In this document: one piece after another, positions 1 through 64,000 of the stretch
How positions within the stretch are numbered: position 1 is the stretch's first letter
Layout of the letters: the number at the start of each line of letters is the position of its first letter
Assembly (NCBI GenBank): GCA_030615605.1
Contig: JAUWYY010000005.1
Span: 119,067 to 183,066 of the forward strand
Direction of reading: 5' to 3'
DNA from: a bacterium
GTDB taxonomy: Bacteria > Armatimonadota > Zipacnadia > Zipacnadales > Zipacnadaceae
DNA length: 64,000 nucleotides
Program-made: the position numbers and the translations under genes
The notes under the pieces: generated by a model
The model's input: the letters and a program-made list of their open reading frames with translations, nothing else
What the model was told of the DNA's origin: nothing
Databases searched by the model: none

Positions 1-1344
1 GTCAGGAACTATCCGGCTAAGGGTAGGGAGTCTAACTGGCTGAGCTCGACGCTGCGAGCGGTGGCGACGCTGTGCTTCGGTGAAATGGGCCGGCTGGTCA
101 ACGCCGGACAGAACGTAGGATTGGAAGAGCTGCTGAGCAAGAAGGTAGTCTTTGAGCTGGATGCGCTCACCCAGTCCGACAAGATATTCTTCATCGAGAC
201 GTTAGTGCTGTGGATCCACCACTACCGCCTGGCCCAGGGAGGAAGGGAGCAATTCAAGCACGCGATCATTATTGAAGAGGCTCATCACATTCTGAACCGC
301 GAGAAGCGATCGCTGACCGGCGGCGAGACAGTTATGGAGATCACCTTCCGAGAGATCAGGGAGTTGGGCGAGAGCATGGTGGTGCTCGACCAGCATCCCT
401 GCCAGATATCGCTGCCCGCACTGGGCAATACCTACTGCACTATCTGCATGAACCTAAAGCACAGAAAGGACACTAATGTCATGGCTAACTGCATGCTGCT
501 GGAAGACGAACAGAAGAGCTGTTTCGGCCAGCTGCAGTTGGGGGAGGCGGTAGTCCGACTGCAGGACCGGATCCGCAGCCCGTTTGTAATCAGGATGCCG
601 GAGTTTGAGGTGGAAAAAGGGGCCATCAGCGACGAAGCGATAAGCCACAGGATGGCGAGGTATTTCAAGCGATTTCAGTCAGCGCAAGACGCCCTACGAC
701 AGGTCTCCCCGATTTCACTGGCAGACGAACATATAGAGGGCAAACCGAATATATCCTATGAAGAATCACAACTGCTGATTGATATAGTGCGATATTCTTC
801 AAGCACAGTGGTAGCTAGATACTCAAGACTCAAGATGAATCGGCGCCGGGGCAATATCGTGCAAAAAGCTCTTATCGAAGCCGGACTAATCCGACCGCAA
901 GATGTCATCACGGGACAGGGCAGGATTGTGCTATTTGAGGTCACAAAAGCCGGCAGGCAAGTTCTGCAGGATTTGGGCCATCAGATACCAGACCACCGGA
1001 ACGGCATTGTGCACCGGTACTGGAAGAAGCGGATTGCCCGGCAGTATAGAAAGCAGGGGTATGAGGTAGAGATTGAAAAACCAATTGACGGCAGGCCGGA
1101 CATTACAGCAGTCAAAGGCCAACGGCGAATAGCAATTGAGATCGAGACCGGCAAGTCTGATGTTTTGGGCAATATTGAAGCTGATCTGGGCGCCGGCTTT
1201 GAGGTGGTCGTCTGCGTCGCCACCGACCGCCGCGCCCTGGACTACATCAGAAGCAAGATCGAGCAAAGCAACATCGACCGCGACAGGGTCGTGGTAGTAG
1301 CAGCCCAACGGCTTGAGCAGGACTCGCCGAAGGCCGGCCAGTAG
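1..1344 (+). CDS. HerA/FtsK-superfamily P-loop ATPase, C-terminal part (5'-partial at window edge), fused to winged-helix and PD-(D/E)xK-like nuclease domain; paralog of 16908..19091
   Basis: Reading frame is open to nt 1. Walker-B-like 'AIIIEEAHHIL' aligns with 'LTIVIEEAHL' of the 16908..19091 protein. C-terminus 'GRPDITAV..IAIEIETGKSD..GNIEADLGAGFEVVVCV' has a restriction-endonuclease-like D..ExK pattern and parallels the paralog's C-terminus. Confidence 0.6.
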   Translation, partial: VRNYPAKGRESNWLSSTLRAVATLCFGEMGRLVNAGQNVGLEELLSKKVVFELDALTQSDKIFFIETLVLWIHHYRLAQGGREQFKHAIIIEEAHHILNREKRSLTGGETVMEITFREIRELGESMVVLDQHPCQISLPALGNTYCTICMNLKHRKDTNVMANCMLLEDEQKSCFGQLQLGEAVVRLQDRIRSPFVIRMPEFEVEKGAISDEAISHRMARYFKRFQSAQDALRQVSPISLADEHIEGKPNISYEESQLLIDIVRYSSSTVVARYSRLKMNRRRGNIVQKALIEAGLIRPQDVITGQGRIVLFEVTKAGRQVLQDLGHQIPDHRNGIVHRYWKKRIARQYRKQGYEVEIEKPIDGRPDITAVKGQRRIAIEIETGKSDVLGNIEADLGAGFEVVVCVATDRRALDYIRSKIEQSNIDRDRVVVVAAQRLEQDSPKAGQ

Positions 1345-1801
1345 CCCGCCCTCCTTCAGTACAGACTATTTAAGCACTGAAAGCCTCTTCTCCAGCAACC
1401 ATATATTGATTTGATTTCAGATAATTCGATGGGCACAGCCCATTAGCTTGTTGGCGCACCAGTTTGCGCTATACAGATGCAAAACAAAAGAGGCATACCA
1501 AGAAAGTGAAAAAGTGAAGAGCTAGCTGTTGCTGTGTGAAACTGCTGTTTCTGGAAGGGGTTATTTCGGCTGTTTCGGCCAGGGAGAAGACTCTCCGTGG
1601 TCTTTTTGTATGTTTAGTTCATAGAAACTCTAAGAAAGGAGTGATGCATATATCGAACGTGCCCCTGGGTGCACGAGATCCGGCAACCGCCGGACAACGA
1701 TACCATGACCATGCCGTACCCCAGTCCGACGAAGGCCTGTAGCTAGTCTGCTGCCACCAGCCAGCGCAGGCTTTCCGCATTTCACGAAAGGAGCAAGCAC
1801 C

Positions 1802-2890
1802 ATGATAGTACGAGACGTCAAGGCGTTAGCCCAAGTCAGCGAGCATATGTACGAACTGAGAGAGCAGATCACCGCCCGCGACCTGCTGCAGGTAGTCCGC
1901 TTCCTATCCAGCATCGGTAAGCGCACCTACAGCGGTTACTGGCGAGGCCAGGGCCGATTGCTGTATAGCTCAGCAGAGGAGCTAACCGAAGCTGAGTTCG
2001 GTCGACTGCTGTCCCAGATGGGACCTGGATATTCGAGTATCGATTACATCCTGAACAGTCGCTACCGGCGCGAAGAGCTGCTGACCAAGATAGCTTCGGC
2101 AACCAAGGTCAAGCGCACAGCAACCAAGCACGAGCTGCTGAGCCTGGCCGCCGCCGACCCGGATCTGTTGTTTGTCGTCTTCAAGCAGGACATCGTAGAG
2201 GCAGCTGCCGGGCAGCTGGCCGAATACCTGAAGAGCAGGGAGCAGCTAGCTTCGGACTGTGGCGAGTACCACCTCACTTTCGCCACCACGCAGCTCTACC
2301 ACCAGCCGCTTTCGGGCGGCGGGCAGTACCACTTCTGGGTCCTGGGCAAGGACAGAACGGTTGAGCCGGCAGACTACACCACCACAGGATATGGCTCGAA
2401 CCTCTTCCTCAACCTGGCGGACAGTGATCAGGAGCTGAGCCAGGCTATGGAAGAGCTGAGCGCGCACGACCCGGGTCCCTTTGAGTTGAATCCGTACTCC
2501 GAGTCGCTGCGTGTAGCAGAGCTTGTGCCGGACCGCCAGCCCATCCGCTACCAGAACGACATTGAGTGGCTGAGTGCCTACTTCGGTAGACGCCGCGCCA
2601 GCAAGTTCGAAACGTTTGCCTCCGGATTAGCCGAGCGAAGTGACCCACAGCTGGTGAATGAGTTAGGGGGCAGCAAATTCGTGGTGTGGTTTGGCAATCA
2701 GCCCGTCTACATGGGTCGGGCCTGCGACCAGGAGCTGTTCGAGAAGATAGCCGCGCACCTTAAGATTGAGTACCTGGGTAACTGCCTCATCTGCACTGTC
2801 ACCGAGAGCCAGACGACTGACGCGCTGTTGGCAATCTGGCAGCAGATAAGCTCAGGGCCCAGAGCTTTTGACCTGGTAAGACTACAGTGA
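1802..2890 (+). CDS. hypothetical protein (362 aa), upstream of MoxR/VWA pair
   Basis: Long ORF with coding-like composition, in a same-strand tight array with the next two genes. No recognisable motif. Confidence 0.5.
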   Translation: MIVRDVKALAQVSEHMYELREQITARDLLQVVRFLSSIGKRTYSGYWRGQGRLLYSSAEELTEAEFGRLLSQMGPGYSSIDYILNSRYRREELLTKIASATKVKRTATKHELLSLAAADPDLLFVVFKQDIVEAAAGQLAEYLKSREQLASDCGEYHLTFATTQLYHQPLSGGGQYHFWVLGKDRTVEPADYTTTGYGSNLFLNLADSDQELSQAMEELSAHDPGPFELNPYSESLRVAELVPDRQPIRYQNDIEWLSAYFGRRRASKFETFASGLAERSDPQLVNELGGSKFVVWFGNQPVYMGRACDQELFEKIAAHLKIEYLGNCLICTVTESQTTDALLAIWQQISSGPRAFDLVRLQ

Positions 2891-2903
2891 AAGGAGACCT
2901 AAA

Positions 2904-4247
2904 ATGTTAGAAGAGATTGTAGCTGGTTGGGATAGTATCGAGCCGGTATTCTTGGCTAACGTGGCACTGCGCAAGCCGTTTATGCTGCTGGGCCGGCACG
3001 GCGTGTGCAAGACTACCGTAGCCAAGCAGCTCAGTCGCATCTACGGCAGCGACGGCTTCCGGTTCTACGACTGCACCAAGGATGACCTGATCTCCATTGC
3101 CGGGATTCCTATCCCCGAGCAGCTGGCCCAGGGCAAGCTGGAGTTCTCTCGGCACGACCGCACCATCTGGGAAGCCCGAGTCATCGTGGTAGACGAGCTG
3201 ACCCGCGCCAACAAAGAGAACCAAAACCTATGGCTGGAGATTCTGGAAGAAAAAACCTGCTTCGGCAAGGAGCTGCACTACGAATGCTTGATCGCCACCA
3301 TGAACCCGGAGAGCTACGCCTCCACCTTCAAGTTGGACCAGGCGCTGCTGGACCGGTTCTATGCGGTGGTGCCCGTCCCCGAACTGCAGCAGGGCACGCC
3401 GGCGCAGGTCTACGAGCGCATAATCAGGATGAACCTGTCCGCCGCTCAATCAGAGCCGGACATCGAGGCCATCCGCCAGAGGCTGGCCGAGATCAGAAGC
3501 AACTACAAGAAGCTCACTACCAGCGAGGTAGTCGAGACAGTAGCTGAATACGTGGGCAACTTCATGGAGATCCTGCTCTCGCAGACCGACTGCTATGTCT
3601 CGCCGCGTAAGGCGGTGCAGTTGTCTGAAGAGATTCTCGCCCTGGGGGCCGGCTGCGGCAGTGACCTGGACAAGGCTGCCCAGCTCGCCCTGACTTATAC
3701 CCTCAGTGTCCCGCTGCAGATCGAGCCCGGATTGCTGCTACAGATCCACGAGAACATCAAGCCACTGCTGCTGGGGGCGCTGTTGCCGGAGGACAAGCTA
3801 AGATTGGAGCTGGGCAAGCTGTGCGAGTCCGACGAACTGCTCTGCTATCTGGAGCAGAAGGCCGCGGAAATTGCCGAACTGCTGCCCTACGACGAAGTAG
3901 AGACGCTCCTGGCTAAGCTCCAGAGTCAGCTGTCGGAGCATAGTCCCGCCGTATGGCGGCTGCAGCAAGTGCTGGCGGCGATGGAGGGCCACGAAGAGCA
4001 GCAGCGCCAGGCCGAGGGTAAGGCCGTACTCTACCTGATTGCCCGGCTGGAAGCCATCGTGGCGACGATCGCCGACCGCTGCATATACAGCCGCAGAGAC
4101 GTGGAGATGAAGGATAAGGTCAAAGCCTTCCTGGCTTTGCTAGAAAGCCTCCCCCTGCCGCAAGAGACGCTGGCCTTCCTGTTCAGCGAGGCGGCGGAGG
4201 ATCACAGTCGTGTCATCAGCTTCATTGAGAAAGGAGAGTTCCAATGA
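2904..4247 (+). CDS. MoxR-like AAA+ ATPase (AAA_5-type)
   Basis: Walker A 'LLGRHGVCKTTVAK', Walker B 'VIVVDELTRAN', 'ATMNPES' (MoxR 'ATQNP'-like). AGGAG RBS upstream. Stop overlaps next start (ATGA). Confidence 0.75.
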   Translation: MLEEIVAGWDSIEPVFLANVALRKPFMLLGRHGVCKTTVAKQLSRIYGSDGFRFYDCTKDDLISIAGIPIPEQLAQGKLEFSRHDRTIWEARVIVVDELTRANKENQNLWLEILEEKTCFGKELHYECLIATMNPESYASTFKLDQALLDRFYAVVPVPELQQGTPAQVYERIIRMNLSAAQSEPDIEAIRQRLAEIRSNYKKLTTSEVVETVAEYVGNFMEILLSQTDCYVSPRKAVQLSEEILALGAGCGSDLDKAAQLALTYTLSVPLQIEPGLLLQIHENIKPLLLGALLPEDKLRLELGKLCESDELLCYLEQKAAEIAELLPYDEVETLLAKLQSQLSEHSPAVWRLQQVLAAMEGHEEQQRQAEGKAVLYLIARLEAIVATIADRCIYSRRDVEMKDKVKAFLALLESLPLPQETLAFLFSEAAEDHSRVISFIEKGEFQ

Positions 4248-5575
4248 CAAGCCTCAACCACAAACTAACCCAGGCCTGCGCCGGGTTGGGAATCAGCCTG
4301 CTGGAGGTTTCCCGCCTCGTGCAGGTAAGTGACCTGCCCAATGTTGCCTGCTGGGGGTACGATACGCGGACCAAGCAGGACTACATTTTCGTCAACCCGC
4401 GGGTACTCCGGTTCAAAGTAGAGCAGATCCGGCTGATCTTGACCCACGAGATGCTCCACTATGCCGGCTACCAGCAGATTTCCGGTGCCAAAGACCAGGA
4501 TCTGGCCAATATCGCGCTGGATATCGCCGTCAACAAGGTACTGGCACTTGCCCACGAACCGGAGATGAAATCGCTGTGCCGCAGGATCTATCCGCAGGAA
4601 ACCACAGACGGGATCGTAGCGCTGGCCCGGCCTGACCTCACTCCCAGCCAAATAGACGACCCTGACATCAGAACCCTCTGGCAGCAGATATGGGAAGAAG
4701 ACGAGATTCCTTCGCCTGCTTCCCTCTACTACAAGCTGCAGTTCAGCGCCGAGCCGGTGGATCTCATCGTTTGGCCGTTCTGGGGAACCGGCGACGGTGA
4801 CATAGTACTGCGAGCAGGCGCTGGCAACGGTGAAGGAGACCAGCTCGCAGCAGCAGCCAAGGGCACCATCGAAAAGTTGATTGCCGAGGCACCATTCGGC
4901 GGCGGCTTCAGCCAGCAAGTCTCGGAGTTGTTCTCCCCGATCCTGGTGGGAAAACAGGTATGCGACACCGCCCAGGTAACTGACTTGCTGCGCCGGATCA
5001 GTGTCCGGCAGCAGGTCGAGCAAGGCGCCGCGAGGATCATCCGTGCCCTCGACGGCAGCTCCGGCCCGCAGCTCTACCCCTACAACCTGAGCCGGTTGGG
5101 GCTTATCTACATGGCCTGCGGCGTAAGCGGGACAGTCCCGCTGTACTGGAACAAGCAGCCTGTTCAGAGCAAGCCGCGGCTGGCCATCTACCTGGATACT
5201 TCGCCCAGTATGGAGCCGTTTCAGGAGATGGAAGTGTTCCTGGTCGATGAGCTCAGGGACCATTTCCCGGCCCAGGCCTTCGCCTTTGCCGGCAGCGTAA
5301 AGGAGATATCGCTCCAGCAGTTCGCTGACGGCAACTACGAGGCCGGCCACTCCACCAGCTTCGACGCGGTCATTGAACATCTGCTCGGTTCCGACTACGA
5401 AGCCGGCGTCGTCTTCACCGACGGCTACTCCAGCGTGAGCTCGTGCAATCAGCAGCACATCCGCCAAAACGGCAAGCGGCTCTTCGTCGTCTATTTCACC
5501 TCCCATCACAGCCAGCCGACCTCCGACCTCGACCAGGTCGCCGAGGCAACCGCGGTTATCAGGCAGTCACGCTAA
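4244..5575 (+). CDS. VWA-like domain protein with N-terminal putative metallopeptidase domain (DUF2201-like), partner of MoxR ATPase
   Basis: HExxH 'THEMLHY' in the N-terminal domain. C-terminal region resembles the vWA-like fold that usually partners MoxR ATPases. Translationally coupled to the upstream gene by a 4-nt overlap. Confidence 0.6.
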   Translation: MTSLNHKLTQACAGLGISLLEVSRLVQVSDLPNVACWGYDTRTKQDYIFVNPRVLRFKVEQIRLILTHEMLHYAGYQQISGAKDQDLANIALDIAVNKVLALAHEPEMKSLCRRIYPQETTDGIVALARPDLTPSQIDDPDIRTLWQQIWEEDEIPSPASLYYKLQFSAEPVDLIVWPFWGTGDGDIVLRAGAGNGEGDQLAAAAKGTIEKLIAEAPFGGGFSQQVSELFSPILVGKQVCDTAQVTDLLRRISVRQQVEQGAARIIRALDGSSGPQLYPYNLSRLGLIYMACGVSGTVPLYWNKQPVQSKPRLAIYLDTSPSMEPFQEMEVFLVDELRDHFPAQAFAFAGSVKEISLQQFADGNYEAGHSTSFDAVIEHLLGSDYEAGVVFTDGYSSVSSCNQQHIRQNGKRLFVVYFTSHHSQPTSDLDQVAEATAVIRQSR

Positions 5576-5698
5576 CCGCTCACTCAACCACATCCTCAGT
5601 AACTCCCCCCGGTGGTATGCTCTACCGCTCCAGTCCCGAGACTACGTTTCAGTACACACTATATAAGTGTCGGCACTCTGCAATAGGGATACGCTCAA

Positions 5699-5893
5699 AT
5701 GACACCAGCAGATCTCGAAACAAAATGCAAGCAGGCGATTCTGCGAATCGTCGATATTATCAAAGACATCGATATGAAGCTGGCCCATATTATCGAGTAT
5801 GGCATACCTGCTCGTGTGAATAGGTACCACGGCAGATACGGTGGTGACAGATCCAACAACGACGCTGGCGAGGGCTATCGCAGCGACAAATGA
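5699..5893 (+). CDS. small hypothetical protein (64 aa)
   Basis: Small ORF whose stop overlaps the next ORF start (ATGA). The region has lower GC. Confidence 0.25.
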   Translation: MTPADLETKCKQAILRIVDIIKDIDMKLAHIIEYGIPARVNRYHGRYGGDRSNNDAGEGYRSDK

Positions 5894-6144
5894 ACCACGA
5901 AGAATCATACAAGTACCAGGATAGGCATTCGCAGTCAACCTACTCGCATAGCGGAGCTGATGAGCCTGAGTCAACATCTCGGCAACCACGCGATCGTGCC
6001 TCCGACATGTCCAACCTCGCAGACCACCTCGAATGGAAGCCGCCGCTGTGGCTCACGATCCTGGAATCGTATCTCACTGCGGCCAAGATCAAAGATCAGG
6101 GCAGCAAGTACTACGAATCCCACAGCGTAACCGGCGATGCCTAA
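5890..6144 (+). CDS. small hypothetical protein (84 aa)
   Basis: Coupled to the preceding small ORF. No homology recognised. Confidence 0.25.
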   Translation: MNHEESYKYQDRHSQSTYSHSGADEPESTSRQPRDRASDMSNLADHLEWKPPLWLTILESYLTAAKIKDQGSKYYESHSVTGDA

Positions 6145-6664
6145 CCTTCTTCTCCTGCTACTAGTACGACTTGTTCTGTTGTCTCCATGGGCAGTGAGGC
6201 CGTCGCCCGCTGGGCACGACCCTGGCCGCAAGTCTTATATAGTCGTGCTTATTTCCATACTTATGAAATACAAGATCATTGGACGGATTGCGCTTGATCG
6301 GAAGGTGATGCGTTTTGACGGTGCCGTGTTCGCCGATCATGATGAAGAAGCCGTGGAGCATGCTTCTCTGGCGGTGAATAAGTTCGTGAAAACCTTGCGC
6401 GCCGATGACTATAGCCCAGGCCGCTTGCCTCCTGCTTCTGCCACCACCACAACCTACCACCTCTTTGCTCGCGATGGTCGCTTTGTGATGACGTGCTGGC
6501 TCAGTGGTGGATTGATCACCCACCAATGGAAATGATACCGCTTATCAGCGATGAAGCGACGCCAGCGCCCGAATGCCCCCGAAACCGAACAATAACTATG
6601 TCTTCTCGCTGGGGGCATCCTTTCAGTACAAGATTTATAAATGTAAGAAGGATTTGATTTCTGA

Positions 6665-7003
6665 TTATTCTCCTCTGAAGATGTTTTCGATATCTTCTAT
6701 CATATCTCTTATTCTAGTATTTAATAGTTCCAGGACTTTCACTATTCTGTCTATCATATTTTCTAAAAGCAAGAGAATGGTTGCTATGATGTTCGCAACC
6801 GCAAACACTAAAGAAGTAACAACTAATAGTGTCAAAGCAATTGGAACGTGCAGGGCGAGAATTACCATAAACTGAAATATAAACAAGAACAGTTTAGTTG
6901 TTGCTATTGCTAATGATTTAAAACTATAAACAAGAGTTTCCCATATTTCTCTGGCGTAACCAATCAAATTCCTGGTAACCCCATCCAGAAACCAAGACTC
7001 CAT
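6665..7003 (-). CDS. small integral membrane protein (112 aa) inside AT-rich insert
   Basis: Hydrophobic segments (FIFQFMVILALHVPIALTLLVVTSLVFAVANIIATILLLL). Sits in the AT-rich segment flanked by 14-bp direct repeats. Confidence 0.45.
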   Translation of the reverse strand: MESWFLDGVTRNLIGYAREIWETLVYSFKSLAIATTKLFLFIFQFMVILALHVPIALTLLVVTSLVFAVANIIATILLLLENMIDRIVKVLELLNTRIRDMIEDIENIFRGE

Positions 7004-7254
7004 TACCTTCTCATCCTTTCATTACTTGCCAACCCCTCTAACCTTTGATCAATTCTTTCAGCTGTTCTGTTAGCTTCATCCAGCCTTTCTCGGGCTTTCT
7101 GTAGAAGAGTATTTGACGAAGCATACAAGCCCTCAACTGCATTGTACAGCCTTCCCAAGGCCTGGTCAAGATATTCTAACATTGTAGTAGAACCAGAGAG
7201 AAAAGAACTTATAAAACTTCCTACTTCTTTGTCAGACTCTCTATAAGCGCACAA
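7003..7254 (-). CDS. coiled-coil protein (83 aa) inside AT-rich insert
   Basis: Heptad-like charged sequence (ARERLDEANRTAERIDQRLEGL). Abuts the membrane-protein gene with adjacent stop/start. Confidence 0.4.
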   Translation of the reverse strand: MCAYRESDKEVGSFISSFLSGSTTMLEYLDQALGRLYNAVEGLYASSNTLLQKARERLDEANRTAERIDQRLEGLASNERMRR

Positions 7255-7291
7255 GAACCATGCCTGCTCGCTGGGGGCATTACCACTTCTT

Positions 7292-8545
7292 GTGCTAAAG
7301 AAGGGAAAAGTTTATATAGTAGTGGTGTCTGCCTTTTCCATGGCAATCGACATCCATCGGTTGGGGGAAGCTTACGAGAGGCGACTCAAGTCTCTCAAAG
7401 CCGACCGCACCCTCCTGACCCGGAACAAGCAGCTCATTCTCAAGTTTTTGGCAGATTGCGAACTCGGCAAAACCATCAAAGGCCGGGCTAAAAAGAAGAT
7501 TGGGCCCAGCCGATTACTCAAGTATAGCTCCGTGCTCAAGACGCTGTCCGGGTGGCTGGGCAGGCCCTTCGACCAGGTAACTCAAGCAGATATGGAGAGG
7601 CTGGTCGGGAATCTGGAAAAGGATGTCTACCAAACGAAAAGAGGTCGACCCTTCGCGGCCGAGACCAAGGTGGACTTCAAAAAGGCCCTTAAGAAATTCT
7701 ATAAGTGGCTGCTCGGTGATAACCGCAGGTATCCGGAAATGGTAGAGTGGATAGACACCTACAGCGAGATGAAAGAGATACCGGCTCTGACCAGAGAAGA
7801 GGTTAAGCGCCTGGCCAATCATTGCCGAGTGAGAGATAAGACCCTGGTTATGGTACTGTTCGACAGCGGAGCCCGAGCTTCCGAACTGCTCAGCATCAAG
7901 ATAGGCGACCTGACCAGAAAAGACGAATACTACATGATGCGGATCCGCCAGGAATATTCCAAGACCAAAGGCCGGACTATTAGTCTAGCGATGTGCACCG
8001 AACCCCTGGATGCCTGGCTGCAAGCCCATCCCGAGGGCAACAATCCGGAGGCCAGGCTGTTTCCTCTGAGTTACAATGCCTTGCGCATGCTGCTTAGCAG
8101 GCTGGGTAGAGAAGTACTGAACAAGAAAGTGACGCCTCATATTCTGCGCCACAGCTCGGCCACCTACTACTGCCACAAGCTGAATCAATACCAGCTTTGC
8201 TACCGGTACGGCTGGAGCATGGCCAGCAATCAGCCGCAGCGCTATATCGACAGAGAAGGTATAAGCGAAGAAGGCACGGCCGAGTTGGTCAAGGGCGACG
8301 AGATGGGTACGCTGAAGAAAGCCAACCAGCAATTGCAGGAGTCGCTTTCGTTGCTCAAGGAACAGCAGGACAAGGTAATGGCTACTCTCAGAAAGCGGGA
8401 AGCAGTTGACCCCATCTTGGATCGGGTATTCAGCAACAAGCGTATTGCTAGGATGATAAGATCCCAGTTGGCACAGGAGGAGATCGTTCAGCCGAGACCA
8501 CCAAAAGCAGCAACAGTCAGGAAACGTCGGTCAACAGCTGCTTGA
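7292..8545 (+). CDS. tyrosine-type site-specific recombinase/integrase
   Basis: C-terminal catalytic motifs 'HILRHSSATY' (HxxR) and 'RYGWS...QRYIDREG' (Tyr). N-terminal SAM-like domain. The real start may be the internal ATG (MAIDIHRL). Confidence 0.85.
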   Translation: MLKKGKVYIVVVSAFSMAIDIHRLGEAYERRLKSLKADRTLLTRNKQLILKFLADCELGKTIKGRAKKKIGPSRLLKYSSVLKTLSGWLGRPFDQVTQADMERLVGNLEKDVYQTKRGRPFAAETKVDFKKALKKFYKWLLGDNRRYPEMVEWIDTYSEMKEIPALTREEVKRLANHCRVRDKTLVMVLFDSGARASELLSIKIGDLTRKDEYYMMRIRQEYSKTKGRTISLAMCTEPLDAWLQAHPEGNNPEARLFPLSYNALRMLLSRLGREVLNKKVTPHILRHSSATYYCHKLNQYQLCYRYGWSMASNQPQRYIDREGISEEGTAELVKGDEMGTLKKANQQLQESLSLLKEQQDKVMATLRKREAVDPILDRVFSNKRIARMIRSQLAQEEIVQPRPPKAATVRKRRSTAA

Positions 8546-9170
8546 TTTTCAGTCCAGTCTTGCTCAGTCTGTATCTCGCCAGTGGCTTGCGCTTCCCTCT
8601 TTTTCTGTGTTCCTCTTCTCTTATCACTATTTCTCCCTGTATCGCTTTCTGCAGTATATCATTCAGATTTTGCCTACTTATCCCCATCGGCTCAGCGCCA
8701 GCTCTCTGCGTCCTGGGCCGATAGCGCTTCTTGATCTCCTGCAAGATCTCTTTGGGCCTCATCGCCTCGTCACTCATCGCGCAAACGATGGCTTTCTTCT
8801 GACGCCCACACGCCACCCAGCCGTAGCTGCGCCAGTTGATTCTAGGTTGCTGGTAGACACTAGCTAGCCCACGTTCTTCGCACAGATGTGCACGCAACGC
8901 ACGTCCCTTGGCGGTCAGGCCGTAGACTGTGCCCGGGCGACCCCGTGGGAGGGAGGGTGTCAGGCACTTGATGATGTGCTGCCCTTGAAGCTCGCGAAGA
9001 ATAGGCGTCGGCTTGGGGTGTTGGATGAGGTTCAATTTGCCAGTGATGCAGCGTACCAGTTCGCCGGCCAGCTTGGGCTTGTCCAATGTCAGAATCGCAG
9101 GTGTCGCCCTATCCTTTGTAAGACCAGTACGGATACTTCTCGCGCTGATGCGTCGTCTTGTTGCTCCCAT
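8517..9170 (-). CDS. hypothetical protein, possible winged-helix DNA-binding protein
   Basis: 'GRPGTVYGLTAKGRAL' and 'RYRLSKTGLKIK' resemble wHTH wings. Overlaps the integrase 3' end. Start uncertain. Confidence 0.3.
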   Translation of the reverse strand: MGATRRRISARSIRTGLTKDRATPAILTLDKPKLAGELVRCITGKLNLIQHPKPTPILRELQGQHIIKCLTPSLPRGRPGTVYGLTAKGRALRAHLCEERGLASVYQQPRINWRSYGWVACGRQKKAIVCAMSDEAMRPKEILQEIKKRYRPRTQRAGAEPMGISRQNLNDILQKAIQGEIVIREEEHRKRGKRKPLARYRLSKTGLKIKQLLTDVS

Positions 9171-9395
9171 ATGGGGCTAACACTTACCATCCGTTTAAGA
9201 TTGTTGTACTGAAAGTGTTCCGTGCCGAATGCGAGGCACTCCTGTGGCGCTGGACACACTCCGAGCGTGGGTCAGCCGTGGCCAGCCGTGTGCTCTCAAG
9301 TTGTGTTGTGTCAAGTGAAGGACTGTCAGCCCTCCAACGCGAAAGATGGTTGGGTAAGAAGGTTGCTCAGGCGCTTTGGCAGGAGGACATCAGTG

Positions 9396-11018
9396 GACGC
9401 CAAGTTTCTGCGTAGTATTGAACTGCTATTGCACCAAGGCAAGCGTGACGAAGCCAAAGCCCACTTTGAACAGGTCAAGGGATCCGCCGCGAACTCAGCG
9501 ACAGCACTTGTGGCCGAGGCACTGCTGCTCTTCTTTGATTATGATTGGAAACGTGCAATCACGGCTGCCCAGTCGGCGGAAACGAAATCCCGTGCTGCCG
9601 ATGATATGCTTCTCACTTCATGGGCCTGCCGACTGTGCTCGGAATCGCAGCGTGGGCTGGCCGACTACGGTGGAGCCCTGTCATCGGCCGAGGATGCTGT
9701 GCGAGCTGCCCGAGCTGCGGAAGACAAGCTTGCCGAATCCAGCGCACTCGCCAGTTACTCAGATGCTCTGCGTATGTTGTACCGGAATGAAGAGGGCTTG
9801 AGTACGGCTGAGGAGGGATTAGAGGCTGGGCTGTCTGCGCAAGACGTGCTCGCCCAAGCTTACGCGCTTCTCGTGAAATCCCACGTGCTCGTGGTACTGG
9901 ACTGCTACGACGAAGCACTGGAATCAGCTGAGGAGGCCCTGTCACTATGCCAATCCACTGAGAATAGGTACTGTCAAGGCCTTGGTCATTTTGCTAGGTC
10001 CCAGGCCCTGCGCATGCGAGGCGACTTCGAGGAGGCGGTGGAAGCTGCAGATCAAGCGTTGCTGATCTCAGAAGATGCTGGACATCAAGTTGTCCGAATC
10101 ATCGCACTGCTCTGCAAGGCAAGAGCGTTACGCATGTTGGATCAGCGTGAGGGTTCCCTGATAACAGCTCGAGAGGCACTGGCCATCGCCCAAGCTATCA
10201 AATACAAGCGCGGCGAAGCCAACGCACTCATCAGCATCTGCGATGCGCTATTTGTGCGGGAGCACTATCATGAGGCGTTGGCAAGAGCCGAAGAGGCGTT
10301 TCGCGCTGCCCAAGCGGCTGAAGACAAGGTTGTAGAAGCCAATGCATTGCTGAGCAAGTCCAAGATACTGCACGCTATGGAGCGGGACGAGGAAGCCTTG
10401 GTGGCAGCCGAGGATGCAGATAAGCTAGCCTCGCTAACTGCCGATGCAGAGCTAGCGGATTCCGCTCGCAGCAACCTCATTGGGCTTCTTGAGGAAAAGG
10501 GCATGAGCAGCGAAGAGATAGCAGAATTACTATACATGCTGAGTCAGCGGCCCCTCGGGAGATACACCATTCACACCCACGACAAAGGAGAAGAGCGTGT
10601 GACCGCAAGGCAGCTGAAGGAGTTCCGGGAGAGACGCAAGCCCCATGACCATTTTGTCTGGATAAACCAGCTAAGGAAAGAGTGTTACATCAAGGCCACG
10701 GAGGACACCAAAGAAACGGTGAAGGTTGAGCTGTCCGGAGTGCCACTCGCCACACTAGCAGAGCTGGTCAAGGCTCATGGGCAGGAAGTGCCCACCGCCG
10801 CACTGTATGAGGCGGGACGTGACCACGCTGCTGGACGGACGACGACGGTGGCTGAGAACGTCCGTGGCACAGTATATCTTATACGAGAAGCTCTACGGGA
10901 GGTCAATCTGGACGCCGACAGCTTGATACCCGAACCACCGCGTGGCGGAGGCGCGTACAAATGGGCTGGACCTGTGAACTTCTGCATCATAAGTCACCAG
11001 AGCAAGCAGAGCGGTTAA
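9396..11018 (+). CDS. TPR-repeat protein (ORF open from 9222; start chosen at GTG 9396 with AGGAGGA RBS)
   Basis: More than eight degenerate 34-aa repeats with the A/L/E pattern typical of TPRs (e.g. 'AEEALSLCQSTENRYCQGLGHFARSQALRMRGDFEEAVEAADQALLI'). Confidence 0.7.
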   Translation, partial: DAKFLRSIELLLHQGKRDEAKAHFEQVKGSAANSATALVAEALLLFFDYDWKRAITAAQSAETKSRAADDMLLTSWACRLCSESQRGLADYGGALSSAEDAVRAARAAEDKLAESSALASYSDALRMLYRNEEGLSTAEEGLEAGLSAQDVLAQAYALLVKSHVLVVLDCYDEALESAEEALSLCQSTENRYCQGLGHFARSQALRMRGDFEEAVEAADQALLISEDAGHQVVRIIALLCKARALRMLDQREGSLITAREALAIAQAIKYKRGEANALISICDALFVREHYHEALARAEEAFRAAQAAEDKVVEANALLSKSKILHAMERDEEALVAAEDADKLASLTADAELADSARSNLIGLLEEKGMSSEEIAELLYMLSQRPLGRYTIHTHDKGEERVTARQLKEFRERRKPHDHFVWINQLRKECYIKATEDTKETVKVELSGVPLATLAELVKAHGQEVPTAALYEAGRDHAAGRTTTVAENVRGTVYLIREALREVNLDADSLIPEPPRGGGAYKWAGPVNFCIISHQSKQSG

Positions 11019-11695
11019 CTGCGCTGGGCTGACCACCACTCGTACGGCGGCTTGCACTCATGCAACGAAACTAAGTCTGCCATAATTAGTTCCCAAGCTG
11101 CCACGAACTCATCCAAGTGCTTGTAGGAATCGTCGTTCTTGGGCCGCAGTCGCGTTAGCTCCTCCCAGTTGGCCATGCATTTGTCGTATTCAGGGCAACA
11201 CAGTTCCTCGATGTTAGGTACCATCACCAGATTCTGAACGTATCGGCCTCCGTCCGCCTCGGGATCATGGAGGTACTCACGCTCAAGCGCAGGCAGCTGC
11301 TCTGCAAACCGCTTCTTTCGCCACCCTCTCGTCAGGGAGTTGAGTGTCCGTCCCGTTCCGAACGTGAGGTATCCACAGGGCCCTCTCGTAGGGAACTGTG
11401 TGCCGTGCTTGGCTGGCTTGGCAAGTTGGTGGGGGCAATATGCGACCCGCGCTCCTTCAACTAACGCAGCGAACATCCTGGCGAGGTTATCTGGTGAGAG
11501 AACTTCATGCTTGTATAGAGGTTCCCAGAGACGCTGCGTGACGAGCCAGGAAATCACCTTCTGCCTCTGTCTGCCACCAATCTCTCCTGTCCGCAGTGGG
11601 CGGAGCTGAAGGCTACGATAGAATCCTTCGTCCTGACAATAACCATCAAGAAAGACCCCTAAGGTCGTTCCATAATCGCATTCAAATTGAACCAT
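11015..11695 (-). CDS. hypothetical protein (226 aa)
   Basis: Long ORF with coding-like codon bias. No recognisable motif. Confidence 0.45.
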   Translation of the reverse strand: MVQFECDYGTTLGVFLDGYCQDEGFYRSLQLRPLRTGEIGGRQRQKVISWLVTQRLWEPLYKHEVLSPDNLARMFAALVEGARVAYCPHQLAKPAKHGTQFPTRGPCGYLTFGTGRTLNSLTRGWRKKRFAEQLPALEREYLHDPEADGGRYVQNLVMVPNIEELCCPEYDKCMANWEELTRLRPKNDDSYKHLDEFVAAWELIMADLVSLHECKPPYEWWSAQRS

Positions 11696-12472
11696 ACAGC
11701 ATGGGTAGAGAATGAGCCTTATGAATCTTGTGGTGGGTGCGTGCTGGCCAAGAGACAGCAGAGTGGCAAATTCGACCCAAAATCGACGAAACTCCGATGG
11801 GTTCTAGATATTCGTTCTGGTTACACTGGGGTAAAATAATAGCAGAAGAACGGGGCAGCCCGCGACTCTCGAGACCTTGGGTGGGAACCGAGATGGATCT
11901 GTCCATACCAGAGAACAGTAGGTCCTTGGTAGGAGCGGCCTGCATAGGCCGCCGGGCTGCCCGTTCTAATGATCAGCATAACCTGCACACATAAGGGGTG
12001 TCAAGCAATGGGCAACCATCTGGCGGTGGAAATGCGTAGCAAGGCCCTGCTGCTACGCATGGTAGACCAAGACAACCAGTCGTACCTTGCCGGAATGGAG
12101 GGACGCCGGCGGCTGATCGTGGGAACGGATGGTTTCTGCCATGTGCAGATCAATCAGGATAGCGACACACCTATCCGATTGGCTCTGACCATTGACCACG
12201 CCACCCAGAGGCTCATCGGAGGCGAACGATCTCAAGATAAAGGCCAAAAAAGGAGCACACGACGATGATTCTTTCGGCTTGTGATGTGTGCGGACTATCG
12301 TGTCAACTCAGCCACCAGGCAAACCATTTGGGTGATAACAGGAGGTTCAACCCTGATTCGTCGCAGCCGCACCATCAAGTCGAGGAGAGGCCCCCGGAGG
12401 TGGATGGAGAGCGCGACCGTTGGTCGGATCCGCCACTGCGGGCGCTTCTCGACAGGAAGGAGGAAACCAGCA

Positions 12473-12703
12473 ATGGGCATACTTGAAATGCCAAAACCGC
12501 TCCCAGACATGTTCCCGGTCAAGAAGCTGCCGGAGTGGCCCTTCCGGGTACCGTTCCCCACCAAGCCGATAATACCTCACACTCCGGCGCCATTTGACCC
12601 CTTGGCTCGGTGGAACAAGATATGGGTCAAGCGGTTCATCAGAGCGGATGTCGCCCGCCGGAAGCGGGAGAGACGGCAAGGCTATCGGTTCAGGATCCAC
12701 TAG
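12473..12703 (+). CDS. small proline-rich basic protein (76 aa)
   Basis: Strong RBS 'AGGAGGAAACCAGCA-ATG'. The larger track ORF 12281..12703 is probably spurious upstream of this start. Confidence 0.4.
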   Translation: MGILEMPKPLPDMFPVKKLPEWPFRVPFPTKPIIPHTPAPFDPLARWNKIWVKRFIRADVARRKRERRQGYRFRIH

Positions 12704-12850
12704 CTGCACGTCCAACTGCTCTGCTGGGGACGTCGCTCTCCCGTCCCCAGTTCTGAGTCAAGTACGGGCATGGCGCCCTGGCCAGCAGCGGGAGAGGAGG
12801 TCCGCAATGGTTTCCCGTCGATCCAACAAGTCATTCAAGGAGGTGAGAAA

Positions 12851-13310
12851 GATGCAGGCAATCACAAACAGCCAACAGGCGGCCGAGATCCTGCGGAAAG
12901 CAGGCATTAAGGCCAAAGCAGAGAGTGAAGAAGTAGGCAAAGTAGAGCGGCCGGGTATTTCGTTGGTGGTCTTCAACCGGAAGCCGCTGCTGGAGTTGGC
13001 AGTCATATGCGACGTATTCCCGGCCCAGTCCAGCCGGCAGCGAATCCAGCAGGCGGCACTGCGCCTCTCAGATATCAACGCCTCACTCAGAGGAAGTTGC
13101 AACGGCAATGGAGCCACCATCGCGTTCTTCACTCCGGGCCAGGAAGTACTAGTGGTCTCGCACCTGATGGCCACCGCTACGCCTGACAAGCTGCCGGCAG
13201 CAGCATTGTGGCTGCTTGAAACCGCTCGGCGAATCGGCCACGACGTCAATGGCATTCTGTATCCGGGGTATCAGGAAGAACGCGAGAAAGCGACGCCAGG
13301 ACAAAGCTAA
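12851..13310 (+). CDS. hypothetical protein (153 aa) upstream of Ubl operon
   Basis: RBS 'AGGAGGTGAGAAAG-ATG'. Same strand as, and 75 nt upstream of, the Ubl gene. Confidence 0.5.
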
Positions 13311-13384
13311 TCTCACGGCAAGAGCACGGCGTTGCCTGGCCAGAGCGAGGGCCGCGCACAACATCCGAAAGGGGGTGATCTACC

Positions 13385-13621
13385 ATGAAAGACCTGCTCA
13401 TAGTAATACCCGGGGCTCAGGACGAGAACGAGTCCCGGAGAGAGATCACAATCAAGCCGGGCACTACCGCCGCAGACATCCTGCAGGCGTGTGGGCTGGA
13501 GGGATACTTCCTGTCCAAAGACGGCGGGAGCACGTTCTTCACTTCGGACGAGGATGTCTACAAGCAGGTTGAGTCCGGAGCCAAGCTGTTTGCGACCTCG
13601 GACGTAAAAGTCGGCTGGTAG
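13385..13621 (+). CDS. ubiquitin-like (beta-grasp) small protein, BilA-like; C-terminus ...KVGW
   Basis: 78 aa. RBS 'AAAGGGGGTGATCTACC-ATG'. Alternating hydrophobic beta-strand pattern (LLIVIPG / REITIKPG / KLFAT) consistent with a beta-grasp. First gene of the Ubl-E2-JAB-E1 array. Confidence 0.6.
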   Translation: MKDLLIVIPGAQDENESRREITIKPGTTAADILQACGLEGYFLSKDGGSTFFTSDEDVYKQVESGAKLFATSDVKVGW

Positions 13622-13691
13622 TGCCGGGGACAGTCCGGCTAGGGGGAGGGGAGCTATTGAGCTGCCCCTCCCCCCTACAGGAGGTGATCGT

Positions 13692-14063
13692 ATGCGCAGA
13701 ATTGTCGAACCCAGCCGCACCCCACGGAACAGGATCGTAGTAGACAAGCACAACGTGCCCTATTGGCGCGAGCAAGGCTGGCGCAGTGTGGGTGGTGGCT
13801 ATGAAGGCACATATCGCTCGCCAAACGCGAGACTATTTGGGGAGATTGAGCGCGGCGGCGGCGGCGGCGGTCGGCTGCTGTTGTTCATCAGCGGCCCGCC
13901 TCGGTACGTCATCAACAGTTCCCACGCGCCGTGCTTCCAGCACATCGGCAACAATTGGTGGTCGATTCACTTTGCCAAGAGGCCGCGGAGTGTCTCCGAG
14001 GGGATTCTCGCAGTCGAGCAGACACTGGCCAGCGCCTATCGGGAAACAAGCAGGGAGGTTTGA
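13692..14063 (+). CDS. E2-like ubiquitin-conjugating enzyme homolog (UBC-like fold), BilB-like
   Basis: RBS 'CAGGAGGTGATCGT-ATG'. 'RLLLFISGPPRYVINSSHAPCFQHIGNNWWSI' matches the UBC core pattern (FP.dYP..PP.v.F...HPN...iC...W). Putative catalytic Cys in 'HAPC'. Poly-Gly insert. Confidence 0.5.
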   Translation: MRRIVEPSRTPRNRIVVDKHNVPYWREQGWRSVGGGYEGTYRSPNARLFGEIERGGGGGGRLLLFISGPPRYVINSSHAPCFQHIGNNWWSIHFAKRPRSVSEGILAVEQTLASAYRETSREV

Positions 14064-14066
14064 GAG

Positions 14067-14771
14067 ATGAGAACGCAGCGGTTGATTCTACCCAACAAAG
14101 AGATTATCACGTTTCGGCCTGGTCGTGGGGAACAGGCCGACCAAATCTGGCAGGAGTGGGCCAAGCCTCGTCGCGAGCGACGCCTGGAAACCGGTCAGCT
14201 GAGCTTGGACTTCTCGGGGGATCCGGGAGAGCCGTACCAGCGGGCCGAAAGCTCGGCACTTGAGCCACAGGAAGACATCTCTTACTACCTGGTCGGCTCG
14301 CGCTTCCTGACCTGGTGCAGCAAGCTGCTGCTGCGCAGCGCCGACGAAGGGCTGGTCTTCGTGAGCGGGCTGCAGCTAGAGCCGATACTGACACTGGATC
14401 AACTGGTCGGCTTCGGGTTGAAGCGGCAAAGCCTGACCGGAGCTGAGGCCGACCGCGGCTCGGCCCTACGGGCCCTGATCCAGCTCGACTGCTTTGGGCA
14501 CAAACTTCACGGTGTGTTTCACAGCCATCCGGGCGACGGCCCGATAGGCACGCTGCCTTCGGGCATCGACCACGAGACCCAGGCCCGCCTGGAGCGGGGC
14601 GGCTACCCCGTGATCGGGGGCATCTTCTCGCGCGACGGGTATGTGCGGTTCTTCTCTGAGAAAAACCAGTTTGAGGTGATTACCTATGGTACAGGCATCG
14701 AGTCAGCCGGTGAGAAGGTCTTCCGTGTCTGTAAAGACAGTAACCTACAAGACCAAGCCGCTCGTAGCTGA
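14067..14771 (+). CDS. JAB/MPN (JAMM) metallopeptidase, deubiquitinase-like, BilC-like
   Basis: JAMM zinc motif 'HGVFHSHPGDGPIGTLPSGIDHE' (HxH..S..D). Starts 4 nt after the E2-like stop. Confidence 0.8.
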   Translation: MRTQRLILPNKEIITFRPGRGEQADQIWQEWAKPRRERRLETGQLSLDFSGDPGEPYQRAESSALEPQEDISYYLVGSRFLTWCSKLLLRSADEGLVFVSGLQLEPILTLDQLVGFGLKRQSLTGAEADRGSALRALIQLDCFGHKLHGVFHSHPGDGPIGTLPSGIDHETQARLERGGYPVIGGIFSRDGYVRFFSEKNQFEVITYGTGIESAGEKVFRVCKDSNLQDQAARS

Positions 14772-15519
14772 GTGGGGCGAGGACAGATTCAGCGACCGCC
14801 AGGAGCGAGTGCCGGGGTTCGATCAGGACAGCCTGTCCGCTACCTCAGTGGCCTTGGTCGGGTGCGGGGGATTCGGCGGTGAGCTGGGCGAGGGGTTAGC
14901 GCGAAAGGGCGTCGGGAGCCTCTATTTGTTCGACGGGGATATTGTGGAGCTGTCCAACCTCAATCGCCAGCGCTTCTTCCGGGAGGACCTCTACCGCAAC
15001 AAGGCTGTTTGCGCAGCCCAGAATCTGGCTACAGAATGCTCTGGAGGCACTACGATCCAGGGCTTTGCCGCTACTTTCCAGGACATAGCCGAATCGCCCA
15101 GGATGCCGCCAGCCGACCTTATCGTGTGCGGCGTGGACAACAACGAAACGCGCGTCTACTGCGCCCGCTACGCCCTCAACAGGAGCCTACCGGTTGTGTT
15201 GCTGGGGACCGATGAAACCGCTGACTTTGGATACGTCTTTGTCCAGACGCCGGAGCAGGCTTGTTTCGGGTGCCTGTTTCCCCACGCTGTAGCAGAGCAG
15301 GCAGCGGATCCTGCTCCCTGCGCCAAGGTCGCGGCCGTGAAGGATGTTCTCAAGGCTCTCGCGGGTATTGCGCTCTATGCCGTTGACAGCTTGCTGATGC
15401 CCAGAAAACGCCACTGGAACTACCGACAAATCTCTCTGTCCGCAGAGCTGCCCGATGTGACCAGGACGATCCAGAAGCGGCCTGACTGCAAGCTGTGTGG
15501 TCGGTCAGAGGAGGGTTGA
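14686..15519 (+). CDS. E1-like ubiquitin-activating enzyme (ThiF/MoeB/HesA family), BilD-like
   Basis: 'VALVGCGGFGGELGEGLARKGVGSLYLFDGDIVELSNLNRQ' is the canonical ThiF/E1 nucleotide-binding signature. CxxC pairs 'CFGC' and 'CKLCG' (zinc site). The 5' end overlaps the JAB ORF and the true start is uncertain. Confidence 0.85.
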   Translation: MVQASSQPVRRSSVSVKTVTYKTKPLVAEWGEDRFSDRQERVPGFDQDSLSATSVALVGCGGFGGELGEGLARKGVGSLYLFDGDIVELSNLNRQRFFREDLYRNKAVCAAQNLATECSGGTTIQGFAATFQDIAESPRMPPADLIVCGVDNNETRVYCARYALNRSLPVVLLGTDETADFGYVFVQTPEQACFGCLFPHAVAEQAADPAPCAKVAAVKDVLKALAGIALYAVDSLLMPRKRHWNYRQISLSAELPDVTRTIQKRPDCKLCGRSEEG

Positions 15520-15523
15520 TGTC

Positions 15524-15907
15524 ATGCAATGGGATCAGATGCCAGGGCGACCGCCACCCCGGCCCGGATCGCGGCTGACGCGGCCAACCCAGGGGGCACC
15601 ACACGCCCAGACGACGCGACGCCCGGCGCGGCTACCTCGGAGACCAGAGGCATACAGGGAGCCAGGCCCCTTCGCACGGATACGGCTGCTGGACCGATGC
15701 ATCGGTATCTGTCTTTGCCTGGTGACGATAGCAACTCTCGTTGGCCTGGCGGGAGAGTTCTTCACGGATCTGTTCAGCGATCCGCTGACCTTTGTAGACG
15801 CCCTTTGGAAGATCCCCTTTGCGGTGATAGCCGGGGCTGTAGTCTTGTTTCTGGTAGCGGCTCTGGGCGATTGTGCGTGGTGCCTGTGGCGGACCAGACA
15901 TCAATAG
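15524..15907 (+). CDS. small two-TM membrane protein, copy A (paralog of 16059..16424)
   Basis: GGAGG RBS. Pro/Arg-rich N-terminus followed by two hydrophobic helices. Shares 'DPLTF..ALWKIP' and 'C.W.LWRTR' with copy B. Confidence 0.6.
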   Translation: MQWDQMPGRPPPRPGSRLTRPTQGAPHAQTTRRPARLPRRPEAYREPGPFARIRLLDRCIGICLCLVTIATLVGLAGEFFTDLFSDPLTFVDALWKIPFAVIAGAVVLFLVAALGDCAWCLWRTRHQ

Positions 15908-16058
15908 CAAGTACGGAGAGATACTGATGGAGATAGGCGACATAAGGCAAATCCGGCTGCACGGCGGCATAACTGCCCAGCAGAAGGGAATTGTGGCGGG
16001 AAAAGAAAGTCCGGCCCAGCTGGCAGCTGTGCTACCTATGTGAAAGGAGATAAGTATC

Positions 16059-16424
16059 ATGCGACCAGACGAAATAGATCATTTTCCGCTGCCCCAGCCT
16101 CGGGCGAGGCAGATGCCACCCCGGGAGGCGACGCCCCGTGTCGTCGGGATGAGCCAGGTACCGAGACCGCATTATCCGGCCCCGCGCACCAACTGGGCAC
16201 GAACCATCGTTCGTTGGTTAGCTATGACAGCGGCGCTGGCCGCCATGGCCACCATCGCTGCAATCGTGGCATTATTCTTTATGGCGCTGTTCGCCGATCC
16301 TCTAACCTTCCTGAAGGCGTTGTGGAAGATACCGCTGAGTGTGATAACGGTTAGTATAGCTCTGCTGGTGGAGGTACCGCTAGCGCAATGTGTGTGGCAC
16401 TTGTGGCGGACCAGATATCGGTAG
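16059..16424 (+). CDS. small two-TM membrane protein, copy B
   Basis: RBS 'AAGGAGATAAGTATC-ATG'. 'FADPLTFLKALWKIPLSVITVSIALLVEVPLAQCVWHLWRTRYR' parallels copy A. Confidence 0.65.
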   Translation: MRPDEIDHFPLPQPRARQMPPREATPRVVGMSQVPRPHYPAPRTNWARTIVRWLAMTAALAAMATIAAIVALFFMALFADPLTFLKALWKIPLSVITVSIALLVEVPLAQCVWHLWRTRYR

Positions 16425-16440
16425 AAAGCGAGGAGATAGA

Positions 16441-16873
16441 CATGGAGATAGGAGACCTGCGCGAAGTTCTGTTGAATCAAGGCATAACCGCCGAGGACCA
16501 GGTAATCGTCGAAGGCCAGACCCAACCGCTGGTCCAATCGGCTGAGCAAGCTGTCTTCACACCCGAAGGCTATGTCCGCAGGCGCGTCATGCGGGTAACC
16601 CAGTGCGCCGGTTGTCTGCGCCTGTTTCATCAAGCAGGCGCTGCCGGGTCGGTATGCGTTGACTGTGGCAGGACCCTGTGCCTTACGTGTAGCCAGACGG
16701 TCTGTGCGGATCCGTACTGCCGAAAGCCCGTCTGCCCGGACGACTATACTCTGTGGTGGGATGGGCCTTTGTGCCGCTGGCATAACTGGCTGCGGGTCAG
16801 AGGCTACATCATCCGGGCCCTGGTGATGGCCTCATGTCTCGGCGGATTGGTCTGCTTACTGTTCAACAGCTAG
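16441..16873 (+). CDS. Cys-rich (zinc-ribbon-like) protein with C-terminal TM anchor
   Basis: RBS 'GAGGAGATAGAC-ATG'. CxxC..CxxC..CxxC..C..C cluster (CAGC, CVDC, CLTC, C..PYC, CPDD) and a terminal hydrophobic helix. The N-terminus 'MEIGDLREV' is duplicated as a 38-aa ORF at 15927. Confidence 0.55.
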
Positions 16874-16907
16874 TGGCGCCATAGTGACTTACAAAGGAGA
16901 GATCGCA

Positions 16908-19091
16908 ATGAACAGACACGAACAGGACTACACTCTGGAAGAGCGCTTGGCCAGGTCCGGCCTCAAAGGCCATCCCGGGGCCACCGCGGCCGCGGCCGCA
17001 GCCGCCCTTTCCGGGGATGAGAATCTGCTCAATCGGCTGGTGCAGTTGCTTGATGTCCACGCGGTCATGAACATGGCCGAAGACCACGCGTTCGTGCTGA
17101 ATCAGCCCGAGCCTGAAGACCTCCCCGCTGAGGGCATACCGTGGGTCTGGACTCTGCGCAACGACGGGTCGGCCTTCCCCTGCCCGTTGCCCACCGAGCA
17201 AGACTGGAATGCCTGCCTGCTGGGCACCACCGGTGTGGGGAAAAGCTACGGCGTCAAACACCTGGCCACCCAGCTGCACTTGGCCGGGGAAAGTGTGTGG
17301 ATCTTCGACGTGGAGAACGAGCACGCTGACGTGGCCGTGCAATTTCCTGCAGAAGAGTTCTTAGTGATCGACTACCAGCAGCTCAAGCGCAACATCTTCC
17401 AGCCAGTGCCCGGGGAAAGCCCCAAGGAGGCTATCCACCGCTGCCGCTCGGTGTGGCGGGAGTCGTGCTTCTTGCGCGACGGCAGCGAGAACATGCTGGG
17501 GGACATTCTGTGGCGGGAATACGAGAATCGTGGCGTGTTCCGCGGCAGTCGCAACTACCTCACGCTCGCCGACGTCTGCACCGACCTGACTCGCAAGAAA
17601 TACCGCACCCGCTCGCGAGAGTTCGCGTACTGGGAGACCTTGATGAACCGGACAACCTCGCTGGAGCAGCTTTTGGGTGAGCCTTATGATTGTGTGGAAG
17701 GCTTTGATCTGAGTGAGCTGGTCGGCAAGTCGATGGTCCTGCGCCTGCGGGGCATGGCTGACCAGCTCCGGCTGTTTTTCCTCAACGACCTTATCACCGC
17801 TGCTCTGACCTGCCAGGCACTGCGTCCGGGCAACACCCTGACCATAGTCATTGAAGAAGCCCACCTGACCTACTCTGCGTGGGAGCGGCGCAGTGACCTG
17901 GCCGAGCCGTGCATTCTGCAGGCTGCTCGCCGCGCCCGCAAGCGAGACACACGGCTGGTTTGGGTGGATCAGGTGCCGGCAGCGATGCCGCCTCAAGTAC
18001 TGGCCACCACCCGGGCCAAGACCATCTTTCGCCTCGAAGACGGCGATTCGAAGCGCACGGTGGCCCGCAGTTGCTCGCTGACGCGGGAGCAGGAGGAGTA
18101 CTTGAGCGAGATTCCCGAGAGATGTGCCGTGCAATTCCTGGGCGGTCTGTATCCCAAGGCGTTTCTGGTCAGGTTTCCCGAGCTCAATTTCATCCAGCCT
18201 ACGGAGGCGGAATTGGCCCGCAGGATGCGCCTCGTTCTGGCAGGCCTTCGGTACATGCCCAGACCGCAGCAGCCCAGCCCACCAACTCAGAAAGTGGTGG
18301 CGAAAACCACCCCAAAGGTGGAAGTCAAGCGCCAGCCTGCTCAGAAGGAGCCCACAGCATCCTCACTCACACGGGATGCCATTGACTACCTGATTGAGAT
18401 TGCTAAACATCCTTTTGAGACGGTAACGGAACGAGATGCCCGGCTGGGTCACAGTGGCTACATGGGTGCACGGCTGAGGGATGAACTGGCAGAACGCGGA
18501 CTGGTCGAGCCCTGCCGTGTCAATACCGGCAGGAGGGGTGGAACCATCGTGCTCTATCAGCCGACAGCCACCGGGTGGCGACACCTGAAGTCGGTGCTGC
18601 GCGTGCAAGTAGACCGCCCTCGCGGCAAAGGCGGCCCGGAACATCAGTACTGGCAGCACCAGGCAGCCGCTTGGTGCCGCAGTCGTTTTCCTGACAGCGA
18701 GATAGTGATAGAAGATCATCGCCTGGGCAAGGCAGTGGACGTGGCAGTGTACCTGCCTGACAGCCGCAAGATCGCCATGGAGATTGCCTTGGGTACGGCC
18801 GAGAAGCAACTGTTTGAAGTCGGCAACATCGAGGCTAACCTGGGTGTGGGCTATGACCAGGTGATCGTGGCGGCACGCACCGAGAAGGACCTCGACCGGA
18901 TCAGACGGACAGTGGTCCAGGAGCTGGGCGAGGATGCTGCTAGCAGAATCGAGTGGCGGCGGTTGCGTGAATTCCTGGAACAATCCGATAACGGCGCCGC
19001 AGAAGTCTTAAGTGATCAGCAGTCCCTGGATCTTTCGACACCTACCACACCAAAGGTGATAGTGAAAACGAAAAATGAGTCTGGCCTGTAG
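16908..19091 (+). CDS. HerA/FtsK-superfamily P-loop ATPase fused to winged-helix and PD-(D/E)xK-like nuclease domain
   Basis: RBS 'AAAGGAGAGATCGCA-ATG'. Walker A 'LLGTTGVGKSYG', Walker B 'LTIVIEEAHL'. C-terminus 'AVDVAVYLPDSRKIAMEIALGTAEK..GNIEANLGVGYDQVIVA' has a nuclease-like fold. Located 70 nt upstream of an integrase. Confidence 0.75.
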   Translation: MNRHEQDYTLEERLARSGLKGHPGATAAAAAAALSGDENLLNRLVQLLDVHAVMNMAEDHAFVLNQPEPEDLPAEGIPWVWTLRNDGSAFPCPLPTEQDWNACLLGTTGVGKSYGVKHLATQLHLAGESVWIFDVENEHADVAVQFPAEEFLVIDYQQLKRNIFQPVPGESPKEAIHRCRSVWRESCFLRDGSENMLGDILWREYENRGVFRGSRNYLTLADVCTDLTRKKYRTRSREFAYWETLMNRTTSLEQLLGEPYDCVEGFDLSELVGKSMVLRLRGMADQLRLFFLNDLITAALTCQALRPGNTLTIVIEEAHLTYSAWERRSDLAEPCILQAARRARKRDTRLVWVDQVPAAMPPQVLATTRAKTIFRLEDGDSKRTVARSCSLTREQEEYLSEIPERCAVQFLGGLYPKAFLVRFPELNFIQPTEAELARRMRLVLAGLRYMPRPQQPSPPTQKVVAKTTPKVEVKRQPAQKEPTASSLTRDAIDYLIEIAKHPFETVTERDARLGHSGYMGARLRDELAERGLVEPCRVNTGRRGGTIVLYQPTATGWRHLKSVLRVQVDRPRGKGGPEHQYWQHQAAAWCRSRFPDSEIVIEDHRLGKAVDVAVYLPDSRKIAMEIALGTAEKQLFEVGNIEANLGVGYDQVIVAARTEKDLDRIRRTVVQELGEDAASRIEWRRLREFLEQSDNGAAEVLSDQQSLDLSTPTTPKVIVKTKNESGL

Positions 19092-19161
19092 GCAACCGCA
19101 TATAGATCCGGCGAACATCATGTTCTGACCCCCCCGCCGGACACCAGTTAGGGATAGACAC

Positions 19162-20235
19162 ATGAGAAGCACTGTAGCTGAACATCAAAGCCAGGCAACG
19201 ACAGTAAGCCCCGGTTGCCAGTTGGGAGCGGCCGTTGTCGCTGACAACGAACAGGGAATCCACAATTTCCAGTACTTGGTGGATTCTTTTCTGACCTATC
19301 TTGAGCAGTACCGCCAAGCTTCTCCGCTTACCCTACAAGCCTATGGCCGGGATCTGAAGCGGCTGCATCGCTTCCTGGTGTCTCATGGCCTAGCGACAAA
19401 TGTCCGCAACATTACCAGCCGCGAGCTGCAGGCCTTTGCTGTCTCGATGAGTGGACTGGCTCCAGCCACGATCACACGGGCACTGAATGCTACCAGTTCG
19501 TTATTCAGTTATTTGATAAGAAGCGGTCTGGCAGAGTCCAACCCGGTCGACAGCGTGATCAAGCCCAAGCAGAGGCCTAGTCTGCCCCAGGGGCCAACCG
19601 TTCAGCAATGCCATCGGTTGGTCCAGGCCACTAGCGATATTCGCGACCGAGTTATGATCATGCTGCTGTTGACTGCGGGCCTGCGCCGCTCTGAGCTGCT
19701 GAATTCGCGAACCAGCGATTTGACAGCCGATCTGAGCCGCATTCGGATTATGGGCAAAGGCGGCAAGGAACGGGTAATACCTCTGCCGGAACAGACCCGG
19801 CGAATACTTGAGCAATACCTGGACGAGAGAGAATCAACCTCAGAGCTTCTCTTCCCTAACACGCGCGCCAAGCGCATGGGCAACTCGACGTTCTATCGAA
19901 TCTTCAAGCGCATTGTGAAGAGAGCCGGGCTTGACCAAGCAGGCATCACCGCCCATAGTCTGCGTCACGCCTATGCCACAATGCTGCTGCACTCGGCAGT
20001 GGATGTGAAGACAGTCCAAGAGCTGCTGGGCCATGCTGACCTGAGCACTACTTCACGCTACCTGCACTCGGATGACGCCACCAAGCAGGCTGCCGCTGAG
20101 GCGCTGCCTGACTTGCTCAGCGCGAATGAGGGGCAGGACACACTGAGCGAGAGCCATAGCGAGGAGGCCACGGCCGTTCACCCTAAGAAATTCCCCGCCA
20201 AGAACCGAATCAAATCAGTCTTCAAACGACTATAG
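19162..20235 (+). CDS. tyrosine recombinase, XerC/XerD-like integrase
   Basis: Core-binding domain plus catalytic 'LRRSE', 'HSLRHAYAT', 'LLGHADLSTTSRYLH'. Confidence 0.85.
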   Translation: MRSTVAEHQSQATTVSPGCQLGAAVVADNEQGIHNFQYLVDSFLTYLEQYRQASPLTLQAYGRDLKRLHRFLVSHGLATNVRNITSRELQAFAVSMSGLAPATITRALNATSSLFSYLIRSGLAESNPVDSVIKPKQRPSLPQGPTVQQCHRLVQATSDIRDRVMIMLLLTAGLRRSELLNSRTSDLTADLSRIRIMGKGGKERVIPLPEQTRRILEQYLDERESTSELLFPNTRAKRMGNSTFYRIFKRIVKRAGLDQAGITAHSLRHAYATMLLHSAVDVKTVQELLGHADLSTTSRYLHSDDATKQAAAEALPDLLSANEGQDTLSESHSEEATAVHPKKFPAKNRIKSVFKRL

Positions 20236-20789
20236 TATAAGATAAGGCTGAGTGGATCAGGAGAATTGCACTTGACCTTGGCAGGAAGTCCGGGCGTAGT
20301 TCCGGTAAGTAAACTCGTTGATTAGCTTCGGACTCACAGAGTCGGGAAGGCAGGCTCGAGGAGACAGCCGCATGAGGGCACGTGAGGAAGAGTGCAAGAT
20401 GTGTGCTATTGGCTCAGGGGGTTGCACAATTGCTGTGCAAGGTGGCCTGCGCTTCTGTGTTTGAGCGAGCATATGACAGCACATATGATGCGGCGAGAGG
20501 TATTGAGGCAGGCTTAGACTGGCAAGCAGGCGGTGAGAGAAGGCCAATGTTTCGAGGTATCCAACTCGGGCGGTTGCGCGATAGGAGCGCAGGAGCATGC
20601 CCGTTAGCTGTCCGAAGGCCGCTAATGTGGGTTCGTTCAACCGAAAGGGCCTCCGGACAGCCCACAAATGCCTGACTCTTGTACATGCATCACCAGGGCA
20701 GACAGGGACCTGTGGCAGATTCGAAGAACATCGAACAGACCAGAAGGTAGGTGAGGAATTCCGGTTCTACAAGTAAACAGGAGGAGAAC

Positions 20790-20843
20790 ATGTTAGAGAA
20801 AAGAGGATTTGCCTTGATTGAATTGATGGCGGTGGTACTATGA
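20790..20843 (+). pseudogene. prepilin-type N-terminal leader stub (MLEKRGFALIELMAVVL*)
   Basis: Strong RBS 'AACAGGAGGAGAAC-ATG' followed by the classic prepilin cleavage/methylation motif 'KRGFALIELMAVV', then an immediate stop. No downstream in-frame pilin body. Confidence 0.35.
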
Positions 20844-21395
20844 TATTCTGGTGTGCTCCCGATAAGGAGTATGCCGTCAGACAAGCCCTGCGCGGCGTGG
20901 ATGCCACTATCTTTGATTGCTCGATCAGCAGGGCTTACTGCTGTGGTAGGAAGTAGAGAACTATGGTCGGCACCGGGAGGAATTCGTGATTGACTCAAAG
21001 AATATTATCCGAAACGAGCACCTGGATGAGAAATCCAGGTCAAACAGATGCTGTCCGGCAAAGTGGCTTGGTCGACCTACGAGTTCGGTCACATACCCGA
21101 GGCTGCCGCCGTCTGTCAGGAGATAATGGAAAAATACCCGGATTCACGTCACTCCGGGGAACCGAGCGATCTGTTGGATCAAATTCGCCGTGTCGGAGCA
21201 CCGAGCGAGTGAGGCGCAGCGGCATAAGGTCGCGGCAAGCAGCAAGTCGACAAGAACCGGTTGACGGTGATGTCGTCTTGGCAGCACACTATTCTGGAGG
21301 AATGTCACCATCGCGTCGACGGGGAAGCAAATATGGATGCTACTTAGTCGCGGACAAGGACAAACAGACAGAGATTTTGGGCGGAGGCTCTCATA

Positions 21396-22445
21396 GTGGG
21401 TGGCACTTTCGACAGCCTGAGCCGGGATGCCAGACCTCCGGCCGCAGACTCGACGGCACAAATCCCAACGCCAGAACGTGTCTGGGCAGAGCTTGTCCAG
21501 CTCTGCGCAGTAGGTATGGGTTTCGACAGCCAGATGAGCCTGCCGCATCGACAATTCCAGGAGGACTTGCCTGCTGTCTTCGACCTGAGCCAGAGACACG
21601 GGGTGACGGGACTAGCCTATGAGGGATGCGAGAGAATGGGATATGCCAAAGCTATGGATCCGCACCTTATCAGACAATCAGCAATAAGCTTGCTGCTTAC
21701 AGGAGCAAGGCAGAAGCAGCACGGTCTAGCAATCGCAGAGAGCACAGATGCGCTGGAGAGCGCCGGCATCCGTAGCGTGGTGCTCAAAGGGCTGGCCACA
21801 GCCCATATGTGCTACTCTGACCCGGCGTTACGGCCCTCTGGCGACATTGACCTTCTTGTGGATGTTGACAACAAAGAACGCGCGATAGCGGCGTTGCTCA
21901 ATATTGGCTACGAGGTCCGGGCGGATCCCGTGCCCACCAGTCATATTCTGGCATTTTATTACGCGATAAGCTTAATTAGGGACGGCATTACCATTGACCT
22001 TCACTGGGACCTGCTGAACTGGGGCAGGGAGATCCCAGAGAGCCCGACGATAGAGATTGCAGAGAGGATGCTCAACCGTCGGGCCCTCAGGAAGCTGGGT
22101 GAGGCCGAAGCTTGCGTTCTGACGCCGGGCGACGCGCTGTTGAGCTCCTGCCTTCACCTGTTCGCTCACCGCGGAGAGCGGCGTCTTCTGTGGCTGTGTG
22201 ACACAGCTGCGTTGGCCAGGCATCTCAGGCCTAACCAGTGGTCCGGGATCCGAGGAGAATTAGCGCGGTCCGGCCGTATGGAAGTGTTAGGCACTGCAGT
22301 TCGCACGACACTGGCGCAGGCATGCCGTGATTTTGGCATACCCACTGGACTGAAGTTCTGCAAGGGACTGCCGTGCAGTCGTGCACTACAGGACCTGTTC
22401 GTGTGGCGGCCAGACCTGCACCCGAGGCACAACTTTGATCGCTAG
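21396..22445 (+). CDS. nucleotidyltransferase-family protein (NTP_transf_5-like) of HPr-rel-A-type RiPP cluster
   Basis: 'GIRSVVLKGLATAHMCYSDPALRPSGDIDLLVDVDNKERAIAALLNIGYEV' is the minimal nucleotidyltransferase motif seen next to PqqD/HprK-related kinase genes. Confidence 0.6.
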   Translation: MGGTFDSLSRDARPPAADSTAQIPTPERVWAELVQLCAVGMGFDSQMSLPHRQFQEDLPAVFDLSQRHGVTGLAYEGCERMGYAKAMDPHLIRQSAISLLLTGARQKQHGLAIAESTDALESAGIRSVVLKGLATAHMCYSDPALRPSGDIDLLVDVDNKERAIAALLNIGYEVRADPVPTSHILAFYYAISLIRDGITIDLHWDLLNWGREIPESPTIEIAERMLNRRALRKLGEAEACVLTPGDALLSSCLHLFAHRGERRLLWLCDTAALARHLRPNQWSGIRGELARSGRMEVLGTAVRTTLAQACRDFGIPTGLKFCKGLPCSRALQDLFVWRPDLHPRHNFDR

Positions 22446-22624
22446 AATGAACGGGTGTTGCCAGCAGGCCGTTTCGCATTCACGTCTCTCCCACATCTCA
22501 TCGCCCTGCCGTCGCTGGGTTGAACGCGGCTGCCCGAACACGCGACAGGCGCGGCACTCGGAGACCATTTCCCGACCCAGCACTTCCCTCACTTGCTCTA
22601 CCGCTACCCGGCGCCGGGCCGGGC

Positions 22625-22907
22625 TCAGTAGTTTCCCGACGCCGCCTCCTTCAAAATGGAATTGTCCAGAGCCTGCTCGGCTACCAGCTTCTTGAGACGA
22701 GCGTTCTCCTTTTCCAGCTCCTTAAGCCGCTTCGCTTCATCTACGCGCATACCCCCATACTCCGCACGCCACCAGTAGTAAGTATGATCCGTTACCCCCA
22801 TCTTCTTGCATACTTGGTCCACCGTAGCTCCCTTAGCTAACTCCACTTCTGCCTGCCGTAACTTGTTGATGATCTGCTCCGGGCTGTGTCTCTTCGGGCT
22901 CATCATA
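22625..22907 (-). mobile_element. IS3-family transposase OrfA remnant (no OrfB)
   Basis: 'SPKRHSPEQIINKLRQAEVELAKGATVDQVCKKMGVTDHTYYWWRAEYGGMRVDEAKRLKELEKENARLKKLVAEQALD' is the IS3/IS911 OrfA HTH-leucine zipper. No DDE OrfB follows. Confidence 0.7.
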
Positions 22908-23121
22908 CCGCCCTCCCTTGCATCCAGATTCCCCAAGTAGTAACATTCAACTGGGCTCGTTCTCAGGGGCAAGGACAGCGACTCGTATGACTTGACAAAA
23001 AGCGCAGTACCTGGCATAATGGGCACATCGTGCGATTATCTCGCGCTGGCGGATTCACTAAAGCGAGACGGATTTAGTAATAGGGGGTACGTGGCAATCT
23101 GCCAGCAAGGGGTGGTGTTAG

Positions 23122-23432
23122 TGTCAAGAAACGATTCGGACCTGGCGCAGTGCGTGGTCAAATCTATCGATACAGTCTCAGAAAGAGTCGGAGAGCAGGT
23201 ATTCGTGTTATCAACACGAGATAATAGATTATTTACCTTCAATGGGGTTGGTGCCGAAATCTGGGAGCTCTTGGATGGGACAAGAACCACAGACGACATA
23301 GTCCAAGCCGTGTGTTCGAGGTTCCATGTCCGTCGTGCAGACGCCCGAAGGGACGTGTCACTGTTTCTCCAACATCTGGCGCAACGGGGTCTGACAGATG
23401 TGTTTGCCAACCTCGCATGCCGCGAAGATTAA
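23122..23432 (+). CDS. PqqD-family RiPP recognition element (RRE) protein
   Basis: 'FVLSTRDNRLFTFNGVGAEIWELLDGTRTTDDIVQAVCSRF...DVSLFLQHLAQRGL' matches the PqqD pattern. Start chosen at the GTG with a GGGGTGG RBS. The ORF is open from 22992. Confidence 0.65.
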
Positions 23433-23530
23433 GACGTAACAAAGACCTCAGCACAAGATTTTGCTGCCTTTCGTGGCGCGAGGGTGCGATTGAGCAGCGC
23501 TAACGGCTCAGGAGGGAGCCCAAGGAGCAT

Positions 23531-24340
23531 ATGCAGGCGGGAAGAGGTGTACGGCAAGTTATTCGGTACACTGCGAAGAAGATACTCAGGATAGGCCATT
23601 GCCTTTCATGCTCTGTCAAACGCCATGGCCTCAACGCCAATGCGGACACGGGCCGAGCCTTGGACCTTGGCTCGGTGAAACTGTCACTTGTCAAGCGGGC
23701 GATTCAGGCACAAGGCGGCTTGATGCTGGAATTTGGGGGGTACAGCATGATGCCCAGCATCCGACCTGGGAATACGCTTAAGGTAGTGAAGGCTAGTCCT
23801 GATACCCTCACAACAGGAGATGTGATAGCATTCTTGGCCGGGAGACGAATTGTGGTGCATCGGATTGTGGGGTTGAAACATGGCTGGCGGAAGTGGTACT
23901 TCGTCACCAAAGGGGATAATTGTCAAGTCGAAGATTCACTCGTTGCACCACACCAAGTGCTTGGAATAGTGTGTAAAATACAGACGGGGGCACTAGGACC
24001 TGAACTATCAAGCTCTGTCACTACCAGTACTATCGGGGGATATGAAATGGACCACCAAGCAAGGCCCGTGGCCAAGCCAGGTGTCATATGTCGTAAAGAG
24101 GATGCCGACGGTGTCCTGTTCGACCACGGTACAGGATCCGCAAAGATCCTGAACAGCGTAGGACTCATCGTGTGGGGTTGCTGTGATGGCAGTTGGACGC
24201 TGTCGTCGATCATTGACATGGTTCACAAGCGGTTCCTCGACGTACCGCGCGAGACCATCTCTGCCGATGTCGACAAGTTTGTAATGGAATTGGAAGAGCT
24301 CGAGTTTCTGAGCATTGCAGAGAAGGAGCTCAGCAAGTGA
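23531..24340 (+). CDS. S24/S26 (signal-peptidase-I-like) serine peptidase fused to a C-terminal PqqD-like domain
   Basis: RBS 'AAGGAGCAT-ATG'. 'GYSMMPSI' (Ser nucleophile box) and 'TKGDN' (Lys). C-terminus 'VLFDHGTGSAKILNSVGLIVWGCCDGSWTLSSIIDMV...VDKFVMELEELEFL' is PqqD-like. Confidence 0.65.
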   Translation: MQAGRGVRQVIRYTAKKILRIGHCLSCSVKRHGLNANADTGRALDLGSVKLSLVKRAIQAQGGLMLEFGGYSMMPSIRPGNTLKVVKASPDTLTTGDVIAFLAGRRIVVHRIVGLKHGWRKWYFVTKGDNCQVEDSLVAPHQVLGIVCKIQTGALGPELSSSVTTSTIGGYEMDHQARPVAKPGVICRKEDADGVLFDHGTGSAKILNSVGLIVWGCCDGSWTLSSIIDMVHKRFLDVPRETISADVDKFVMELEELEFLSIAEKELSK

Positions 24341-25383
24341 AGGACCATCTGCCATCCGCGCCTTTTGCTGCTTCTGTGGCGATTACAGCCCGTTGCAATC
24401 TCCGGTGTAAACACTGCTTTGCTACAGGAGGCGCTCCTCTCGATGACGAGCTTTCTACACCTGAGCTCATCGAATTAGTGCATGGTTTAGCCCGTGCCAA
24501 GATCTTCTGGGTAACCGTGACAGGGGGAGAGCCGCTTTGCCATGATGACTTGCTGGACATCCTCAGCAGCATTGAGGAACACAACATGCGATGCAGTCTG
24601 AACACAAACTGCACCTTGGTGTCTAAGAGTGTGGCTCAGAAGCTAGCTGCTGTTCCTGTACGTGGAGGGATATCAGTGAGCCTAGACGGGTCGAAGGCGG
24701 TGGTGGTCGATGCTATCCGGGGCGCTGGAGTCTTCAAAAGGACGGTTATTGGGATCGAGCAGCTAATTGAGTGTGGACTCACGGTTCGAGGCGTCACTGT
24801 GGTCAACAAGTACAATCAGATGGATCTGCTCAACATTGCCCGACTTGCAAGGGAGCTAGGACTTGTCGAAATAGACTTCAACGACATGGTGGGCGCTGGC
24901 TGCGCCAGCGTTAACGCACTGCAGCTTCAACTGACGCCTTCACAAAGGAAGTACGCGGTTGACATAGTTGACCAACTCTCGGAAGAGTATCCTGGATTCA
25001 TAGGCGGTGCCTACCTTCAATGGGGAAGGCAGCTGAAAGGTTTCTCGAAGAGTCCTGAAAGGTTGTTGGAAGGCAAACAAAACACTCTGGATGGGTGCGG
25101 AGCTGCGTTTAGTGCGTGCACCATTAGACCTGACGGGTGGGTCGTTCCTTGTGACGCACTGTGGGATGTGAAGGCCGGCAATGTTAGACAAGAAGACATT
25201 GTGTACATATGGCGAAGTTCCCGGGTTTTCAACGAATTTCGAAGGCTCAAAACTGTCAATTTGGGCCAAGTGCCAGGCTGCAGTGACTGCCAGTACAATA
25301 CGCTGTGCCACGGAGGATGTCGTGCCTCCGCCTACCATGCAACTGGTAACTTGGCGGGCCGTGACCCATTCTGTTGGTATTGA
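24337..25383 (+). CDS. radical SAM enzyme with C-terminal SPASM domain (RiPP maturase 1)
   Basis: 'CNLRCKHC' (CxxxCxxC). C-terminal Cys cluster 'GCGAAFSAC...PCD...CSDCQYNTLCHGGCRASAY'. 4-nt overlap with the upstream gene. Confidence 0.85.
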   Translation: MKDHLPSAPFAASVAITARCNLRCKHCFATGGAPLDDELSTPELIELVHGLARAKIFWVTVTGGEPLCHDDLLDILSSIEEHNMRCSLNTNCTLVSKSVAQKLAAVPVRGGISVSLDGSKAVVVDAIRGAGVFKRTVIGIEQLIECGLTVRGVTVVNKYNQMDLLNIARLARELGLVEIDFNDMVGAGCASVNALQLQLTPSQRKYAVDIVDQLSEEYPGFIGGAYLQWGRQLKGFSKSPERLLEGKQNTLDGCGAAFSACTIRPDGWVVPCDALWDVKAGNVRQEDIVYIWRSSRVFNEFRRLKTVNLGQVPGCSDCQYNTLCHGGCRASAYHATGNLAGRDPFCWY

Positions 25384-25410
25384 CGTCAGGCGCGAGAGAA
25401 GCGTCAAATC

Positions 25411-26502
25411 GTGGAAAGAGCGTGCCCCAAACTCAGGACGATGTCGTTGCACGTCACGGGCAGATGTAATTTGAGGTGCCGCCATTGCTGGGTAAGCCCG
25501 GCCCCAGCTGAGTGCTCGCAGATCGGCAGCGCAGAACTCAGCCTTGCCGAGATTGACGCTGTCATGTCCGAGGCGGTTACCCTCGGATTAGGCTCAGTAA
25601 CAGTAACCGGGGGGGAGCCGCTATTGAGACCAGACATACTGCAAGTACTTCGATGCCTCCGTAGTCACGGTCTCTCGGCATCGCTTGAGACAAATGGCAC
25701 ACTGGTTGATGATCGAATCGCGGAAGACCTTGGTGGTGTGAGATTGGCCGTGGTAGCGGTGAGCTTGGATGGCGCGTGTGGGGATACACATGACAGGTTT
25801 CGCGGCGTTATCGGCGCATTTGAAGCCACAGTTCACGCCATCGAATTGCTCAAGAAGCGGGGCGTTTTTGTGCAGGTCATAACCTGTGTGTGGAAGGGTA
25901 ACTGTGACGAATTGCGTAGCATTTTCGAACTGGCTTGCCGTTTGGGAGTGGACGAATTGAAAATCACCCCAATCTCGGCATTTGGTCGCGCTAGCAACAA
26001 GATGAGCACGAAGCAACTACGCTTGTCGATGCCAGCACAGTTGGAACTTCACCAACGCGTGAGTTCGTGGGTCAGCGAATCGGGGCCAACACGTGCATTC
26101 TTTTCTGTACCGTACGCGTTTCGACCATTGGACAGCCTAGCCAAGAGTATGCATCCGTGTCCGCTTCACACCCGTCTGGGGGTACTGCACGACGGTCGCG
26201 TTTCTATTTGCGGGATCGGAGAAGCAGATGGGAAGCTCCTTTTCGGCAACATTCGTGAGACTTCCTTGGCACAGTTATGGCATCAGAGTCTTGGTCTGGC
26301 AGAAATACGGAGGAGAATCCCCTCCGAACTCGAAGGGGTATGTGGCAACTGCATTCTGAAAACATACTGTCTCGGATTCTGCCGATCCGCGGCATATTTG
26401 GAGAGCGGTTCTGTTACGGCTCCTAATTCGTTCTGTCAAGAGGCGCTCGAAAGGGGATTGTTCCCACGCTCCAGGCTGATTGATCCCAATCTAGCTACAT
26501 GA
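25411..26502 (+). CDS. radical SAM enzyme with C-terminal SPASM domain (RiPP maturase 2)
   Basis: 'CNLRCRHC'. C-terminal 'CPLH...ICGIGE...CGNCILKTYCLGFCRSAAY'. Start may be the internal ATG (MSLHV). Confidence 0.85.
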   Translation: MERACPKLRTMSLHVTGRCNLRCRHCWVSPAPAECSQIGSAELSLAEIDAVMSEAVTLGLGSVTVTGGEPLLRPDILQVLRCLRSHGLSASLETNGTLVDDRIAEDLGGVRLAVVAVSLDGACGDTHDRFRGVIGAFEATVHAIELLKKRGVFVQVITCVWKGNCDELRSIFELACRLGVDELKITPISAFGRASNKMSTKQLRLSMPAQLELHQRVSSWVSESGPTRAFFSVPYAFRPLDSLAKSMHPCPLHTRLGVLHDGRVSICGIGEADGKLLFGNIRETSLAQLWHQSLGLAEIRRRIPSELEGVCGNCILKTYCLGFCRSAAYLESGSVTAPNSFCQEALERGLFPRSRLIDPNLAT

Positions 26503-27546
26503 TTGCGCACTAGGCAAGGTGCGAAAACGCCGCATTGTTCGCGCGTCAAGAGGATTGAGACGATGGGTCATCTGACACTTGAGATTGGTGGAGTGAGCCT
26601 GCTGGTCCGATCCGAAGGCAAATTGTGTGCGAAGTTACGACCCCTTATGCACGGCTTTCTCGGCGAATCCAATGAGGCCGATTGCGTTGTACACGTAGTG
26701 GTACTCGAAGCGCGACCGGGTAATGGTGGTGTGACAGCAGATTGGGCGAAAGGACTGAGAACGTACGTCCAGGAGCAATGCACAAGGTTGTTTCCTAGAT
26801 CCCGCTTGGGCCCTCAGTTCGACCGGGTTGTGGAGTCGAGAGTCGGGGGTTTGTCCCCGTACTGTGACTCCGAAAGATTTCGTGATTGCTTCGACAGATT
26901 TCGCGGATGCGAAGGGGGGCACATTGTATGCCACATTGGGTTCGACCACGTCACATTCCTGGACAGGACCGAAGGGACTGGCACACTGTTTGGGCTGAGC
27001 GGCGCTTGGGGAGGTTTTCCGTGTGATCGTCGGCTGTTGTGGTTGGCCACAACTTGGTCCGCACTTGTGCCACCGTCCGATGGGCTGTTGCTGCATGCGG
27101 CAGCGATTGTGAAGGGTGCCCAGTCTTATATATTCGCTGGCGAATCCGGAGCGGGCAAGACGACGGTGGCCGAGCGATCGCCTGCAAGTAATGTGCTGAC
27201 GGACGAGATTGTGGCCGTGCGTAAGGTAGGAGACGAAGTACGCGCGTACAGCACGCCTTGGCGGCAGGCGGAGGGGACAGCGGACAAGAGCCGAGAAGCG
27301 ATTGTACAGAAGGTGTTCTTCCTTAGGCACGGGGATCGCACCTACTTCCGCGAGTGCCAACAGAATGAGGCGGTGCCCTGGCTGATCGCAACTGAATATG
27401 AGACTATGTACTCAGTACTAGTAGATCCGGCTCGGACAAAGGGAGTGTTCAGATCTTGCTGTCAGCTGGCAAACAATGTGGGCTGTTATGAGATGTACTT
27501 TCACAAGGACAGAGATTTCTGGTGCGAGTTGACCCTCTTGACATAG
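26503..27546 (+). CDS. HprK-related kinase (HPr kinase C-terminal-domain-like P-loop protein)
   Basis: P-loop 'IFAGESGAGKTTVAE' in a context resembling the HPr kinase C-domain. Clustered with PqqD and nucleotidyltransferase as in TIGRFAM 'HPr-rel' systems. Start could be the internal MGHLTL. Confidence 0.55.
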   Translation: MRTRQGAKTPHCSRVKRIETMGHLTLEIGGVSLLVRSEGKLCAKLRPLMHGFLGESNEADCVVHVVVLEARPGNGGVTADWAKGLRTYVQEQCTRLFPRSRLGPQFDRVVESRVGGLSPYCDSERFRDCFDRFRGCEGGHIVCHIGFDHVTFLDRTEGTGTLFGLSGAWGGFPCDRRLLWLATTWSALVPPSDGLLLHAAAIVKGAQSYIFAGESGAGKTTVAERSPASNVLTDEIVAVRKVGDEVRAYSTPWRQAEGTADKSREAIVQKVFFLRHGDRTYFRECQQNEAVPWLIATEYETMYSVLVDPARTKGVFRSCCQLANNVGCYEMYFHKDRDFWCELTLLT

Positions 27547-27566
27547 ATTGAGGTATGTGGTATAAT
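27538..27566 (+). promoter_or_regulatory. consensus sigma70 promoter: TTGACA-17nt-TGgTATAAT
   Basis: TTGACA at 27538-27543, exactly 17 nt, then TATAAT at 27561-27566 preceded by TGg (extended -10). It overlaps the kinase stop codon and is oriented toward the precursor-peptide ORF about 320 nt downstream. Confidence 0.6.
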
Positions 27567-27892
27567 ATGTCCCTGGGGTAGCCGAGTGTGGCTCACGGAA
27601 CAGGAGGACAAACGCGAACCAACCACATGAGTGCACGGTGTTACATGATCCACGGGGGAAATGGCTCCAGAATTGGCCCTGGGGGGGAGTGGTGAGTCTG
27701 GCCGGGTAAGCCCTCGGAAGAACGGCTGCGGAGTCTACACAAGGTGGGACCTCGCGGCTCAGCCCCGGCTCAGAGCGACGAAAACCAGCGTGTGCTTGAG
27801 GCGAAGAATAGACTAGAGCGCAAAACGAAGTGCCAACTAGGCGCCACTAGTATGTTAGCATATTGCGTGAAGCTAAAGGCAGGTGTGTGAAC

Positions 27893-28093
27893 ATGGGTGA
27901 ATTAGATAGTAAGACTGCTATAGGATCGACGGACAGCGAAATCAGTGTCCAGTACGAGCCGCCTCGTGTGCTTGATCTCGGGGAGCTCGGCGAACAGGCG
28001 TGGGGGGCCGGACCTTTGGGAACGTGCACGAGTCCCGGAAACAGCCCAGGTAGACCCGGCACGTGCGTGAATCCCGGCAATAGCCCATTGTAA
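27893..28093 (+). CDS. candidate RiPP precursor peptide (66 aa) with tandem Cys-containing core repeat
   Basis: RBS 'AGGCAGGTGTGTGAAC-ATG'. Acidic leader 'MGELDSKTAIGSTDSEISVQYEPPRVLDLGELGEQAWGAGP'. Core 'LGTCTSPGNSPGRPGTCVNPGNSPL' is two copies of GTCxxPGNSP. Located between the maturase genes and the ABC exporter. Confidence 0.55.
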   Translation: MGELDSKTAIGSTDSEISVQYEPPRVLDLGELGEQAWGAGPLGTCTSPGNSPGRPGTCVNPGNSPL

Positions 28094-29018
28094 TAGCGCC
28101 ACGTCGAACAGAAACCGTCCGCGGATGCTGCGCGGCCAAGCAGGCGGGTGGGGGCCATATAGTGTGCAGGTCGGGCAAACTGCTGCCCACCACGCAACGA
28201 ACTGGGCGCAGAGTGGTGCTCGGGTCCGGAGGAAGCGGGTGGGTGTCGCGATCAGTGTACGTTGTGGCCTACTGGGATGCGTGCAGACGGGTAGCTATGT
28301 GAGCGCTGTATCTATTGCCCACAGTACGTTTTGGTGCAAAGTGTGGAAGCCGGTCCTTCAGCGACGAGGTGGGATAATGAACGGCTTTGTGCGGAGAGAG
28401 ACAAGGCCGTGCAGGTTGTGGAACGAGTTCTTCGATCTCCGTGGCACTCGGTGGTGACGATACCATGCGTGGATGTCAGCGGGAGCCGGTATCGGGGCGG
28501 GACAGTGGCTTCCCGAGTGGTGAGACATGTCATACGTACTGGCACCGGAAGTGCGGAGCTGTCTGTGTAGTACGGCAACCATCGGGCAGACATTAAGAGT
28601 CAGCCTTATCAAGAGTTGTCGAGGGCTGCGACAAACAAATTATCTGGGCGACACACCCAAAACTCCTGAGTTATTCACTGGTGCGGCAGACTGGCTGAGG
28701 GCACACACATGTGGGTGCCGTGGTGATTGGCTTCTCCAGAAGCCGGGGTGCTCGCACACACTGGTATTAGCGGCTCTCCCATGCTGATTGCACTCATGTA
28801 CAACGGAGTCGCCTCTATCTTGCGCCTGCTCACATGGTTCCTATCGCCGCATTTCGGACGCGATCCCATTCAGAGCAAGGAGGTTCCCCACTCGTCAGGC
28901 TTATGATAGGAGGAGCGCAAGGAGTCCCGCAACCCCCCACAACGCGGGCGTCTGCGCGTTTTCCAACCAATGCTTTCGTGTCTGCCTCACCGTGCTCCCA
29001 CCGTGGATTCTCCGAGAG

Positions 29019-30953
29019 CTACATGCGGTAACGCTCTGCTTGCAAGCCGAACAATTTCGCATAAGTGCCACCAATACACAGCAGGGCCTCATGCGAGCCG
29101 GCCTCAATGATTCTACCGTTTGCCAGCACGAGGATATGATGGGCCATCCTCGTCGTAGAAAACCGATGCGAGATCAACAAGGTCGTCTTGCCGGTCGCCA
29201 ATTTGCCGGCTCGCTTGTATAGATCATGTTCGGCCCTAGCATCAAGCGCTGCCGTAGGCTCATCGAGTACTACAATCGGCGTATCGCGCATAAAGCCGCG
29301 TGCTAGTGCGATCTTTTGCCATTCGCCAGTTGAAAGATCTGTCGATCCCTCAAAGGTACGTCCAAGAACTGTGTCATAGCCCTTTGCCAGCTTCGCAATC
29401 AACTGGTCGGCTGCTGAGCGCTCGGCTGCCCGGGCGACTGATGCCATGTCGTCAACTTGGCTGACGTCACCGAGTCCAACGTTGTCCCGCGCTGTCAACT
29501 CATAACGGACAAAGTCCTGGAAAACCACACTGAACAACCCTCGTAGATAGTCTACATCGTAGTCCCTAATATCTAATCCGTCAAGAAGAATCTGTCCTTC
29601 CACAGGATCATACAGACGTAGGAGCAGCTTTACGAGCGTACTCTTCCCAGCACCGTTTTCTCCGACCAGAGCAGCAGTTGTGCCACCATCAATCCCAAGC
29701 GTCACCCCCTGTAAGACCATCTGGTTCGTACCAGGATATCGAAAATGAACGTTCCTGAATTCTATCTCAGGCGCCTCAGACACCGAAATCATACGCTTCT
29801 CCGACTTGGGCCAGGTAGCTCCCCTGAGCAGACTTCCTTCAAGCGATTGCGGATCCAAGTCTAAGAAATCAAAAAGGTTCTGGAGAAACAAAGCCCCCTC
29901 GTACCCGTACCCGATATTCGTAGACAATATCGTAAGCTGATTGATCGTCGCCCCAATGGCTGAGAAATAGAGAGACACGTCGCCAACGCTGATGGTGCCC
30001 TGCAGAGCCCGAAGCACAACATAACCCCACCCCCCCGCGAGCCCCACGGCTGTCACTATTCCGAGCCCGAGCATCATGCGACTGCGGAGCAGCACAAGTC
30101 CCACATTCTCAGTGAAGAACTTTCGCCATACATTCCAAGTCTCGTCTATCAAGTAGTCTGCCAAGCCAAAGACGCGGATTTCCTTCGCGGCGTCTCGCCC
30201 CGTCAGCAGGTTGCAAAGGTAGGTTACCAGTCTGGTCTCGGGGGCGCGCTGTGTCACCACACTCCAGTTCAGTCGAGCATATCGGCAGTAACCTACAGCG
30301 TAGGGAAGTGAGACGGCGACCGCCCCGACTGCAGCCAGCCAGTGAAAACGAACAAGGACGACTATCATTGACGACAGGGTAACCACCGCTTGAATCAGCA
30401 TAAGGAACCATTGTATGGCACCAGCTACTCTGTCAACACTTGCCCTCGCATTCTCAAGCTTGTCGTAGAAGGTTGGGGTCTCAAAGAAAGCTAGATCCAA
30501 CCGTGCAGCCTTTCGAAGAATACGGAGATTGACGTGCTGGCGCACAAGATCTGAGAAGATCTCGCGGGTGTTGACACTCATACTCGCCTCAACCTGTCTA
30601 ATGACCAAGAGTACGAACTGGGCGCAAAGTAGCCACAATAGGGTGTGAACATTGTCCTGATGTTGTGTGTGTGTAGTCGTGATCGTGGAAGTTATCTCAT
30701 CAAGAAACAGTTTGATGATCCACATCTGGGCGACCGGCGTTAGGCCAGCCACGACGAATGGAACGATGGCGCTCAGCATTCGGCCAGGGCTCACATCCCA
30801 TCCAAGGCGAAATGCAGTTGCGTAGCTGTTGACAGTCTGTTTGACTTCCGCGGACGCCGATGCCAGCCGGTCCGTTACCCTCATCACTGTGCTCCCGCAA
30901 ACGGAGATTGTTGCCAGAGATAGCTCTCCCGAAAGAGAAGGTACGCCATTCAA
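29019..30953 (-). CDS. ABC transporter, fused permease/ATP-binding protein (exporter type)
   Basis: N-terminal six-TM domain. Walker A 'GENGAGKSTL', signature 'LSTGEWQKIALAR', Walker B 'IVVLDEPTAALD', H-loop 'LLISHR'. Confidence 0.85.
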   Translation of the reverse strand: MNGVPSLSGELSLATISVCGSTVMRVTDRLASASAEVKQTVNSYATAFRLGWDVSPGRMLSAIVPFVVAGLTPVAQMWIIKLFLDEITSTITTTHTQHQDNVHTLLWLLCAQFVLLVIRQVEASMSVNTREIFSDLVRQHVNLRILRKAARLDLAFFETPTFYDKLENARASVDRVAGAIQWFLMLIQAVVTLSSMIVVLVRFHWLAAVGAVAVSLPYAVGYCRYARLNWSVVTQRAPETRLVTYLCNLLTGRDAAKEIRVFGLADYLIDETWNVWRKFFTENVGLVLLRSRMMLGLGIVTAVGLAGGWGYVVLRALQGTISVGDVSLYFSAIGATINQLTILSTNIGYGYEGALFLQNLFDFLDLDPQSLEGSLLRGATWPKSEKRMISVSEAPEIEFRNVHFRYPGTNQMVLQGVTLGIDGGTTAALVGENGAGKSTLVKLLLRLYDPVEGQILLDGLDIRDYDVDYLRGLFSVVFQDFVRYELTARDNVGLGDVSQVDDMASVARAAERSAADQLIAKLAKGYDTVLGRTFEGSTDLSTGEWQKIALARGFMRDTPIVVLDEPTAALDARAEHDLYKRAGKLATGKTTLLISHRFSTTRMAHHILVLANGRIIEAGSHEALLCIGGTYAKLFGLQAERYRM

Positions 30954-31155
30954 CCCTCGAAAACGGACTTGTCCTATGAGACTGTTCAGTTGTATAGTTT
31001 ACCTTGCCTCGTGAAGGAACGCAAGTAGGTATCACACTACTGCCTGTAGGTGGTTCGGCTTTTCGGGCTCTTGCACTACTGATCATCTTCTCAGTCCACC
31101 ACTGGACACAGTCCGCATAAGCGCTGGTCAGAAAGTGAGGCGGTAGTGGGGGCGG

Positions 31156-31900
31156 TTGAAAAGTGCGGCACCCCTTAAACTTAATCAGGGCGGGGGACTG
31201 GCCGTTCGGGAGCTACTGAGCATTGTCCCAGATGGGTTTGAGCCTACAGGAGAAGTGGTGCATACCGACATGAGATGGTGGACACAGATTCGTATCCAGG
31301 TACTGCGCGAGGGGGCCAGCAAGCGTCAGATTCTGCGAGAGACGAGCATCCACTGGAGTACGCTGCAGAAGATCCTGGAGTATCCGGAGCCTCCCGGTTA
31401 CCGACAGAGCAAACCTCGTGCGCCCAGCCCAAGCTAGGTCCCCACATTGGTCGTATCCAGCAGTGGAACAAGACCAGACGGTGTCCAAAGAGCAGTGCCA
31501 CACCACTAAACGCATCTTTGAGCGGCTGCAAGCCGAGGGCTACATCGGCGGCTATACACAAGTGAACGCCAAGGTGCGGGGACTGCAGCAGCTCAGGCAG
31601 GGAGTTCATATGTCGCTAGCGCACCGGCCGGGCGAAGCGCAGATGGATATGGGCCAGGCCCTGGTAAAGCAACGAGGCCAGCTTGGGAAGGTGTTCTTCT
31701 TCGTAATGTGCTTGCCCTACGCGGATGCTTTGCTTGTGCAAACCTTCCCCCGCGCCTGCACCGAGACGTTCTGGGAATTCCACCGGCGGGCGTTTGCTCT
31801 CTTCGCCGGGGTCCCCCTGATCATCTACGACAATGATTGGGTGTTGATCGCTAAGATCCTGGGAGGGCATGAGCGGGCGCTGACTGGCAGCAGAGGATGA
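31156..31900 (+). pseudogene. IS21-family transposase IstA fragment (frameshifted, truncated)
   Basis: HTH 'MRWWTQIRIQVLREGASKRQILRETSIHWSTLQKIL' in one frame. A second frame carries 'TKRIFERLQAEGYIGGYTQV..PGEAQMDMG..LPYADAL..IIYDNDWV'. The protein ends prematurely. Confidence 0.6.
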
Positions 31901-31976
31901 GTCGGCCACAACGAAGGCCAGAGTACACGTTATTTGTTGGCCCGATTTGTCCGAATAGATAGGAGGACATAGTATA

Positions 31977-32339
31977 GTGGACCCCAAAAACTGGACAACA
32001 GAAATGGGTACCAGAAGTAGCATGACCAAGCGAAAGACGTATACGGCAGCCTTCAAGGCCAAGGTAGTATTAGAGCTTTTGCGGGAGGAGAAGCCGCTGG
32101 CGCAAGTGGCGGCTGAGTACGAGGTGCATCCCAGCCAGTTGCGCAAATGGAAGCAGAAGGCGGTGGAGCACCTGCCTAGCCTGTTTACAGACAGCAAGCA
32201 GGATCAGGCGCAGCAGCAAGCCGAACATCAACGCCGGCTTGAACAGCTCTACGCAGAGATCGGGCGGTTGACCACGCAGATAGGGTGGTTGAAAAAAAGC
32301 TGGTATCGACCAGCTCCCGGAGTGAGCGGCGCAAGATGA
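31977..32339 (+). mobile_element. IS3-family transposase OrfA
   Basis: 'KRKTYTAAFKAKVVLELLREEKPLAQVAAEYEVHPSQLRKWKQKAVE' (IS3 OrfA HTH), followed by a leucine zipper and the A-rich slippery region 'GGTTGAAAAAAAG'. Confidence 0.75.
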
Positions 32340-32860
32340 TCGAACGGGACCATCGACAACTGCCGCTGACGGTGCAGTGCCAGTTGCTGGGCGTAAGTCG
32401 TTCCAGTGTGTACTACCGGCCGGTGGCGGTCTCGCCTGAAGAGGTGGGGCTCAAGCACCGGATCGATGAGATCTACACGGCGTGGCCGTTTTACGGTTCG
32501 CGGCGGCTCACGGCGCAACTACGGCGGGAAGGTCATCAGATCAACCGCAAGCGGGTGCAACGCTACATGCGCGAGATGGGTATATATGCTATCTGTCCGC
32601 GGCCGAACTTGACCCGCCGAGCGGGTGGATCTATCTGGTGGCGGTGGTGGACTGGCACTCGCGCTACGTGGTCAGTTGGGAGCTGGTTCAGACCGTGGAT
32701 TACTGCACACCCTGGGAGGTCTATTCTGACTCGCTGGGCCGGCTTGCCCCCCGGGGGGGGCAGCGGTGGGCACAGCGAACAACCCTTTCAAACCCAAGCC
32801 AGGATACCAATATGAATCTAAAAAAGAGCGCTATGCCTGTCTTAACAACGGGGCCCACCT
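32285..32860 (+). pseudogene. IS3-family transposase OrfB, frameshifted and truncated
   Basis: 'LSRSSVYY..IDEIYTAWPFYGSRRLTAQLRREGHQINRKRVQRYMREMGI' in one frame. 'IYLVAVVDWHSRYVVSWEL' (DDE first-Asp region) is in another frame. No complete DDE domain. Confidence 0.65.
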
Positions 32861-33017
32861 AAGCTTCACTTGCGCTACCGGCTTGCTCAAGCTGCTTGCC
32901 GTGTTCTTTCTTCTCCCCGCTGCTTCTTTCTTAGTTCTATGTCTTCCCTCCTAGAGGAGGAGCCTTCTGCCTTGTCTACCTAACGCGCAACATCCCCATT
33001 TGTCCCATTTTCGCTGA

Positions 33018-33362
33018 GGACGTACACCGTTCACGTTTCTCGGCTTTGCCTTTGTCGCCGGACTGCTCATCTCTATCCTGGAGTTGTTCTGTACCGGCCA
33101 GATATACCTTCCTACTTTGATGTATATGTGGAGCACTGAGACTCTGCGGGCGAGGACTTTCCAATTGCTTGTGCTATATGTCGCCATGTTCACGCTGCCA
33201 ATAGTAGCGTTCACTCTAGTAGCCTACGTTGGCGCTAGCTCCCAGCACCTGGCCCAACTGACTCGCAGGCATACAGCACTCGTGAAGCTGGCGATAACCG
33301 GGTTCTTCGTTGTCTTGACCATCTACCTCGGTTCGGTTTCCTTCACCTTATTCTGGGGTTGA
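33018..33362 (+). CDS. hydrophobic membrane protein, possibly a fragment
   Basis: Three predicted TM helices. No confident start (TTG), and it abuts IS debris. Confidence 0.3.
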   Translation, partial: GRTPFTFLGFAFVAGLLISILELFCTGQIYLPTLMYMWSTETLRARTFQLLVLYVAMFTLPIVAFTLVAYVGASSQHLAQLTRRHTALVKLAITGFFVVLTIYLGSVSFTLFWG

Positions 33363-33629
33363 CCTTTTTCTCGCTACAAAGCTTACCGACTCCGAAGGAC
33401 GTACTGGCCGATGGGCTCGAGTTGCGGGCCTCGTCGTGGACGCGCAGATGCAGGAGCCAGTTGCCCAGTGCGGCCGCAGCCGGAGCAGAGGAGGCCTTGA
33501 CAGAGAGTCACCCCTGTGATATTGTCCTCCGCACCATCTGATCGCAGTTGCGGTCACCACCCCAAAGCACCGGAGGCAGCGAAGCGGCACATAACCTGCG
33601 CGCAAGTGTGTACATAATCCCCTAGTACT

Positions 33630-33845
33630 TATGTCCACAGTCGGCTAATAGATGTGTCTATAACTCGGCTTATAGACTCACTTTCCCCGACTTATGGACT
33701 CATTTTCGGCGTCCTGGCCACATTCGGCTTGAAGAATGAGTCCATATGCAGAGTTATGGACTCAATATCAAGTCACCAGCTTCAGCCGTCAGAAGACGGC
33801 TCCGAAGCGTAGAAAAATGAGTCCATAATAGTGCTTATGGTCCAA
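33630..33845. repeat. cluster of >=6 copies of a 10-bp motif TATGGACTCA / TGAGTCCATA in both orientations (putative recombinase arm/att sites)
   Basis: Copies at 33670, 33692, 33737(rc), 33755, 33818(rc) and 33836 (variant), directly upstream of the integrase gene at 33895. Confidence 0.55.
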
Positions 33846-33894
33846 CTGGCTGATTTCGCCTCCGACAACGCAAACCAGAAGGGAGCGTTGTCAG

Positions 33895-34797
33895 ATGCGA
33901 ATCGAAGAGCTGCATCAGGAGTTTCTCACTTACCTGTCCGTCGAGCGCAACTGCAGTCCCCTCACAATTCAGGCGTACAAGTCCGACGGACGAATGTTTC
34001 TTCAGTCATTGGAGGAACAGGGAGTACCCCCGGAAGTCGAGGCCATCACCAAGCAGGCTGTGCGTCAGTACGTCGTGTGGCTGCGGGAGCGGGGCCTCAA
34101 GCCGTCGTCAGTGGCCCGACGGATCAATTCTCTGCGGTCGTTCTGGAACTACCTGTGGGACAACGACTACACGAAGACCAACCCGTTCCGGCACGTGACG
34201 CTTCCCCGCCAGCCACGCAATCTGCCCACATACTTGTCCGAGGACGAGTGTCGGCGGGTGATCAAAGCTGCGGGCAACCAGCAGTGCCAGTTTGACGCCA
34301 TTCGCGACAAAGCAGTGCTGATGTTCATGATGTTCACGGGCGCTCGGCGTAGTGAAGTGCTGCGCCTGCACTGGAGCGACGTAGACTTGGACCAGCAGAT
34401 AGTGCGCTTCTCGGCAGCCAAGGGCGACCGGACGAGGGTATTACCGCTGGCGCGGGAAGTCTGCGATGTGCTGCACGAGTGGCGAGAGGTGCGGCCCGAA
34501 AGCAGCCACAGACTCGTATTCACTGCCAAGTGGGGAGCCCGACTAGGACGCTATGGACTCGCGAGCGCACTGCGTCGAGCACTGGAGTCGGCAGGTATCG
34601 ACCGGCCCGACATTACACCCCACAAACTGCGCCACTCATTTGCCTGCATGCTGCTGAGCAACGGTGCTGACCTGCACTGCCTGCAGGAGATGCTGGGCCA
34701 CAGCCGCCTGGACACAACCGGCATCTATCTGCATGCCACAGCCGACAGCCTCCGCGCTGCCATGAGAAGACATCCGCTGTCGAGCGACTGCGGTTAG
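33895..34797 (+). CDS. tyrosine recombinase XerC/XerD-like integrase
   Basis: 'TGARRSEVLRL', 'HKLRHSFACML', 'LGHSRLDTTGIYLH' catalytic motifs. SAM-like N-terminal domain 'LTYLSVERNCSPLTIQAYKSD'. Confidence 0.85.
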   Translation: MRIEELHQEFLTYLSVERNCSPLTIQAYKSDGRMFLQSLEEQGVPPEVEAITKQAVRQYVVWLRERGLKPSSVARRINSLRSFWNYLWDNDYTKTNPFRHVTLPRQPRNLPTYLSEDECRRVIKAAGNQQCQFDAIRDKAVLMFMMFTGARRSEVLRLHWSDVDLDQQIVRFSAAKGDRTRVLPLAREVCDVLHEWREVRPESSHRLVFTAKWGARLGRYGLASALRRALESAGIDRPDITPHKLRHSFACMLLSNGADLHCLQEMLGHSRLDTTGIYLHATADSLRAAMRRHPLSSDCG

Positions 34798-35766
34798 TGT
34801 CGACACCTCGTCGACGGTAGCAGCGCTATCACGAAGCGCTGGCAAGCTGCGGCAAAGGGATGTCTACCGGGGCCGCACGGAGCAAGTGCTCAGCAGCAGA
34901 AAGGAGGTAAGCGGCGAACTGTACAGCGGGGCGCCATCATAACCTGGCGCTAATCAGCAGTACTGGGCGAGTTAACCAAAAAGGGGCCAAGTTGCACCCT
35001 ACCTTTGGCCCTCAAATGCCCAAGAGGTTCTGACGACGTACACCTCGAAGTCCCACTCTTCGTGATTTACGCTTTGATGGCCGAGTAGCATCGAGGGGCA
35101 CCAAAACGCGAATCAGCTATACCTCGATGCGGAAATCAAGACATTTCGCCTGTCCCAACAAGCTTACTCACTGTGGCTGTCACAGCCCTAAATGGCGAAA
35201 AGGAAGCTCCTAAATCTGCTACTATTAAACTGCACCTTCGATGGCGAAAACCTATACGCCATATACACAAAACCCTTCTGCTGGTTGGCAGAAGGGGCTG
35301 CTCGTCCTGACTGGCTCCCCCTACCGGACGATTATCGCAACTTTTTCGGAAGCAATGAGTGCCGGGAGCTTGCACTCGCAATCTAGCTGAAAGTCGCGTT
35401 TCGGGGGCAAACGCAACAACTCTTCAAGCTTCGTTCGTAGTGAGGAGTGTCGCCAACTGTCCGGAGTCACGTCGTGACCGCTGGCTGCACCAACTGCAGC
35501 CATTCTGCCTTCGTATTCCAGAGAGTGTGTCTATAAGCCGAGTGATAGGACACTTTCTTGAGCGATTCTTGAGCATTTTCGTGCCAAAGTGGGCCCATAA
35601 GTGGGTGGCTGGGACATCCTCCATCTTGAGACATTGGACAGCTTACTTTGTACATCATTAGTTCCCCGCCGAATCGATTTGTCCTCCTTGCTCCGAAAGT
35701 TCCGGTGACATAGACGCAGTTGCGATATTGCCTCTTCCTTGCATCCATATTCCTCAAATACCAACA

Positions 35767-36288
35767 CTACACCTGGACTCGTTTTCGGGGGCAAGGCCAG
35801 GGCAAGCGAAACAAGTCAGCTTTCGCCTGCAGATGAGCAGCATCAATGATGCGCAGCCGGTCGCTTACCAATCCCGCCTCGCGGGCCTCGGTGATGATCT
35901 CATTGAATATCTGCTGAAACTTCTCGAGTCCCAGACGGCTGCGGAATCGTGAGATGATGGAGTGATCCGGCAGTTCCAAATCATAGGCGTCCACGGCGCT
36001 GTTTTGGACGGTCCTCAGCACCTGTTCGGTCAGACTATTCATGCACCGTTCGCGCGCTTCCCGCCAGTCATCAGTAGACGAAAGAAAATCAGGCGGTTCC
36101 TTCCAGATTGCACCAATCAGGTTCAAGAGGGTAGCGGAAGAGCCGCTGGCCACGACTGGCTCATAGACGAAGCCCACTACGGGGTCAGCTATCCACCCCT
36201 TGGCCTTGGCGGATATTAGCGGATTGCCTTTGCGGTTACGGTCATCTTCATACTCGTACACACCCACGAGAGCTACCCACGCGACCAC
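35767..36288 (-). pseudogene. IS5/IS1182-like transposase N-terminal fragment (DUF772-type)
   Basis: 'DAYDLELPDHSIISRFRSRLGLEKFQQIFNEIITEAREAGLVSDRLRIIDAAHLQA' matches the transposase N-terminal domain. No DDE domain follows. Confidence 0.5.
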
Positions 36289-36461
36289 GGGCCGATCATC
36301 CGTGGCCCGAAATCTATCGCCAAGTGCGAGGCATTTGGAGCAAGCGGACTACAGAAAGCATGTTAGGCGACCAAGAGCTGATTCGGCTGACTTTTCGTCG
36401 CGGCTAGCCTTGACACCATCGCCCCAGCTCAAAAAAAGGTTCCAGAGCGCGACCGAAATTC

Positions 36462-37442
36462 TCACCACCAATCGCTCGCCGGTGGCCGAGTATAGGCCGG
36501 CTGGCAGACGACAGTCCACCCTTCAGTGGAGGCATAGTAATCGCATTTATGGACGCCGCGTTCAGTATGATGCCACTTGAAATATCGCAGCGCCAGTTGA
36601 TTCGGGACGAGGGTGTGGAAGTATTCTGGGTTCGTGAGGTCAACAACGACGATAGCAGGTCTTTTGTCAACGCTGTCCCACCGCAGAGCTTGCGCGATGG
36701 CAAGGCGTACACCGCCATACTCCTCGGTCGCGAGAGCAGCCTGGAGCACATTCCTTGCGGCGTTGGTGCCCAACTGTCCCAGCGATAGAGCAGCCTGAGC
36801 GCAGCAGAAGGCAGCGGCATCCCGGTGGGCAAGTGGTGCAGGACTCTTGGGCTGGTAGCTTAAATAACTACGGAGTGCATCAATAGTACCAGGCACTCGG
36901 AGTGCTCCCAGCGCCGCTATCATCTCCGGCGTCGGGGGCTTGTCTTGCGTGTGTTTCTCCAGCTCTTCTAAGATAGGATCCAGCGCTACATCTCCCATCC
37001 TTCTCAACGCGGCTATCGCAGGCCATGTCTCATAGCCGTAACGCAGCCGGGTGATAACTAACGGGATCAGTTGCGCATCCGCAGACTTCACCACGGTTCT
37101 ATAGACAGCATCCTGGCACGGTGTATCGTCGGTTAGGCGATTGGCTATTATGCGACTTCCATCCGGGCCCATGCTGAGTAACTCTGCGCAGGCCTCGTCC
37201 AGGACTTCCTCTTCACTGCTGTCAAGACACGCATACAGCCATGCGGTACGCTCAGTCTTATCCTTCGCGCGCCAACCCAAATAGTATAGTGACTCAGCCG
37301 CCTGCGCGCGGGCCCGCGACTCAACGGATGTCAGCTTCCGCAACGAAAGCCTAATCGCGGCGTATCTGCGAATTGACAAGCCCGCTATCACCATCAGGAC
37401 AGTAGCCAACAGAAAGGCTGTGACGCGGACGCCTTTCTTCAC
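36462..37442 (-). CDS. HEAT/PBS-lyase-like repeat protein with N-terminal TM anchor
   Basis: N-terminal hydrophobic helix followed by repeated 'A..AL..LG...A...L' armadillo/HEAT-like units. Confidence 0.5.
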   Translation of the reverse strand: MKKGVRVTAFLLATVLMVIAGLSIRRYAAIRLSLRKLTSVESRARAQAAESLYYLGWRAKDKTERTAWLYACLDSSEEEVLDEACAELLSMGPDGSRIIANRLTDDTPCQDAVYRTVVKSADAQLIPLVITRLRYGYETWPAIAALRRMGDVALDPILEELEKHTQDKPPTPEMIAALGALRVPGTIDALRSYLSYQPKSPAPLAHRDAAAFCCAQAALSLGQLGTNAARNVLQAALATEEYGGVRLAIAQALRWDSVDKRPAIVVVDLTNPEYFHTLVPNQLALRYFKWHHTERGVHKCDYYASTEGWTVVCQPAYTRPPASDWW

Positions 37443-37965
37443 TTTGTTTCACCTCCCTCTTGAGCACCCGCCTTGTTGTCTAACATCGTTATATCAGAGC
37501 GCACTCTTCCGATAAAGTGAGGTTAATACTTAGTATACAATGGGATAGTATACCGTGGCAAGCACAAGACGGGTCCGAGGAAGACCGGCCAGTGTCAGCA
37601 CACTAGCAGTCGCTGACCAGCTCGGAGACGAAGCCAAAGTCCACTGCTGCTGATAATCTACGCAACAGGTGGTCGGCAGGGATCAAGTCCTCATAGATCA
37701 TGCCAAAGAAGCTGCTTTGCCTACTGTGCTCCCCTTGCATAAGTCACCTCACCGTTGCTACACAATAATGGTGCAACCACTACCGATGATTCTAGCACAG
37801 TGCCGTCTTGACATCAAGCCCCCCTGCCATAATATGAGGTGACTTTTGCACCAGTCTCACACTGCAGAAATCGGGGGAGGTGCGCCAAGCGCGCACGCTG
37901 AGGCCGGAAGGTGAATGTCCGACCAAACGGCGCTTCCACGAGTTTCACAAGGGAGGGGAGACAGC

Positions 37966-38614
37966 AATGCGAGACGCAAAACTGTGGCTCATGATATTGC
38001 TGATCCAGTTGACGTTCTTTGCAGGTGTTAGGATGGGCTTGCCGAAAGTGGAGTGGAAGAGGGTTATTTCTGCCAGGAGCGCCGCTGAGTCTCTCTCGTT
38101 CTCTGAAATTGCGTACAAAGAGCAAATAGAAGACAAGCTGGCAAACCAAAAGGTGATCACGTTACCCGAGCGTTGGGCCCGACTGCTGCATTGCCCCGGC
38201 AAAGGGCTGCTGAACGAATCGTTCAATGACGTCCTGGTATTCTCTGAAGGTCCACCCGGAGATGAAAGTGAGAGTGACTTTCTGCAGCCGAGTTTTGTAA
38301 ACTCCGGCAGATTCATTCCAGTTCATGAGTCACGCATGCTGATGCTCTACACTGAAGTGAACTTCTGGCAACGAGAGTTCTTACCACTCACCGCAAAGCC
38401 CAACAAGGTCAAAGCAGAAATTGCCGAGACGAAGCAACTTTTTGAGAAACTCTACCCCGAGCTTGTAGAGAAGCAGCAACGCGAAGCTTGGGCTAACGTA
38501 TTTGGTGTCCTAGATGGGATATTGGCACTGGTGGCACTAGCGACGCTAGTCGCAGCAGCCGTTGCTTGCCGGCGAACGAAGGACCTACGGCACGTGTCCT
38601 CCCGGGAAGAATGA
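37966..38614 (+). CDS. hypothetical membrane-anchored protein
   Basis: Signal/TM helix at the N-terminus (LWLMILLIQLTFFAGV) and a C-terminal hydrophobic helix. The ORF is open from 37880. Confidence 0.45.
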
Positions 38615-38927
38615 GTGTCGGACATCTAGGCCGACCCGTTCGTGCCAATGCTATCCTGCTTGGGGATGCCCTTCCGGGCTTGACACATCCGTGAGGGTCG
38701 TATATGGTCGTAGTGGGAGAAAGCCCCTCTTTCAGGAAGCCACTCTATGTATGCACCAAAGGAGAGAGTCGCGGAGAGCGGGATGAGCCAAGGACGCAAC
38801 TCCACGTTCGTCGAAATAGGAAACATGGGTTAGAGAATGTCATGAAAAGCAGACACCTATGGGATAGATCGAGATGTGTACACGGTCGACAACCTGTGCG
38901 CAACAGTTGGTAAAAGGAGCCTAACGT

Positions 38928-40049
38928 ATGCACACCACTCGAGACAGCGTTGCGACGATCCTCCTCATGGTTGGAATAGTGACGGTGATCTTAATGAGCA
39001 GCGGATGCTCGCGGCAGGGGCGAATGTCGGCTGAGGGCGAGTCCAGGCGCGGCTTCCAGAGCAGGCTGCGGGTGGAGCTCAGGTGCGTTCCGCACGCAGA
39101 GATGAGCTTTACAAGCCCAGAGGACAAGCCGCTTGTGAGAGCCGGCGAGTCTGAGCAGGAACAGCAACAGACCCGGGAGTCCGCCAGATACCAGTCGCCT
39201 CACACTGGCGAAACACTCCAGGCCGCCACCCACGATGTTCTCCAAGGAATTGCCGCGGACCCGTCGAAGATTACCATCTCGGTAGTTGGTAACAACCGCC
39301 TGCTCGTAGAGACACAACCTGCGAACCCTCAAGAGGCTGAAAGGCAAAAGGATGCTGTTGCCACATACCTGCGCGAGACCTATCCTGGCATCGAGATACA
39401 AGCCGAACAGATGCGCGCCGTTTTCGTCGGGGATAACACCGCTGACGAGGTCGTATCCATCCTCAAGCGGCGGCTCCGTTCCTTGCGCGTTCGCAAGTCG
39501 GTAGTCCAGAAGCAGGGGCATGACCGCGTCATGGTCGAGCTACCTAGCCTCAAGGACCCGGAGCGTATGCTCAGTATTCTCGGGAGCACTGCCATGCTCG
39601 AGTTCCCCCTCGTGCCCACAAGGTACAGGCCAACCTCGCCCGAACCAAACACTAACGAAGAGTGGAAGGACGAACAGACCGGCGAAACTGTTGGCTGGGA
39701 GCAGGTGCGCGCCGAGTCCAGGGTCGCGTTCACCGGGTATGACCTCATGGAAAACGCCAAAGTTCAATCGGGCGAAGCCGGTGACTGGGTTGTGGCCTTC
39801 GAACTTAAGCCCGATAGAAAGGACAACTTCCGCGAGTTTACCCGTTGCAATGTGGGCCGCACACTGGCCATCGTCCTAGACCGTAGGTGCATCATGGCAC
39901 CCGTCATTCGCACTGCTATCCCGGGCCGAGGCATAATCGAAGGTAACATGACGGCCGAGGAAGCCCACGACCTCCAAATCCTGCTGAACGCAGGCGCTCT
40001 GCCCGTGCCGCTTGAGATTCTCGAAGAAGGCACTTATGGCCCTGCTTGA
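38928..40049 (+). CDS. lipoprotein with SecD-periplasmic-head-like domain
   Basis: Lipobox 'LMSSGC'. C-terminus 'TLAIVLDRRCIMAPVIRTAIPGRGIIEGNMTAEEAHDLQILLNAGALPVPLEI' resembles the SecD/SecF P1 head consensus. Confidence 0.5.
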   Translation: MHTTRDSVATILLMVGIVTVILMSSGCSRQGRMSAEGESRRGFQSRLRVELRCVPHAEMSFTSPEDKPLVRAGESEQEQQQTRESARYQSPHTGETLQAATHDVLQGIAADPSKITISVVGNNRLLVETQPANPQEAERQKDAVATYLRETYPGIEIQAEQMRAVFVGDNTADEVVSILKRRLRSLRVRKSVVQKQGHDRVMVELPSLKDPERMLSILGSTAMLEFPLVPTRYRPTSPEPNTNEEWKDEQTGETVGWEQVRAESRVAFTGYDLMENAKVQSGEAGDWVVAFELKPDRKDNFREFTRCNVGRTLAIVLDRRCIMAPVIRTAIPGRGIIEGNMTAEEAHDLQILLNAGALPVPLEILEEGTYGPA

Positions 40050-40140
40050 TTAGTTTCACCAAGGCAGCCTTCCAAAAGGTTTCTACTGGTGGCGTCGCGC
40101 CAGCTATAACCGTCTCTAGGAGGGTGCCGCACTTACCGAC

Positions 40141-40839
40141 TTGTGGGACCACTCGGGCGGGAGCAAGGTGAAGAATGGGGCAAGACGTTACAGGAAGGTG
40201 CTGACAGTGCAACGGCGACTAATCACCAAGGCCTTCTTAAGGGTTGTTTTGGCGGGCGGGGTCGTTGTCGGAGGCTGGTGGGTAAGCTTCGGTCGCGACG
40301 ACTACGCATTCGCCAAGGCCAAGAAAGAGGACATACTCGAGGGACCTCAGGGCGTGGACGAGGTGACCATTCCAATGAACGGGTACATCAAGCATTACCG
40401 CACAGCTAAATCAGTTTTCGAGCCTGCTTGTTACCAGAAGGGAATAGCAGCTTACAAGTGCTATCTCGAATCGTTCTCGAATGGTCGGCACCGAGACGAG
40501 GCTGAGCGCAGAATCGCTGAGCTTAAACAGGCAGCAATCTGGGCTAACCAGCGGCAGGCTCTGATTGAGGTAGCTAACGCTCCGTCGTGGGGCGAAGCAC
40601 GGCGTCACATAAGGCAGGTGTTGGATGCACACCCAGTGGACATTGGCCTGCTCTTGCAGATGGCGCTACTTGCCTGGGGATTTGACCGGTTCCACCACCA
40701 GGCGTGGGAGGAGTCGTGGGCGTACATAGAGAAGGTGGCGGCGCTCGACCCCAGGAACGAGCTGCTGGAGGCCGTAAAGACACATAATCAAACACACGCC
40801 CCCATGGCCCAAAAGGCTGCCAGGAATTGCGGCGACTGA
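40141..40839 (+). CDS. hypothetical protein with N-terminal TM helix
   Basis: Coding-like ORF with one hydrophobic helix (VVLAGGVVVGGWWV). Confidence 0.45.
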   Translation: MWDHSGGSKVKNGARRYRKVLTVQRRLITKAFLRVVLAGGVVVGGWWVSFGRDDYAFAKAKKEDILEGPQGVDEVTIPMNGYIKHYRTAKSVFEPACYQKGIAAYKCYLESFSNGRHRDEAERRIAELKQAAIWANQRQALIEVANAPSWGEARRHIRQVLDAHPVDIGLLLQMALLAWGFDRFHHQAWEESWAYIEKVAALDPRNELLEAVKTHNQTHAPMAQKAARNCGD

Positions 40840-40846
40840 GTGGGGC

Positions 40847-41170
40847 GTGCCCAGAGAGATAAGCGTGCCGGCCGGGGCACCACAAGCCTGGGTCTGGTCA
40901 GCAGCAGTGCCAGGTTGTATGAATGTTCATCCGGGACAAACGGCCTTTTTCCGGCCTGATGGCACCCTTGGGAAGATTGTGGATAATGCGACCGACCGGA
41001 CGGTTTGCATGGCGGACACGACAATTCCAGGAGGATACGCCTTCTTTGATGAAGGGGGTGTCAGGTCCATACTCCTCCAAAACGGAGGCCTGCTAGCGAT
41101 TGAAGGAATCATTCGAACTCGCCAAGCGGCAGCGGAAGGGGCCATACTCGAACACGTCGCGTACCGCTAA
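40847..41170 (+). CDS. small hypothetical protein (107 aa)
   Basis: Same-strand ORF starting 8 nt after the previous stop. Confidence 0.35.
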   Translation: MPREISVPAGAPQAWVWSAAVPGCMNVHPGQTAFFRPDGTLGKIVDNATDRTVCMADTTIPGGYAFFDEGGVRSILLQNGGLLAIEGIIRTRQAAAEGAILEHVAYR

Positions 41171-41346
41171 CCGTATTGCCAAGGTGTACAGCCGGTGCCA
41201 GGACCAGACTGCTGATATGAGGCAGCGTGGGGCTTTCTTCGTCGAATCCTTGTTCTTGTGCAGGATATACCGTCGGGCAAGGTGAAACTGGATGCAAACA
41301 TATTGTTACCAATCACCAGGAGTGTGCCGAAGGAGGCGTCGGTGAA

Positions 41347-42735
41347 ATGCTTTGTCCAACATGTGGGCGAGCCAACGTTGATTATGCCGCATTCTGCGCG
41401 TATTGCCAGACACGCCTGCTCCCCGAGCAACTCCGGTTGACGGAATTCCCGGTCTGGGCACTACTACTTCTGCATTACTTCACGCTGGGTATCTTTTCGA
41501 TGGTGTGGATCAATCTGTACCACGGGAAACTGCCGCGACGACGCCCCAACGACCCAACTGCCGGCCGAGCGGTCGGATTCTTATTCATTCCCTTCTACGG
41601 CTTGTACTGGGTCTTCTTCACCCACCTGCGCCTCTGTGAACGTGTTGACCAGGAACGGACGCGTTGTGGCCTGCCCGAAGAGAAACTGAGGCCCTTCGCC
41701 ATCGCCACATGTATTGTCCAAGTTATTCCTTATGTCGGCTTGCTCAGTTTCTTCCTGCTATATCCGATCCTCGCTGGGGTTGTTCAGGCCAATATCAACG
41801 AAGTTGCAGCAGGCGGAACCTGGCGGTGCGCCACCTGTGGCGCAGACAACCCCGGCAGGAACACTTTCTGCGCATCCTGCGGGGCCCGGTTGCCGGAGGC
41901 TACGAGCGTCGTTATGCCCCCACCCGCAGACCAAGTTAGTCTCCAGTTTACCGGCACCGGGTTGCAATACCTCGGGTGGGGACTGCTCGCAGCGGTTGGC
42001 TCATACACCATCATCCCCGCTGGCTGGACAGCCACGGCAATGTGGCGCTGGTTTGTCACAAGCCTCCGCCTCAGCGACAGGCGCACAGCTACGTTCAGCG
42101 GCACAGGCAGCCAGGTATGGGGGTACTGCAGTGCCGCTGCGGTCCTCGGGATGACCACCTGGCTGGCCTATCTCTCCGACAACCCTGATACCGTTCTCCT
42201 CCTCACGTACGCCATGCTTGTGCCAGTGACTATGGGCCAGGTTGCCCTGGGGCTTGTTATCCTCCGCAGATGGTTAGCCCATACCCAGGTTTCTGGAGGC
42301 CAGCCGCTGCAATTCACGGGAAGTTACTGGCCTTTGCTGGGGTGGAACCTCTTATGCGCCGTATCTATCTACAGCATAGTTGGTTGGGCGTGGGCGGGGG
42401 CAGCCGCGCTACGGTGGTTCTGCAGCAATGTACGAACGGACCGCGCTGTTTTGCAGTTCCGTGGACGCGCGGCCACACTCCTGTGGCGTGGTGTGCTATG
42501 CTACTTGATGTGTATTCCCATCGTCACCGCTCCTTGGGCCGCAGTCTGGTTGTGGCGCTGGCTTGCCGAATCTACTGTTGTGCTTAGTCGCGCCGAAGCA
42601 GCATTTCCAGCGGGTGCCAGTGTCGCGCCTATCCCCAGTGGCGGTATTGTTTGCCCCAGGTGCGGCCAGCGTAATCCCGAAATTGCTGACTACTGTGCAC
42701 GCTGCGGAGCATCACTCCGCGCCCTGACGCAGTAA
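41347..42735 (+). CDS. polytopic membrane protein with three zinc-ribbon domains
   Basis: RBS 'GAAGGAGGCG'. Three 'C..CG.....FC..CG' ribbons (CPTCG..CAYCQ; CATCG..CASCG; CPRCG..CARCG) separated by clusters of TM helices. Confidence 0.65.
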   Translation: MLCPTCGRANVDYAAFCAYCQTRLLPEQLRLTEFPVWALLLLHYFTLGIFSMVWINLYHGKLPRRRPNDPTAGRAVGFLFIPFYGLYWVFFTHLRLCERVDQERTRCGLPEEKLRPFAIATCIVQVIPYVGLLSFFLLYPILAGVVQANINEVAAGGTWRCATCGADNPGRNTFCASCGARLPEATSVVMPPPADQVSLQFTGTGLQYLGWGLLAAVGSYTIIPAGWTATAMWRWFVTSLRLSDRRTATFSGTGSQVWGYCSAAAVLGMTTWLAYLSDNPDTVLLLTYAMLVPVTMGQVALGLVILRRWLAHTQVSGGQPLQFTGSYWPLLGWNLLCAVSIYSIVGWAWAGAAALRWFCSNVRTDRAVLQFRGRAATLLWRGVLCYLMCIPIVTAPWAAVWLWRWLAESTVVLSRAEAAFPAGASVAPIPSGGIVCPRCGQRNPEIADYCARCGASLRALTQ

Positions 42736-42803
42736 CGAGCAAAAAATGGCTTGCAGCATTCGGTGACTTTGTCACTGGGAGCAGCGGAACGGAGGCCGTG
42801 CAC

Positions 42804-43730
42804 ATGTTTTGCATAAAGTGCGGAAAAAGAAATCCTGAAGGAGTCCAGTTTTGTGCGTACTGCGGGCACAAAACCGTCGTGCCGGAGCAGCTGCTGCAGG
42901 CGCCAAGTGTTCCTGAGGTCACGGCTGCTGATGTCAAGACCTTCGCGCCGCCGGAGGCTGCCGTCCCACCAGGCGTGGCTCCACGTATCAGTGGCCTCGC
43001 TGTCGCCTCACTGATCCTGGGCATACTGGGAGTGACGGCGCTAGTGGGACTGATCCTGGGTATTGTCGGCTTGGTACAGATCAACGCAAGTCGGGGACGA
43101 CTTCGTGGGCAAGGCCTGGCAATTGCGGGGATCTCAGTCTCGGGCTTCATGGTTCTGATGGTGCTGCCGGCGATGCTATTTCCTGTCTTTGCCCAGGCGA
43201 GAGCCAAGGCTCGACAAACACAGTGCCTGAGCAACCTGAAACAAATCGCTGTTGCCACGATGATGTACGTGAGCGACTGGGATGGCCACTATCCGCCTAC
43301 ACGCAACTGGTGTGATACATTGAACCCCTACATAATGAACACTGAAATCTATCGCTGCCCCAGTCTACCCACTGAGCGGGGAGGGTACGCTTACAATACA
43401 CATATGAGCGGTATCCGGGAATACCAAATAGTAGCGCCCGCCCAAACGGTTATTCAATTCGACAGCACAGGCGGGTGGAACTTGGCCGGTGGCCCCGAAT
43501 TGGCAGACCTCCGGCATAACAATGGGCTAAATATGGGTTTTGCCGACGGTCACGTAAAATGGTGCCCAAGTGCGGTAGATGACTGGCTATCGTGGTCGCC
43601 GCGCGCAGGGGCTTCACTGGCCCCGCCGCCCGGGGGTCCGCCGGGCCCGCCCGTCTGGGAGGAGGAAGCGCCTCCGGCTGAGGAGGAGCCGGCCCCAGCG
43701 CCGTGGCCATCAGCACCACCACCAGGTTGA
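42804..43730 (+). CDS. zinc-ribbon / TM / H-X9-DG (DUF1559) pseudopilin-like domain protein
   Basis: 'CIKCG..CAYCG' ribbon. TM helix, then 'LFPVFAQARAKARQTQCLSNLKQIAVATMMY' and C-terminal 'HNNGLNMGFADGHVKW' (H-X9-DG). Pro-rich tail. Confidence 0.7.
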   Translation: MFCIKCGKRNPEGVQFCAYCGHKTVVPEQLLQAPSVPEVTAADVKTFAPPEAAVPPGVAPRISGLAVASLILGILGVTALVGLILGIVGLVQINASRGRLRGQGLAIAGISVSGFMVLMVLPAMLFPVFAQARAKARQTQCLSNLKQIAVATMMYVSDWDGHYPPTRNWCDTLNPYIMNTEIYRCPSLPTERGGYAYNTHMSGIREYQIVAPAQTVIQFDSTGGWNLAGGPELADLRHNNGLNMGFADGHVKWCPSAVDDWLSWSPRAGASLAPPPGGPPGPPVWEEEAPPAEEEPAPAPWPSAPPPG

Positions 43731-43916
43731 TGAGAGACCTACTTACCTAATCCTTTGCTGCTGCACGGGAGCCTGATGGCGGCGGCTGTATCGAACGCCA
43801 GGACAGACTGGCTAGTACCTGCAGAGCGAGTTCATAATGGGTGGTACAGACGAATTGACACAATCCAGTGGCACAGCGCTGGGGCAACCCAGTATTGAGA
43901 GGGGCGGAGCCCAGAT

Positions 43917-45711
43917 GGGGGAGACCGAACTCCTTCTGGGGCGACTGACGCTGCTGGCCACTGAAGAGGCGTTAGAATGGTTGGGGGGCCGCAATTGGAT
44001 ATCGGAAGAACTGGAGCAAGACGTACGAGGGTGGTGGTTTACGAAGCTGGGCCGGCGCTGGCAAATTGTCAGACGAATAGCGCAGCGTTTGGACAGTTTG
44101 GCACTCCCCCAAGTCAGCCTCACCGAGTATGAGTTGAGATCTCGCATGCTGCGGAGAGTATTGCCAGACGCGCACTGCCAGGTCTGTTACGGTACAGCTA
44201 ATCGCCAGTGTCAGGCATGTCGTGGCACGGGGCGCAGCCGGGACGACCTGTACCCGTGCGCCGAGTGTGCAGGCTGGGGCACTGAAACGTGTACCTGTGG
44301 GACCAAGCTCGACGTTAGGCTTCCCAGCAATGCATGCGATGGGATGATTGCCGCGGCGTGGTCGAGGCAGTCGAATCGGGTCTCGCTGGTGCGACTACAC
44401 TTTGCCCGTGAACGCAGTTCGAAGTTAGTAGTAGGGCGAATTAAGTTAGATGCCGCACATATGTGGCGAAAGATAGTCTGGTGGCTAGCACAAGCCGGAA
44501 TCGTAGTGCTTGTGCTAGTAGCCCTGCAGTCGTTGCTCAGGTGGACGCTGGAAGCTATGCGCTCAGGTTTGGAACCAGCGCAGGTCTTCAGGTTAATGAT
44601 GGTGATTGCGTTAACAGGCCTCGTGGGCTGGGCAGGTGCCTTAGTGCGAGCACCTGTCGTGCGGCATTGGGCGGGGGAAAGAACCGCACTTGGTGCCGAG
44701 AAAAGCTTTTGGCTTGCCCCTGTCTGGGAAAAGCTGGCCGCAGCCATGGCTACACGCTGGGGCCAGAAGGTAGCGGCGTTAGTATTGGTCATCACCCTAA
44801 TGTTCATTATTACTGCTACCTTGGGCCGACGGCAAGTGATATTTGTTGGTGGGCAGTTGGCATTGTGGATGTGCAACCACCAGATAGCCATAGACCGGTT
44901 TGGCGCATTGGTCCGGCCAGACAGTAGTGTGGGGACGGATCGCGCTCGTGCCGGACAGCTCGAGGCACAGTTTCGACGTGTGCAGGCCGTGGTCAAAGAT
45001 CACATACCCCTAGGCCAAAGTGACTGTAGCCCTGACACAGCGGCGGCAATACACCGTGACATCAGCTCGCTAGTCAAGCACCTGGACTGGTTGACGCCCG
45101 AGCGTAGGAGCGCATTGCCTGGTCTTGTGGCCTCGACGGCGGAAGTGGAAGTGGACTGGCACAAATGGGACCTGGCGCACGACCTTTTCGTGATTCTATT
45201 GCAAGAATTCCCCGCCCATTCCACATCACAGGCGCTGTCAATGCGTGCGGAGTGGCGCGTGGCGGCCATAGAACGCGTGAGCTTTCCGTTCTCTGTCTCT
45301 AGCATGGCCTTAGGAAGAGCGACCCAGAACTGGGACGGTTCGTGGGAGGCAGATTGCCAACGGCACAAAGCTGCCGCCAACCAGAAACTGATTGTCGTCG
45401 AAGCGAAGTTGGCACACGTAGGACGTACTCGAAAGGAAGTAGTGGCTGACCTTTTTAGGGTGCAAGATTCGGAAGACAATAGCTACGCGTGCCTCGGCTT
45501 TCAGGTTGATGAAACCGAGACACTGGAGTTCGTAGACGGCACGAAGGCTCCGGTGCGGCTACAGTACCTGTCATCAACGAGAGAGTTCCCGGGGATCTCG
45601 GTTGGGCCGGATAGCGTATGGGTGACAATGGTCTTTGAAGTGCCCCAGGAGGCAGGACGACTAGAGCTGATTGCCCGCGGTCAAGAACCAGTCTTGCTGT
45701 CCGACATGTGA
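43917..45711 (+). CDS. hypothetical protein with DnaJ-type CxxCxG zinc-finger cluster and TM segments
   Basis: 'CQVCYGTANRQCQACRGTGRSRDDLYPCAECAGWGTETCTCG'. Several hydrophobic helices. The ORF is open from 43837. Confidence 0.5.
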
Positions 45712-45723
45712 GGAGCAAGGCCT

Positions 45724-46191
45724 ATGCAGAGAGACGCGTTTAGAGTAGAGCTTTTTCCCTTTATGGCGGTGCTCATGTGTTTTCTGGGCGGCCTGCTGAC
45801 CATTGGCTTGACAGTAGTAGCACTGTCGGTACTGTTTCCCCAAGAAATCTGGAGCCTCGGCATGCCGGGCAAGGCCCATCGGCTACCTGCTGTGATCGAA
45901 TGGGACGGCTTTGGCGTAACGATCCATCCCCAGCGCGTGGTAATCCCCGCCGCGGTAGCTCTTGAGAAGGATGGCGATAACTCATCGGAGTTTGGCCAAC
46001 TGCTGCGCGAGGTCAGAGCGCACCCAGACAAGAGGTTCTTGTTTGTGCTCGTCCGGCCCACGGGCTTTTCCACATTTCCCCAATTGCTCCAGATGCTACA
46101 GCAAGATGAAGTTGATGTTGGGTACGAAGCTGCTGTACCGGAGCAAAAGATTAGCATAGTAATATCCGAGGGGGCGACAGGTGTTCCATGA
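45724..46191 (+). CDS. ExbD/TolR-like protein 1
   Basis: N-terminal TM 'LFPFMAVLMCFLGGLLTIGL'. Periplasmic 'KRFLFVLVRPTGFSTFPQLLQMLQQDEVDVGY' matches the ExbD C-terminal consensus. Confidence 0.5.
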   Translation: MQRDAFRVELFPFMAVLMCFLGGLLTIGLTVVALSVLFPQEIWSLGMPGKAHRLPAVIEWDGFGVTIHPQRVVIPAAVALEKDGDNSSEFGQLLREVRAHPDKRFLFVLVRPTGFSTFPQLLQMLQQDEVDVGYEAAVPEQKISIVISEGATGVP

Positions 46192-46895
46192 GGCGGCGTA
46201 GGCGAGTAGTAGAAGGCGTTGGTCTCAACTTAGATCCGTTGGCAGATATGCTGGCCAACAGCATTGGGATATTGCTAATCGTCATAATTTACGCAGTCCT
46301 GGCAGCGAGGGGAACATTCATTTCCCGCAGTTTGCCTTTTCAAGTGACAACCACGAAAGAGTCCGTCAGTTTTCTCGTATTGCCCACCGGGATCCACTAT
46401 GCACCCCTTGAGGCAATGCTCGATGATTTTTTCGTGGGCCTGCCCGGCTACTCCACGGCCCGACGACAACTATCACTGACCTATCATAACATACCTCGAT
46501 TTGTGGATGCTGTGAACAAGAAGCGGTTGAAGCGGCATGGCTTGGAAATATGTGCCGAGGCGGACTACGACGAAACTTCTGACTGGCCTTACATGAGGCG
46601 CGAGGTTACTCGGCTCATTCTGCACATAGATCTCAAGACGAGGGATGAAGTAGTTGGACTGACGGAACTGGCCGATGCGCTGCCCAGTCTCGATAAGAAC
46701 CGGCAGTGGATTCTGTTCTATGTAGCCCCGGATGCAATACCTATGTATCAGCTCGCCAAGGACTTAACGCTGCAAGCTGGCCTACAAATCAACTGGATGC
46801 CTTGGACCGAGCTGTGGCCTGTCCCGGTTTCTCTTGTACCCCCGCCCTCTCCTGGACAGGCGTTGATTACGGGCCCACAGGTTACAGGCGGATGA
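46188..46895 (+). CDS. ExbD/TolR-like protein 2
   Basis: 'LNLDPLADMLANSIGILLIVI' matches the ExbD N-terminal 'inltPliDVmlvLLIFF' pattern. 4-nt overlap with the upstream gene. Confidence 0.45.
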   Translation: MRRRRRVVEGVGLNLDPLADMLANSIGILLIVIIYAVLAARGTFISRSLPFQVTTTKESVSFLVLPTGIHYAPLEAMLDDFFVGLPGYSTARRQLSLTYHNIPRFVDAVNKKRLKRHGLEICAEADYDETSDWPYMRREVTRLILHIDLKTRDEVVGLTELADALPSLDKNRQWILFYVAPDAIPMYQLAKDLTLQAGLQINWMPWTELWPVPVSLVPPPSPGQALITGPQVTGG

Positions 46896-47020
46896 GGATT
46901 GCACCTGATGCAACTATGCTGTTCGGTGCTTTCCCACGCAGTCTCGAAGCGGTGGTGTAGCGCAGCGAACTGGTCTGTATCGCAATTAGAACAGAACGCA
47001 GAGAACACAAGGAGGCGACG

Positions 47021-48322
47021 ATGATGGCGAGGGTATGTGCCGAGTGTGGTGCTGGAGTTACATTGCCAAATGCCGAATTCTGTGCCCGGTGTGGCAAGCC
47101 TTTACCTGAGGAGCCCACACAAGACCCTTCCGCCTCTACGATTTCTGATAAGGCGCAACCGGAAACGCGATGCGCGGCGGAAAAGCCCTTAACCGTACCG
47201 TCTGGCCACGCTGAGGAGCAGATTGCTGCCCCGCCAGTGCCTGCGGTTCCGGTCAATCCGTGTCCATATTGCGGCTTCATGGTAGAGGTGCCTTGGCCTG
47301 AACGCTGCCCCAACTGTGATCGCCTCCTGGAGACACGCCCGTTGGACAGCCTGCCCCGCGTGCCCTGGTCGCTTCGGATTACCGACCGTATGGCATTTGG
47401 GCTCAGCGTGCTGCTAAGTGCGGTGCTTGTGGGAACATTGCTTCGGACGGTGGACGACATTGTCGCCAGAGAGAGTTTAATCCGCCAGATTCTGTTGCCG
47501 GAGGGGATGCTGCGTCTCATCCCGGAGGCAATAACAGTGCTTTTTGTGTGGTCCATACTCCAGGTATTGTGGCGATCAATTATGCTGATCACCCAGCATC
47601 GCTACCCCAGTGGACAGGTTCGCCAAGACTGGCTCCAGACGCTACGGTCGGGAAGGCTGCCTGGTGACCCCGAGGTGATCAGGCAACTGGGGGGAGAACA
47701 GGCCCAGCGGAGCTGGTGGGTCAGCCGGCTGCGAAGATCCCTAACGCATTGGCTCCGCACACGAGACCCCAGCCAAGTCAACGCAGTCCTGGAGCAACAT
47801 GCAGTTCTCGACAGCGAGGCGGTACGCTCGAACTACTCGCTCGTGCGGCTGGCGATCTGGGCGATGCCGATTCTCGGCTTCATCGGTACCGTTATCGGTA
47901 TCACCTTGGCGATCCAAGATTTCTCCCAGTTCCTGGGCGGTGAGGTGGACGACATAGATCGAGTTCGCACCCAGTTGATGCAGGTCACCGAGGGCTTGTC
48001 ATACGCATTCCTGACCACTATGTACGGGCTTGTCACCGCCTTGATTGCAATGTTTGTAACGTCATTCGCGGAGAAGGGGGAGCAGGACTTGTTGGTGGCG
48101 GCGGATCGGTACGCTCTCGACCAACTGGTGCCCGCTCTACAATCGGGGAGCGCGCCAGCAACACAGCGGGGGATAACTGATGTCAAGCAGCGCCCTGAGA
48201 CGGGGCCGGAACAGTTGTCAGAGCAGGTTGATGTGTTGAGCGACCAAGTGGGGGACCCCAAAAAAGAGTTGGAAAGACCACCACGGCGGGGAAAAAAGAA
48301 GCGATCCCAAAAGCCGGAGTAG
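47021..48322 (+). CDS. zinc-ribbon / MotA-TolQ-ExbB-family proton-channel fusion protein
   Basis: RBS 'AAGGAGGCGACG-ATG'. 'CAECG..CARCG' and 'CPYCG..CPNC' ribbons. C-terminus 'MPILGFIGTVIGITLAIQDF...GLSYAFLTTMYGLVTALIAMFV' is the MotA/TolQ/ExbB signature. Confidence 0.7.
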   Translation: MMARVCAECGAGVTLPNAEFCARCGKPLPEEPTQDPSASTISDKAQPETRCAAEKPLTVPSGHAEEQIAAPPVPAVPVNPCPYCGFMVEVPWPERCPNCDRLLETRPLDSLPRVPWSLRITDRMAFGLSVLLSAVLVGTLLRTVDDIVARESLIRQILLPEGMLRLIPEAITVLFVWSILQVLWRSIMLITQHRYPSGQVRQDWLQTLRSGRLPGDPEVIRQLGGEQAQRSWWVSRLRRSLTHWLRTRDPSQVNAVLEQHAVLDSEAVRSNYSLVRLAIWAMPILGFIGTVIGITLAIQDFSQFLGGEVDDIDRVRTQLMQVTEGLSYAFLTTMYGLVTALIAMFVTSFAEKGEQDLLVAADRYALDQLVPALQSGSAPATQRGITDVKQRPETGPEQLSEQVDVLSDQVGDPKKELERPPRRGKKKRSQKPE

Positions 48323-48444
48323 TTTTGGGCTAACGGAATCAGCGGTGAGGAAGCCGCGGATTTGTCGCTTGACGAGTCTTAGTCGCTAGTTTAGAATGGG
48401 GTGTAAGGAACCTTAGTCGCTAGTTTAGCAGGAAGTGTGGGAAA

Positions 48445-49848
48445 ATGAGAACAAGCGAACATGTAACAAGGCCTAGGCCCAAGATAGCCATTGTTATTCT
48501 GGTGGTGGCTGTTGTGTTGTTGGCTGTCTGGTTTGCTATGCGGCTTGTTTCGCTGCGCGCTGAGTCGGCTCCCGGAATAAGCGGGTATGTTGAGCGGGCG
48601 ATTCTCGCTGAAGACTGGACAAAAGTCACAGATCTGCTAGGAACCGTCGATGGAGGAACGGTGTCCTGCGTACCCCGCTTGGTCAAGGCACATGCGTGTC
48701 TCGCCCTGAATCGAAATAATGAGTCGCTCTGTCTTTTCCTGAGCGTCTCGTCGCAAGACGAGCTGAGCGAGTGGAAAAGGTGGACCCAGAACTTTGCAGG
48801 AAGAAACCCGAAAAAGGCTATCGCCCAGTACTTCCGGGGGGATGGCCTGGCACGCCTAAAGCAATGGGACTCTGCCCTGGCGGCGTTCAACCAGGCATTG
48901 GACCCTAATTCGGCCCATGCGCTGGCCTTAAACAGCCGGGGTATTGTGTATGCCGCCAGAGAGCAGTGGAACGAGGCCCTGCTTGATTTCGTTGCTGCAG
49001 CGGAGGCCCAACCTTCCTTTGCTGACGCATACGCGAGCCGGGGTACCCTGAGTATTCAACGGCAGGAAGGCCCCACGGGGGCAGTGCGTGCCTTCAGTCG
49101 GGCCCTCGAGATCGAGCCAGACTTTGCCCTCGCGCGTGTTGGCCGCGCCGCAGTGGAGATGGTCCTGGGTAAGTGGGACGAGGCCGAAAAGGATCTCAAA
49201 CGGGCGCAGGAGTTGTGCAAAGCCGGCCTCGAAACTCTGCATAGGGCGACGTTACTCAACGCAGCCGCCCTCGCTGAGGCTAGATCAGAAGCGGCGAGAA
49301 GAGTACTCCTCGTGGCGACGCACGCGGACCCTGGCATGGGCCTTGACACTCTGATCGGCCGTTTCGACAACCTGTCTTCCAGGGAGCAGCAGGTAGTTGC
49401 TGGAGCAGTGCTGGACGCTGCCGCGCACAACGGAGCCGTGATGGACCTACTACCGGATGCAATCAGCTTGAATGTTGGCCCTATGGTCGGCGTCGGCCCC
49501 AGTGGCCCCATGGTAGGGATGGGGGTCGGTGGCAGCGTTGAGTTCAACCCGCGCGAGCGGACGCAGAACAATCTCGATTGGCAGCAGCCCCTCCTCGACC
49601 ATGCACTGCGCAAAGGCGTAGAGCCCGCGGACATGACCGGCTTGGGCGCGTGGGGGCGCTCACGTCCGGGGCATATAGCCCACGAATTCACCCACCCGCA
49701 GCCAGGCGGAGTGTCTTCCGAGGAGTTCGCCTATGCACCCCTTGACACCGGTGAGTGGAATGCTTACTCGCTTTACGGCCTTGCCTATAACTTCAGAGAA
49801 GGAAACGCTCAGGCAGCGCAACAGCCCAAGCTGGAGGAGGCGGAGTGA
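48445..49848 (+). CDS. TPR-repeat protein with N-terminal TM anchor
   Basis: N-terminal TM helix, then TPR units ('AIAQYFRGDGLARLKQWDSALAAFNQALDPNSAHA', 'LNSRGIVYAAREQWNEALLDFVAAAEAQPSFADAY'). Confidence 0.7.
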   Translation: MRTSEHVTRPRPKIAIVILVVAVVLLAVWFAMRLVSLRAESAPGISGYVERAILAEDWTKVTDLLGTVDGGTVSCVPRLVKAHACLALNRNNESLCLFLSVSSQDELSEWKRWTQNFAGRNPKKAIAQYFRGDGLARLKQWDSALAAFNQALDPNSAHALALNSRGIVYAAREQWNEALLDFVAAAEAQPSFADAYASRGTLSIQRQEGPTGAVRAFSRALEIEPDFALARVGRAAVEMVLGKWDEAEKDLKRAQELCKAGLETLHRATLLNAAALAEARSEAARRVLLVATHADPGMGLDTLIGRFDNLSSREQQVVAGAVLDAAAHNGAVMDLLPDAISLNVGPMVGVGPSGPMVGMGVGGSVEFNPRERTQNNLDWQQPLLDHALRKGVEPADMTGLGAWGRSRPGHIAHEFTHPQPGGVSSEEFAYAPLDTGEWNAYSLYGLAYNFREGNAQAAQQPKLEEAE

Positions 49849-52800
49849 TGATGGGTGCGCGGGTCCGCTGGATTATTCTCGTGTCGCTCGCAATGCTTGT
49901 TGCAGGGGCTGGCCCCAGCCAGGCCGGTCCATTCGTGGCGTACTCTTTGAGAGAAGCCGAACAACACGCTAAATCCGCTCAGCCCGGCCCCAAGGCCAGG
50001 CTCATGGCAGGTATGACCCGTATCGTCGGTGGGGTGTATGACAGGGCCAACAGCGACCTGATAGTCGTGGGCCAGGGTAATCCAGGGGAGCAAAAGATAA
50101 CTCTCGACCATCTAGTCGTGGCTCTTCGTTCCCTTCTGGTGCACCACGAATGGCCCTTGGTGAGCATTGACAATAGCCCCCAAACTCGTCGTACGCACAA
50201 GCAAATCGTTCGCTTCAACGGAGGTATAGAGAATACAGCCTTCGGTAAAGACCTTCTCGAGGCTGATATCATACTGAAGAAGCTGGGGCTCGGCTTGCTT
50301 CCCACTGAACCCGTTGGCATCCGCAGCTATTTCGATCTACGAGTTGACCAAGCCAAGGAAAACGCCGTTGTAGGCAGCATGGCCAGTCGCTTCTGGTTCT
50401 ACCCTATGGACCCGGTTCTGGCGGTGCGCGAGGATGTGTTTGCGATTCAAGAGGTGCGCGTTGGAGTGCGCACTGAGGTACTTGGCGCGCGCTTTGAGGG
50501 CAAGTCCATAGCGGACTTGGCCAAAGTCCACGACAAGATGGGCGACTGTTTCGCTGCGTCTCTGACGGAAAACTACAATCTTGTGAGTGCCGGGTATCCA
50601 GAAATCAATCGCCTCCGGGTGCTCCTCGATCTGGCAGCGCTGAGCTGGGGTGTCAACCGTTTACCGGCGAAGCCCGATTTGAGGTACTGGCTGCGTGACT
50701 ACGACGTCAGGTATGTAGAGACTCCCGCCGACTATCCGGTCCTGAAACGCGAGTCGAAAATCAGCGGGGGAAGGGGCACTTACGTGCTGCAAATGTCTGG
50801 GGGTGTAGAATTGAAGGCGTTGGTGTTGAGGCTGGAGGACGGCGATGTGACAGCCCTCAAAGAAGCGGTTCTGAAATCGCGGCCCGGCCCCCACGCCCTG
50901 GCCTGGCGAGTTCCCCTCGAAGGCTGGCACATTCCCGGTTCGCCAAAGGCGGGCAGGGAAGCCGCAGAGAATTCCATTATCAACGATCCAATGCTGCCGC
51001 ATCAGAACATGGGGTGTTCCATCATGAGCGGTCTGAGGCGTGCTGATGTACCTGCACTCAACGATCATTTCACTGCTGCCGCCATGCCTGGAATAGGCAA
51101 GTCGTTGCCGACGCGTCTTCCAGAGTTTTCCACGCGCACAACGTTGCTACCCTCAACCTCCAGCCCGGTAACCTCCGGTCCACGTTTGACCTTCGAGCCG
51201 GTTCCTGGCGGAGGGCTGGAGCCACGCTTGCTACCAGCCGGTATTGAGCCTGACTCTCTCACACCTCCCTCAGCACCGTTCAAGGCTGCTGACGTCGGCG
51301 GGATCCTACTGCGCGCCGATCCCAAGGCCGAGCTCAGCGAAATCCGTGGCGCGGTGTGGGACGACAAGGGCCATCAGCTAAGCCTGGTGCTATCCTCGGG
51401 TACCAGCAGTGTCCCGATCGAACTGGTAGACGATTGGCGTGCCATACTGCTGTCGGTCTACGGCGGCGAGGACCCGGGTATCTCCATTGACCCCGGCCCA
51501 ACGCGCAACGTGATGCTGGTGCGCACCATTGGCAGGGTCCGGGGCACTCGCCTGGCCAAGGTTATGCTGGAAGCTGACCGGCTCCTGAAGAACTATTCGC
51601 TGGGCCGCGATAACCGCACCGGGGAGCCGATGAACCCTGACATCCCTGGCTACAATCCACTCGTAGACATTATCTGGGAGACCGGACTGCGCTACAATGG
51701 GGCTCTTACGCGCACATGGTTCGTGCCGCGCCCGGTCCCCATCAGCGAGGCGAGAGGGCGGTTATGCTTTGGGGAAGTGCAGATTGAGGCGCGCACCGAG
51801 TACGACATGGAGGGGCTGCGTGGGGAGCGCGAGCCCGCTGCCAAGCGCTATGCGCAGTTTTTCACCGACAACTACGAGCAGTTTGCAGAGCTCCATGCAG
51901 AGCTTGGGCAGCTCAAGGAATACGCTAAGTTAGTCGCTTTGGCCAAGTATCTACGCCAGGAGGCCGTGCCCCTGAACTGGTTGATTTTTGCCCTACCCTG
52001 CCGCCAGCAACCGATAGAGTGTCCGCCTACCGAGATGGGCTATACGATAGGCGCGGAGGAGACAGGTGGCTTACAAATCTGGGGCGGAGTGCAACTAGGA
52101 ACAGGCGTGGAGACGCAATACGATCTTTCCGCCATGCCTGCTGCCACCCTTGATCTACTGGCTCTGGAAGCCTACGCGGCGGCTCAGCTGAGGCAGATCG
52201 ACGGCGTCATCGAACCTGGGCAGCTGCCCGCCCTCCAGGCTGAGCTGGAGAACCAGCCTCAGACTGTGCTTAGTTTTCCCGCTCGCGTGCGTACCACGAC
52301 GGGACGTTGTGTGGACATATACAACGACGCCGTCGTGCGAGACCAACACGGGCCAATTCTGCAGCTCACTCGCGTTCAGGGCACGTACGGAGGCGAGGAG
52401 TTCGGGCGTGGCTGGAGCTTGTTCGTGCCGTATAGCTTGAGGCCGTCAACTCGTACAACGACCGTCGGTCAACACTCAGTCCCGCGCCGCATAACTATAG
52501 AAGACCAGCTCAGCGGGTGCTCATTTGTTCTCGAAGTTACCCGGGACAAGGACGGTACCATAAGCTACCGCTCAGATGATTGCTGGTGGATACGGGGGGT
52601 TTATCCACGGACAGGGACAGATGGCGGGTGGGTAATGGAAGACTACTGGGGCGACATATTCAGCTTTGACAAGCACCTGCATCTGGTACTAGTCGACCTT
52701 GGACGAGATAACCGCTGGGCATACGAGTGGAGCGATGAAGGCAGAATCGTGAGTATCTGCGCACTACCGTATTCGATCACTCTGGGACCGCCTGAGCACG

Positions 52801-53387
52801 ATACCCCGCTCGGACTGGTCCCTCATAACATTGCTGTTGAAGACCGGGCGGGGCGTCACATTCTGTCGTACGAAGCTGTCAAGGGAACCGCAGTCAGCTA
52901 CAGCGCAACTCAGGGGCCATGGCGGGTCTTTGTCATGACTGAGGGACAGCCTCTGCGTCTCATAGACGCCGCCGGGCGCACACTGGTCTACGACGCTAGC
53001 GGCGTTCTCCTGTGCGTTGAGCGCCAGCCCGTCCCTGCCCCAGGCGCCATGGGCTATTGGGCAATAGACCTCAAGTATGGCAATCAGGGTTACGTTGTGG
53101 CTGCAGAGTTGGCCGGGGCCGGGGACGTCTACTATGCCTACAACGACAAAGGCGAGCTCCAGGTGGCTGTAGATCCACGCGGCTGGCCGGTATACTCCTC
53201 ACCAACTCCAGCGCCGCAAGCCGGTCCACATGTTGCCTGGCCGCTCGCGGTTGCCTTGGTCGTGGTCGTGATGGGTATCACGTGGTATCGTCGGCATCGG
53301 GGCGCTGGAATCACAGGCGCTCGAAAACCAGCGATGCACGCCGGCAGAGATGCCGAGCCAGACAAAGGTTCCCCTGGGGCCCGATGA
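49845..53387 (+). CDS. large (1180 aa) secreted/cell-surface protein with C-terminal TM anchor
   Basis: Signal peptide 'WIILVSLAMLVAGAGPSQA'. C-terminal 'WPLAVALVVVVMGITWYRRHRG'. 4-nt overlap with the TPR gene. Confidence 0.65.
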   Translation: MMMGARVRWIILVSLAMLVAGAGPSQAGPFVAYSLREAEQHAKSAQPGPKARLMAGMTRIVGGVYDRANSDLIVVGQGNPGEQKITLDHLVVALRSLLVHHEWPLVSIDNSPQTRRTHKQIVRFNGGIENTAFGKDLLEADIILKKLGLGLLPTEPVGIRSYFDLRVDQAKENAVVGSMASRFWFYPMDPVLAVREDVFAIQEVRVGVRTEVLGARFEGKSIADLAKVHDKMGDCFAASLTENYNLVSAGYPEINRLRVLLDLAALSWGVNRLPAKPDLRYWLRDYDVRYVETPADYPVLKRESKISGGRGTYVLQMSGGVELKALVLRLEDGDVTALKEAVLKSRPGPHALAWRVPLEGWHIPGSPKAGREAAENSIINDPMLPHQNMGCSIMSGLRRADVPALNDHFTAAAMPGIGKSLPTRLPEFSTRTTLLPSTSSPVTSGPRLTFEPVPGGGLEPRLLPAGIEPDSLTPPSAPFKAADVGGILLRADPKAELSEIRGAVWDDKGHQLSLVLSSGTSSVPIELVDDWRAILLSVYGGEDPGISIDPGPTRNVMLVRTIGRVRGTRLAKVMLEADRLLKNYSLGRDNRTGEPMNPDIPGYNPLVDIIWETGLRYNGALTRTWFVPRPVPISEARGRLCFGEVQIEARTEYDMEGLRGEREPAAKRYAQFFTDNYEQFAELHAELGQLKEYAKLVALAKYLRQEAVPLNWLIFALPCRQQPIECPPTEMGYTIGAEETGGLQIWGGVQLGTGVETQYDLSAMPAATLDLLALEAYAAAQLRQIDGVIEPGQLPALQAELENQPQTVLSFPARVRTTTGRCVDIYNDAVVRDQHGPILQLTRVQGTYGGEEFGRGWSLFVPYSLRPSTRTTTVGQHSVPRRITIEDQLSGCSFVLEVTRDKDGTISYRSDDCWWIRGVYPRTGTDGGWVMEDYWGDIFSFDKHLHLVLVDLGRDNRWAYEWSDEGRIVSICALPYSITLGPPEHDTPLGLVPHNIAVEDRAGRHILSYEAVKGTAVSYSATQGPWRVFVMTEGQPLRLIDAAGRTLVYDASGVLLCVERQPVPAPGAMGYWAIDLKYGNQGYVVAAELAGAGDVYYAYNDKGELQVAVDPRGWPVYSSPTPAPQAGPHVAWPLAVALVVVVMGITWYRRHRGAGITGARKPAMHAGRDAEPDKGSPGAR

Positions 53388-53479
53388 ATGCAGTCTTGGG
53401 CTCCAGGCTCCGCTACGCCGCACCTGGCGCCCCGGGCATAGGCAGCCCCGGGCAGGACGGCCTCCGGCGCCTGTGGTCG

Positions 53480-53782
53480 GTAGCCGAGTGAACTGTGTGG
53501 TCGCACCGTATTATAGTGCCTTCGCCAGCGTTCGATGAGCACCTGCGCCTCTTTGAGTGTGTAGAAAATCTCCCCATCGAGCAACTCGTCCCGCAGCTTG
53601 CCATTGAACGATTCAATGTAACCATTTTGCCACGGGCTGCCCGGTTCAATATACAGCGTTCTCACGTTCAGTTGGCGCAACCATTCGCGCACATTCTTCG
53701 CCGTGAACTCCGAACCGTTATCGGACCGCAGGTAGTACGGCGCACCGCGCTGAGTGAACAGCTGCGTCAGCCGATCCAGCAC
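53480..53782 (-). pseudogene. IS3-family transposase OrfB C-terminal (DDE) fragment
   Basis: 'YYLRSDNGSEFTAKNVREWL...IEPGSPWQNGYIESFNGKLRDE...YNTVRPHSSLGY' is the IS3 integrase-core third-Glu region. No upstream part. The ORF runs on artefactually to 53138. Confidence 0.7.
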
Positions 53783-53953
53783 GTCCTATTGAATCAACCT
53801 CTGCAACTAACGAGAATGTCTGAAAGCATAGCAGACAACGCCATGGGCCGCCCGCTTGCTGTATCGCTTTGACCGCGTGGTATTTGAGACAGTCGGACTG
53901 AGACTTGCGCTACGGATACTGATGTGTGGAAACTACATCACAAGCACGGGCCA

Positions 53954-54499
53954 TCACGAGTTAGCTTCGGCAGCCGCTATCCAAGAGCCGATGATTGCGC
54001 CGATCACCAGTCCAGCGAAGGTCAGCTCAACTAGGGGCCAGTCAATGACCTGGAAGTAGCAAAGTGCCAGCCCTATCAGGCCGCCTATAGCCCCGGAAAC
54101 GTAAACTGCAAAGACTGGGGGTGGTGTGAAAACTGGTGCGCGATATGAGGGAATCCCGAGGGGATACCGGTCGAAGCTGGGGTAGTCCGGCAAGTGACTG
54201 CGTGTGCGATACGGCTCTTCAAACAGTTCTTCTCTTACCTGATCCGAGGTGGGGTTCACGAGCCTTGCAAGCTCGTTCAGCGGGGGCAAGGATTCGATCC
54301 AGTCACGAACGTCTGCAGCAGCAAACCACTGTTGGGGGGCCTGCGACCACGAGATCCTCTTTAACAGCGTGATGTAGGCGGAGTACAGCTTGGGCTCGGA
54401 AACATCCGCAAGCGCGTTCTCCACGGCGCCTCGGCCGAGGTGAGGCGCAATCTTGACCACTTGATCAACGACCATTGCCAAGATGTTGCCGCTTAGCAT
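53954..54499 (-). CDS. hypothetical protein with C-terminal TM helices
   Basis: Last gene of the minus-strand Cdc48-Hsp70 array. Hydrophobic C-terminus. Confidence 0.45.
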   Translation of the reverse strand: MLSGNILAMVVDQVVKIAPHLGRGAVENALADVSEPKLYSAYITLLKRISWSQAPQQWFAAADVRDWIESLPPLNELARLVNPTSDQVREELFEEPYRTRSHLPDYPSFDRYPLGIPSYRAPVFTPPPVFAVYVSGAIGGLIGLALCYFQVIDWPLVELTFAGLVIGAIIGSWIAAAEANS

Positions 54500-54566
54500 G
54501 CTTCTCAGCTCCCATGCTCGCCTGATAAGCCCTCACTCTGCCCATTCTCGCCTCTTTGCCAGTGTC

Positions 54567-56621
54567 TTAGGTATGGCGCCAAGATCCCAGGTAGACATAA
54601 CCGGTCATTACCCCCCAAGCGATGGCAAATGCCGGTAGCCAGGCAGTTGGTGAAGCGATCCAAGCGATGGCCCCGATAGCTGCTGGTATCTCGGTGGCCC
54701 CAACCAAGAACTGTAGAATGTGGAATGGGTGTATGTCCATGGATTCGACCATCGCCGCTGCCAGACTGGGTGTAGCGGCCTTGATGACAAAGACTATTGA
54801 CACAGCCCATAAGAGTAGCGTGTAGATATCTTCGGTGCTTCCCTTTGACATCCTCATCTCGCAGCATGCGTAGGCCAGAGGGACAGTAATCAGTGCTGCG
54901 AGGGCTACATTGCCCACGATTGTGGAGAAAAATGCCACCGTGGCACGTTCCTCCTCATCATCTGTCCGTAGCATTCGAATGAATAGTTCGTACCAAAGCC
55001 GTCCGATAGCCAGAGCGATTATCATCATCCCTCCCGGCGCGAAAACTTCGTGCCAATCGATGTCGTAGTAAAGCAGGAGTAGTCCTGCGCCGAAAACTAC
55101 AGCCACTATTGATTGGGCGGCCGCGCCAATATGCGCGATTGCCGCCGCGATGTTCACGGGCTGTGACTGAGCGGCTGCGATAAGTGTTACGAGCCTGGTG
55201 AAACCCCAATGGACAGCCAGCAAGATTAACGCTCCGTATCCGCCGATCCATACGACACTAGCGATGGTCAAGCGCTCCGGTTCGAGGCCATAGTCATAGT
55301 AGGCGAGAGCTGCCATCACCAAGGTCCCGAGCGCCGCGTGGCCAAACAGAGTCGCTAAGAAACCCAAGAACGCTTCACTGTGATCAACATGCTCGGTCTG
55401 TGTTGCAGGTTGCTCTGCGGCGTCACCGTTTCCGTTTGCCGAGCGAGCCTTGTACATGGCACTGAGACATGTACGCCACAGCACGGCAAGCCCGGCCACG
55501 ATACTGACGAAGAGCACGTCTAGAGGGAAGGGCAACGCTCCCTCAGACGCGGGCTCCCTGTCAAACCATACGAGGAGGGATAACCCCAGAACCGCGCACA
55601 GGAGGGCTCCGGTAGTTTCGCGCCGGTCTGGAAAAAGCATGATGACTGCGCCCGCCGGCACCAGCGGGTTGAAGAGTCGACTGATGATACCCAAGATGTA
55701 GGGCGAGACCACCAGCAGGAACCAGGCAAGGCCACCGCTGACCAGTAAGAGGTCCCAGCCCTGAAACCCGAAGGTCGCCGCCAGCGTCAGGACAAGCGAG
55801 TAAACTAGAGTTGTGCTGCCGGCCCACCTGGCAAAAGCAGCCGATCTCTCAGTGCTGGGAAAAGCAAAAAGAGTCCCGAACCAGTAGCGCAATAAGAATG
55901 GCAGCGGTACAAGCATGACCAGCCACTGCACTTCCACACCGACCTTGTCAAGTGCATTTGCTGCCAGTTCAATGGGCACGGCGAGGGCAAAGCAGCCAAT
56001 AGTCCCCTGTATCGTGGTCAGTAGAGCAGTGCCGATAGTAGGCCGGCGGAAAGAAGCGCGCACAAATCGACACTGACCGGCTATGGTCTCTTGGCTTTTT
56101 AGCAGCCACTGAGATCGGCAGCCTGATGGTATGAGGAACTCAACGTTGCGTCTTCCCACGCTGAGCGCTACGGTTCTGCTTGTGATTATTTCCCATCCGG
56201 GGAAGTCCATGTCCTGAACTCCCGCCACGGAACTCTGGCACCAGTTCAGGACGCGACGTCTCAATTCGGCTGGTTGAATGTCACGTTGTGCAGAGGCCTC
56301 GTCTTCGATGTGTCGCCATACATCTGCGCGGGGCAACAGGTCAAATATGAACGGTCCCCAGCGGGCCCGGACGTCTCGCAACAGCCGGTCCCGCACGCGG
56401 ACACAAGCCAGGTGCATTTGACGGTGTTGAAGGAGTTGATCGCGCGCGTGCACGACCTTTGGCTGTAGGTCAGGATAATCGGCAATCAGGTCAAGCGTCG
56501 CATCAATGATGCGGGGACCTTCCGCGCCAGGAGATACTCCCAAGGCTTGCAGGTAGTAGCCCTGGTCCAGGAGCGCGTTGACATCCTCCATTGTATTTGT
56601 CATCATTCTGTCATGAGCCAA
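54567..56621 (-). CDS. large polytopic membrane protein (684 aa) with N-terminal soluble domain
   Basis: About 200-aa hydrophilic N-terminus followed by more than 12 predicted TM helices. Starts 24 nt after the Hsp70 stop. Confidence 0.55.
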   Translation of the reverse strand: MAHDRMMTNTMEDVNALLDQGYYLQALGVSPGAEGPRIIDATLDLIADYPDLQPKVVHARDQLLQHRQMHLACVRVRDRLLRDVRARWGPFIFDLLPRADVWRHIEDEASAQRDIQPAELRRRVLNWCQSSVAGVQDMDFPGWEIITSRTVALSVGRRNVEFLIPSGCRSQWLLKSQETIAGQCRFVRASFRRPTIGTALLTTIQGTIGCFALAVPIELAANALDKVGVEVQWLVMLVPLPFLLRYWFGTLFAFPSTERSAAFARWAGSTTLVYSLVLTLAATFGFQGWDLLLVSGGLAWFLLVVSPYILGIISRLFNPLVPAGAVIMLFPDRRETTGALLCAVLGLSLLVWFDREPASEGALPFPLDVLFVSIVAGLAVLWRTCLSAMYKARSANGNGDAAEQPATQTEHVDHSEAFLGFLATLFGHAALGTLVMAALAYYDYGLEPERLTIASVVWIGGYGALILLAVHWGFTRLVTLIAAAQSQPVNIAAAIAHIGAAAQSIVAVVFGAGLLLLYYDIDWHEVFAPGGMMIIALAIGRLWYELFIRMLRTDDEEERATVAFFSTIVGNVALAALITVPLAYACCEMRMSKGSTEDIYTLLLWAVSIVFVIKAATPSLAAAMVESMDIHPFHILQFLVGATEIPAAIGAIAWIASPTAWLPAFAIAWGVMTGYVYLGSWRHT

Positions 56622-56645
56622 GATGCCTATACTACGTTCAACTGT

Positions 56646-58835
56646 TCAGATGCTTCTCAGCCTATTCACGATATCAGTGTATGCCTCATCTGTTAGGCAG
56701 TCTTGTTGCTTTGCGATGTGAGCGACACTGCTGGCCGCCTCAAACAGCCTGCGGTACGTGCCTTGGGGCACGACAGCACCCGCCGGAAAGGCAGCAAGTT
56801 CACGCCGTAGCCTGTCGTATGCCTGTCTGGCTGTCCCATTCATCTGGCCGATGGCGCCCTGTATATGCTGGTCCAGAGCGAGGGCTAGAGTGCGCAGTCT
56901 TTGGGCCCGCTCCTGCTCAACATCCTTGGGCCTCTCTTTTCGCCGTATCAGGTCTTCCTGTACCGCAGCCACGGCTTTGCCAACATCGCCATTGAACTGC
57001 TGGTCAGCGACCTGTTGAATCATCTGATAGTCATTCAGTTTCGAGGCTGCAGTGGGCTGCGAGAACTCGGTGCAGTTGGCATTCGCGACATCTTCCAACG
57101 TAAACGGATGATCCTCTGTCTGCCGGTCATTAATCTCGATGCTGGCGATGCCGTCCGCGTCGAATTTGAGCGTAAAATCCACAGCCGCAAGTTCGGGATC
57201 ATAATAGGGGGCGAAGACATATTCATCCAGACGCAGGAAACGTTCGCCTGAGGCACTGTCCGGGGTCTCTTCGCGTAGGTACAACCCGCACCGTTGGCCT
57301 TGCCCGGGACTGCCGACATAGCGAATGTCTTCGCTTGTTCCTGATGCGGGTAGGCCTCCGCCTTTGCGGATCAGTATGTCCCCCACGACTCCCTGCCAGG
57401 AATCATAATAGTAGATCCCGTAATCGAATGCCGGCTGGTCCATCCCCTCCTGCACTCTCACTGCACCGGGGACCTGTCCGATGGCAGCACAACTCGCCGC
57501 CCCGCGCGCAACCGCCTCCATCGGGTTTACAGGAAAGCCTTCTTCTTCGATCGCCTCTATCTGCTTGATGACAGATCTGTTATCGGCAAAAACACTACGC
57601 AACACCTGCCTTGCACACGGCATCCACATCGGCCCGCCGGTGAGTATGAGATAGTCTATGTCAGTCGCCTGGTAGCCGATTCGAGAAAAAGCAAAGTCTA
57701 TATGTGCTCGGAAGCGCTCAAGTATTGCTCTGTCTTCAGGACGCTTCTCCTGATACGCTTTCGCATCCCATTCGACGGTCGCCTCCCGCAGGCCCAGAAT
57801 TTCATCGAGGACAAGACAACTGCCGACTCCCTGTGGAACATTTCCCCGGTTCTGAGCCCCCCAAACGTGGACTGTCTCGCTACCATAGAGCGCCATGGTG
57901 TCAAATGCGGGCCGGCGGGAAAGTTGGACTTTGACTTCTTCCAATTGTGTGCGCCAATCTGCGAATGCCTCGCGGAATTCCCGATCAACTTGCTCGTGCT
58001 CTCCGCACAAGATCGCTTGTTGAGTCGTCCTAAGCTCCCCAAGTCCATACATATCAATTGCGGCGTCTAGCAGTGCAGTGTCAATGTCATTTCCGCCAAG
58101 ATTGACATCCCCGCGCGCCGGATCCGCAGCCATTATTTGAGGTACTCCGTCGCGGCCCTTGCGTAATCGGCATATCACAATATCCAGCGTCCCTGCGCCC
58201 CAGTCTATGACCATCACCCGCTCTGCATCCTCGGGGTCCAGTTCCAAACCGTACGCCAGTGCAGCCGCTTCTGGCTCCGTAATCAGTTTCGGGTCACAAT
58301 TAAAAACGCTGGAAGCTGCCTTTTTCAATGCTTCTATCTGACTGGAGCGAAAATATGCTGGGTGCGCAATGACAACACCGGTTATCGGTTGACCGTTCCG
58401 GTGTTGGTTTACCCCCGGGTTCTCGGCATCTTCCTTAATCCATCTGAGGATATCTGCAGTTACCTGTACCGGTGTGAGAGAGTTCTGTCCAATGCGAATG
58501 ACCGGGGCACCCTTTTCCGAGATCACCTGATATAGCAGGCGGTCGGTGGGGACTTCGTCGAAACCGCGGCCCAGCAGCGACTTGACGTCCCAGATGACCT
58601 GGGCAGGATTGATTGCCAGTTCATTCTTTGCCTCTTGCCCGACAGCCAACACCTGCTCGCCTGCCGCATCATACTTGACAAAAGAAGGGAAAACATCAGC
58701 TCTCTGAATGTCTCGGCCTTGACTATTCATCACCATTGCCGTGGAACCATCCGCAACCACAATGCCAGCGGCGGAATTGTAAGTCCCGAAATCAATTCCA
58801 ATACTCTGATTGATCGCTCTAAGCATGGAGACCAC
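56646..58835 (-). CDS. Hsp70-family (DnaK-like) ATPase, divergent 729-aa form
   Basis: 'IGIDFGTYNSAAG' (phosphate-1), 'VVIAHPAYF', 'VIDWGAGTLDIV' (phosphate-2), 'LGGNDIDTALLD'. The C-terminal half does not resemble the canonical substrate-binding domain. Confidence 0.8.
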   Translation of the reverse strand: MVSMLRAINQSIGIDFGTYNSAAGIVVADGSTAMVMNSQGRDIQRADVFPSFVKYDAAGEQVLAVGQEAKNELAINPAQVIWDVKSLLGRGFDEVPTDRLLYQVISEKGAPVIRIGQNSLTPVQVTADILRWIKEDAENPGVNQHRNGQPITGVVIAHPAYFRSSQIEALKKAASSVFNCDPKLITEPEAAALAYGLELDPEDAERVMVIDWGAGTLDIVICRLRKGRDGVPQIMAADPARGDVNLGGNDIDTALLDAAIDMYGLGELRTTQQAILCGEHEQVDREFREAFADWRTQLEEVKVQLSRRPAFDTMALYGSETVHVWGAQNRGNVPQGVGSCLVLDEILGLREATVEWDAKAYQEKRPEDRAILERFRAHIDFAFSRIGYQATDIDYLILTGGPMWMPCARQVLRSVFADNRSVIKQIEAIEEEGFPVNPMEAVARGAASCAAIGQVPGAVRVQEGMDQPAFDYGIYYYDSWQGVVGDILIRKGGGLPASGTSEDIRYVGSPGQGQRCGLYLREETPDSASGERFLRLDEYVFAPYYDPELAAVDFTLKFDADGIASIEINDRQTEDHPFTLEDVANANCTEFSQPTAASKLNDYQMIQQVADQQFNGDVGKAVAAVQEDLIRRKERPKDVEQERAQRLRTLALALDQHIQGAIGQMNGTARQAYDRLRRELAAFPAGAVVPQGTYRRLFEAASSVAHIAKQQDCLTDEAYTDIVNRLRSI

Positions 58836-58904
58836 CTTAGGTGTCGATGAGCACTCTGGAAACCGGTGAAAAGTGCTTAACTTCAGTTCTAGCAGCGGCA
58901 GGTA

Positions 58905-59744
58905 TCACTGGCTATCGGCCTCGTCGCCATCGATATCATCCAGGATTCGCCCCAAACGAAACAGAATTCCGCGCATGTTGCTTTTATTTGCCTCTGCCTT
59001 TTCGTAAAGACCTATCAGGTCCCGGCCATTCTGCCTCAAAGTTGCTAGAGTCTTGAGCATTTGAGTCCGTTCAAGGAATCCGCGATCAAGGGCCTCGCGC
59101 CAGGCATTGTAGGCATCTTCGAGCCCACCGGCGTTGCGATATAGGACCTGCCACACATCAGGAAGATCGTCGGCCCGGGCTCCTCTGCCGTTCTGTCTTG
59201 CAATAGCATAGGTCATCGCCGCCCCCGCGACCAGGCAACTAAAACACGCCAGCACAAACCAGCCGACAGAAATGCCCTTTTGAATTGAGCCAGGTGCAGC
59301 AGAGGGACTGACTTGAGGAACGGTGCGCCGAACCGAAGCAGCGTCTATCACTCTCGCAGATGCCACACCAGTGCGGTATAATCTCAAGTTACCCGGTGTC
59401 TCAACCTTCAGACCCCACTCATATTCGCCGGCCGGCACAGACACGTCCACACGCTTGCTCCACACGCCGTCTGCTGCTGTCTGGTCGCCGCCGCGCCCGC
59501 TGTCATTGAGCGCGAATTGACACACCCGCGTGCCCCGCCTGAATAGGACGGCAGTGACATGTGTGCCTGGTCGCTCAACGACGGCCTGTCCGTCTGCCGT
59601 GACACGTACGCGAATGTTCAAGTCTGCAGGCCCGACTGTCCCCACGGCGCTTTCAAATGTTGCCGCAAGGTCGTTTGAAGCAGCAGCAAACCCCTGCAAG
59701 AATGCAAGGACAGCAAAACACAAGAAGACCGCAATCCTCTTCAT
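58905..59744 (-). CDS. hypothetical single-pass membrane protein with signal peptide
   Basis: Signal peptide 'IAVFLCFAVLAFLQGFAAA'. Central TM 'VGWFVLACFSCLVAGAAMTYAI'. Sits between the Cdc48-like and Hsp70 genes. Confidence 0.5.
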   Translation of the reverse strand: MKRIAVFLCFAVLAFLQGFAAASNDLAATFESAVGTVGPADLNIRVRVTADGQAVVERPGTHVTAVLFRRGTRVCQFALNDSGRGGDQTAADGVWSKRVDVSVPAGEYEWGLKVETPGNLRLYRTGVASARVIDAASVRRTVPQVSPSAAPGSIQKGISVGWFVLACFSCLVAGAAMTYAIARQNGRGARADDLPDVWQVLYRNAGGLEDAYNAWREALDRGFLERTQMLKTLATLRQNGRDLIGLYEKAEANKSNMRGILFRLGRILDDIDGDEADSQ

Positions 59745-59779
59745 CGTATGGCCTGCCTTCTCAGCATCCTGAGTATTGT

Positions 59780-61885
59780 TTATCTTTCGAAGCCAATGCG
59801 TCGTGGCTTGACGTCAGCTACCACCTTCTTGACTTCATCAGTGGCTTGAAGGAAGTCATCCATCTGGACTGCCGCGTCGGGTGGCGGGTCGAAACCGACC
59901 TGGCGCAAGAGATTGAGACCGGCTCGACGTGTCACTTCAGCGATATCCGCTCCGGAAAAGCCATCCGTCGCCTCAGCAAGTGTTTCGAAGTCGAGTTGGC
60001 CGCACTTCAGCGGCTTGGTGTGTATGGAGAAGATCTCAGCTCGCTCTCTGGCATCCGGGAGCGGAACCTCGATCTGATAGTCAAATCGCCCGGGGCGAAG
60101 CAGAGCCGGGTCAATGACATCCACTCGATTGGTCGCACCGATGATGAACACGTGCCAGTTCTCTTGAAGCCCGTCCATTTCTGCAAGCAGTTGGTTTATG
60201 AGACTGGCGCCCGTCTGGTCAACTGGAGTTCGAGTGGCTGATATGGCGTCAATTTCATCAAAGAATATGATGCAAGGCGCTGACTCTCGGGCCTTTGAAA
60301 ATAGCTCACGCAATCTGCGTTCAGACTCTCCACGCCACTTACTCTCCAGTTCAGGGCCACGAACAGCGATGAAGTTAGCGTTGGCGCGTCTTGCCGTAGC
60401 CTTGGCCAGAAACGTCTTGCCGGTGCCCGGAGGTCCATACAGCAGCGCGCCCTGCGCAGGCTTCACTCCTATGGCCTCAAACGCCTTCGGAGCCAATAGC
60501 GGCTGTATGATGTTGTCCTCGATGAGTTGCTTAGCCCCCTGAAGACCGCCGACCGTATCCCAGGACACATCACCGGGGATTTCGACATAGAACTCTCTCA
60601 GCGCGGACGGCTTCGCGTCCTTAAGGGCCTCACGAAAATCCTGCATTTCGACTCGCGTGTCCCCCAAGTCGAGTTCGCTACTACTCAACTGCTTTTCAGA
60701 AAAGCACCTTCGTAATGCGCAATAGCCAGCCTCTCGGCATAGGGCGGCCAGGTCAGCTCCCACAAACCCGACGCTCTGATCGGCAAGTTCGTCCAGGTTC
60801 ACATCATCAGCAGTGGAAATGCCCCGGAGATGGATTTGCAGTACCTGGCGGCGGCCTTCGGTATCGGGGGCACCAATCCGTATCTCCTTCTCAAAGCGCC
60901 CTCCTCGCCGCAGAGCCGTATCGATCGCGTCAATGCGGTTTGTGGTACCGATAACAGTAACCCCCGAGGCCTCCTCCAGCCCATCCATCAGCGTCAGGAG
61001 TTGTGCTACGATGCGAGGTTCCAAGTCTCCAGTTGTCTCAGTGCGCTTAGGCGCGATGGCATCTAACTCGTCAATTAGTATTACAGCGGGCTTGTTGACA
61101 TTGGCCTCTTCAAACTTCTCGCGCAGCAGACGTTCACTTTGCCCGTAAAAGGCGCTCATTATCTCCGGGCCTTGGATGGTGACAAAATAAGCGCCGACCT
61201 GATTGCTGAGTGCTCTGGCGATGAGTGTCTTGCCAGTTCCCGGCGGGCCGTAGAGTATCAATCCCCGCGGAGCCTTGATACCAAGACGTGCAAACGCTTT
61301 TGCTGCCCTGATGGGGTATTCAACCAGTTCGCGTATCTTTTGGACCTCGTGCGCCAAGCCGCCGATGTCTGTGTAGGTAATGCCAGGCTCTCCGACGGCC
61401 AGGTGTATCTCCGCTGACGGCTCCGCTATTGTGGTTGTTATCTTAGTCAGATCGGTTACCACCGCAGTCGGAGAAGGCAAGACAGACAACACTGGGAGAG
61501 GGATGGCGCTATCCCCGGTGAACGTGTAACGTGGAATAACCAGGCCGGAAGTGAGTGGTCTTCCTTCGAGAAACCGGTAGTCCTCTGTGTGCTCGTGAAG
61601 GGGGTGATCAGGTGAGATGCCGATTTCGACGCTCGAGGCTTCGGGGTAGATGCACGACTCTACCTGAACGCTGACCCCATCATCAACCGCTAGGAATGCG
61701 CGCAGGTACTTATCGACCCGCAAGTGGGGTTCGCCTTTCTCGCTTCGCTCGACAATGGCTCCTGACTCTCTGTCATCGGCGCAGACACGTACATAGTCGC
61801 CCGGCGAGAACGTATTCTCTGGGTCAACAATGATAACCGCCGGCGTCCTGGCCAGACTCGCATCCTCGGTCAATACTGCATCCAT
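59780..61885 (-). CDS. Cdc48/VCP-like double-ring AAA+ ATPase
   Basis: Two AAA modules ('LILYGPPGTGKTLIARA...ILIDELDAI'; 'ALLYGPPGTGKTFLAKA...IIFFDEIDAI'), each with second-region-of-homology Arg residues. Cdc48-like N-domain. Confidence 0.85.
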   Translation of the reverse strand: MDAVLTEDASLARTPAVIIVDPENTFSPGDYVRVCADDRESGAIVERSEKGEPHLRVDKYLRAFLAVDDGVSVQVESCIYPEASSVEIGISPDHPLHEHTEDYRFLEGRPLTSGLVIPRYTFTGDSAIPLPVLSVLPSPTAVVTDLTKITTTIAEPSAEIHLAVGEPGITYTDIGGLAHEVQKIRELVEYPIRAAKAFARLGIKAPRGLILYGPPGTGKTLIARALSNQVGAYFVTIQGPEIMSAFYGQSERLLREKFEEANVNKPAVILIDELDAIAPKRTETTGDLEPRIVAQLLTLMDGLEEASGVTVIGTTNRIDAIDTALRRGGRFEKEIRIGAPDTEGRRQVLQIHLRGISTADDVNLDELADQSVGFVGADLAALCREAGYCALRRCFSEKQLSSSELDLGDTRVEMQDFREALKDAKPSALREFYVEIPGDVSWDTVGGLQGAKQLIEDNIIQPLLAPKAFEAIGVKPAQGALLYGPPGTGKTFLAKATARRANANFIAVRGPELESKWRGESERRLRELFSKARESAPCIIFFDEIDAISATRTPVDQTGASLINQLLAEMDGLQENWHVFIIGATNRVDVIDPALLRPGRFDYQIEVPLPDARERAEIFSIHTKPLKCGQLDFETLAEATDGFSGADIAEVTRRAGLNLLRQVGFDPPPDAAVQMDDFLQATDEVKKVVADVKPRRIGFER

Positions 61886-62175
61886 GAGTCAAGGCTCTTT
61901 CCCTTAGCTCCGCGTTATGGCATCTGATGCAATTCCTTATGACCTTTGTTCGACACGGCGCATTCATTCCCTTCCAAGTAAGTGTTTGGGCGGGCAGACG
62001 TAGCTGCGGGGGCCAGAGCCCTTGTCACTTTTCTGCCAAGAACCCTTCCTTAGGTCGGTGAACGGTATACCCCATACCGCGAAGCGCACGTTCGCACTCC
62101 ACCCCAATCTCCTGCGGGTCGAATCTCGGGGCCGCAACGAGGCGCTTGCGTATGACGTAGAGTTCCCGGTAGTAC

Positions 62176-62472
62176 TCATCGCACCGTTGCTCGAAGTCTG
62201 CCAGGGTCGTCGCATTGATGAGGTAGCGTACCGCTTCGTCTCGACTTCCCAGCTTCTTCAGAGTCATGCCACAGATCCACAACAATGTCCCGGATCGTGT
62301 GGCGACCGTCGAGCCGCTTCCAGACAAATACGCTGATTGGGTTGAGTCCGAAGCTCTTGCCCGTGTCGGGGTCAAAGAGGATTGCCCATTCGTCAGACTC
62401 CTCTCGAACCACCACGGAGGGATTGGCTATCGGCCCGTCGTTCTCTGCCACCATTTTATTGCCCCTTTGCAA
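62176..62472 (-). CDS. PqqD-family (RRE) protein, possibly frameshifted
   Basis: 'WAILFDPDTGKSFGLNPISVFVWKRLDGRHTIRDIVVDL' is the PqqD consensus. The C-terminus is atypical, and an overlapping ORF (62025..62375) may carry the rest. Confidence 0.45.
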   Translation of the reverse strand: MQRGNKMVAENDGPIANPSVVVREESDEWAILFDPDTGKSFGLNPISVFVWKRLDGRHTIRDIVVDLWHDSEEAGKSRRSGTLPHQCDDPGRLRATVR

Positions 62473-62950
62473 CTACTCGCCTTTCCGCCCCGACGCCTGA
62501 GGCCACGGGAGGCAGGGCGGGGTTAACATAGGCATTATACCCCCTCTCCCCACAATACTGTCAAGCTTGTATACACTCACCGCAGAGCGTATACAGCGGA
62601 GATTGCTCCGCCCGATTGCTAACCACCCCAGCCTCTAACAGCTCCTGAGACTCATACGCGAGGGCAAGAGGATGTCTGTAAGCGCTGTCTTCAGGTCCCT
62701 CAATATGGGATTTGCCCGTAATATCAAGCTCCTTGGGCAAAATGCAAAACACTCAAAAAAGTTATTGCAGTTGTCGGCCCCGGGGCGCCTTCGGAATTCG
62801 AGCCCACCCCTTCTGGCCAGCCCCCGTCCCTTCAGCGTACCCACACATGGCTCATTGGGCGGAACACGGAACGACGCCCTGGCGCTTGCTTGTACTTCTA
62901 CGTCTCCATTGGGGGCACCTGCCTCGTGCGGGTGGTCCTCACTCGTTGGG

Positions 62951-63712
62951 CTACTGCTCTGCCGCCAGCGCCGCAATCTGCTCCTGCAGTTCTGCAAGCT
63001 GCTCCTGCAACGCTGCCACCTGCTGCTCAAGTGTCAGCTCTTCTGACTCATCACCGTCACCATTGAGCGAGTCTATTGCAGCCCTCAGCTCCTCCTCCTG
63101 AGCGTGATTGCCATAAGTGTCAAGTGTAGTGGTGATCCGGCTGTGGCGCATCGCCGCTTTGAGCTGAGCTACACTCCTCCCGGATCGTACCAGCCGCATA
63201 GCGAACGTATGCCTCAGTACATGAGGACTCACGTTCTTCTCAATGCCCGCCTTCGCTGCCAGCCGCTTGATCACTGCCCAGACATACTCGCGCTTGATCC
63301 GGCTGCCCCGGTTGCCCTTCGTGATAGTGCAGAAGACCGGGCCGCCCTCGATGCCCAGCTCCGCCCTAGCCGCCAGCCACTCGCCCAGCCTCGCCGCGGC
63401 CTCGTTGGTCAATGGCATAGTGACACCCTTGCCGCCCTTCCCGTTGCGCACTACCACGCTGGTCAGTTGGCCGCCCTCGCGCTCCAGGTCACGCTCGTCA
63501 GTGCCCAGTGCTTCGCTTACACGCAGGCCAGTGTCTACCATAAGCGTCAGCAGCGCGAGGTTGCGCTTGCCCGTCAGATAGCGCGAGTTGACCTGCTCCA
63601 ACAGTGCAGTCAGCTCCTCTTTGCTTAGGTATTCCACGGTATTGCCTCTCCTGCTTGTCTTAACAGAATAGCCTATTGTGTTAGTTATAACACAGCCCGC
63701 CCGCGAAGTCAA
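62951..63712 (-). CDS. tyrosine recombinase/integrase
   Basis: 'HVLRHTFAMRL', 'MRHSRITTTLDTYGNH' (catalytic Tyr), 'GLRVSEALG'. C-terminal coiled-coil tail 'LEQQVAALQEQLAELQEQIAAL'. Confidence 0.8.
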   Translation of the reverse strand: MTSRAGCVITNTIGYSVKTSRRGNTVEYLSKEELTALLEQVNSRYLTGKRNLALLTLMVDTGLRVSEALGTDERDLEREGGQLTSVVVRNGKGGKGVTMPLTNEAAARLGEWLAARAELGIEGGPVFCTITKGNRGSRIKREYVWAVIKRLAAKAGIEKNVSPHVLRHTFAMRLVRSGRSVAQLKAAMRHSRITTTLDTYGNHAQEEELRAAIDSLNGDGDESEELTLEQQVAALQEQLAELQEQIAALAAEQ

Positions 63713-64000
63713 GCGCTCTTACCACTTTTGTATATCATATAGCAGTTTCGCCTGCCGGCTCTGCCCGTTTACAACAACTCCGATTCGACCCTCCTGATAA
63801 TCCCTTTTCCGCTCGCCTGCAACCGCTAACTGCTCGCCCTATCTGCTTAGACTCCGCCTATGCTACGTTCATTCGCGCTGTAAGCCCCGCTCTGCCCTCA
63901 GGCACGGCTTAACAACAACCCAACCCCCTGTCGATGCGTCCTGTGACCTGCTGTGGCCCATCAATGGGCGCTTCTATGCCGCCATGCTCTCTCCGACGAC

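Follow-up and report, generated by a model that had tools for sequence, protein, structure and literature searches.

A SynChlorMet-type RiPP cassette with paired radical SAM/SPASM maturases and a peptidase–PqqD fusion

Closest described systems

The system closest to the locus described here is the SynChlorMet (SCM) cassette (NCBIfam/TIGRFAM models TIGR04248–TIGR04252 for ScmD, ScmC, ScmE, ScmF and ScmA, respectively; Pfam PF27840). The SynChlorMet type is widespread among uncultured anaerobes, its peptide being ribosomally made and then modified by enzymes, and as far as the literature goes no product of the class has ever been characterised. The window (the whole 64-kb stretch of DNA that was analysed) shares with this cassette the paralogous ScmE/ScmF radical SAM (rSAM) pair, the PqqD homolog, the ScmC-type P-loop protein and a small precursor whose YxxPxΦ..DL leader precedes Cys-Gly repeats, and its gene order D-E-F-C-a is that of several related loci. 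It differs by model scores below the cut-offs, by a two-Cys core of the C-x-x-P-G type, by an insert of some 60 aa that is unique to its ScmC and by a rare peptidase–PqqD fusion. Since the class is widespread and has no known product, we regard the cluster as a real yet fairly ordinary SCM-type member of an uncharacterised family.

The HPr-rel-A or HprK-related kinases (TIGR04352, TIGR04355) and the lasso peptide kinases (PadeK, ThcoK, PsmK/PsmN) belong to systems that resemble the window in several respects. These include an ABC exporter, an 'uncharacterised nucleotidyltransferase' and a PqqD/RRE protein next to an HprK/PEPCK-fold P-loop protein in which His, Lys and Asp are conserved, as well as a leader of the YxxPxL type, which is the RRE-binding motif in actinobacterial lasso peptides (PMC6784204). 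The window, however, has neither a lasso cyclase nor a B2 transglutaminase-type protease, its core maturases are radical SAM enzymes, and the kinase-family models score only 18–24 bits where the cut-off is 200.

Sactipeptide and ranthipeptide pathways (AlbA, SkfB, CteB, PapB) likewise combine SPASM rSAM enzymes and RRE domains acting on Cys precursors with an exporter and a protease, and the sequence similarity of the window enzymes to SkfB, CteB, StsB and PapB is weak (30–120 bits). The best-characterised SPASM maturases targeting Cys-rich RiPP cores, those of sacti- and ranthipeptides, form thioethers. In SCM systems, in contrast, thioethers are putative, the rSAM enzyme carries no fused RRE, the two rSAMs are always paired, the C-x-x-G-x6 repeat has no conserved acceptor such as Asp, Asn or Thr, and the gene set extends to an S26 peptidase, an NTP_transf_5 enzyme and a protein of HprK fold. 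The rSAM/SPASM repeat-peptide systems defined by Haft (GeoRSP, TIGR04302/04303; ACGX-repeat, TIGR04340), to our knowledge uncharacterised as well, also pair a SPASM maturase and PqqD with a short Cys-repeat peptide. Their models give 40–131 bits with the PqqD and rSAM proteins of the window, weaker than the Scm models, and their repeat motif and accessory genes are unlike those found here.

Gene content, promoters and integrity of the locus

The observations made on the locus concern gene content (Table 1), family relationships, motifs, fold, promoter-like sites and how far gene set and precursor family are conserved. The sequence-only reading had proposed a RiPP cluster with two rSAM/SPASM maturases, a nucleotidyltransferase, PqqD-type RRE domains of which one is fused to a peptidase, an HprK-related P-loop protein, an exporter and a small Cys precursor driven by a consensus promoter, and all of this was borne out, every open reading frame lying where that reading had placed it. 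We consider it highly probable that the region is an intact, extended SCM-type cassette working by the mechanism proposed below.

Table 1. Features of the SCM-type locus (positions in the window)
Feature	Position	Strand	Evidence
NTP_transf_5 family nucleotidyltransferase	21396..22445	+	Pfam PF14907, E 2e-38
IS3-family orfA remnant, HTH_Tnp_1 domain only	22625..22903, open frame to 23026	-	Pfam HTH_Tnp_1, E 2.5e-18
Promoter-like site P1, TTGACA-17-CATAAT, TG upstream of -10	22992..23020	+	11/12 positions; directly before biosynthetic operon
Stand-alone PqqD-family RRE protein, ScmD-like	23019..23432 (ORF from 22992)	+	Pfam PqqD, 68 bits
Soluble S26B-type (Ser/His) peptidase with second PqqD/RRE domain, predicted leader peptidase	23531..24340	+	TIGR02228, 50 bits (residues 70-151); PqqD, 49 bits (residues 195-259)
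Radical SAM/SPASM maturase, ScmE-like	24337..25383	+	NCBIfam TIGR04250 ScmE, 200.6 bits (cut-off 400); Pfam Radical_SAM and SPASM
Radical SAM/SPASM maturase, ScmF-like	25411..26502	+	NCBIfam TIGR04251 ScmF, 273.6 bits (cut-off 400)
ScmC-like P-loop protein, PEPCK/HprK fold, predicted peptide kinase	26563..27546 (open from 26503)	+	Walker A motif GESGAGKT
Promoter-like site P2, TTGACA-17-TATAAT, extended -10 TG	27538..27566	+	12/12 sigma-70 consensus; upstream of precursor gene
Precursor peptide, ScmA-like, 66 aa	27893..28093 (alternative start 27863)	+	Family HMMs; leader motif
ABC exporter, permease and ATPase fused (MsbA/bacteriocin-exporter type), convergent	29019..30953 (gene caller start 30884)	-	TIGR02203, 258 bits; Pfam ABC_tran

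Matches to TTGACA-N17-TATAAT with at most one mismatch are limited in the 64 kb to P1 and P2, both on the + strand, where 0.07 would be expected by chance, and P2, the promoter claimed earlier for the small Cys ORF, is the sole perfect one. The precursor gene, which has AGGTG 8 nt upstream of its ATG, does not abut scmC but lies 347 nt downstream of it with a 320-nt untranslated leader, a layout that counts against the SCM assignment, and 3' of it there are 900 bp of apparently empty DNA. The position of the IS3 orfA remnant between the nucleotidyltransferase and the operon, where the earlier reading had seen it, also counts against that assignment. The HTH_Tnp_1 domain and a partial match covering only positions 2–82 of the 369-position NCBIfam IS3 transposase model confirm its nature; no orfB follows it, and the stop codon of the nucleotidyltransferase is only 180 bp away.

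These features, together with three genes for tyrosine recombinases and fragments of IS3 and IS5-like elements in the flanks, the unusual motif of a core reduced to two repeats and the fact that every protein is a singleton at 90% identity, could suggest a decaying relic in a mobile-element island whose product is no longer made. Such a fate appears unlikely, as the open frames of all eight genes have their full length and the catalytic motifs are intact, no gene is interrupted by the IS remnant, two near-perfect promoters stand exactly before the operon and the precursor gene, and the gene junctions at 24337/24340 and 26502/26503 are overlapping or tight and indicate a maintained operon.

Family assignment of the maturation proteins

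The top model matches of the P-loop protein (ScmC), the two rSAMs (ScmE and ScmF) and the fused PqqD domain (ScmD) are all to the SCM cassette (NCBIfam), and PF27840 (ScmC) is given to the P-loop protein by the source databases. Against the SCM assignment, all scores stay below the curated equivalog cut-offs, those of ScmC (33 bits against 125) and ScmD (37–39 against 100) as well as those of the two rSAMs. JGI-labelled ScmF relatives reach 245–363 bits on the ScmF model. The nearest database relatives of the window ScmF are only 41–43% identical, so it forms a lone lineage (across the family, nearest neighbours have a median identity of 64%).

For comparison we used 80 genome loci with ScmF homologs from more than 10 phyla. 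The gene set recurs in them, with ScmC in 66/80, the S26 peptidase in 56/80, NTP_transf_5 in 44/80 and PqqD in most; first-pass phmmer counts, which include the window's own contig (n = 81), gave ScmE in 71 and the ABC exporter in 40. NTP_transf_5 is thus a frequent accessory gene of SCM-type loci, and 43 of the 44 loci that have it also have ScmC (co-occurrence p 7e-5). The window nucleotidyltransferase carries a metal-binding-type motif, GDIDLL, at residue 149.

The earlier 'HPr-rel-A type' label did not hold. Each component of that TIGRFAM trio (HprK-related kinase A, PqqD_rel_X and nucleotidyltransferase) does have a counterpart in the window, in the P-loop protein of HprK fold, a PqqD protein and the nucleotidyltransferase, respectively, and HprK_rel_B and HprK_rel_A match the P-loop protein weakly, at 24 and 18 bits. 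These matches, however, lie far under the cut-off and span only 30–39 residues around the P-loop, the ScmC model scores better, the PqqD models of HPr-rel-A are unmatched, and in rSAM pair, precursor family and synteny the locus follows the SCM cassette. We have rejected HPr-rel-A membership on these scores and regard it as very improbable.

Both rSAM enzymes have the Cx3Cx2C motif (CNLRCKHC at residues 20–27 of the ScmE-like and CNLRCRHC at residues 19–26 of the ScmF-like protein) and a full 7-Cys SPASM motif. That they might instead mature a cofactor or a protein, as do anaerobic sulfatase maturases (anSME) or the heme and heme d1 enzymes AhbD and NirJ, could be argued from the AhbD, NirJ and MoaA models (75–159 bits) and from anSME structures, which the ScmF-like enzyme matches at 32 bits. 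All of these are weaker than the matches to ScmE (200 bits) and ScmF (274 bits), which bears out the earlier placement in peptide-maturase families; anSME is missing from the PDB matches of the ScmE-like enzyme at E <= 1e-5, the neighbourhood holds no sulfatase or tetrapyrrole gene, and around the enzymes lie two RRE domains, a peptidase, an exporter and a precursor of a conserved family. We consider such a role exceedingly improbable.

The stand-alone PqqD protein, called as a 137-aa gene on an identical public contig, matches best among NCBIfam models lasso_PqqD_Bac (43.7 bits), the GeoRSP PqqD and ScmD, none of which reaches its cut-off. In the fusion protein, which has no TM-like segment, the S26 catalytic residues are Ser72 in GYSMMP, His110 in HRI and GDN128, and the Ser, His and GD positions are kept in 55–58 of the 58 S26 domains from related loci. 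The fusion itself is rare (4/57 loci) and also occurs in loci L013, L022 and L063.

The precursor family and the proposed maturation route

The 66-aa precursor, for which the identical public contig also has a gene call, has a leader with YEPPRVLDLG from Y21 and a core of ...GTCTSPGNSPGRPGTCVNPGNSPL. Of the 1830 segments obtained by translating the window in six frames, it scores best with both HMMs, that of the leader (E 0.002) and that of the family (E 2e-4), and it aligns with the precursors of related loci via the YEPP..DLG and EQAxG motifs. The conservation that the earlier reading required of the small ORF was borne out, as 65 small ORFs of this kind were found in 53 of the 80 homologous loci, with a K-Y-E-P-P-x-Φ-x-D-L-G leader and then C-x-x-G repeats, the Cys being mostly 10 residues apart and Gly standing at +3 in 89%. 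Several members match TIGR04252 ScmA weakly. The window peptide has no match to that model and no sequence homolog among 5.8 billion proteins, and its core is atypical, with only two Cys, in GTCxxPGNSP repeats, and with a Gly at +4 (C-x-x-P-G) that is unique among the 65 sampled peptides; all three points count against the SCM assignment.

From this gene set we infer the following chemical steps and their order. The precursor would be transcribed from its own strong promoter, and the two PqqD-type RRE domains, one stand-alone and one fused to the peptidase, would bind the YEPP leader. The ScmE-like and ScmF-like paralogs, which have no RRE of their own, would then act on the two Cys repeats of the core (GTC-x-x-PGNSP) and most likely form an intramolecular thioether-type crosslink from each Cys. 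This is plausible by likeness to other systems; Cys and the following Gly are the sole conserved core positions across 59 precursors, which makes Cys the obvious reaction centre.

The same two points, the conserved Cys-Gly and the thioethers made by the sacti- and ranthipeptide maturases, argue against an SCM-type cluster with other radical chemistry, for instance C-C or C-O crosslinking, epimerisation or conversion of Cys to something else, in which ScmC would serve as an ATP-dependent scaffold or activator and not as a Ser/Thr kinase. The nearest characterised relatives of the rSAMs are nevertheless mixed and all distant (30–60 bits), including PqqE and SuiB (both C-C crosslinks), SkfB and CteB (both thioethers) and BlsE, the second-tier NCBIfam matches include WgkB, AhbD, NirJ and MftC, and the occurrence of two different rSAMs with one simple repeat suggests two different reactions. 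As to ScmC, the likeness of its model to PEPCK extends over 227 residues and exceeds that to HprK/P, while the protein keeps the catalytic-type His, Lys and Asp positions of HprK-family peptide kinases. We regard such a variant as a serious possibility, albeit the less probable one.

In the thioether route that we prefer, the ScmC-like protein of PEPCK/HprK fold would phosphorylate a Ser or Thr of the peptide, again plausible by analogy. The lasso kinase motif His-Lys-Asp-Asp is replaced here by His-Lys-Asp-Glu, and the target of the lasso kinases is a C-terminal Ser whereas the window precursor does not end in Ser, the latter point counting against this route. The NTP_transf_5 enzyme may decorate the phosphate further, as suggested by the lasso peptide pseudomycoidin, in which the PsmK/PsmN pair brings about first a phosphorylation and then a hexosylation (PMC6993621); the co-occurrence of NTP_transf_5 with ScmC parallels this pair. 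The soluble S26B-type Ser/His peptidase–RRE fusion would cut off the leader, the site being suggested by likeness to other systems, and the convergent ABC transporter would export the product. Close homologs of this exporter (300–408 bits) occur in related SCM loci, in several of which it is convergent too.

Gene content and family assignment

All the genes that the sequence-only reading had placed between 21396 and 30953 were found there by an ORF map of 18-36 kb, Pfam and NCBIfam searches and motif reading (Table). Both radical SAM (rSAM) enzymes carry Cx3Cx2C at about residue 20 and all the SPASM cysteines, arranged as Cx9-15Gx4C, Cx2Cx5Cx3C and one last Cys. The consensus promoter also held, more strongly than first stated: allowing at most one mismatch, TTGACA-17-TATAAT occurs at only two sites in the 64-kb window, both strands included, against a chance expectation of 0.07, one site lying before the operon and the other before the small ORF. 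No RNA family was found in 20000-32000 (Rfam scan, E <= 1), and the 320-nt untranslated leader of the small ORF (27573-27895) folds about as stably as its shuffles (z 0.35) and so gives no hint of a riboswitch or other RNA structure.

Table. Features of the cluster and of the mobile-element genes around it
Feature	Position	Strand	Remarks
Tyrosine recombinase gene	7292-8545		
Tyrosine recombinase gene	19162-20235		
NTP_transf_5 nucleotidyltransferase	21396-22445	+	PF14907, E 2e-38; GDIDLL motif
IS3-type HTH_Tnp_1 fragment	22625-23026	-	
Promoter-like site P1	22992-23020	+	Directly upstream of PqqD gene
PqqD	22992/23019-23432	+	PqqD 68 bits
S26-like domain followed by PqqD	23531-24340	+	GYSMMP, HRI and GDN in peptidase domain
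rSAM/SPASM, ScmE-like	24337-25383	+	Radical_SAM and SPASM
rSAM/SPASM, ScmF-like	25411-26502	+	Radical_SAM and SPASM
P-loop protein, ScmC-like	26503/26563-27546	+	Walker A GESGAGKT
Promoter-like site P2	27538-27566	+	Perfect TTGACA-17-TATAAT with extended -10, upstream of small ORF
Small precursor ORF	27893-28093	+	
ABC exporter, convergent	29019-30953	-	
IS3 orfA and truncated orfB	31977-32815		
Tyrosine recombinase gene	33895-34797		
DUF772 transposase fragment	35767-36288	-	

The 'HPr-rel-A' label given to the cluster has to be abandoned. HprK_rel_A (TIGR04352) reaches only 18.4 bits against a cut-off of 200, over residues 185-223 around the P-loop, and HprK_rel_B 24 bits against 200, again over the P-loop only; no HPr-rel-A PqqD model appears among the NCBIfam matches of either PqqD domain (E <= 0.01). 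Judged by these scores the label is wrong, and the best matches indicate a SynChlorMet (SCM) cassette. The ScmF-like protein matches TIGR04251 best (273.6 bits against a cut-off of 400, covering positions 3-353 of 353), and the co-oriented protein encoded next to it matches TIGR04250 (ScmE) best (200.6 bits against 400). The assignment is reciprocal, the former scoring 274 on ScmF and 120 on ScmE and the latter 200 on ScmE and 101 on ScmF. The two PqqD domains exceed the Pfam gathering score of 23.4 with 68 and 49 bits and score 37 and 39 bits on ScmD (TIGR04248; cut-off 100); ScmD is the best match of the fused domain, while the stand-alone domain does slightly better with lasso_PqqD_Bac, a lasso PqqD model and its best in NCBIfam. 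The P-loop protein has TIGR04249 (ScmC) as its best NCBIfam match, though at 33 bits against a cut-off of 125, and public collections give this exact protein, like nearly all its listed homologs, the precomputed assignment PF27840 (ScmC) in Pfam. Non-RiPP roles of the rSAM proteins (anSME, heme enzymes) were ruled out by gene content and match ranking.

No Scm match in the window reaches the NCBIfam equivalog cut-offs. The same applies to eight relatives, four of them named ScmF by JGI, whose scores on TIGR04251 of 245-363 bits (all < 400) imply that the cut-offs mark a narrow core; applied strictly, they leave out most of the SCM family. By this comparison of scores the window ScmF-like protein belongs, as an ordinary member, to the wider ScmF family, outside the strict equivalog. 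The family is very diverse, with a median pairwise identity of 39% for ScmF, and the window cluster lacks a near neighbour: its closest relatives are 41-43% identical against a family median of 64% for the nearest neighbour, and each of its proteins is a singleton at 90% identity.

Related loci and the precursor family

Scanning species-representative genomes with an ScmF alignment yielded at least 80 loci, which show the cassette to be widespread: those listed, the window itself not among them, belong to Omnitrophota, Desulfobacterota, Planctomycetia, Chloroflexota, Fermentibacteria, Aminicenantes and methanogens (Methanogenium), among others. When the window proteins were searched against six-frame ORFs of the listed loci, PqqD was found in most of them, ScmC in 66 of 80, the S26-like peptidase in 56 of 80 and NTP_transf_5 in 44 of 80; first-pass phmmer, with the window's own contig counted, gave ScmE in 71 and the ABC exporter in 40 of 81. 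All but one of the loci listed with NTP_transf_5 also have ScmC (43/44, Fisher p 7e-5, a value somewhat inflated by contig truncation). The commonest gene order among them is D-E-F-a-C-P(-T-N), where D is PqqD, E and F are ScmE and ScmF, a the precursor, C ScmC, P the peptidase, T the ABC exporter and N NTP_transf_5. The window order, N-[IS]-D-PD-E-F-C-a-T (T convergent, PD the peptidase-PqqD fusion), is near that of several Desulfobacterota and Anaerolineae loci. In L013, L022, L027, L063 and other related loci the ScmE-like ORF, at ~470 aa, is ~120 aa longer and is also found by a PqqD-domain search, so that some members of the family may be RRE-rSAM fusions.

The dominant small-ORF family near the cassettes, obtained by clustering, comprises 65 ORFs in 53 of the loci listed. 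Its members share the N-terminal leader consensus (K/R)-K-Y-E-P-P-x-[LIV]-x-D-L-[GS] and have cores rich in Gly, Ala, Ser and Thr with 2-16 Cys (median 5), spaced most often by 10 residues and mainly by 9-13. Gly stands at +3 from Cys in 89% of cases, Ser/Thr-rich positions and Ala or Pro at +6 follow, and no core position is conserved other than Cys and its neighbouring Gly. Several members match NCBIfam TIGR04252 'ScmA' weakly, which identifies the family as a broader form of the known SCM precursor family. Precursors have diversified strongly across the related loci. A Bacteroidota locus (L042, 7308-8508) has five tandem precursor genes with two Cys each, and a deltaproteobacterial one (L062, 7506-7865 and 10131-10490) two 119-aa precursors that are unusually Cys-rich, several Cys being adjacent or closely spaced.

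The small ORF of the window, MGELDSKTAIGSTDSEISVQYEPPRVLDLGELGEQAWGAGPLGTCTSPGNSPGRPGTCVNPGNSPL, is a called gene on the identical public contig, with AGGTG 8 nt upstream of its ATG. It has no homolog but itself in a sequence search of 5.8 billion proteins, no TIGR04252 match even at E <= 10, and no phmmer match at E < 1e-3 among ORFs of the listed related loci. Its conservation becomes detectable only through family HMMs, built from 59-65 precursors of related loci: it ranks first of 1830 six-frame window segments with both the leader-only (E 0.002) and the whole-family HMM (E 2e-4). It has the family leader motif exactly, and another motif, (E/Q)-Q-A-x-G, is common to it and to precursors from Desulfobacterota. 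Its core contains two Cys 13 residues apart, each within G-T-C-x-x-P-G-N-S-P; owing to an apparent one-residue Pro insertion, Gly is at +4 instead of +3, and C-x-x-P-G occurs in no other peptide of the sample. By leader motif and HMM rank the small Cys ORF put forward by the sequence-only reading is thus conserved in homologous clusters, and we conclude from these comparisons that it should be a true precursor of ScmA type, though a divergent one. A second leader-HMM match, 52575-52688 (-), was rejected, as it lies antisense within an ORF of 1180 aa and lacks Cys repeats; that ORF (49845-53387, between MotA/ExbB-like and TPR proteins) is itself without a Pfam match at E <= 0.001. The ~900 bp from the precursor gene to the end of the ABC exporter gene (28100-29019) hold no recognisable gene, and the family HMMs found no second precursor there.

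Possible course of maturation

Leaders of actinobacterial lasso peptides bind their RRE (leader-recognition domain) through a YxxPxL motif (PMC6784204), and the SCM leader motif, Y-x-x-P-x-Φ, has the same form. Neither window rSAM has an N-terminal extension able to hold an RRE. Together with the lasso-like score of the stand-alone PqqD, this makes it most likely, by analogy, that discrete PqqD domains present the leader to the rSAM enzymes and the peptidase. A lasso pathway proper was rejected: neither an Asn-synthetase-like macrolactam synthetase (C) nor a transglutaminase-like protease (B2) is encoded in 18-36 kb, and the likeness is limited to the RRE, the kinase-fold protein, the nucleotidyltransferase and the YxxPxL-type leader.

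The best-characterised SPASM maturases acting on Cys-rich RiPP cores, those of sacti- and ranthipeptides, form S-C thioethers. On this known chemistry, and because Cys and Gly alone are conserved in the cores, thioether crosslinking is the leading guess for what ScmE and ScmF would do, a guess to which we give about an even chance. Similarity of the window enzymes to sacti- and ranthipeptide maturases is weak (StsB 113-121 bits against 625, PapB 68-72 against 340), and the nearest characterised rSAM enzymes, at 30-60 bits, are distant and chemically mixed (PqqE, SkfB, SuiB, CteB, BlsE). The constant pairing of two different rSAM proteins hints at two reactions.

The ScmC family alignment shows an invariant His (LLHAA), the Walker A Gly and Lys, the Pro of GTP(W/F) and, in L-T-D-E, an Asp that never varies next to a Glu that hardly does. 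The window protein has the family-invariant residues, with a P-loop domain of HprK/PEPCK topology and catalytic His, Lys and Asp. Searched by sequence against the PDB, the ScmC profile returned generic P-loop and PEPCK matches only, and a fold search was needed to recognise the relation. An extra segment of ~60 residues (~55-115), modelled as low-confidence helices, occurs in none of 37 aligned homologs. The SCM class is abundant, with 14,682 ScmC-like cluster representatives at E <= 1e-10 in a profile search of 1.84 billion proteins. Lasso-peptide tailoring kinases with the HprK/PEPCK fold, which phosphorylate their precursor peptides, have His-Lys-Asp-Asp as a common motif (PMC9266682). In the case of pseudomycoidin, the kinase PsmK acts first, and the addition of hexose to the phosphate then requires PsmN, described as an 'uncharacterised nucleotidyltransferase' (PMC6993621). 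ScmC and NTP_transf_5, in the window and in 43 related loci among those listed, represent this same pairing of protein types, and ScmC may likewise phosphorylate a core Ser or Thr, with optional decoration by NTP_transf_5 thereafter.

The window peptidase contains, by motif reading, Ser72, His110-Arg111 and Gly128-Asp129-Asn130, and falls just short of the TIGR02228 cut-off (50.0 against 51.85 bits). Peptidases of S26 subfamily B (SipW, archaeal and ER enzymes) have Ser in GxSMxP, a general-base His (in an HR motif) instead of Lys, and a GDN box. In the S26 domains of 58 cassette-associated ORFs the GxSM Ser is present in 57, the HR His in all 58 and the GD box in 55-56, so that at the level of motifs the window and related domains display the S26B catalytic pattern. 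True signal peptidases are membrane-anchored; the window enzyme, in contrast, has no membrane-anchor-like segment, and the related domains mostly begin within ~20 residues of the N-terminus and hence seem soluble. Fusion of the peptidase to PqqD occurs, among the loci examined, only in the window and in L013, L022 and L063. In the window this S26B-RRE fusion would cut off the leader, with Q-A-W-G↓A as a possible small-x-small site, and the ABC transporter would export the product.

A further-reaching view, which we hold to be possible although rather improbable, is that SCM-type cassettes including that of the window make a structurally new RiPP class of regularly stapled, phospho-decorated peptides with RRE-guided release. 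Such peptides would be rich in Gly and Ser and stapled every ~10 residues, with two different rSAM reactions per C-x-x-G unit; the pair of HprK-fold kinase and NTP_transf_5 would then add the phospho-decoration, and the product would be freed by a soluble enzyme dedicated to this task, signal-peptidase-like and directed by its RRE. If this were true, the two-repeat C-x-x-P-G-N-S-P peptide of the window would be a natural minimal substrate, and might differ from the canonical family in ring size.

Standing of the cluster and its mobile surroundings

The SCM cassette has had a bioinformatic definition for years (TIGR04248-04252, PF27840), and a literature search found no published characterisation of any SCM product. 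The window adds a new and isolated member, which has a minimal, slightly aberrant core, the rarer peptidase-RRE fusion and the ScmC insert. It is a useful target for reconstitution but would not surprise a RiPP specialist. Its intact genes, its own strong promoters and a core of the smallest kind, with two Cys, make it a convenient candidate for heterologous work, which could tell how the ScmE/ScmF pair acts, whether ScmC is a peptide kinase and whether S26-type enzymes are RRE-guided leader peptidases.

It is possible, though improbable, that the cluster is a relic which is no longer productive. The three tyrosine recombinase genes, the IS3 and IS5-like fragments and the IS3 orfA remnant within 7-36 kb fit such a state, as does the unusual distance of the precursor from scmC; against it stand intact frames and catalytic motifs throughout, tight gene junctions, and two unique strong promoters placed as expected for the operon and the precursor.

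The cluster lies within a mobile-element-rich stretch (7292-36288), and a search for direct and inverted repeats in 20200-33900 revealed no IS ends or att-like repeats bounding it. The segment to its left (14067-19091) encodes a ThiF/E1-like protein (14686-15519), whose gene overlaps an unannotated ORF of 234 aa, and after it a HerA-like (DUF87) ATPase of 735 aa (16884-19091); this segment may be a module for defence or of conjugation type, unconnected with the RiPP cluster. Immediately before the recombinase gene at 33895, the stretch 33667-33840 contains a 19-nt unit (GACTTATGGACTCATTTTC-like) in three direct copies together with an inverted repeat of 23 nt, and these repeats may serve as binding sites of a recombinase or as an att-type site.

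Follow-up and report, generated by a model that had tools for sequence, protein, structure and literature searches.

A candidate RiPP precursor with two cysteine repeat units in a divergent SynChlorMet-type rSAM/SPASM cassette

It is known that the SynChlorMet (Scm) type of rSAM/SPASM RiPP has a precursor with Cys repeats, and this type is catalogued in NCBIfam (TIGR04252 ScmA, TIGR04249 ScmC, TIGR04248 ScmD, TIGR04250 ScmE, and TIGR04251 ScmF). The cassette is widespread and occurs in Omnitrophota, Desulfobacterota, Chloroflexota, methanogens, and others. In the searchable literature we found no characterization of its product or chemistry, and no relevant paper on the system. In the PapB/freyrasin system, cross-links are formed repeat by repeat. 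[quoted passage not shown] For lasso peptides, tailoring of a Ser by a kinase and a nucleotidyltransferase has been described (PMC9266682).

Here, we consider a 64,000-nt stretch of a bacterial contig (hereafter, the window), in which a first-pass annotation made from the sequence alone had picked out a 66-aa ORF as a candidate precursor peptide. The features discussed below are collected in Table 1. The genes around the ORF encode NTP_transf_5, PqqD, S26-PqqD, ScmE-like, ScmF-like, and ScmC-like proteins and an ABC exporter. By sequence, this cluster is a divergent Scm cassette, because ScmE and ScmF are the best matches of its two rSAM/SPASM proteins, all Scm scores are below the cut-offs, and the closest ScmF relatives are only ~43% identical. 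As in the catalogued cassette, there are two paralogous PqqE-like rSAM/SPASM genes, PqqD, a ScmC-like gene, and a small Cys peptide, and the gene order and content are common to many Scm loci. However, all of the cassette proteins score under the curated NCBIfam equivalog cut-offs, the peptide has no ScmA match, and there are two PqqD domains, one of which forms a fusion protein with an S26 peptidase. The core also differs, having two 13-spaced C-x-S-P-G-x-S-P units instead of 3–14 C-x-x-G-x-S-A units with 10-residue spacing.

Table 1. Features of the cluster, with coordinates in the window
Feature	Coordinates	Strand	Evidence or remark
NTP_transf_5 nucleotidyltransferase-like gene, putative tailoring enzyme	21396..22445	+	Pfam PF14907, 132.7 bits; upstream of operon promoter
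Predicted promoter P1, TTGACA-17-CATAAT, extended -10 TG	22992..23020	+	11/12 match; before PqqD-to-ScmC operon
PqqD-family RRE protein, ScmD-like	22992..23432	+	Pfam PqqD, 68.2 bits
S26 (SipW/archaeal-type) signal-peptidase-like domain fused to second PqqD/RRE domain, putative leader peptidase	23531..24340	+	TIGR02228 and PqqD
rSAM/SPASM enzyme, ScmE-like	24337..25383	+	TIGR04250 ScmE best NCBIfam match, 200.6 bits (cut-off 400)
rSAM/SPASM enzyme, ScmF-like	25411..26502	+	TIGR04251 ScmF best NCBIfam match, 273.6 bits (cut-off 400)
ScmC-like protein, HprK-related P-loop GESGAGKTT, putative kinase-like tailoring/accessory protein	26503..27546	+	TIGR04249 ScmC, E = 4e-8
Predicted promoter P2, perfect TTGACA-17-TATAAT, extended -10 TG	27538..27566	+	12/12 match; overlaps ScmC stop codon
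Shine-Dalgarno-like AGGTG	27881..27885	+	7 nt before ATG
Candidate precursor peptide gene	27893..28093	+	66 aa plus stop; homologs, family HMM
Putative leader recognition motif YEPPRVLDLGEL, aa 21-32	27953..27988	+	Y21 and P24 invariant in subfamily
Core repeat unit 1, GTCTSPGNSPG, aa 43-53	28019..28051	+	Cys45 at 28025-28027
Core repeat unit 2, GTCVNPGNSPL, aa 56-66	28058..28090	+	Cys58 at 28064-28066
ABC exporter (fused permease and ATPase, MsbA/HlyB-like), putative product exporter	29019..30953	-	Convergent with peptide; ABC_tran Pfam

The ScmE-like protein has Radical_SAM and SPASM Pfam domains and a CNLRCKHC motif, and for each rSAM gene the respective Scm model scores well ahead of the next NCBIfam families. 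The nearest homologs of the ScmF-like protein among 5.8 billion clusters are 38%–43% identical to it, and many of these were named ScmF by JGI. For the first PqqD protein, the true start probably lies on the 3′ side of P1, and in Logan the gene is called from 23019. Its best NCBIfam matches are lasso_PqqD_Bac, GeoRSP PqqD, and ScmD, all under their cut-offs; the ScmD model gives 37–39 bits (cut-off 100), and the Pfam PqqD threshold is clearly passed. In the S26-PqqD fusion, TIGR02228 (sigpep_I_arch) matches residues 70–151 at 50 bits (cut-off 51.85) and PqqD matches residues 195–259; the S26 motifs SMMPS, VVHRIV, and KGDN can be seen in the translation. The ScmC-like protein scores 32.9 bits against TIGR04249 (cut-off 125), has the precomputed Pfam annotation PF27840 ScmC, and weakly matches HprK_rel_B and HprK_rel_A; a PDB sequence search with it returned no match. 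The ABC exporter matches MsbA and bacteriocin-exporter models of NCBIfam, in all cases under the cut-offs. An ABC gene adjoins the peptide in a related locus (L089), and ABC genes are present in many Scm loci. The cluster is flanked by tyrosine recombinases (19162–20235 and 33895–34797) and IS fragments. Downstream of the peptide, the small ORFs at 28239–28457 (+) and 28675–28869 (-) have no recognizable features; the longer ORF that contains the first of these (28125–28457, +), the only one scanned, has no Pfam match.

The candidate peptide translates as MGELDSKTAIGSTDSEISVQYEPPRVLDLGELGEQAWGAGPLGTCTSPGNSPGRPGTCVNPGNSPL, followed by TAA TAG, in agreement with the position, length, acidic leader, and two GTCxxPGNSP units given in the first-pass annotation. 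The leader carries a Y-E-P-P-x-x-L-x-L-G motif, and behind it are two C-x-(S/N)-P-G-x-(S/T)-P units with their Cys residues spaced 13. The description of these as near-identical units with one Cys each holds (8 of 11 residues are the same), and the repeat is indeed visible in the DNA, where 24 of 33 nucleotides are identical in the register LGTCTSPGNSP/PGTCVNPGNSP. Of the eight codon pairs for identical residues, three differ synonymously (GGA/GGC twice and AAC/AAT), a pattern that points to a repeat kept at the protein level by selection on the peptide, rather than to a recent DNA duplication. When the window was translated in all six frames, the repeat motif turned up a single time.

The peptide matched no Pfam or NCBIfam model. 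This, a window GC content of 57%, and the presence of many overlapping spurious ORFs (two of them antisense over the same DNA, at 27847–28197 and 27902–28102) could be taken to mean that the ORF arose by chance in a GC-rich intergenic region, and that the real feature is a noncoding RNA or one of the antisense ORFs. What bears most directly on this is conservation. Used alone as the query of a word-indexed protein search, the window peptide matched nothing but itself. HMMER, run exhaustively over 1.84 billion representatives, recovered P0122 (E = 3e-12), P0123 (3e-8), and P0125 (4e-5), and a follow-up profile search added P0126–P0129. One further HMMER hit, the 832-aa repetitive protein P0124, was discarded as a low-complexity false positive. 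The same-core homologs are 49–63 aa long (e.g., MKTYKPPIIIELGEMTAEGYDMGILGTCESPGNSPGRPGTCVHPGAAPL and MKKYEKPFIAKVTDMDQELLNEIFLGTCLSPGNSPGRPATCSNPGNSPL, or, for the C-terminal part of another, ...VQYEAPAIVEVGELAEEVLGATCRSPGGTPQGRQAECKSPGSSPINP). The two-repeat core TC-x-SPG-x-x-P ... C-x-x-PG-x-x-P is present in three other lineages, with GC contents from 26% to 58%, and recurs in independent sequences from other environments.

Conservation beside orthologous clusters, which the first-pass annotation had named as the check on its proposal, was looked for and found in these three lineages. Each same-core copy lies next to PqqD, S26-peptidase, and paired rSAM/SPASM genes, usually also with ScmC and NTP_transf_5; a small gene beside PqqD/RRE and modifying enzymes is an arrangement conserved across taxa. 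In two contigs from biogas fermenters (L090 and L091), the order is NTP_transf_5, PqqD, S26-PqqD, rSAM, rSAM, ScmC, a gap of ~330 bp, and the peptide, identical to that of the window, with NTP_transf_5 at the equivalent relative position. In L082, three tandem diverged copies of the peptide are followed by PqqD and then by the S26 peptidase, here as a separate gene (the S26-PqqD fusion is also found in L090). In L087, a TARA ocean metagenome contig, the peptide is followed by a double PqqD and then by ScmE-like and ScmF-like genes. The homologous peptides are 45%–58% identical to that of the window, and the enzymes are only 24%–38% identical. Overall, this is a rare subfamily, with four lineages in ~15 billion proteins. 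A scan of JGI metagenomes with alignment A3 matched 215 patterns, none of which was confirmed.

In alignment A2, 12 columns are invariant (Y21, P24, T44, C45, S47, P48, G49, P52, G53, C58, G62, and P65), 10 of them in the core, and in five of the seven members 24 residues separate the Y-x-x-P motif from the first Cys. A codon comparison of two close relatives, L089 and L091, gives five synonymous and two nonsynonymous changes in the 38 codons of the leader, and four and nine, respectively, in the 25 codons of the core. All nine nonsynonymous core changes fall at nonscaffold positions, and the C/P/G scaffold is fixed. Judged from this pair, purifying selection acts on the leader and the core varies at its x-positions, which is the classic signature of a RiPP precursor; the substitution pattern also counts as evidence, at the sequence level, of translation. 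The bipartite conservation of leader and core is that of an RRE-dependent RiPP precursor.

It is difficult to reconcile these patterns with a chance ORF. The peptide sequence is conserved in loci of 26%–42% GC, no comparably long antisense ORF covers the peptide genes in the loci with listed ORFs, and the leader changes between L089 and L091 are mostly synonymous. We rejected the chance explanation on the basis of conservation across GC extremes and the synonymous bias of the leader changes, and regard it as scarcely credible. By the evidence of its homologs, the 66-codon ORF is a real, evolutionarily conserved gene.

The regulatory signals are consistent with expression of this gene. We searched both strands for the extended sigma-70 consensus (TTGACA-N14-TGN-TATAAT, allowing at most one mismatch) and found exactly two matches in the 64 kb, P1 and P2, versus 0.01 expected. 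P2 is the only perfect extended-consensus match in the window. Because it lies before the peptide (~325 nt upstream of the ATG) and is one of only two such matches, the precursor gene is predicted to have its own strong promoter. A plausible Shine-Dalgarno sequence had been claimed for the ORF, and AGGTG fits this description; it is weaker than the GGAGG or AAGGAG that precedes the ATG of all of the homologous peptides by 6–10 nt. A Shine-Dalgarno sequence before every copy is a further point against a chance ORF. An intrinsic terminator after the peptide was not found on the + strand.

A conserved regulatory RNA upstream of the peptide was also considered. An Rfam scan of the window gave no match, the ~320-nt 5′ UTR folded no better than shuffled sequence (z = 0.35), and its DNA showed no similarity to the equivalent spacers of L091, L087, and L082. 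The idea was dropped because of the lack of both excess folding and spacer similarity. The Rfam and folding results also speak against the proposal that the real feature at the ORF is a noncoding RNA.

The window peptide can also be placed in a much larger set. Using a ScmF alignment, 80 genome loci were fetched and the cassette genes were mapped on them. Clustering of the unannotated small ORFs near the enzymes yielded 42 peptides from 33 Scm loci that share one plan: a short basic N-terminus, then K-Y-E-x-P-x-L-x-x-L, then Cys repeats. The first Cys is 16–23 residues from the leader motif in all but three, and the core consists of 3–14 repeats of C-x-x-G-x-x-A/P (Gly in 89%) with a modal Cys spacing of 10. 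With a loose regular expression applied within 5 kb of ScmE/F, a small ORF with a K-Y-E-x-P-x-L leader followed by C-x-x-G-x-S-A/P repeats was found at 66 of the 80 loci; in total, 104 candidates lay close to the enzymes, and a reversed-sequence control gave 26. An HMM was built from the 42 peptides, which include no member of the PGNSP subfamily; when it was run on the 1,537 stop-to-stop segments of the window, the candidate ORF came out on top (E = 0.004). With a leader-only HMM, the ORF has E = 0.006 and the next best segment E = 2. The window peptide appears to be tied to the wider Scm family via a short leader motif, with E-values of ~0.004–0.006 that apply within the window.

The first-pass annotation knew of no homolog family. 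This needs to be qualified: a related precursor family is catalogued (ScmA, TIGR04252), and the statement stands insofar as that model (cut-off 35 bits) does not match the window peptide or three close homologs even at E ≤ 10. A few peptides from other Scm loci score only 14–16 bits against it, which is below threshold. By its sequence, the window peptide is a distinct subtype, with two units, a spacing of 13, and a Pro inserted before the conserved Gly, and our searches indicate that this subtype is captured by no Pfam or NCBIfam model. The reading of the ORF as a precursor peptide is borne out by the same-core peptides in three other lineages and by the peptides of the same architecture that accompany most Scm cassettes. 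We consider it very probable that the ORF is a genuine RiPP precursor (A peptide) of a divergent SynChlorMet-type cassette.

The leader had been called typical of RRE-bound leaders, and the motif Y-x-x-P-x-(x)-L-x-L-G is indeed present. In the homolog P0125, this motif passes the NCBIfam lasso-leader model (NF033521 lasso_leader_L3, 20 bits; cut-off 19), which is consistent with RRE binding. Like lasso systems, the window has a Y-x-x-P-x-L-x-x-x-G-type leader motif, a lasso-like PqqD (lasso_PqqD_Bac being the best NCBIfam match of the first PqqD protein), and HprK-like and nucleotidyltransferase accessory genes, and tailoring by such a kinase and nucleotidyltransferase is known from lasso clusters (PMC9266682). 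It could be proposed from this typical accessory set that the peptide is a lasso precursor. However, no ORF for an Asn-synthetase-like cyclase or a transglutaminase-like B2 protease was found at 14–42 kb of the window (the cluster occupies ~21.4–31 kb), and two rSAM/SPASM genes are instead central in every related locus. Moreover, the core LGTCTSPGNSPGRPGTCVNPGNSPL is devoid of both Asp and Glu, one of which a lasso core needs at position 7–9, and the missing macrolactam acceptor effectively refutes the proposal. A lasso precursor was rejected on these grounds (no cyclase, no B2 protease, and no acidic core residue) and is extremely improbable.

For the Scm-type precursor that we favor, the chemistry can be approached by comparison with characterized maturases. 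As in the ranthipeptides (PapB/freyrasin, with C-X3-D repeats) and SCIFF, the window precursor has a repeated short Cys motif and an rSAM/SPASM maturase, and one cross-link per repeat is plausible. It differs in that the core lacks an Asp acceptor, there are two enzymes and not one, the RRE is a separate protein, and the enzymes score only 68–72 bits against the PapB model (cut-off 340). Two features recall the sactipeptides with Cys-Gly or small-ring sactionines (the StsB family and others): within the repeat, only Cys is more strongly conserved than Gly (at +3, 89% across the wide family; at +4, invariant in the window subfamily), and both rSAM enzymes match the StsB model (E ~1e-32 to 1e-35). 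However, these matches score 113–121 bits (cut-off 625) and lie mainly in the rSAM half, and the repeat architecture is not hairpin-like. SkfB and CteB (PDB) gave at most 53 bits against the window rSAM enzymes. By the StsB and PapB scores, the window maturases fall outside the characterized sacti- and ranthisynthase families, and they are only remotely related to any characterized member or solved structure.

Given this remoteness, assignment of a Cys-derived thioether is by analogy only. It is the most economical guess, because no other potential partner is as well conserved as Gly and because Cys-Gly sactionines have a precedent in StsB; we hold it tentatively, as slightly more apt to be wrong than right. 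The first-pass annotation saw the two units, each with one Cys, as substrates for two rSAM/SPASM enzymes or for iterative cross-linking. A pairing of one enzyme with each Cys is not supported by the wider family, in which relatives with 3–14 Cys also have exactly two enzymes, so it is more likely, on the comparison of loci, that each enzyme carries out a different reaction on every unit. Among 83 loci, the ScmE-like enzymes of three same-core loci are mutual top matches, and the ScmF-like enzymes of the same-core loci do not group together, which suggests that the ScmE-like enzyme reads the core subtype.

Most likely, if the gene content is a guide, the peptide is cross-linked, trimmed, and exported by the neighboring enzymes as a natural product. 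A PqqD domain would bind the Y-E-P-P...L-x-L-G leader and hand the core over to the two rSAM/SPASM enzymes (ScmE-like and ScmF-like), both of which would act on each of the two units. By analogy with repeat-wise PapB-type ranthipeptides and small-ring sactionines, the likeliest outcome would be a thioether within each unit, linking its Cys to a carbon of a Gly, Ser, Asn, or Pro close by, with a second, different modification introduced by the other rSAM enzyme. The RRE-fused S26 peptidase would then remove the leader. ScmC, which has an HprK-like P-loop, may act with NTP_transf_5 to tailor a Ser, like the analogous lasso pair, and the convergent ABC transporter would export the product.

Alternatively, a conserved peptide core could be turned into a cofactor or redox carrier that stays inside the cell and is not secreted, in the manner of PQQ or mycofactocin. 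Core conservation between very distant lineages is unusually high, more like that of PqqA/MftA than that of typical bacteriocins; the ScmE- and ScmF-like enzymes score 110–144 bits against the MftC model and 100–104 bits against the PqqE model; and PqqE is among the nearest solved structures of the rSAM enzymes. However, the locus includes a convergent ABC exporter and a protease of the signal-peptidase type, and no dehydrogenase or oxidoreductase partner genes are found in the cluster. Both the three tandem diverged copies in L082 and the variation of core x-positions between close relatives are typical of exported RiPPs. We therefore regard a cofactor as improbable, and an exported natural product remains the preferred reading.

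A broader proposal is that the two-repeat C-x-S-P-G-x-S-P peptides and the wider C-x-x-G-x-S-A Scm peptides form a RiPP class with new chemistry. In this class, two rSAM/SPASM enzymes would introduce two distinct modifications per unit, at least one of which would depart from the classical thioethers of sacti- and ranthipeptides; the core subtype would be read by the ScmE-like enzyme; an RRE-fused soluble S26 protease would remove the leader; and Ser would be phosphorylated or nucleotidylated by ScmC and NTP_transf_5. Taken as a whole, we consider this combination doubtful.

An RRE-fused protein with the S26 signal-peptidase fold may act as the leader protease, a combination that is not known to have been described before. 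At the level of the family, most Scm loci have peptides with a K-Y-E-x-P leader and Cys repeats, and the existing ScmA models miss most of the Scm family's precursors. With two Cys residues in two repeats, the window peptide is a minimal substrate, and its enzyme set is clearly delimited and seems complete. Because of this minimal substrate, the apparently complete enzyme set, and the strong predicted native promoters, the window cluster would be a convenient entry point to what ScmE and ScmF do.

With no more than one mismatch allowed, the extended sigma-70 consensus (TTGACA-N14-TGN-TATAAT) has just two matches in the whole 64-kb window, compared with 0.01 expected. Both, the predicted promoters P1 (before the PqqD-to-ScmC operon) and P2 (before the peptide gene), lie inside the Scm cluster, on the same strand as its coding sequence. 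The longest PqqD ORF and the gene as called in Logan (ATG at 23019) both overlap P1, the former with its 5′ end, so the true PqqD start is probably further downstream.

Between P2 and the peptide ATG is an untranslated leader of ~320 nt, in which we found no fold signal, no Rfam match, and no sequence conservation with the spacers of other loci. ScmC and the peptide are likewise set apart, by ~300–330 bp, in L090/L091, metagenomic loci with the same two-repeat core. In another such locus, L082 (a metagenomic contig of 36% GC), tandem precursor copies precede the PqqD and S26 genes.

Features of the Scm cluster, its surroundings, and related loci (window positions unless a locus is named)
Feature	Position	Strand	Detail
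P1	22992-23020	+	extended sigma-70 consensus match
P2	27538-27566	+	extended sigma-70 consensus match
Untranslated leader	27567-27892	+	
Two-repeat precursors	L082:598-1099		three tandem diverged copies, 49-50 aa each, own SD each
S26 signal-peptidase domain	23531-24340; L090:5861-6529; L082:1943-2281		fused to or adjoining PqqD/RRE
ScmE-like enzymes	24337-25383; L087:1647-2690; L090:6523-7569		
JAMM/MPN+ and ThiF/E1-like proteins	14067-15519	+	JAMM/MPN+ protein overlaps start of ThiF/E1-like
HerA/DUF87-like ATPase	16884-19091	+	735 aa
Tyrosine recombinase	19162-20235		phage-integrase family
IS/transposase fragments and recombinase	31418-32815; 33895-34797		recombinase of phage-integrase family; flanking peptide cluster

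The S26 domains of the window, L090, and L082 are of the SipW/archaeal type and soluble-looking, with SMxP, HR, and GDN motifs, and together with PqqD/RRE are candidates for an RRE-guided leader peptidase. Several further Scm loci have S26-like matches 3′ of ScmC.

Two phage-integrase-family recombinases, together with IS/transposase fragments (HTH_21, HTH_Tnp_1), flank the peptide cluster, which may sit on a mobile island and does not differ clearly from its flanks in GC content. The upstream recombinase directly follows the HerA/DUF87-like ATPase gene, whose product matches the PADLOC model mad8. Further upstream, the JAMM/MPN+ protein (HSHPGDG...SGID) and the ThiF/E1-like protein, which matches PADLOC “E1-E2” models, are possibly a ubiquitin-like conjugation defence module.

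In most Scm cassettes of the 80 genome loci (L002–L081), the 5 kb on either side of ScmE/ScmF contain unannotated ORFs of 50–110 aa, often in multiple copies at one locus. These encode a K-Y-E-x-P-x-L leader followed by 3–14 C-x-x-G-x-S-A/P repeats at 10-residue spacing, and almost none are recovered by the NCBIfam ScmA model (TIGR04252) at its threshold.

When ScmE and ScmF were ranked across 83 loci, the three with PGNSP-type cores (the window, L087, and L090) had ScmE-like enzymes that were mutual best matches, whereas their ScmF-like partners were not (ranks 11–79). This hints at co-evolution of the core with ScmE but not with ScmF.

Follow-up and report, generated by a model that had tools for sequence, protein, structure and literature searches.

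Five consecutive genes, g4 to g8, of the 64,000-nt stretch of DNA analysed here (hereafter the window) form a conserved unit that recurs across many phyla, and on balance we lean towards the view that they encode an undescribed machine of the 5:2 motor kind that is powered by the proton motive force. Directly in support of this reading are the family of the channel protein g6, the paralogy of its partners g4 and g5, an invariant aspartate, the co-conservation of all five genes, and fusions joining g7- and g8-type domains. A search of the literature returned no paper that describes the g4-g8 module or mentions DUF1598, and the module resembles the Ton, Tol and gliding "5:2 motor" machines, of which it appears to be a relative that has escaped description.

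The plus strand of the window carries eight ORFs, g1 to g8, between 41347 and 53387, just as a preliminary description of this DNA had placed them, and zinc ribbons are found in the three proteins to which it had assigned them (g1, g2, and g6; Pfam/NCBIfam and CxxC pairs). The feature coordinates are collected in Table 1. Translational coupling of the TPR gene g7 with g8 (1180 aa), also claimed there, is borne out by a 4-nt start/stop overlap (GTGATGATG), with GGAGGAGG just before it, and g4 and g5 likewise overlap by 4 nt (ATGA). The spacing between g3 and g4 is 12 nt, with GGAG inside the gap, and several other neighbouring genes are separated by 62-125 nt. Promoter and terminator scans of the cluster gave signals no better than chance level. 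Downstream, the cluster is bounded by an IS remnant, recognised from the rve_3 match (Pfam, E=9e-30) at residues 39-103 of a minus-strand ORF (53138-53782) whose remainder runs antisense to g8. For the genes flanking the cluster, PADLOC reported generic AAA+ similarity only. The nearest relatives are Armatimonadota MAGs.

Table 1. Features of the cluster and of its downstream boundary; positions are counted from the first letter of the window.
Feature	Position (nt)	Strand	Basis or remark
g1, polytopic membrane protein, three zinc ribbons and DUF4234 region	41347-42735	+	Pfam, hydropathy
g2, zinc ribbon, DUF4190 TM region, DUF1559/H-X9-DG pseudopilin-like domain	42798-43730	+	Pfam/NCBIfam
g3, 624-aa membrane protein, N-terminal DnaJ-type Cys cluster, three hydrophobic segments, ~290-aa C-terminal domain	43837-45711	+	
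g4 (D1 type), 155-aa single-pass protein, g5 paralog	45724-46191	+	hhalign, motif alignment
g5 (D2 type), 235-aa single-pass protein with periplasmic alpha/beta domain	46188-46895	+	motif, AF2
g6, MotA/TolQ/ExbB-family channel, two N-terminal cytoplasmic zinc ribbons, four TM segments	47021-48322	+	PF01618
g6 zinc ribbons	47030-47104 and 47261-47317	+	CxxC...CxxC at aa 6-24 and 81-99
g6 MotA_ExbB core	47741-48067	+	PF01618, residues 241-349
g7, N-terminally TM-anchored TPR protein, Gly/Pro-rich stretch, C-terminal non-TPR domain	48445-49848	+	Pfam TPR families
g8, 1180-aa periplasmic protein (predicted)	49845-53387	+	homologs, AF2, hhalign, Foldseek
g8 DUF1598-type domains, two tandem, ~300 aa each	about 49923-50939 and 51330-52154	+	
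g8 YD/RHS-like beta region	about 52230-53168	+	
g8 C-terminal TM anchor, aa 1130-1148	53232-53288	+	
Truncated IS-type integrase (rve_3) remnant	53400-53782	-	abuts g8 3' end; downstream cluster boundary, outside the system

The cluster does not hold together as the single eight-gene unit first proposed, as broad co-conservation is limited to g4-g8, while g3 is shared by close relatives only and g1 and g2 show none. When the search started from the channel, a g4/g5-type pair adjoined it in 83 of 87 loci, distributed over many phyla. The MotA/ExbB-family channel of the window thus has two single-pass partner proteins dedicated to it. In a second, independent survey, metagenomes were scanned with a g8 alignment and loci with at least 6 kb upstream were counted (n = 37); the channel together with the pair was present in 32 and a g7-type TPR gene in 34 of these, so that the TPR and giant proteins are tightly co-conserved with the channel. 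The five-gene form that includes the DUF1598/YD protein is met repeatedly in metagenomes from sediment, freshwater, and soil, and the exact gene set is repeated in L088 and L089. No further gene family was conserved around the module in the neighbourhoods compared. The partner-partner-channel order pointed out earlier is present in the window, but it is a minority permutation, most relatives being arranged channel-partner-partner. In close relatives the order is rearranged to g8, zinc-ribbon membrane gene, g3, D1, D2, A.

As for the genes upstream of the module, g1 is matched by Zn_Ribbon_1 in three stretches (N-terminal, middle, and C-terminal), as well as by DZR and DUF4234 (Pfam), with CxxC pairs at aa 3/17, 161/175, and 436/450 and several hydrophobic segments. 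No g1 homolog was found in any related locus, and g1 is probably a mere neighbour of the conserved module. The H-X9-DG tail previously ascribed to g2 is confirmed by TIGR04294 (NCBIfam, 23.1 bits, cut-off 19). Related loci contain no co-located g2 homolog, and the equivalent upstream gene in close relatives encodes a zinc ribbon plus RDD membrane protein that has only the ribbon in common with g2, which likewise appears to be a neighbour without co-conservation. Homologs of g3 with 34-42% identity lie directly upstream of a g4 homolog in L001, L092-L094, and L105, and the recurrence of g3 and of a zinc-ribbon membrane protein is confined to close relatives, so that g3 is probably a clade-specific accessory. 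Its TM segments span aa 213-231, 252-270, and 312-330; it belongs to no Pfam family, and a PDB sequence search gave no match. We also observed in g3 a DnaJ-zinc-finger-like Cys cluster (three CxxC, at aa 114, 125, and 141; weak match to the DnaJ zinc-finger region in NCBIfam) that the preliminary description had overlooked.

The channel protein g6 contains the MotA/ExbB domain and the two zinc ribbons reported for it, with PF01618 scoring 52.4 bits (E=5.8e-14, Pfam cut-off 22.9). Among 29 family members, the residues P283-I-L-G...G289-T290-V291 and A329-F330...T333 are invariant, that is, the motifs PILGFIGTV and AF..T including T290 and T333. In this channel family, conserved Thr/Gly residues from the final two TM helices form the pore lining next to the Asp of the partner, and judging from the sequence T290 and T333 may correspond to ExbB T148 and T181. 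The named NCBIfam equivalogs stayed far under their cut-offs on g6 (ZorA_2 19.9/100, TolQ 17.2/221, ExbB2 16.5/135, and MotA 11.7/340), and no TonB, TolA, or MotB-type protein is encoded in the locus, which agrees with the earlier statement that it is no standard Ton, Tol, or flagellar stator locus. Zinc ribbons are carried by 56 of 82 channels in the wider family versus 4 of 41 in operons with g8; being common in the former and rare in the latter, they are accessory and do not define the system.

The two genes preceding the channel had been called ExbD/TolR-like. Proteins of this kind are recognised by one N-terminal TM helix that contains an essential Asp (D25 in ExbD, D23 in TolR), and topology, motif, and adjacency to the channel all fit such a role, but the assignment fails under profile search, with Pfam ExbD (PF02472) matching 0 of 135 g4/g5 family members at E<=0.01. 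Neither g4 nor g5 has a Pfam or NCBIfam match of any kind, jackhmmer searches from E. coli ExbD/TolR baits did not recruit g4/g5-type proteins, and the best similarities stayed below threshold, both in the PDB profile search (ExbD, E=1.2) and in Foldseek (TolR, E=1.3). MotB was not reached at threshold by sequence profile or Foldseek either, and Pfam detected no peptidoglycan-binding domain in g4 or g5. TssO matches in 6 of 135 partner proteins were dismissed as coiled-coil noise. Because g4 and g5 remain below the Pfam ExbD, PDB profile, and Foldseek thresholds, "ExbD-like" denotes role and motif here, not family membership.

Comparison of the g4 and g5 families by hhalign (probability 98.9%, E=3e-17) identifies the two proteins as paralogs at the level of sequence profiles. 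The g5 TM helix carries D20 (nt 46245-46247) in the motif LNLDPLADML, and this Asp is invariant in 68 sequences. Aligned by hhalign, g5 D20 falls on ExbD D25, a weak, motif-level match (P=1.8e-4, probability 48.6%). At the matching position of the g4-type motif SLFPFLSVL, Ser is found in 66 of 73 sequences, Asn in 4, Asp in 2, and Ala in 1; g4 of the window itself has Ala where the family consensus is Ser. We predict g5 to be the proton-binding half and g4 the Asp-less half of a heterodimeric axle. The AF2 model of g5 has a pLDDT of 91. A word-indexed homolog search with g5 returned only 2 proteins, while an exhaustive representative search gave a wider set of 252 cluster representatives at E<=1e-3.

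The TM-anchored TPR protein of the preliminary description is g7, which has a TM segment (aa 14-32) followed by Pfam TPRs. Orthologs of its non-TPR N- and C-terminal parts lie beside g8 homologs in 57 and 54 loci, respectively. By eye, the g7 TM helix contains no His and therefore no TonB-like SHLS docking motif. Because proteins exist in which TPRs are fused to the first g8 domain, g7 is linked to g8, and it is a candidate adaptor or force transducer. In Pfam, NCBIfam, Foldseek, and PDB searches, neither g7 nor g8 resembles TonB, TolA, TolB, Pal, or Glt proteins.

Many of the 83 g8 homologs, full-length ones, carry a precomputed PF07643 (DUF1598) match, and g8 itself reaches 17.1 bits (Pfam cut-off 25); the duplication of its domain is evident from hhalign (99.8%). 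The AF2 model of g8 has a pLDDT of 71, and Foldseek aligns it locally to the YD regions of RhsA and teneurin (E about 5e-6, TM-score <0.1), in addition to a marginal TIGR01643 match (NCBIfam, 16.1 bits, cut-off 15.8, E=0.012). A PDB sequence search gave no match. In RHS/YD-repeat proteins the YD beta structure closes into a shell around a C-terminal toxin; a full shell is unlikely in g8 because its repeats extend over only ~300 residues and no toxin domain was detected. The signal-like N-terminus and the C-terminal TM segment noted before are both present, and yet the anchor occurs in 1 of 61 homologs, most of which have a signal peptide only. It is nevertheless found in close relatives; as these lack the IS, we rejected the notion that the neighbouring IS remnant had created the anchor artificially. 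The surface location originally assumed for g8 is not borne out, most homologs being devoid of any membrane anchor, and a periplasmic location is predicted.

For the favoured 5:2 motor we infer stoichiometry, proton coupling, g7-g8 contact, and output as follows. Five g6 copies would form a pentameric stator around one g4:g5 heterodimer, whose TM helices would lie inside the channel with the protonatable Asp on g5 only, and proton flow through the g6 channel would move this axle. On the periplasmic side, the alpha/beta domains of g4 and g5 may then hand on the work to g7, which would relay it to g8 in the periplasm. As its likely output, the machine would mechanically remodel or position g8 at the cell wall or outer membrane, much like Tol-Pal or Agl-Glt, and it does not look like one for TonB-type import. 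Lineage-specific extras, namely the cytoplasmic zinc ribbons of g6, g3, and the g8 anchor, are probably regulatory or assembly add-ons.

Among known systems, the AglRQS-Glt machinery of Myxococcus xanthus offers a close parallel, as a TolQ-like pentamer is predicted there around two different TolR-like proteins, with a heterodimeric axle in AglR5-AglQ-AglS (PMC11761067). A gliding or adhesion machinery of this type, in which the motor would move g8, itself an adhesin or the carrier of one, with respect to the envelope, nonetheless seems unlikely to us. It would suit the combination of one TolQ-like and two different TolR-like subunits; TPR proteins are integral to Glt (PMC11761067), and both systems are accompanied by TPR proteins and FHA modules, FHA genes or fusions adjoining some channel-family members in a way reminiscent of GltG. 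The YD repeats of g8 are, moreover, of a type known from surface and adhesion proteins. However, no Glt, Cgl, or Nfs homologs were found (a GltE match at E=0.0057 is attributable to general similarity among TPRs), neither an outer-membrane barrel nor another such component is conserved, and the signal-peptide-only g8 homologs give no sign of surface exposure. The output proteins here are instead the DUF1598/YD giant and members of a dedicated TPR family.

Zorya systems comprise a long-tailed ZorA, a ZorB that bears a peptidoglycan-binding domain, and genes for the effectors ZorC/D or ZorE. That g4-g8 is a Zorya-like anti-phage or envelope sensor, signalling perturbation inward via cytoplasmic regions of g6 (which are zinc ribbons in the window and long coiled-coil tails in most family members), is in our estimation quite unlikely. 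The sole PDB match of the channel-family profile, and hence its best solved one, is ZorA (8vvn, E=3e-12), no ExbB, TolQ, or MotA chain being reached at E<=0.01, and g6 is matched by PADLOC ZorA models (best E=4.4e-8); 8VVN is a Zorya structure (PMC11890865). Most channel-family members have long C-terminal cytoplasmic coiled coils, the phyletic spread is patchy, the IS remnant sits beside g8, the surroundings of L090 are rich in mobile elements, and CHAT-TPR, ThiF/JAB, FHA, PP2C, and kinase genes neighbour the module elsewhere. The ZorA matches are, however, low-bit and limited to the shared channel core and coiled coil, every curated ZorA score lies under its cut-off, and PADLOC gives no match for g1-g5, g7, and g8. 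In addition, the tail of g6 after its last TM segment is short (~85 residues), no ZorC/D/E-type cytoplasmic effector is conserved, and the conserved partners are periplasmic, not MotB-like, and free of any detected peptidoglycan-binding domain.

Vibrio TonB2 clusters contain the TPR protein TtpD alongside exbB/exbD. This precedent, together with a MotA/ExbB-family channel and ExbD-like partners, would suit an energiser of outer-membrane import of the Ton kind, which we regard as improbable, since the TonB_C/TolA domain is absent from all eight proteins (Pfam, NCBIfam), the surroundings of the module have no conserved TonB-dependent receptor, and the ExbB and TolQ scores are far under their cut-offs. 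With Ton and Tol-Pal the locus shares the PF01618 channel as well as partners that cross the membrane once, have a basic N-terminus, and carry a TM Asp in a motif of the xNLxPLxD type, and g7 as candidate adaptor plus the large g8 loosely parallel TolA, TolB, and CpoB. It differs in its partners, which are diverged paralogs outside PF02472 with the Asp present in one of the two, in the four TM segments and cytoplasmic ribbon-bearing N-terminus of the channel, in gene order, and in the lack of TolB and Pal. Finally, a chance neighbourhood of eight same-strand genes, conceivable for g1 and g2 and in keeping with the intergenic gaps, is most improbable as a whole and is refuted for g4-g8 by their co-conservation across phyla from two independent starting genes, their gene fusions, and their overlapping stop/start codons.

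Pairs of heterologous tolR-like genes are reported from PVC bacteria (PMC12204202). The published PVC TPR/vWA clusters differ from g4-g8 in their terminal gene, which encodes a TMH-tethered vWA protein instead of a DUF1598/YD giant, and Foldseek found no vWA fold in g8. Of the PVC members of the present channel family, the two whose loci were inspected (L086 and L016) stand alone among housekeeping genes and not in such clusters.

We therefore return to g4-g8 as a 5:2 motor, and more tentatively, as a possibility that we would not yet favour, we suggest a new class of these motors. This class would have an obligate one-Asp heterodimeric axle (D1 Ser, D2 Asp), partners outside the known B-subunit families, a dedicated TPR adaptor, and a DUF1598/YD output; its function would be distinct from import, outer-membrane stabilisation, flagellar rotation, gliding, type 9 secretion, and Zorya, and it would have spread horizontally over at least 10 phyla, mostly uncultured. 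Should the module merely be a Tol-like variant, the gain would be modest, namely annotation for several families of hypothetical proteins. To our knowledge, 5:2 motors are the sole bacterial route by which inner-membrane energy reaches the periplasm, outer membrane, or cytoplasm, and each of the outputs characterised so far (flagellar rotation, Ton import, Tol-Pal, gliding, type 9 secretion, and Zorya) was a significant discovery. The triad of channel and D1/D2 occurs widely, the channel having at least 575 genomic relatives, and a one-Asp heterodimeric axle, if true, would bear on the number of protonation sites that a 5:2 motor needs.

The cluster comprises eight plus-strand ORFs, g1 to g8 in gene order, and most of the domain calls made in the preliminary description were borne out by profile searches with Pfam and NCBIfam (see the table). 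No family of either collection matched g3, g4 or g5. The MotA_ExbB match of g6 (E=5.8e-14) exceeds the Pfam cut-off, and its N-terminal ribbons together with the four hydrophobic segments argue for a MotA-like N-in, C-in topology. Stop and start codons overlap as ATGA between g4 and g5 and as GTGATGATG, with GGAGGAGG before, between g7 and g8, and g3 and g4 are spaced by 12 nt.

Features of the cluster, its surroundings in the window, and related loci (L labels; coordinates of the respective locus)
Feature	Sequence	Location	Strand	Description
Cluster g1-g8	window	41347-53387	+	eight ORFs
g1	window		+	polytopic; three zinc ribbons and DUF4234 region
g2	window		+	zinc ribbon, DUF4190 membrane region, DUF1559/H-X9-DG pseudopilin-like domain
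g3	window		+	DnaJ-zinc-finger-like Cys cluster, absent from the preliminary description
g6	window		+	MotA_ExbB domain, two N-terminal CxxC...CxxC ribbons, four hydrophobic segments
g7	window		+	TM-anchored TPR protein
g8	window		+	1180 aa; signal-like N-terminus, C-terminal TM segment
Four consecutive ORFs	window	23531-27546	+	similar in size (269, 348, 363 and 347 aa); ends overlapping or abutting
SecD-like ORF	window	38928-40049	+	upstream of cluster; 373 aa; SecDF P1 head and SecD_1st domains only, apparently without SecD/F membrane domains
rve_3 integrase remnant	window	53138-53782	-	E=9e-30; truncated, without N-terminal half; antisense into g8 3' end
Minus-strand gene run	window	53954-61885	-	181 aa, 684 aa, Hsp70-like 729 aa, 279 aa, Cdc48-like 701 aa
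VgrG-like gene	L086 (Kolteria novifilia Pan216)	6050-8818		Phage_GPD, Phage_base_V, Gp5 C-terminal
g8 domain 1-TPR fusions	L090 (Nitrospira sp. Ecomares 2.1)	10001-12265		amid integrases, transposases and a PemK toxin
Channel homolog	L137	1542-3413		begins with FHA-like sequence instead of a zinc ribbon

On contigs carrying g6 homologs, two small genes adjoining the channel gene (A) form a recurring trio. When one genome per species was scanned, at least 575 channel relatives were found, and the 80 loci kept derive from Planctomycetota, Verrucomicrobiota, SAR324, Myxococcota and other delta-proteobacterial lineages, Gemmatimonadota, Bacteroidota and others. The partner genes were sought among the raw ORFs of the channel loci by local iterative searches. 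Whether g4 or g5 served as the seed, the profiles converged on one set of 149 ORFs, which lie in 83 of 87 loci and in every case adjoin the channel gene. The two types, D1 (g4) and D2 (g5), are always paired and are paralogs by profile-profile comparison (98.9%, E=3e-17). D2 proteins carry the motif SLDSLLDIVTN, the Asp of which was invariant among the 68 sequences of an independent exhaustive search; in the D1 motif SLFPFLSVL the key position is Ser in 66 of 73 cases, otherwise Asn, Ala or, rarely, Asp. The inverse gene order noted in the preliminary description is indeed present in the window as D1-D2-A, but it is a minority permutation among relatives, where A-D1-D2 is usual. In one genome only, the VgrG-like gene of L086 lies about 600 bp upstream of an A-D1-D2 triad on the opposite strand.

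The ExbD/TolR assignment of g4 and g5, which the preliminary description had made dependent on profile searches, failed in them. None of 135 partner-family members matched Pfam ExbD, a PDB search with the family profile reached ExbD at E=1.2 only, and E. coli ExbD and TolR sequences, used as baits only, did not recruit g4/g5-type proteins; likewise, the confident g5 model (pLDDT 91) gave no significant Foldseek match, TolR ranking 17th with E=1.3. Nevertheless, a targeted profile-profile alignment placed g5 D20 on ExbD D25 (P=1.8e-4, probability 48.6%), and the topology of both proteins (basic N-terminus, one TM helix, periplasmic alpha/beta domain) fits an ExbD-like arrangement, with a compatible order of secondary structure if residues ~85-157 of g5 are an insertion absent from g4. 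The invariable adjacency to the channel gene also counts for such a role. Since motif, topology and adjacency survive the failed profile tests, we regard g4 and g5 as analogues of B subunits in function, perhaps very distantly related to ExbD, and exclude them from PF02472.

The module extends to g7 and g8. We found 83 homologs of g8 of ~1100-1200 aa, many with a DUF1598 match, and the contexts of distant ones reproduce the module: L088 carries D1, D2, A, TPR and a g8 34% identical to that of the window, and L089 (candidate division LCP-89) carries A, D, D, TPR and g8. With g8 as the starting point, a metagenome scan gave 79 loci. Counts were made on the 37 of these that extend at least 6 kb upstream of g8: channel and partner genes occurred together in 32 and a g7-type TPR gene in 34. 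The g7 proteins are a specific family rather than generic TPR proteins: the non-TPR N- and C-terminal parts of g7 alone retrieved orthologs in 57 and 54 loci, respectively. In some organisms TPRs are fused to the first g8 domain, as in P0109 from a Nitrospira (40% identical across g8 residues 27-365), and stand-alone fusions without a nearby MotA-like gene were also seen (L090; proteins P0095-P0116). No additional gene families were found to be conserved around the module in the neighbourhoods of related loci. The closest relatives have a rearranged order (g8, a zinc-ribbon-RDD membrane gene, g3, D1, D2, A), in which the linkage of g8 nevertheless survives. The eight-gene unit proposed initially does not hold, as g1 and g2 had no co-located homologs in the related loci searched, and g3, accompanied by some membrane protein with a zinc ribbon, is an addition specific to its clade.

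The g8 model (pLDDT 71) contains two well-predicted alpha/beta domains of ~300 aa each, which are tandem duplicates (hhalign 99.8%), followed by a disordered linker and ~300 aa of beta hairpins with a local match to the YD regions of RhsA-type effectors and teneurins (E ~5e-6). Structure and PDB sequence searches with g8 returned no solved counterpart of the DUF1598-type domains. The sole significant viral match of the model in BFVD was a segment of a Tupanvirus "J domain-containing protein" (E=3.4e-7, 601 aligned columns), and a giant virus may carry a DUF1598-type tandem domain. The C-terminal TM anchor was seen in 1 of 61 homologs and is common to the close relatives L092, L093 and L105; it is therefore native to the window's subclade rather than a product of the adjacent IS remnant.

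That truncated IS-type integrase abuts the 3' end of g8, so the cluster borders a decayed mobile element. In the minus-strand run beyond it, the Hsp70-like protein matches the N-terminal half of the HSP70 profile only and the Cdc48-like protein is a double-AAA ATPase. PADLOC matches there were limited to generic AAA+ similarity (IetA, TRIP13) and a single weak PDC-M61B match of the Hsp70-like protein, and the run may be a separate Hsp70/AAA system.

In the wider family, 56 of 82 channels bear zinc ribbons, compared with only 4 of 41 in g8-containing operons. The window's subclade has cytoplasmic zinc modules on g6, g3 and RDD, DUF4190 or DUF4234 proteins, which would fit the putative role of regulatory handles suggested earlier. 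In some loci (flanks of L006 and L007), the triad has FHA, PP2C, Ser/Thr kinase, ThiF/YukD and JAB genes as neighbours; these flanks and the FHA-like start of the L137 channel hint at phosphorylation regulation or linkage to conflict systems.

Taken together, a 5:2-type motor, with five channel subunits around two axle subunits, is the best-supported reading. A g6 pentamer would surround a g4:g5 heterodimer bearing a single protonatable Asp, and g7 and g8 would be the periplasmic targets of the motor. A heterodimeric axle has been predicted for AglR5-AglQ-AglS (PMC11761067), and heterologous tolR-like gene pairs have been reported beside a TPR gene in PVC bacteria (PMC12204202). The layout of g7 resembles that of TolA/TonB, starting with an N-terminal TM helix and running through extended repeats and a Gly/Pro-rich stretch to a C-terminal domain, but g7 lacks the His-containing docking motif. 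The g7-g8 fusions and the translational coupling make a g7-g8 complex likely. ZorA (8vvn) is the sole solved protein well matched by the channel family (E=3e-12), which, with the long cytoplasmic coiled coils of most family members and the conflict-type or signalling genes in some neighbourhoods, lends some support to a Zorya-like role in defence or sensing; however, the tail of the window's g6 is short, the conserved partners are periplasmic, no effector is conserved, and PADLOC matches the channel core only. Gliding or adhesion is less supported, with Glt homologs and outer-membrane components absent, as is Ton-like import, with TonB and outer-membrane components absent.

We found no mention of DUF1598 in the searchable literature and no description there of the g4-g8 module. 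The nearest published observation is a PVC cluster of TPR, tolQ-like, two tolR-like and vWA genes, whose authors emphasise that more 5:2-motor systems are still to be discovered (PMC12204202). The g4-g8 module is best regarded as an uncharacterised, widely distributed operon for a putative 5:2 motor, predicted from sequence, with novel axle and output proteins.
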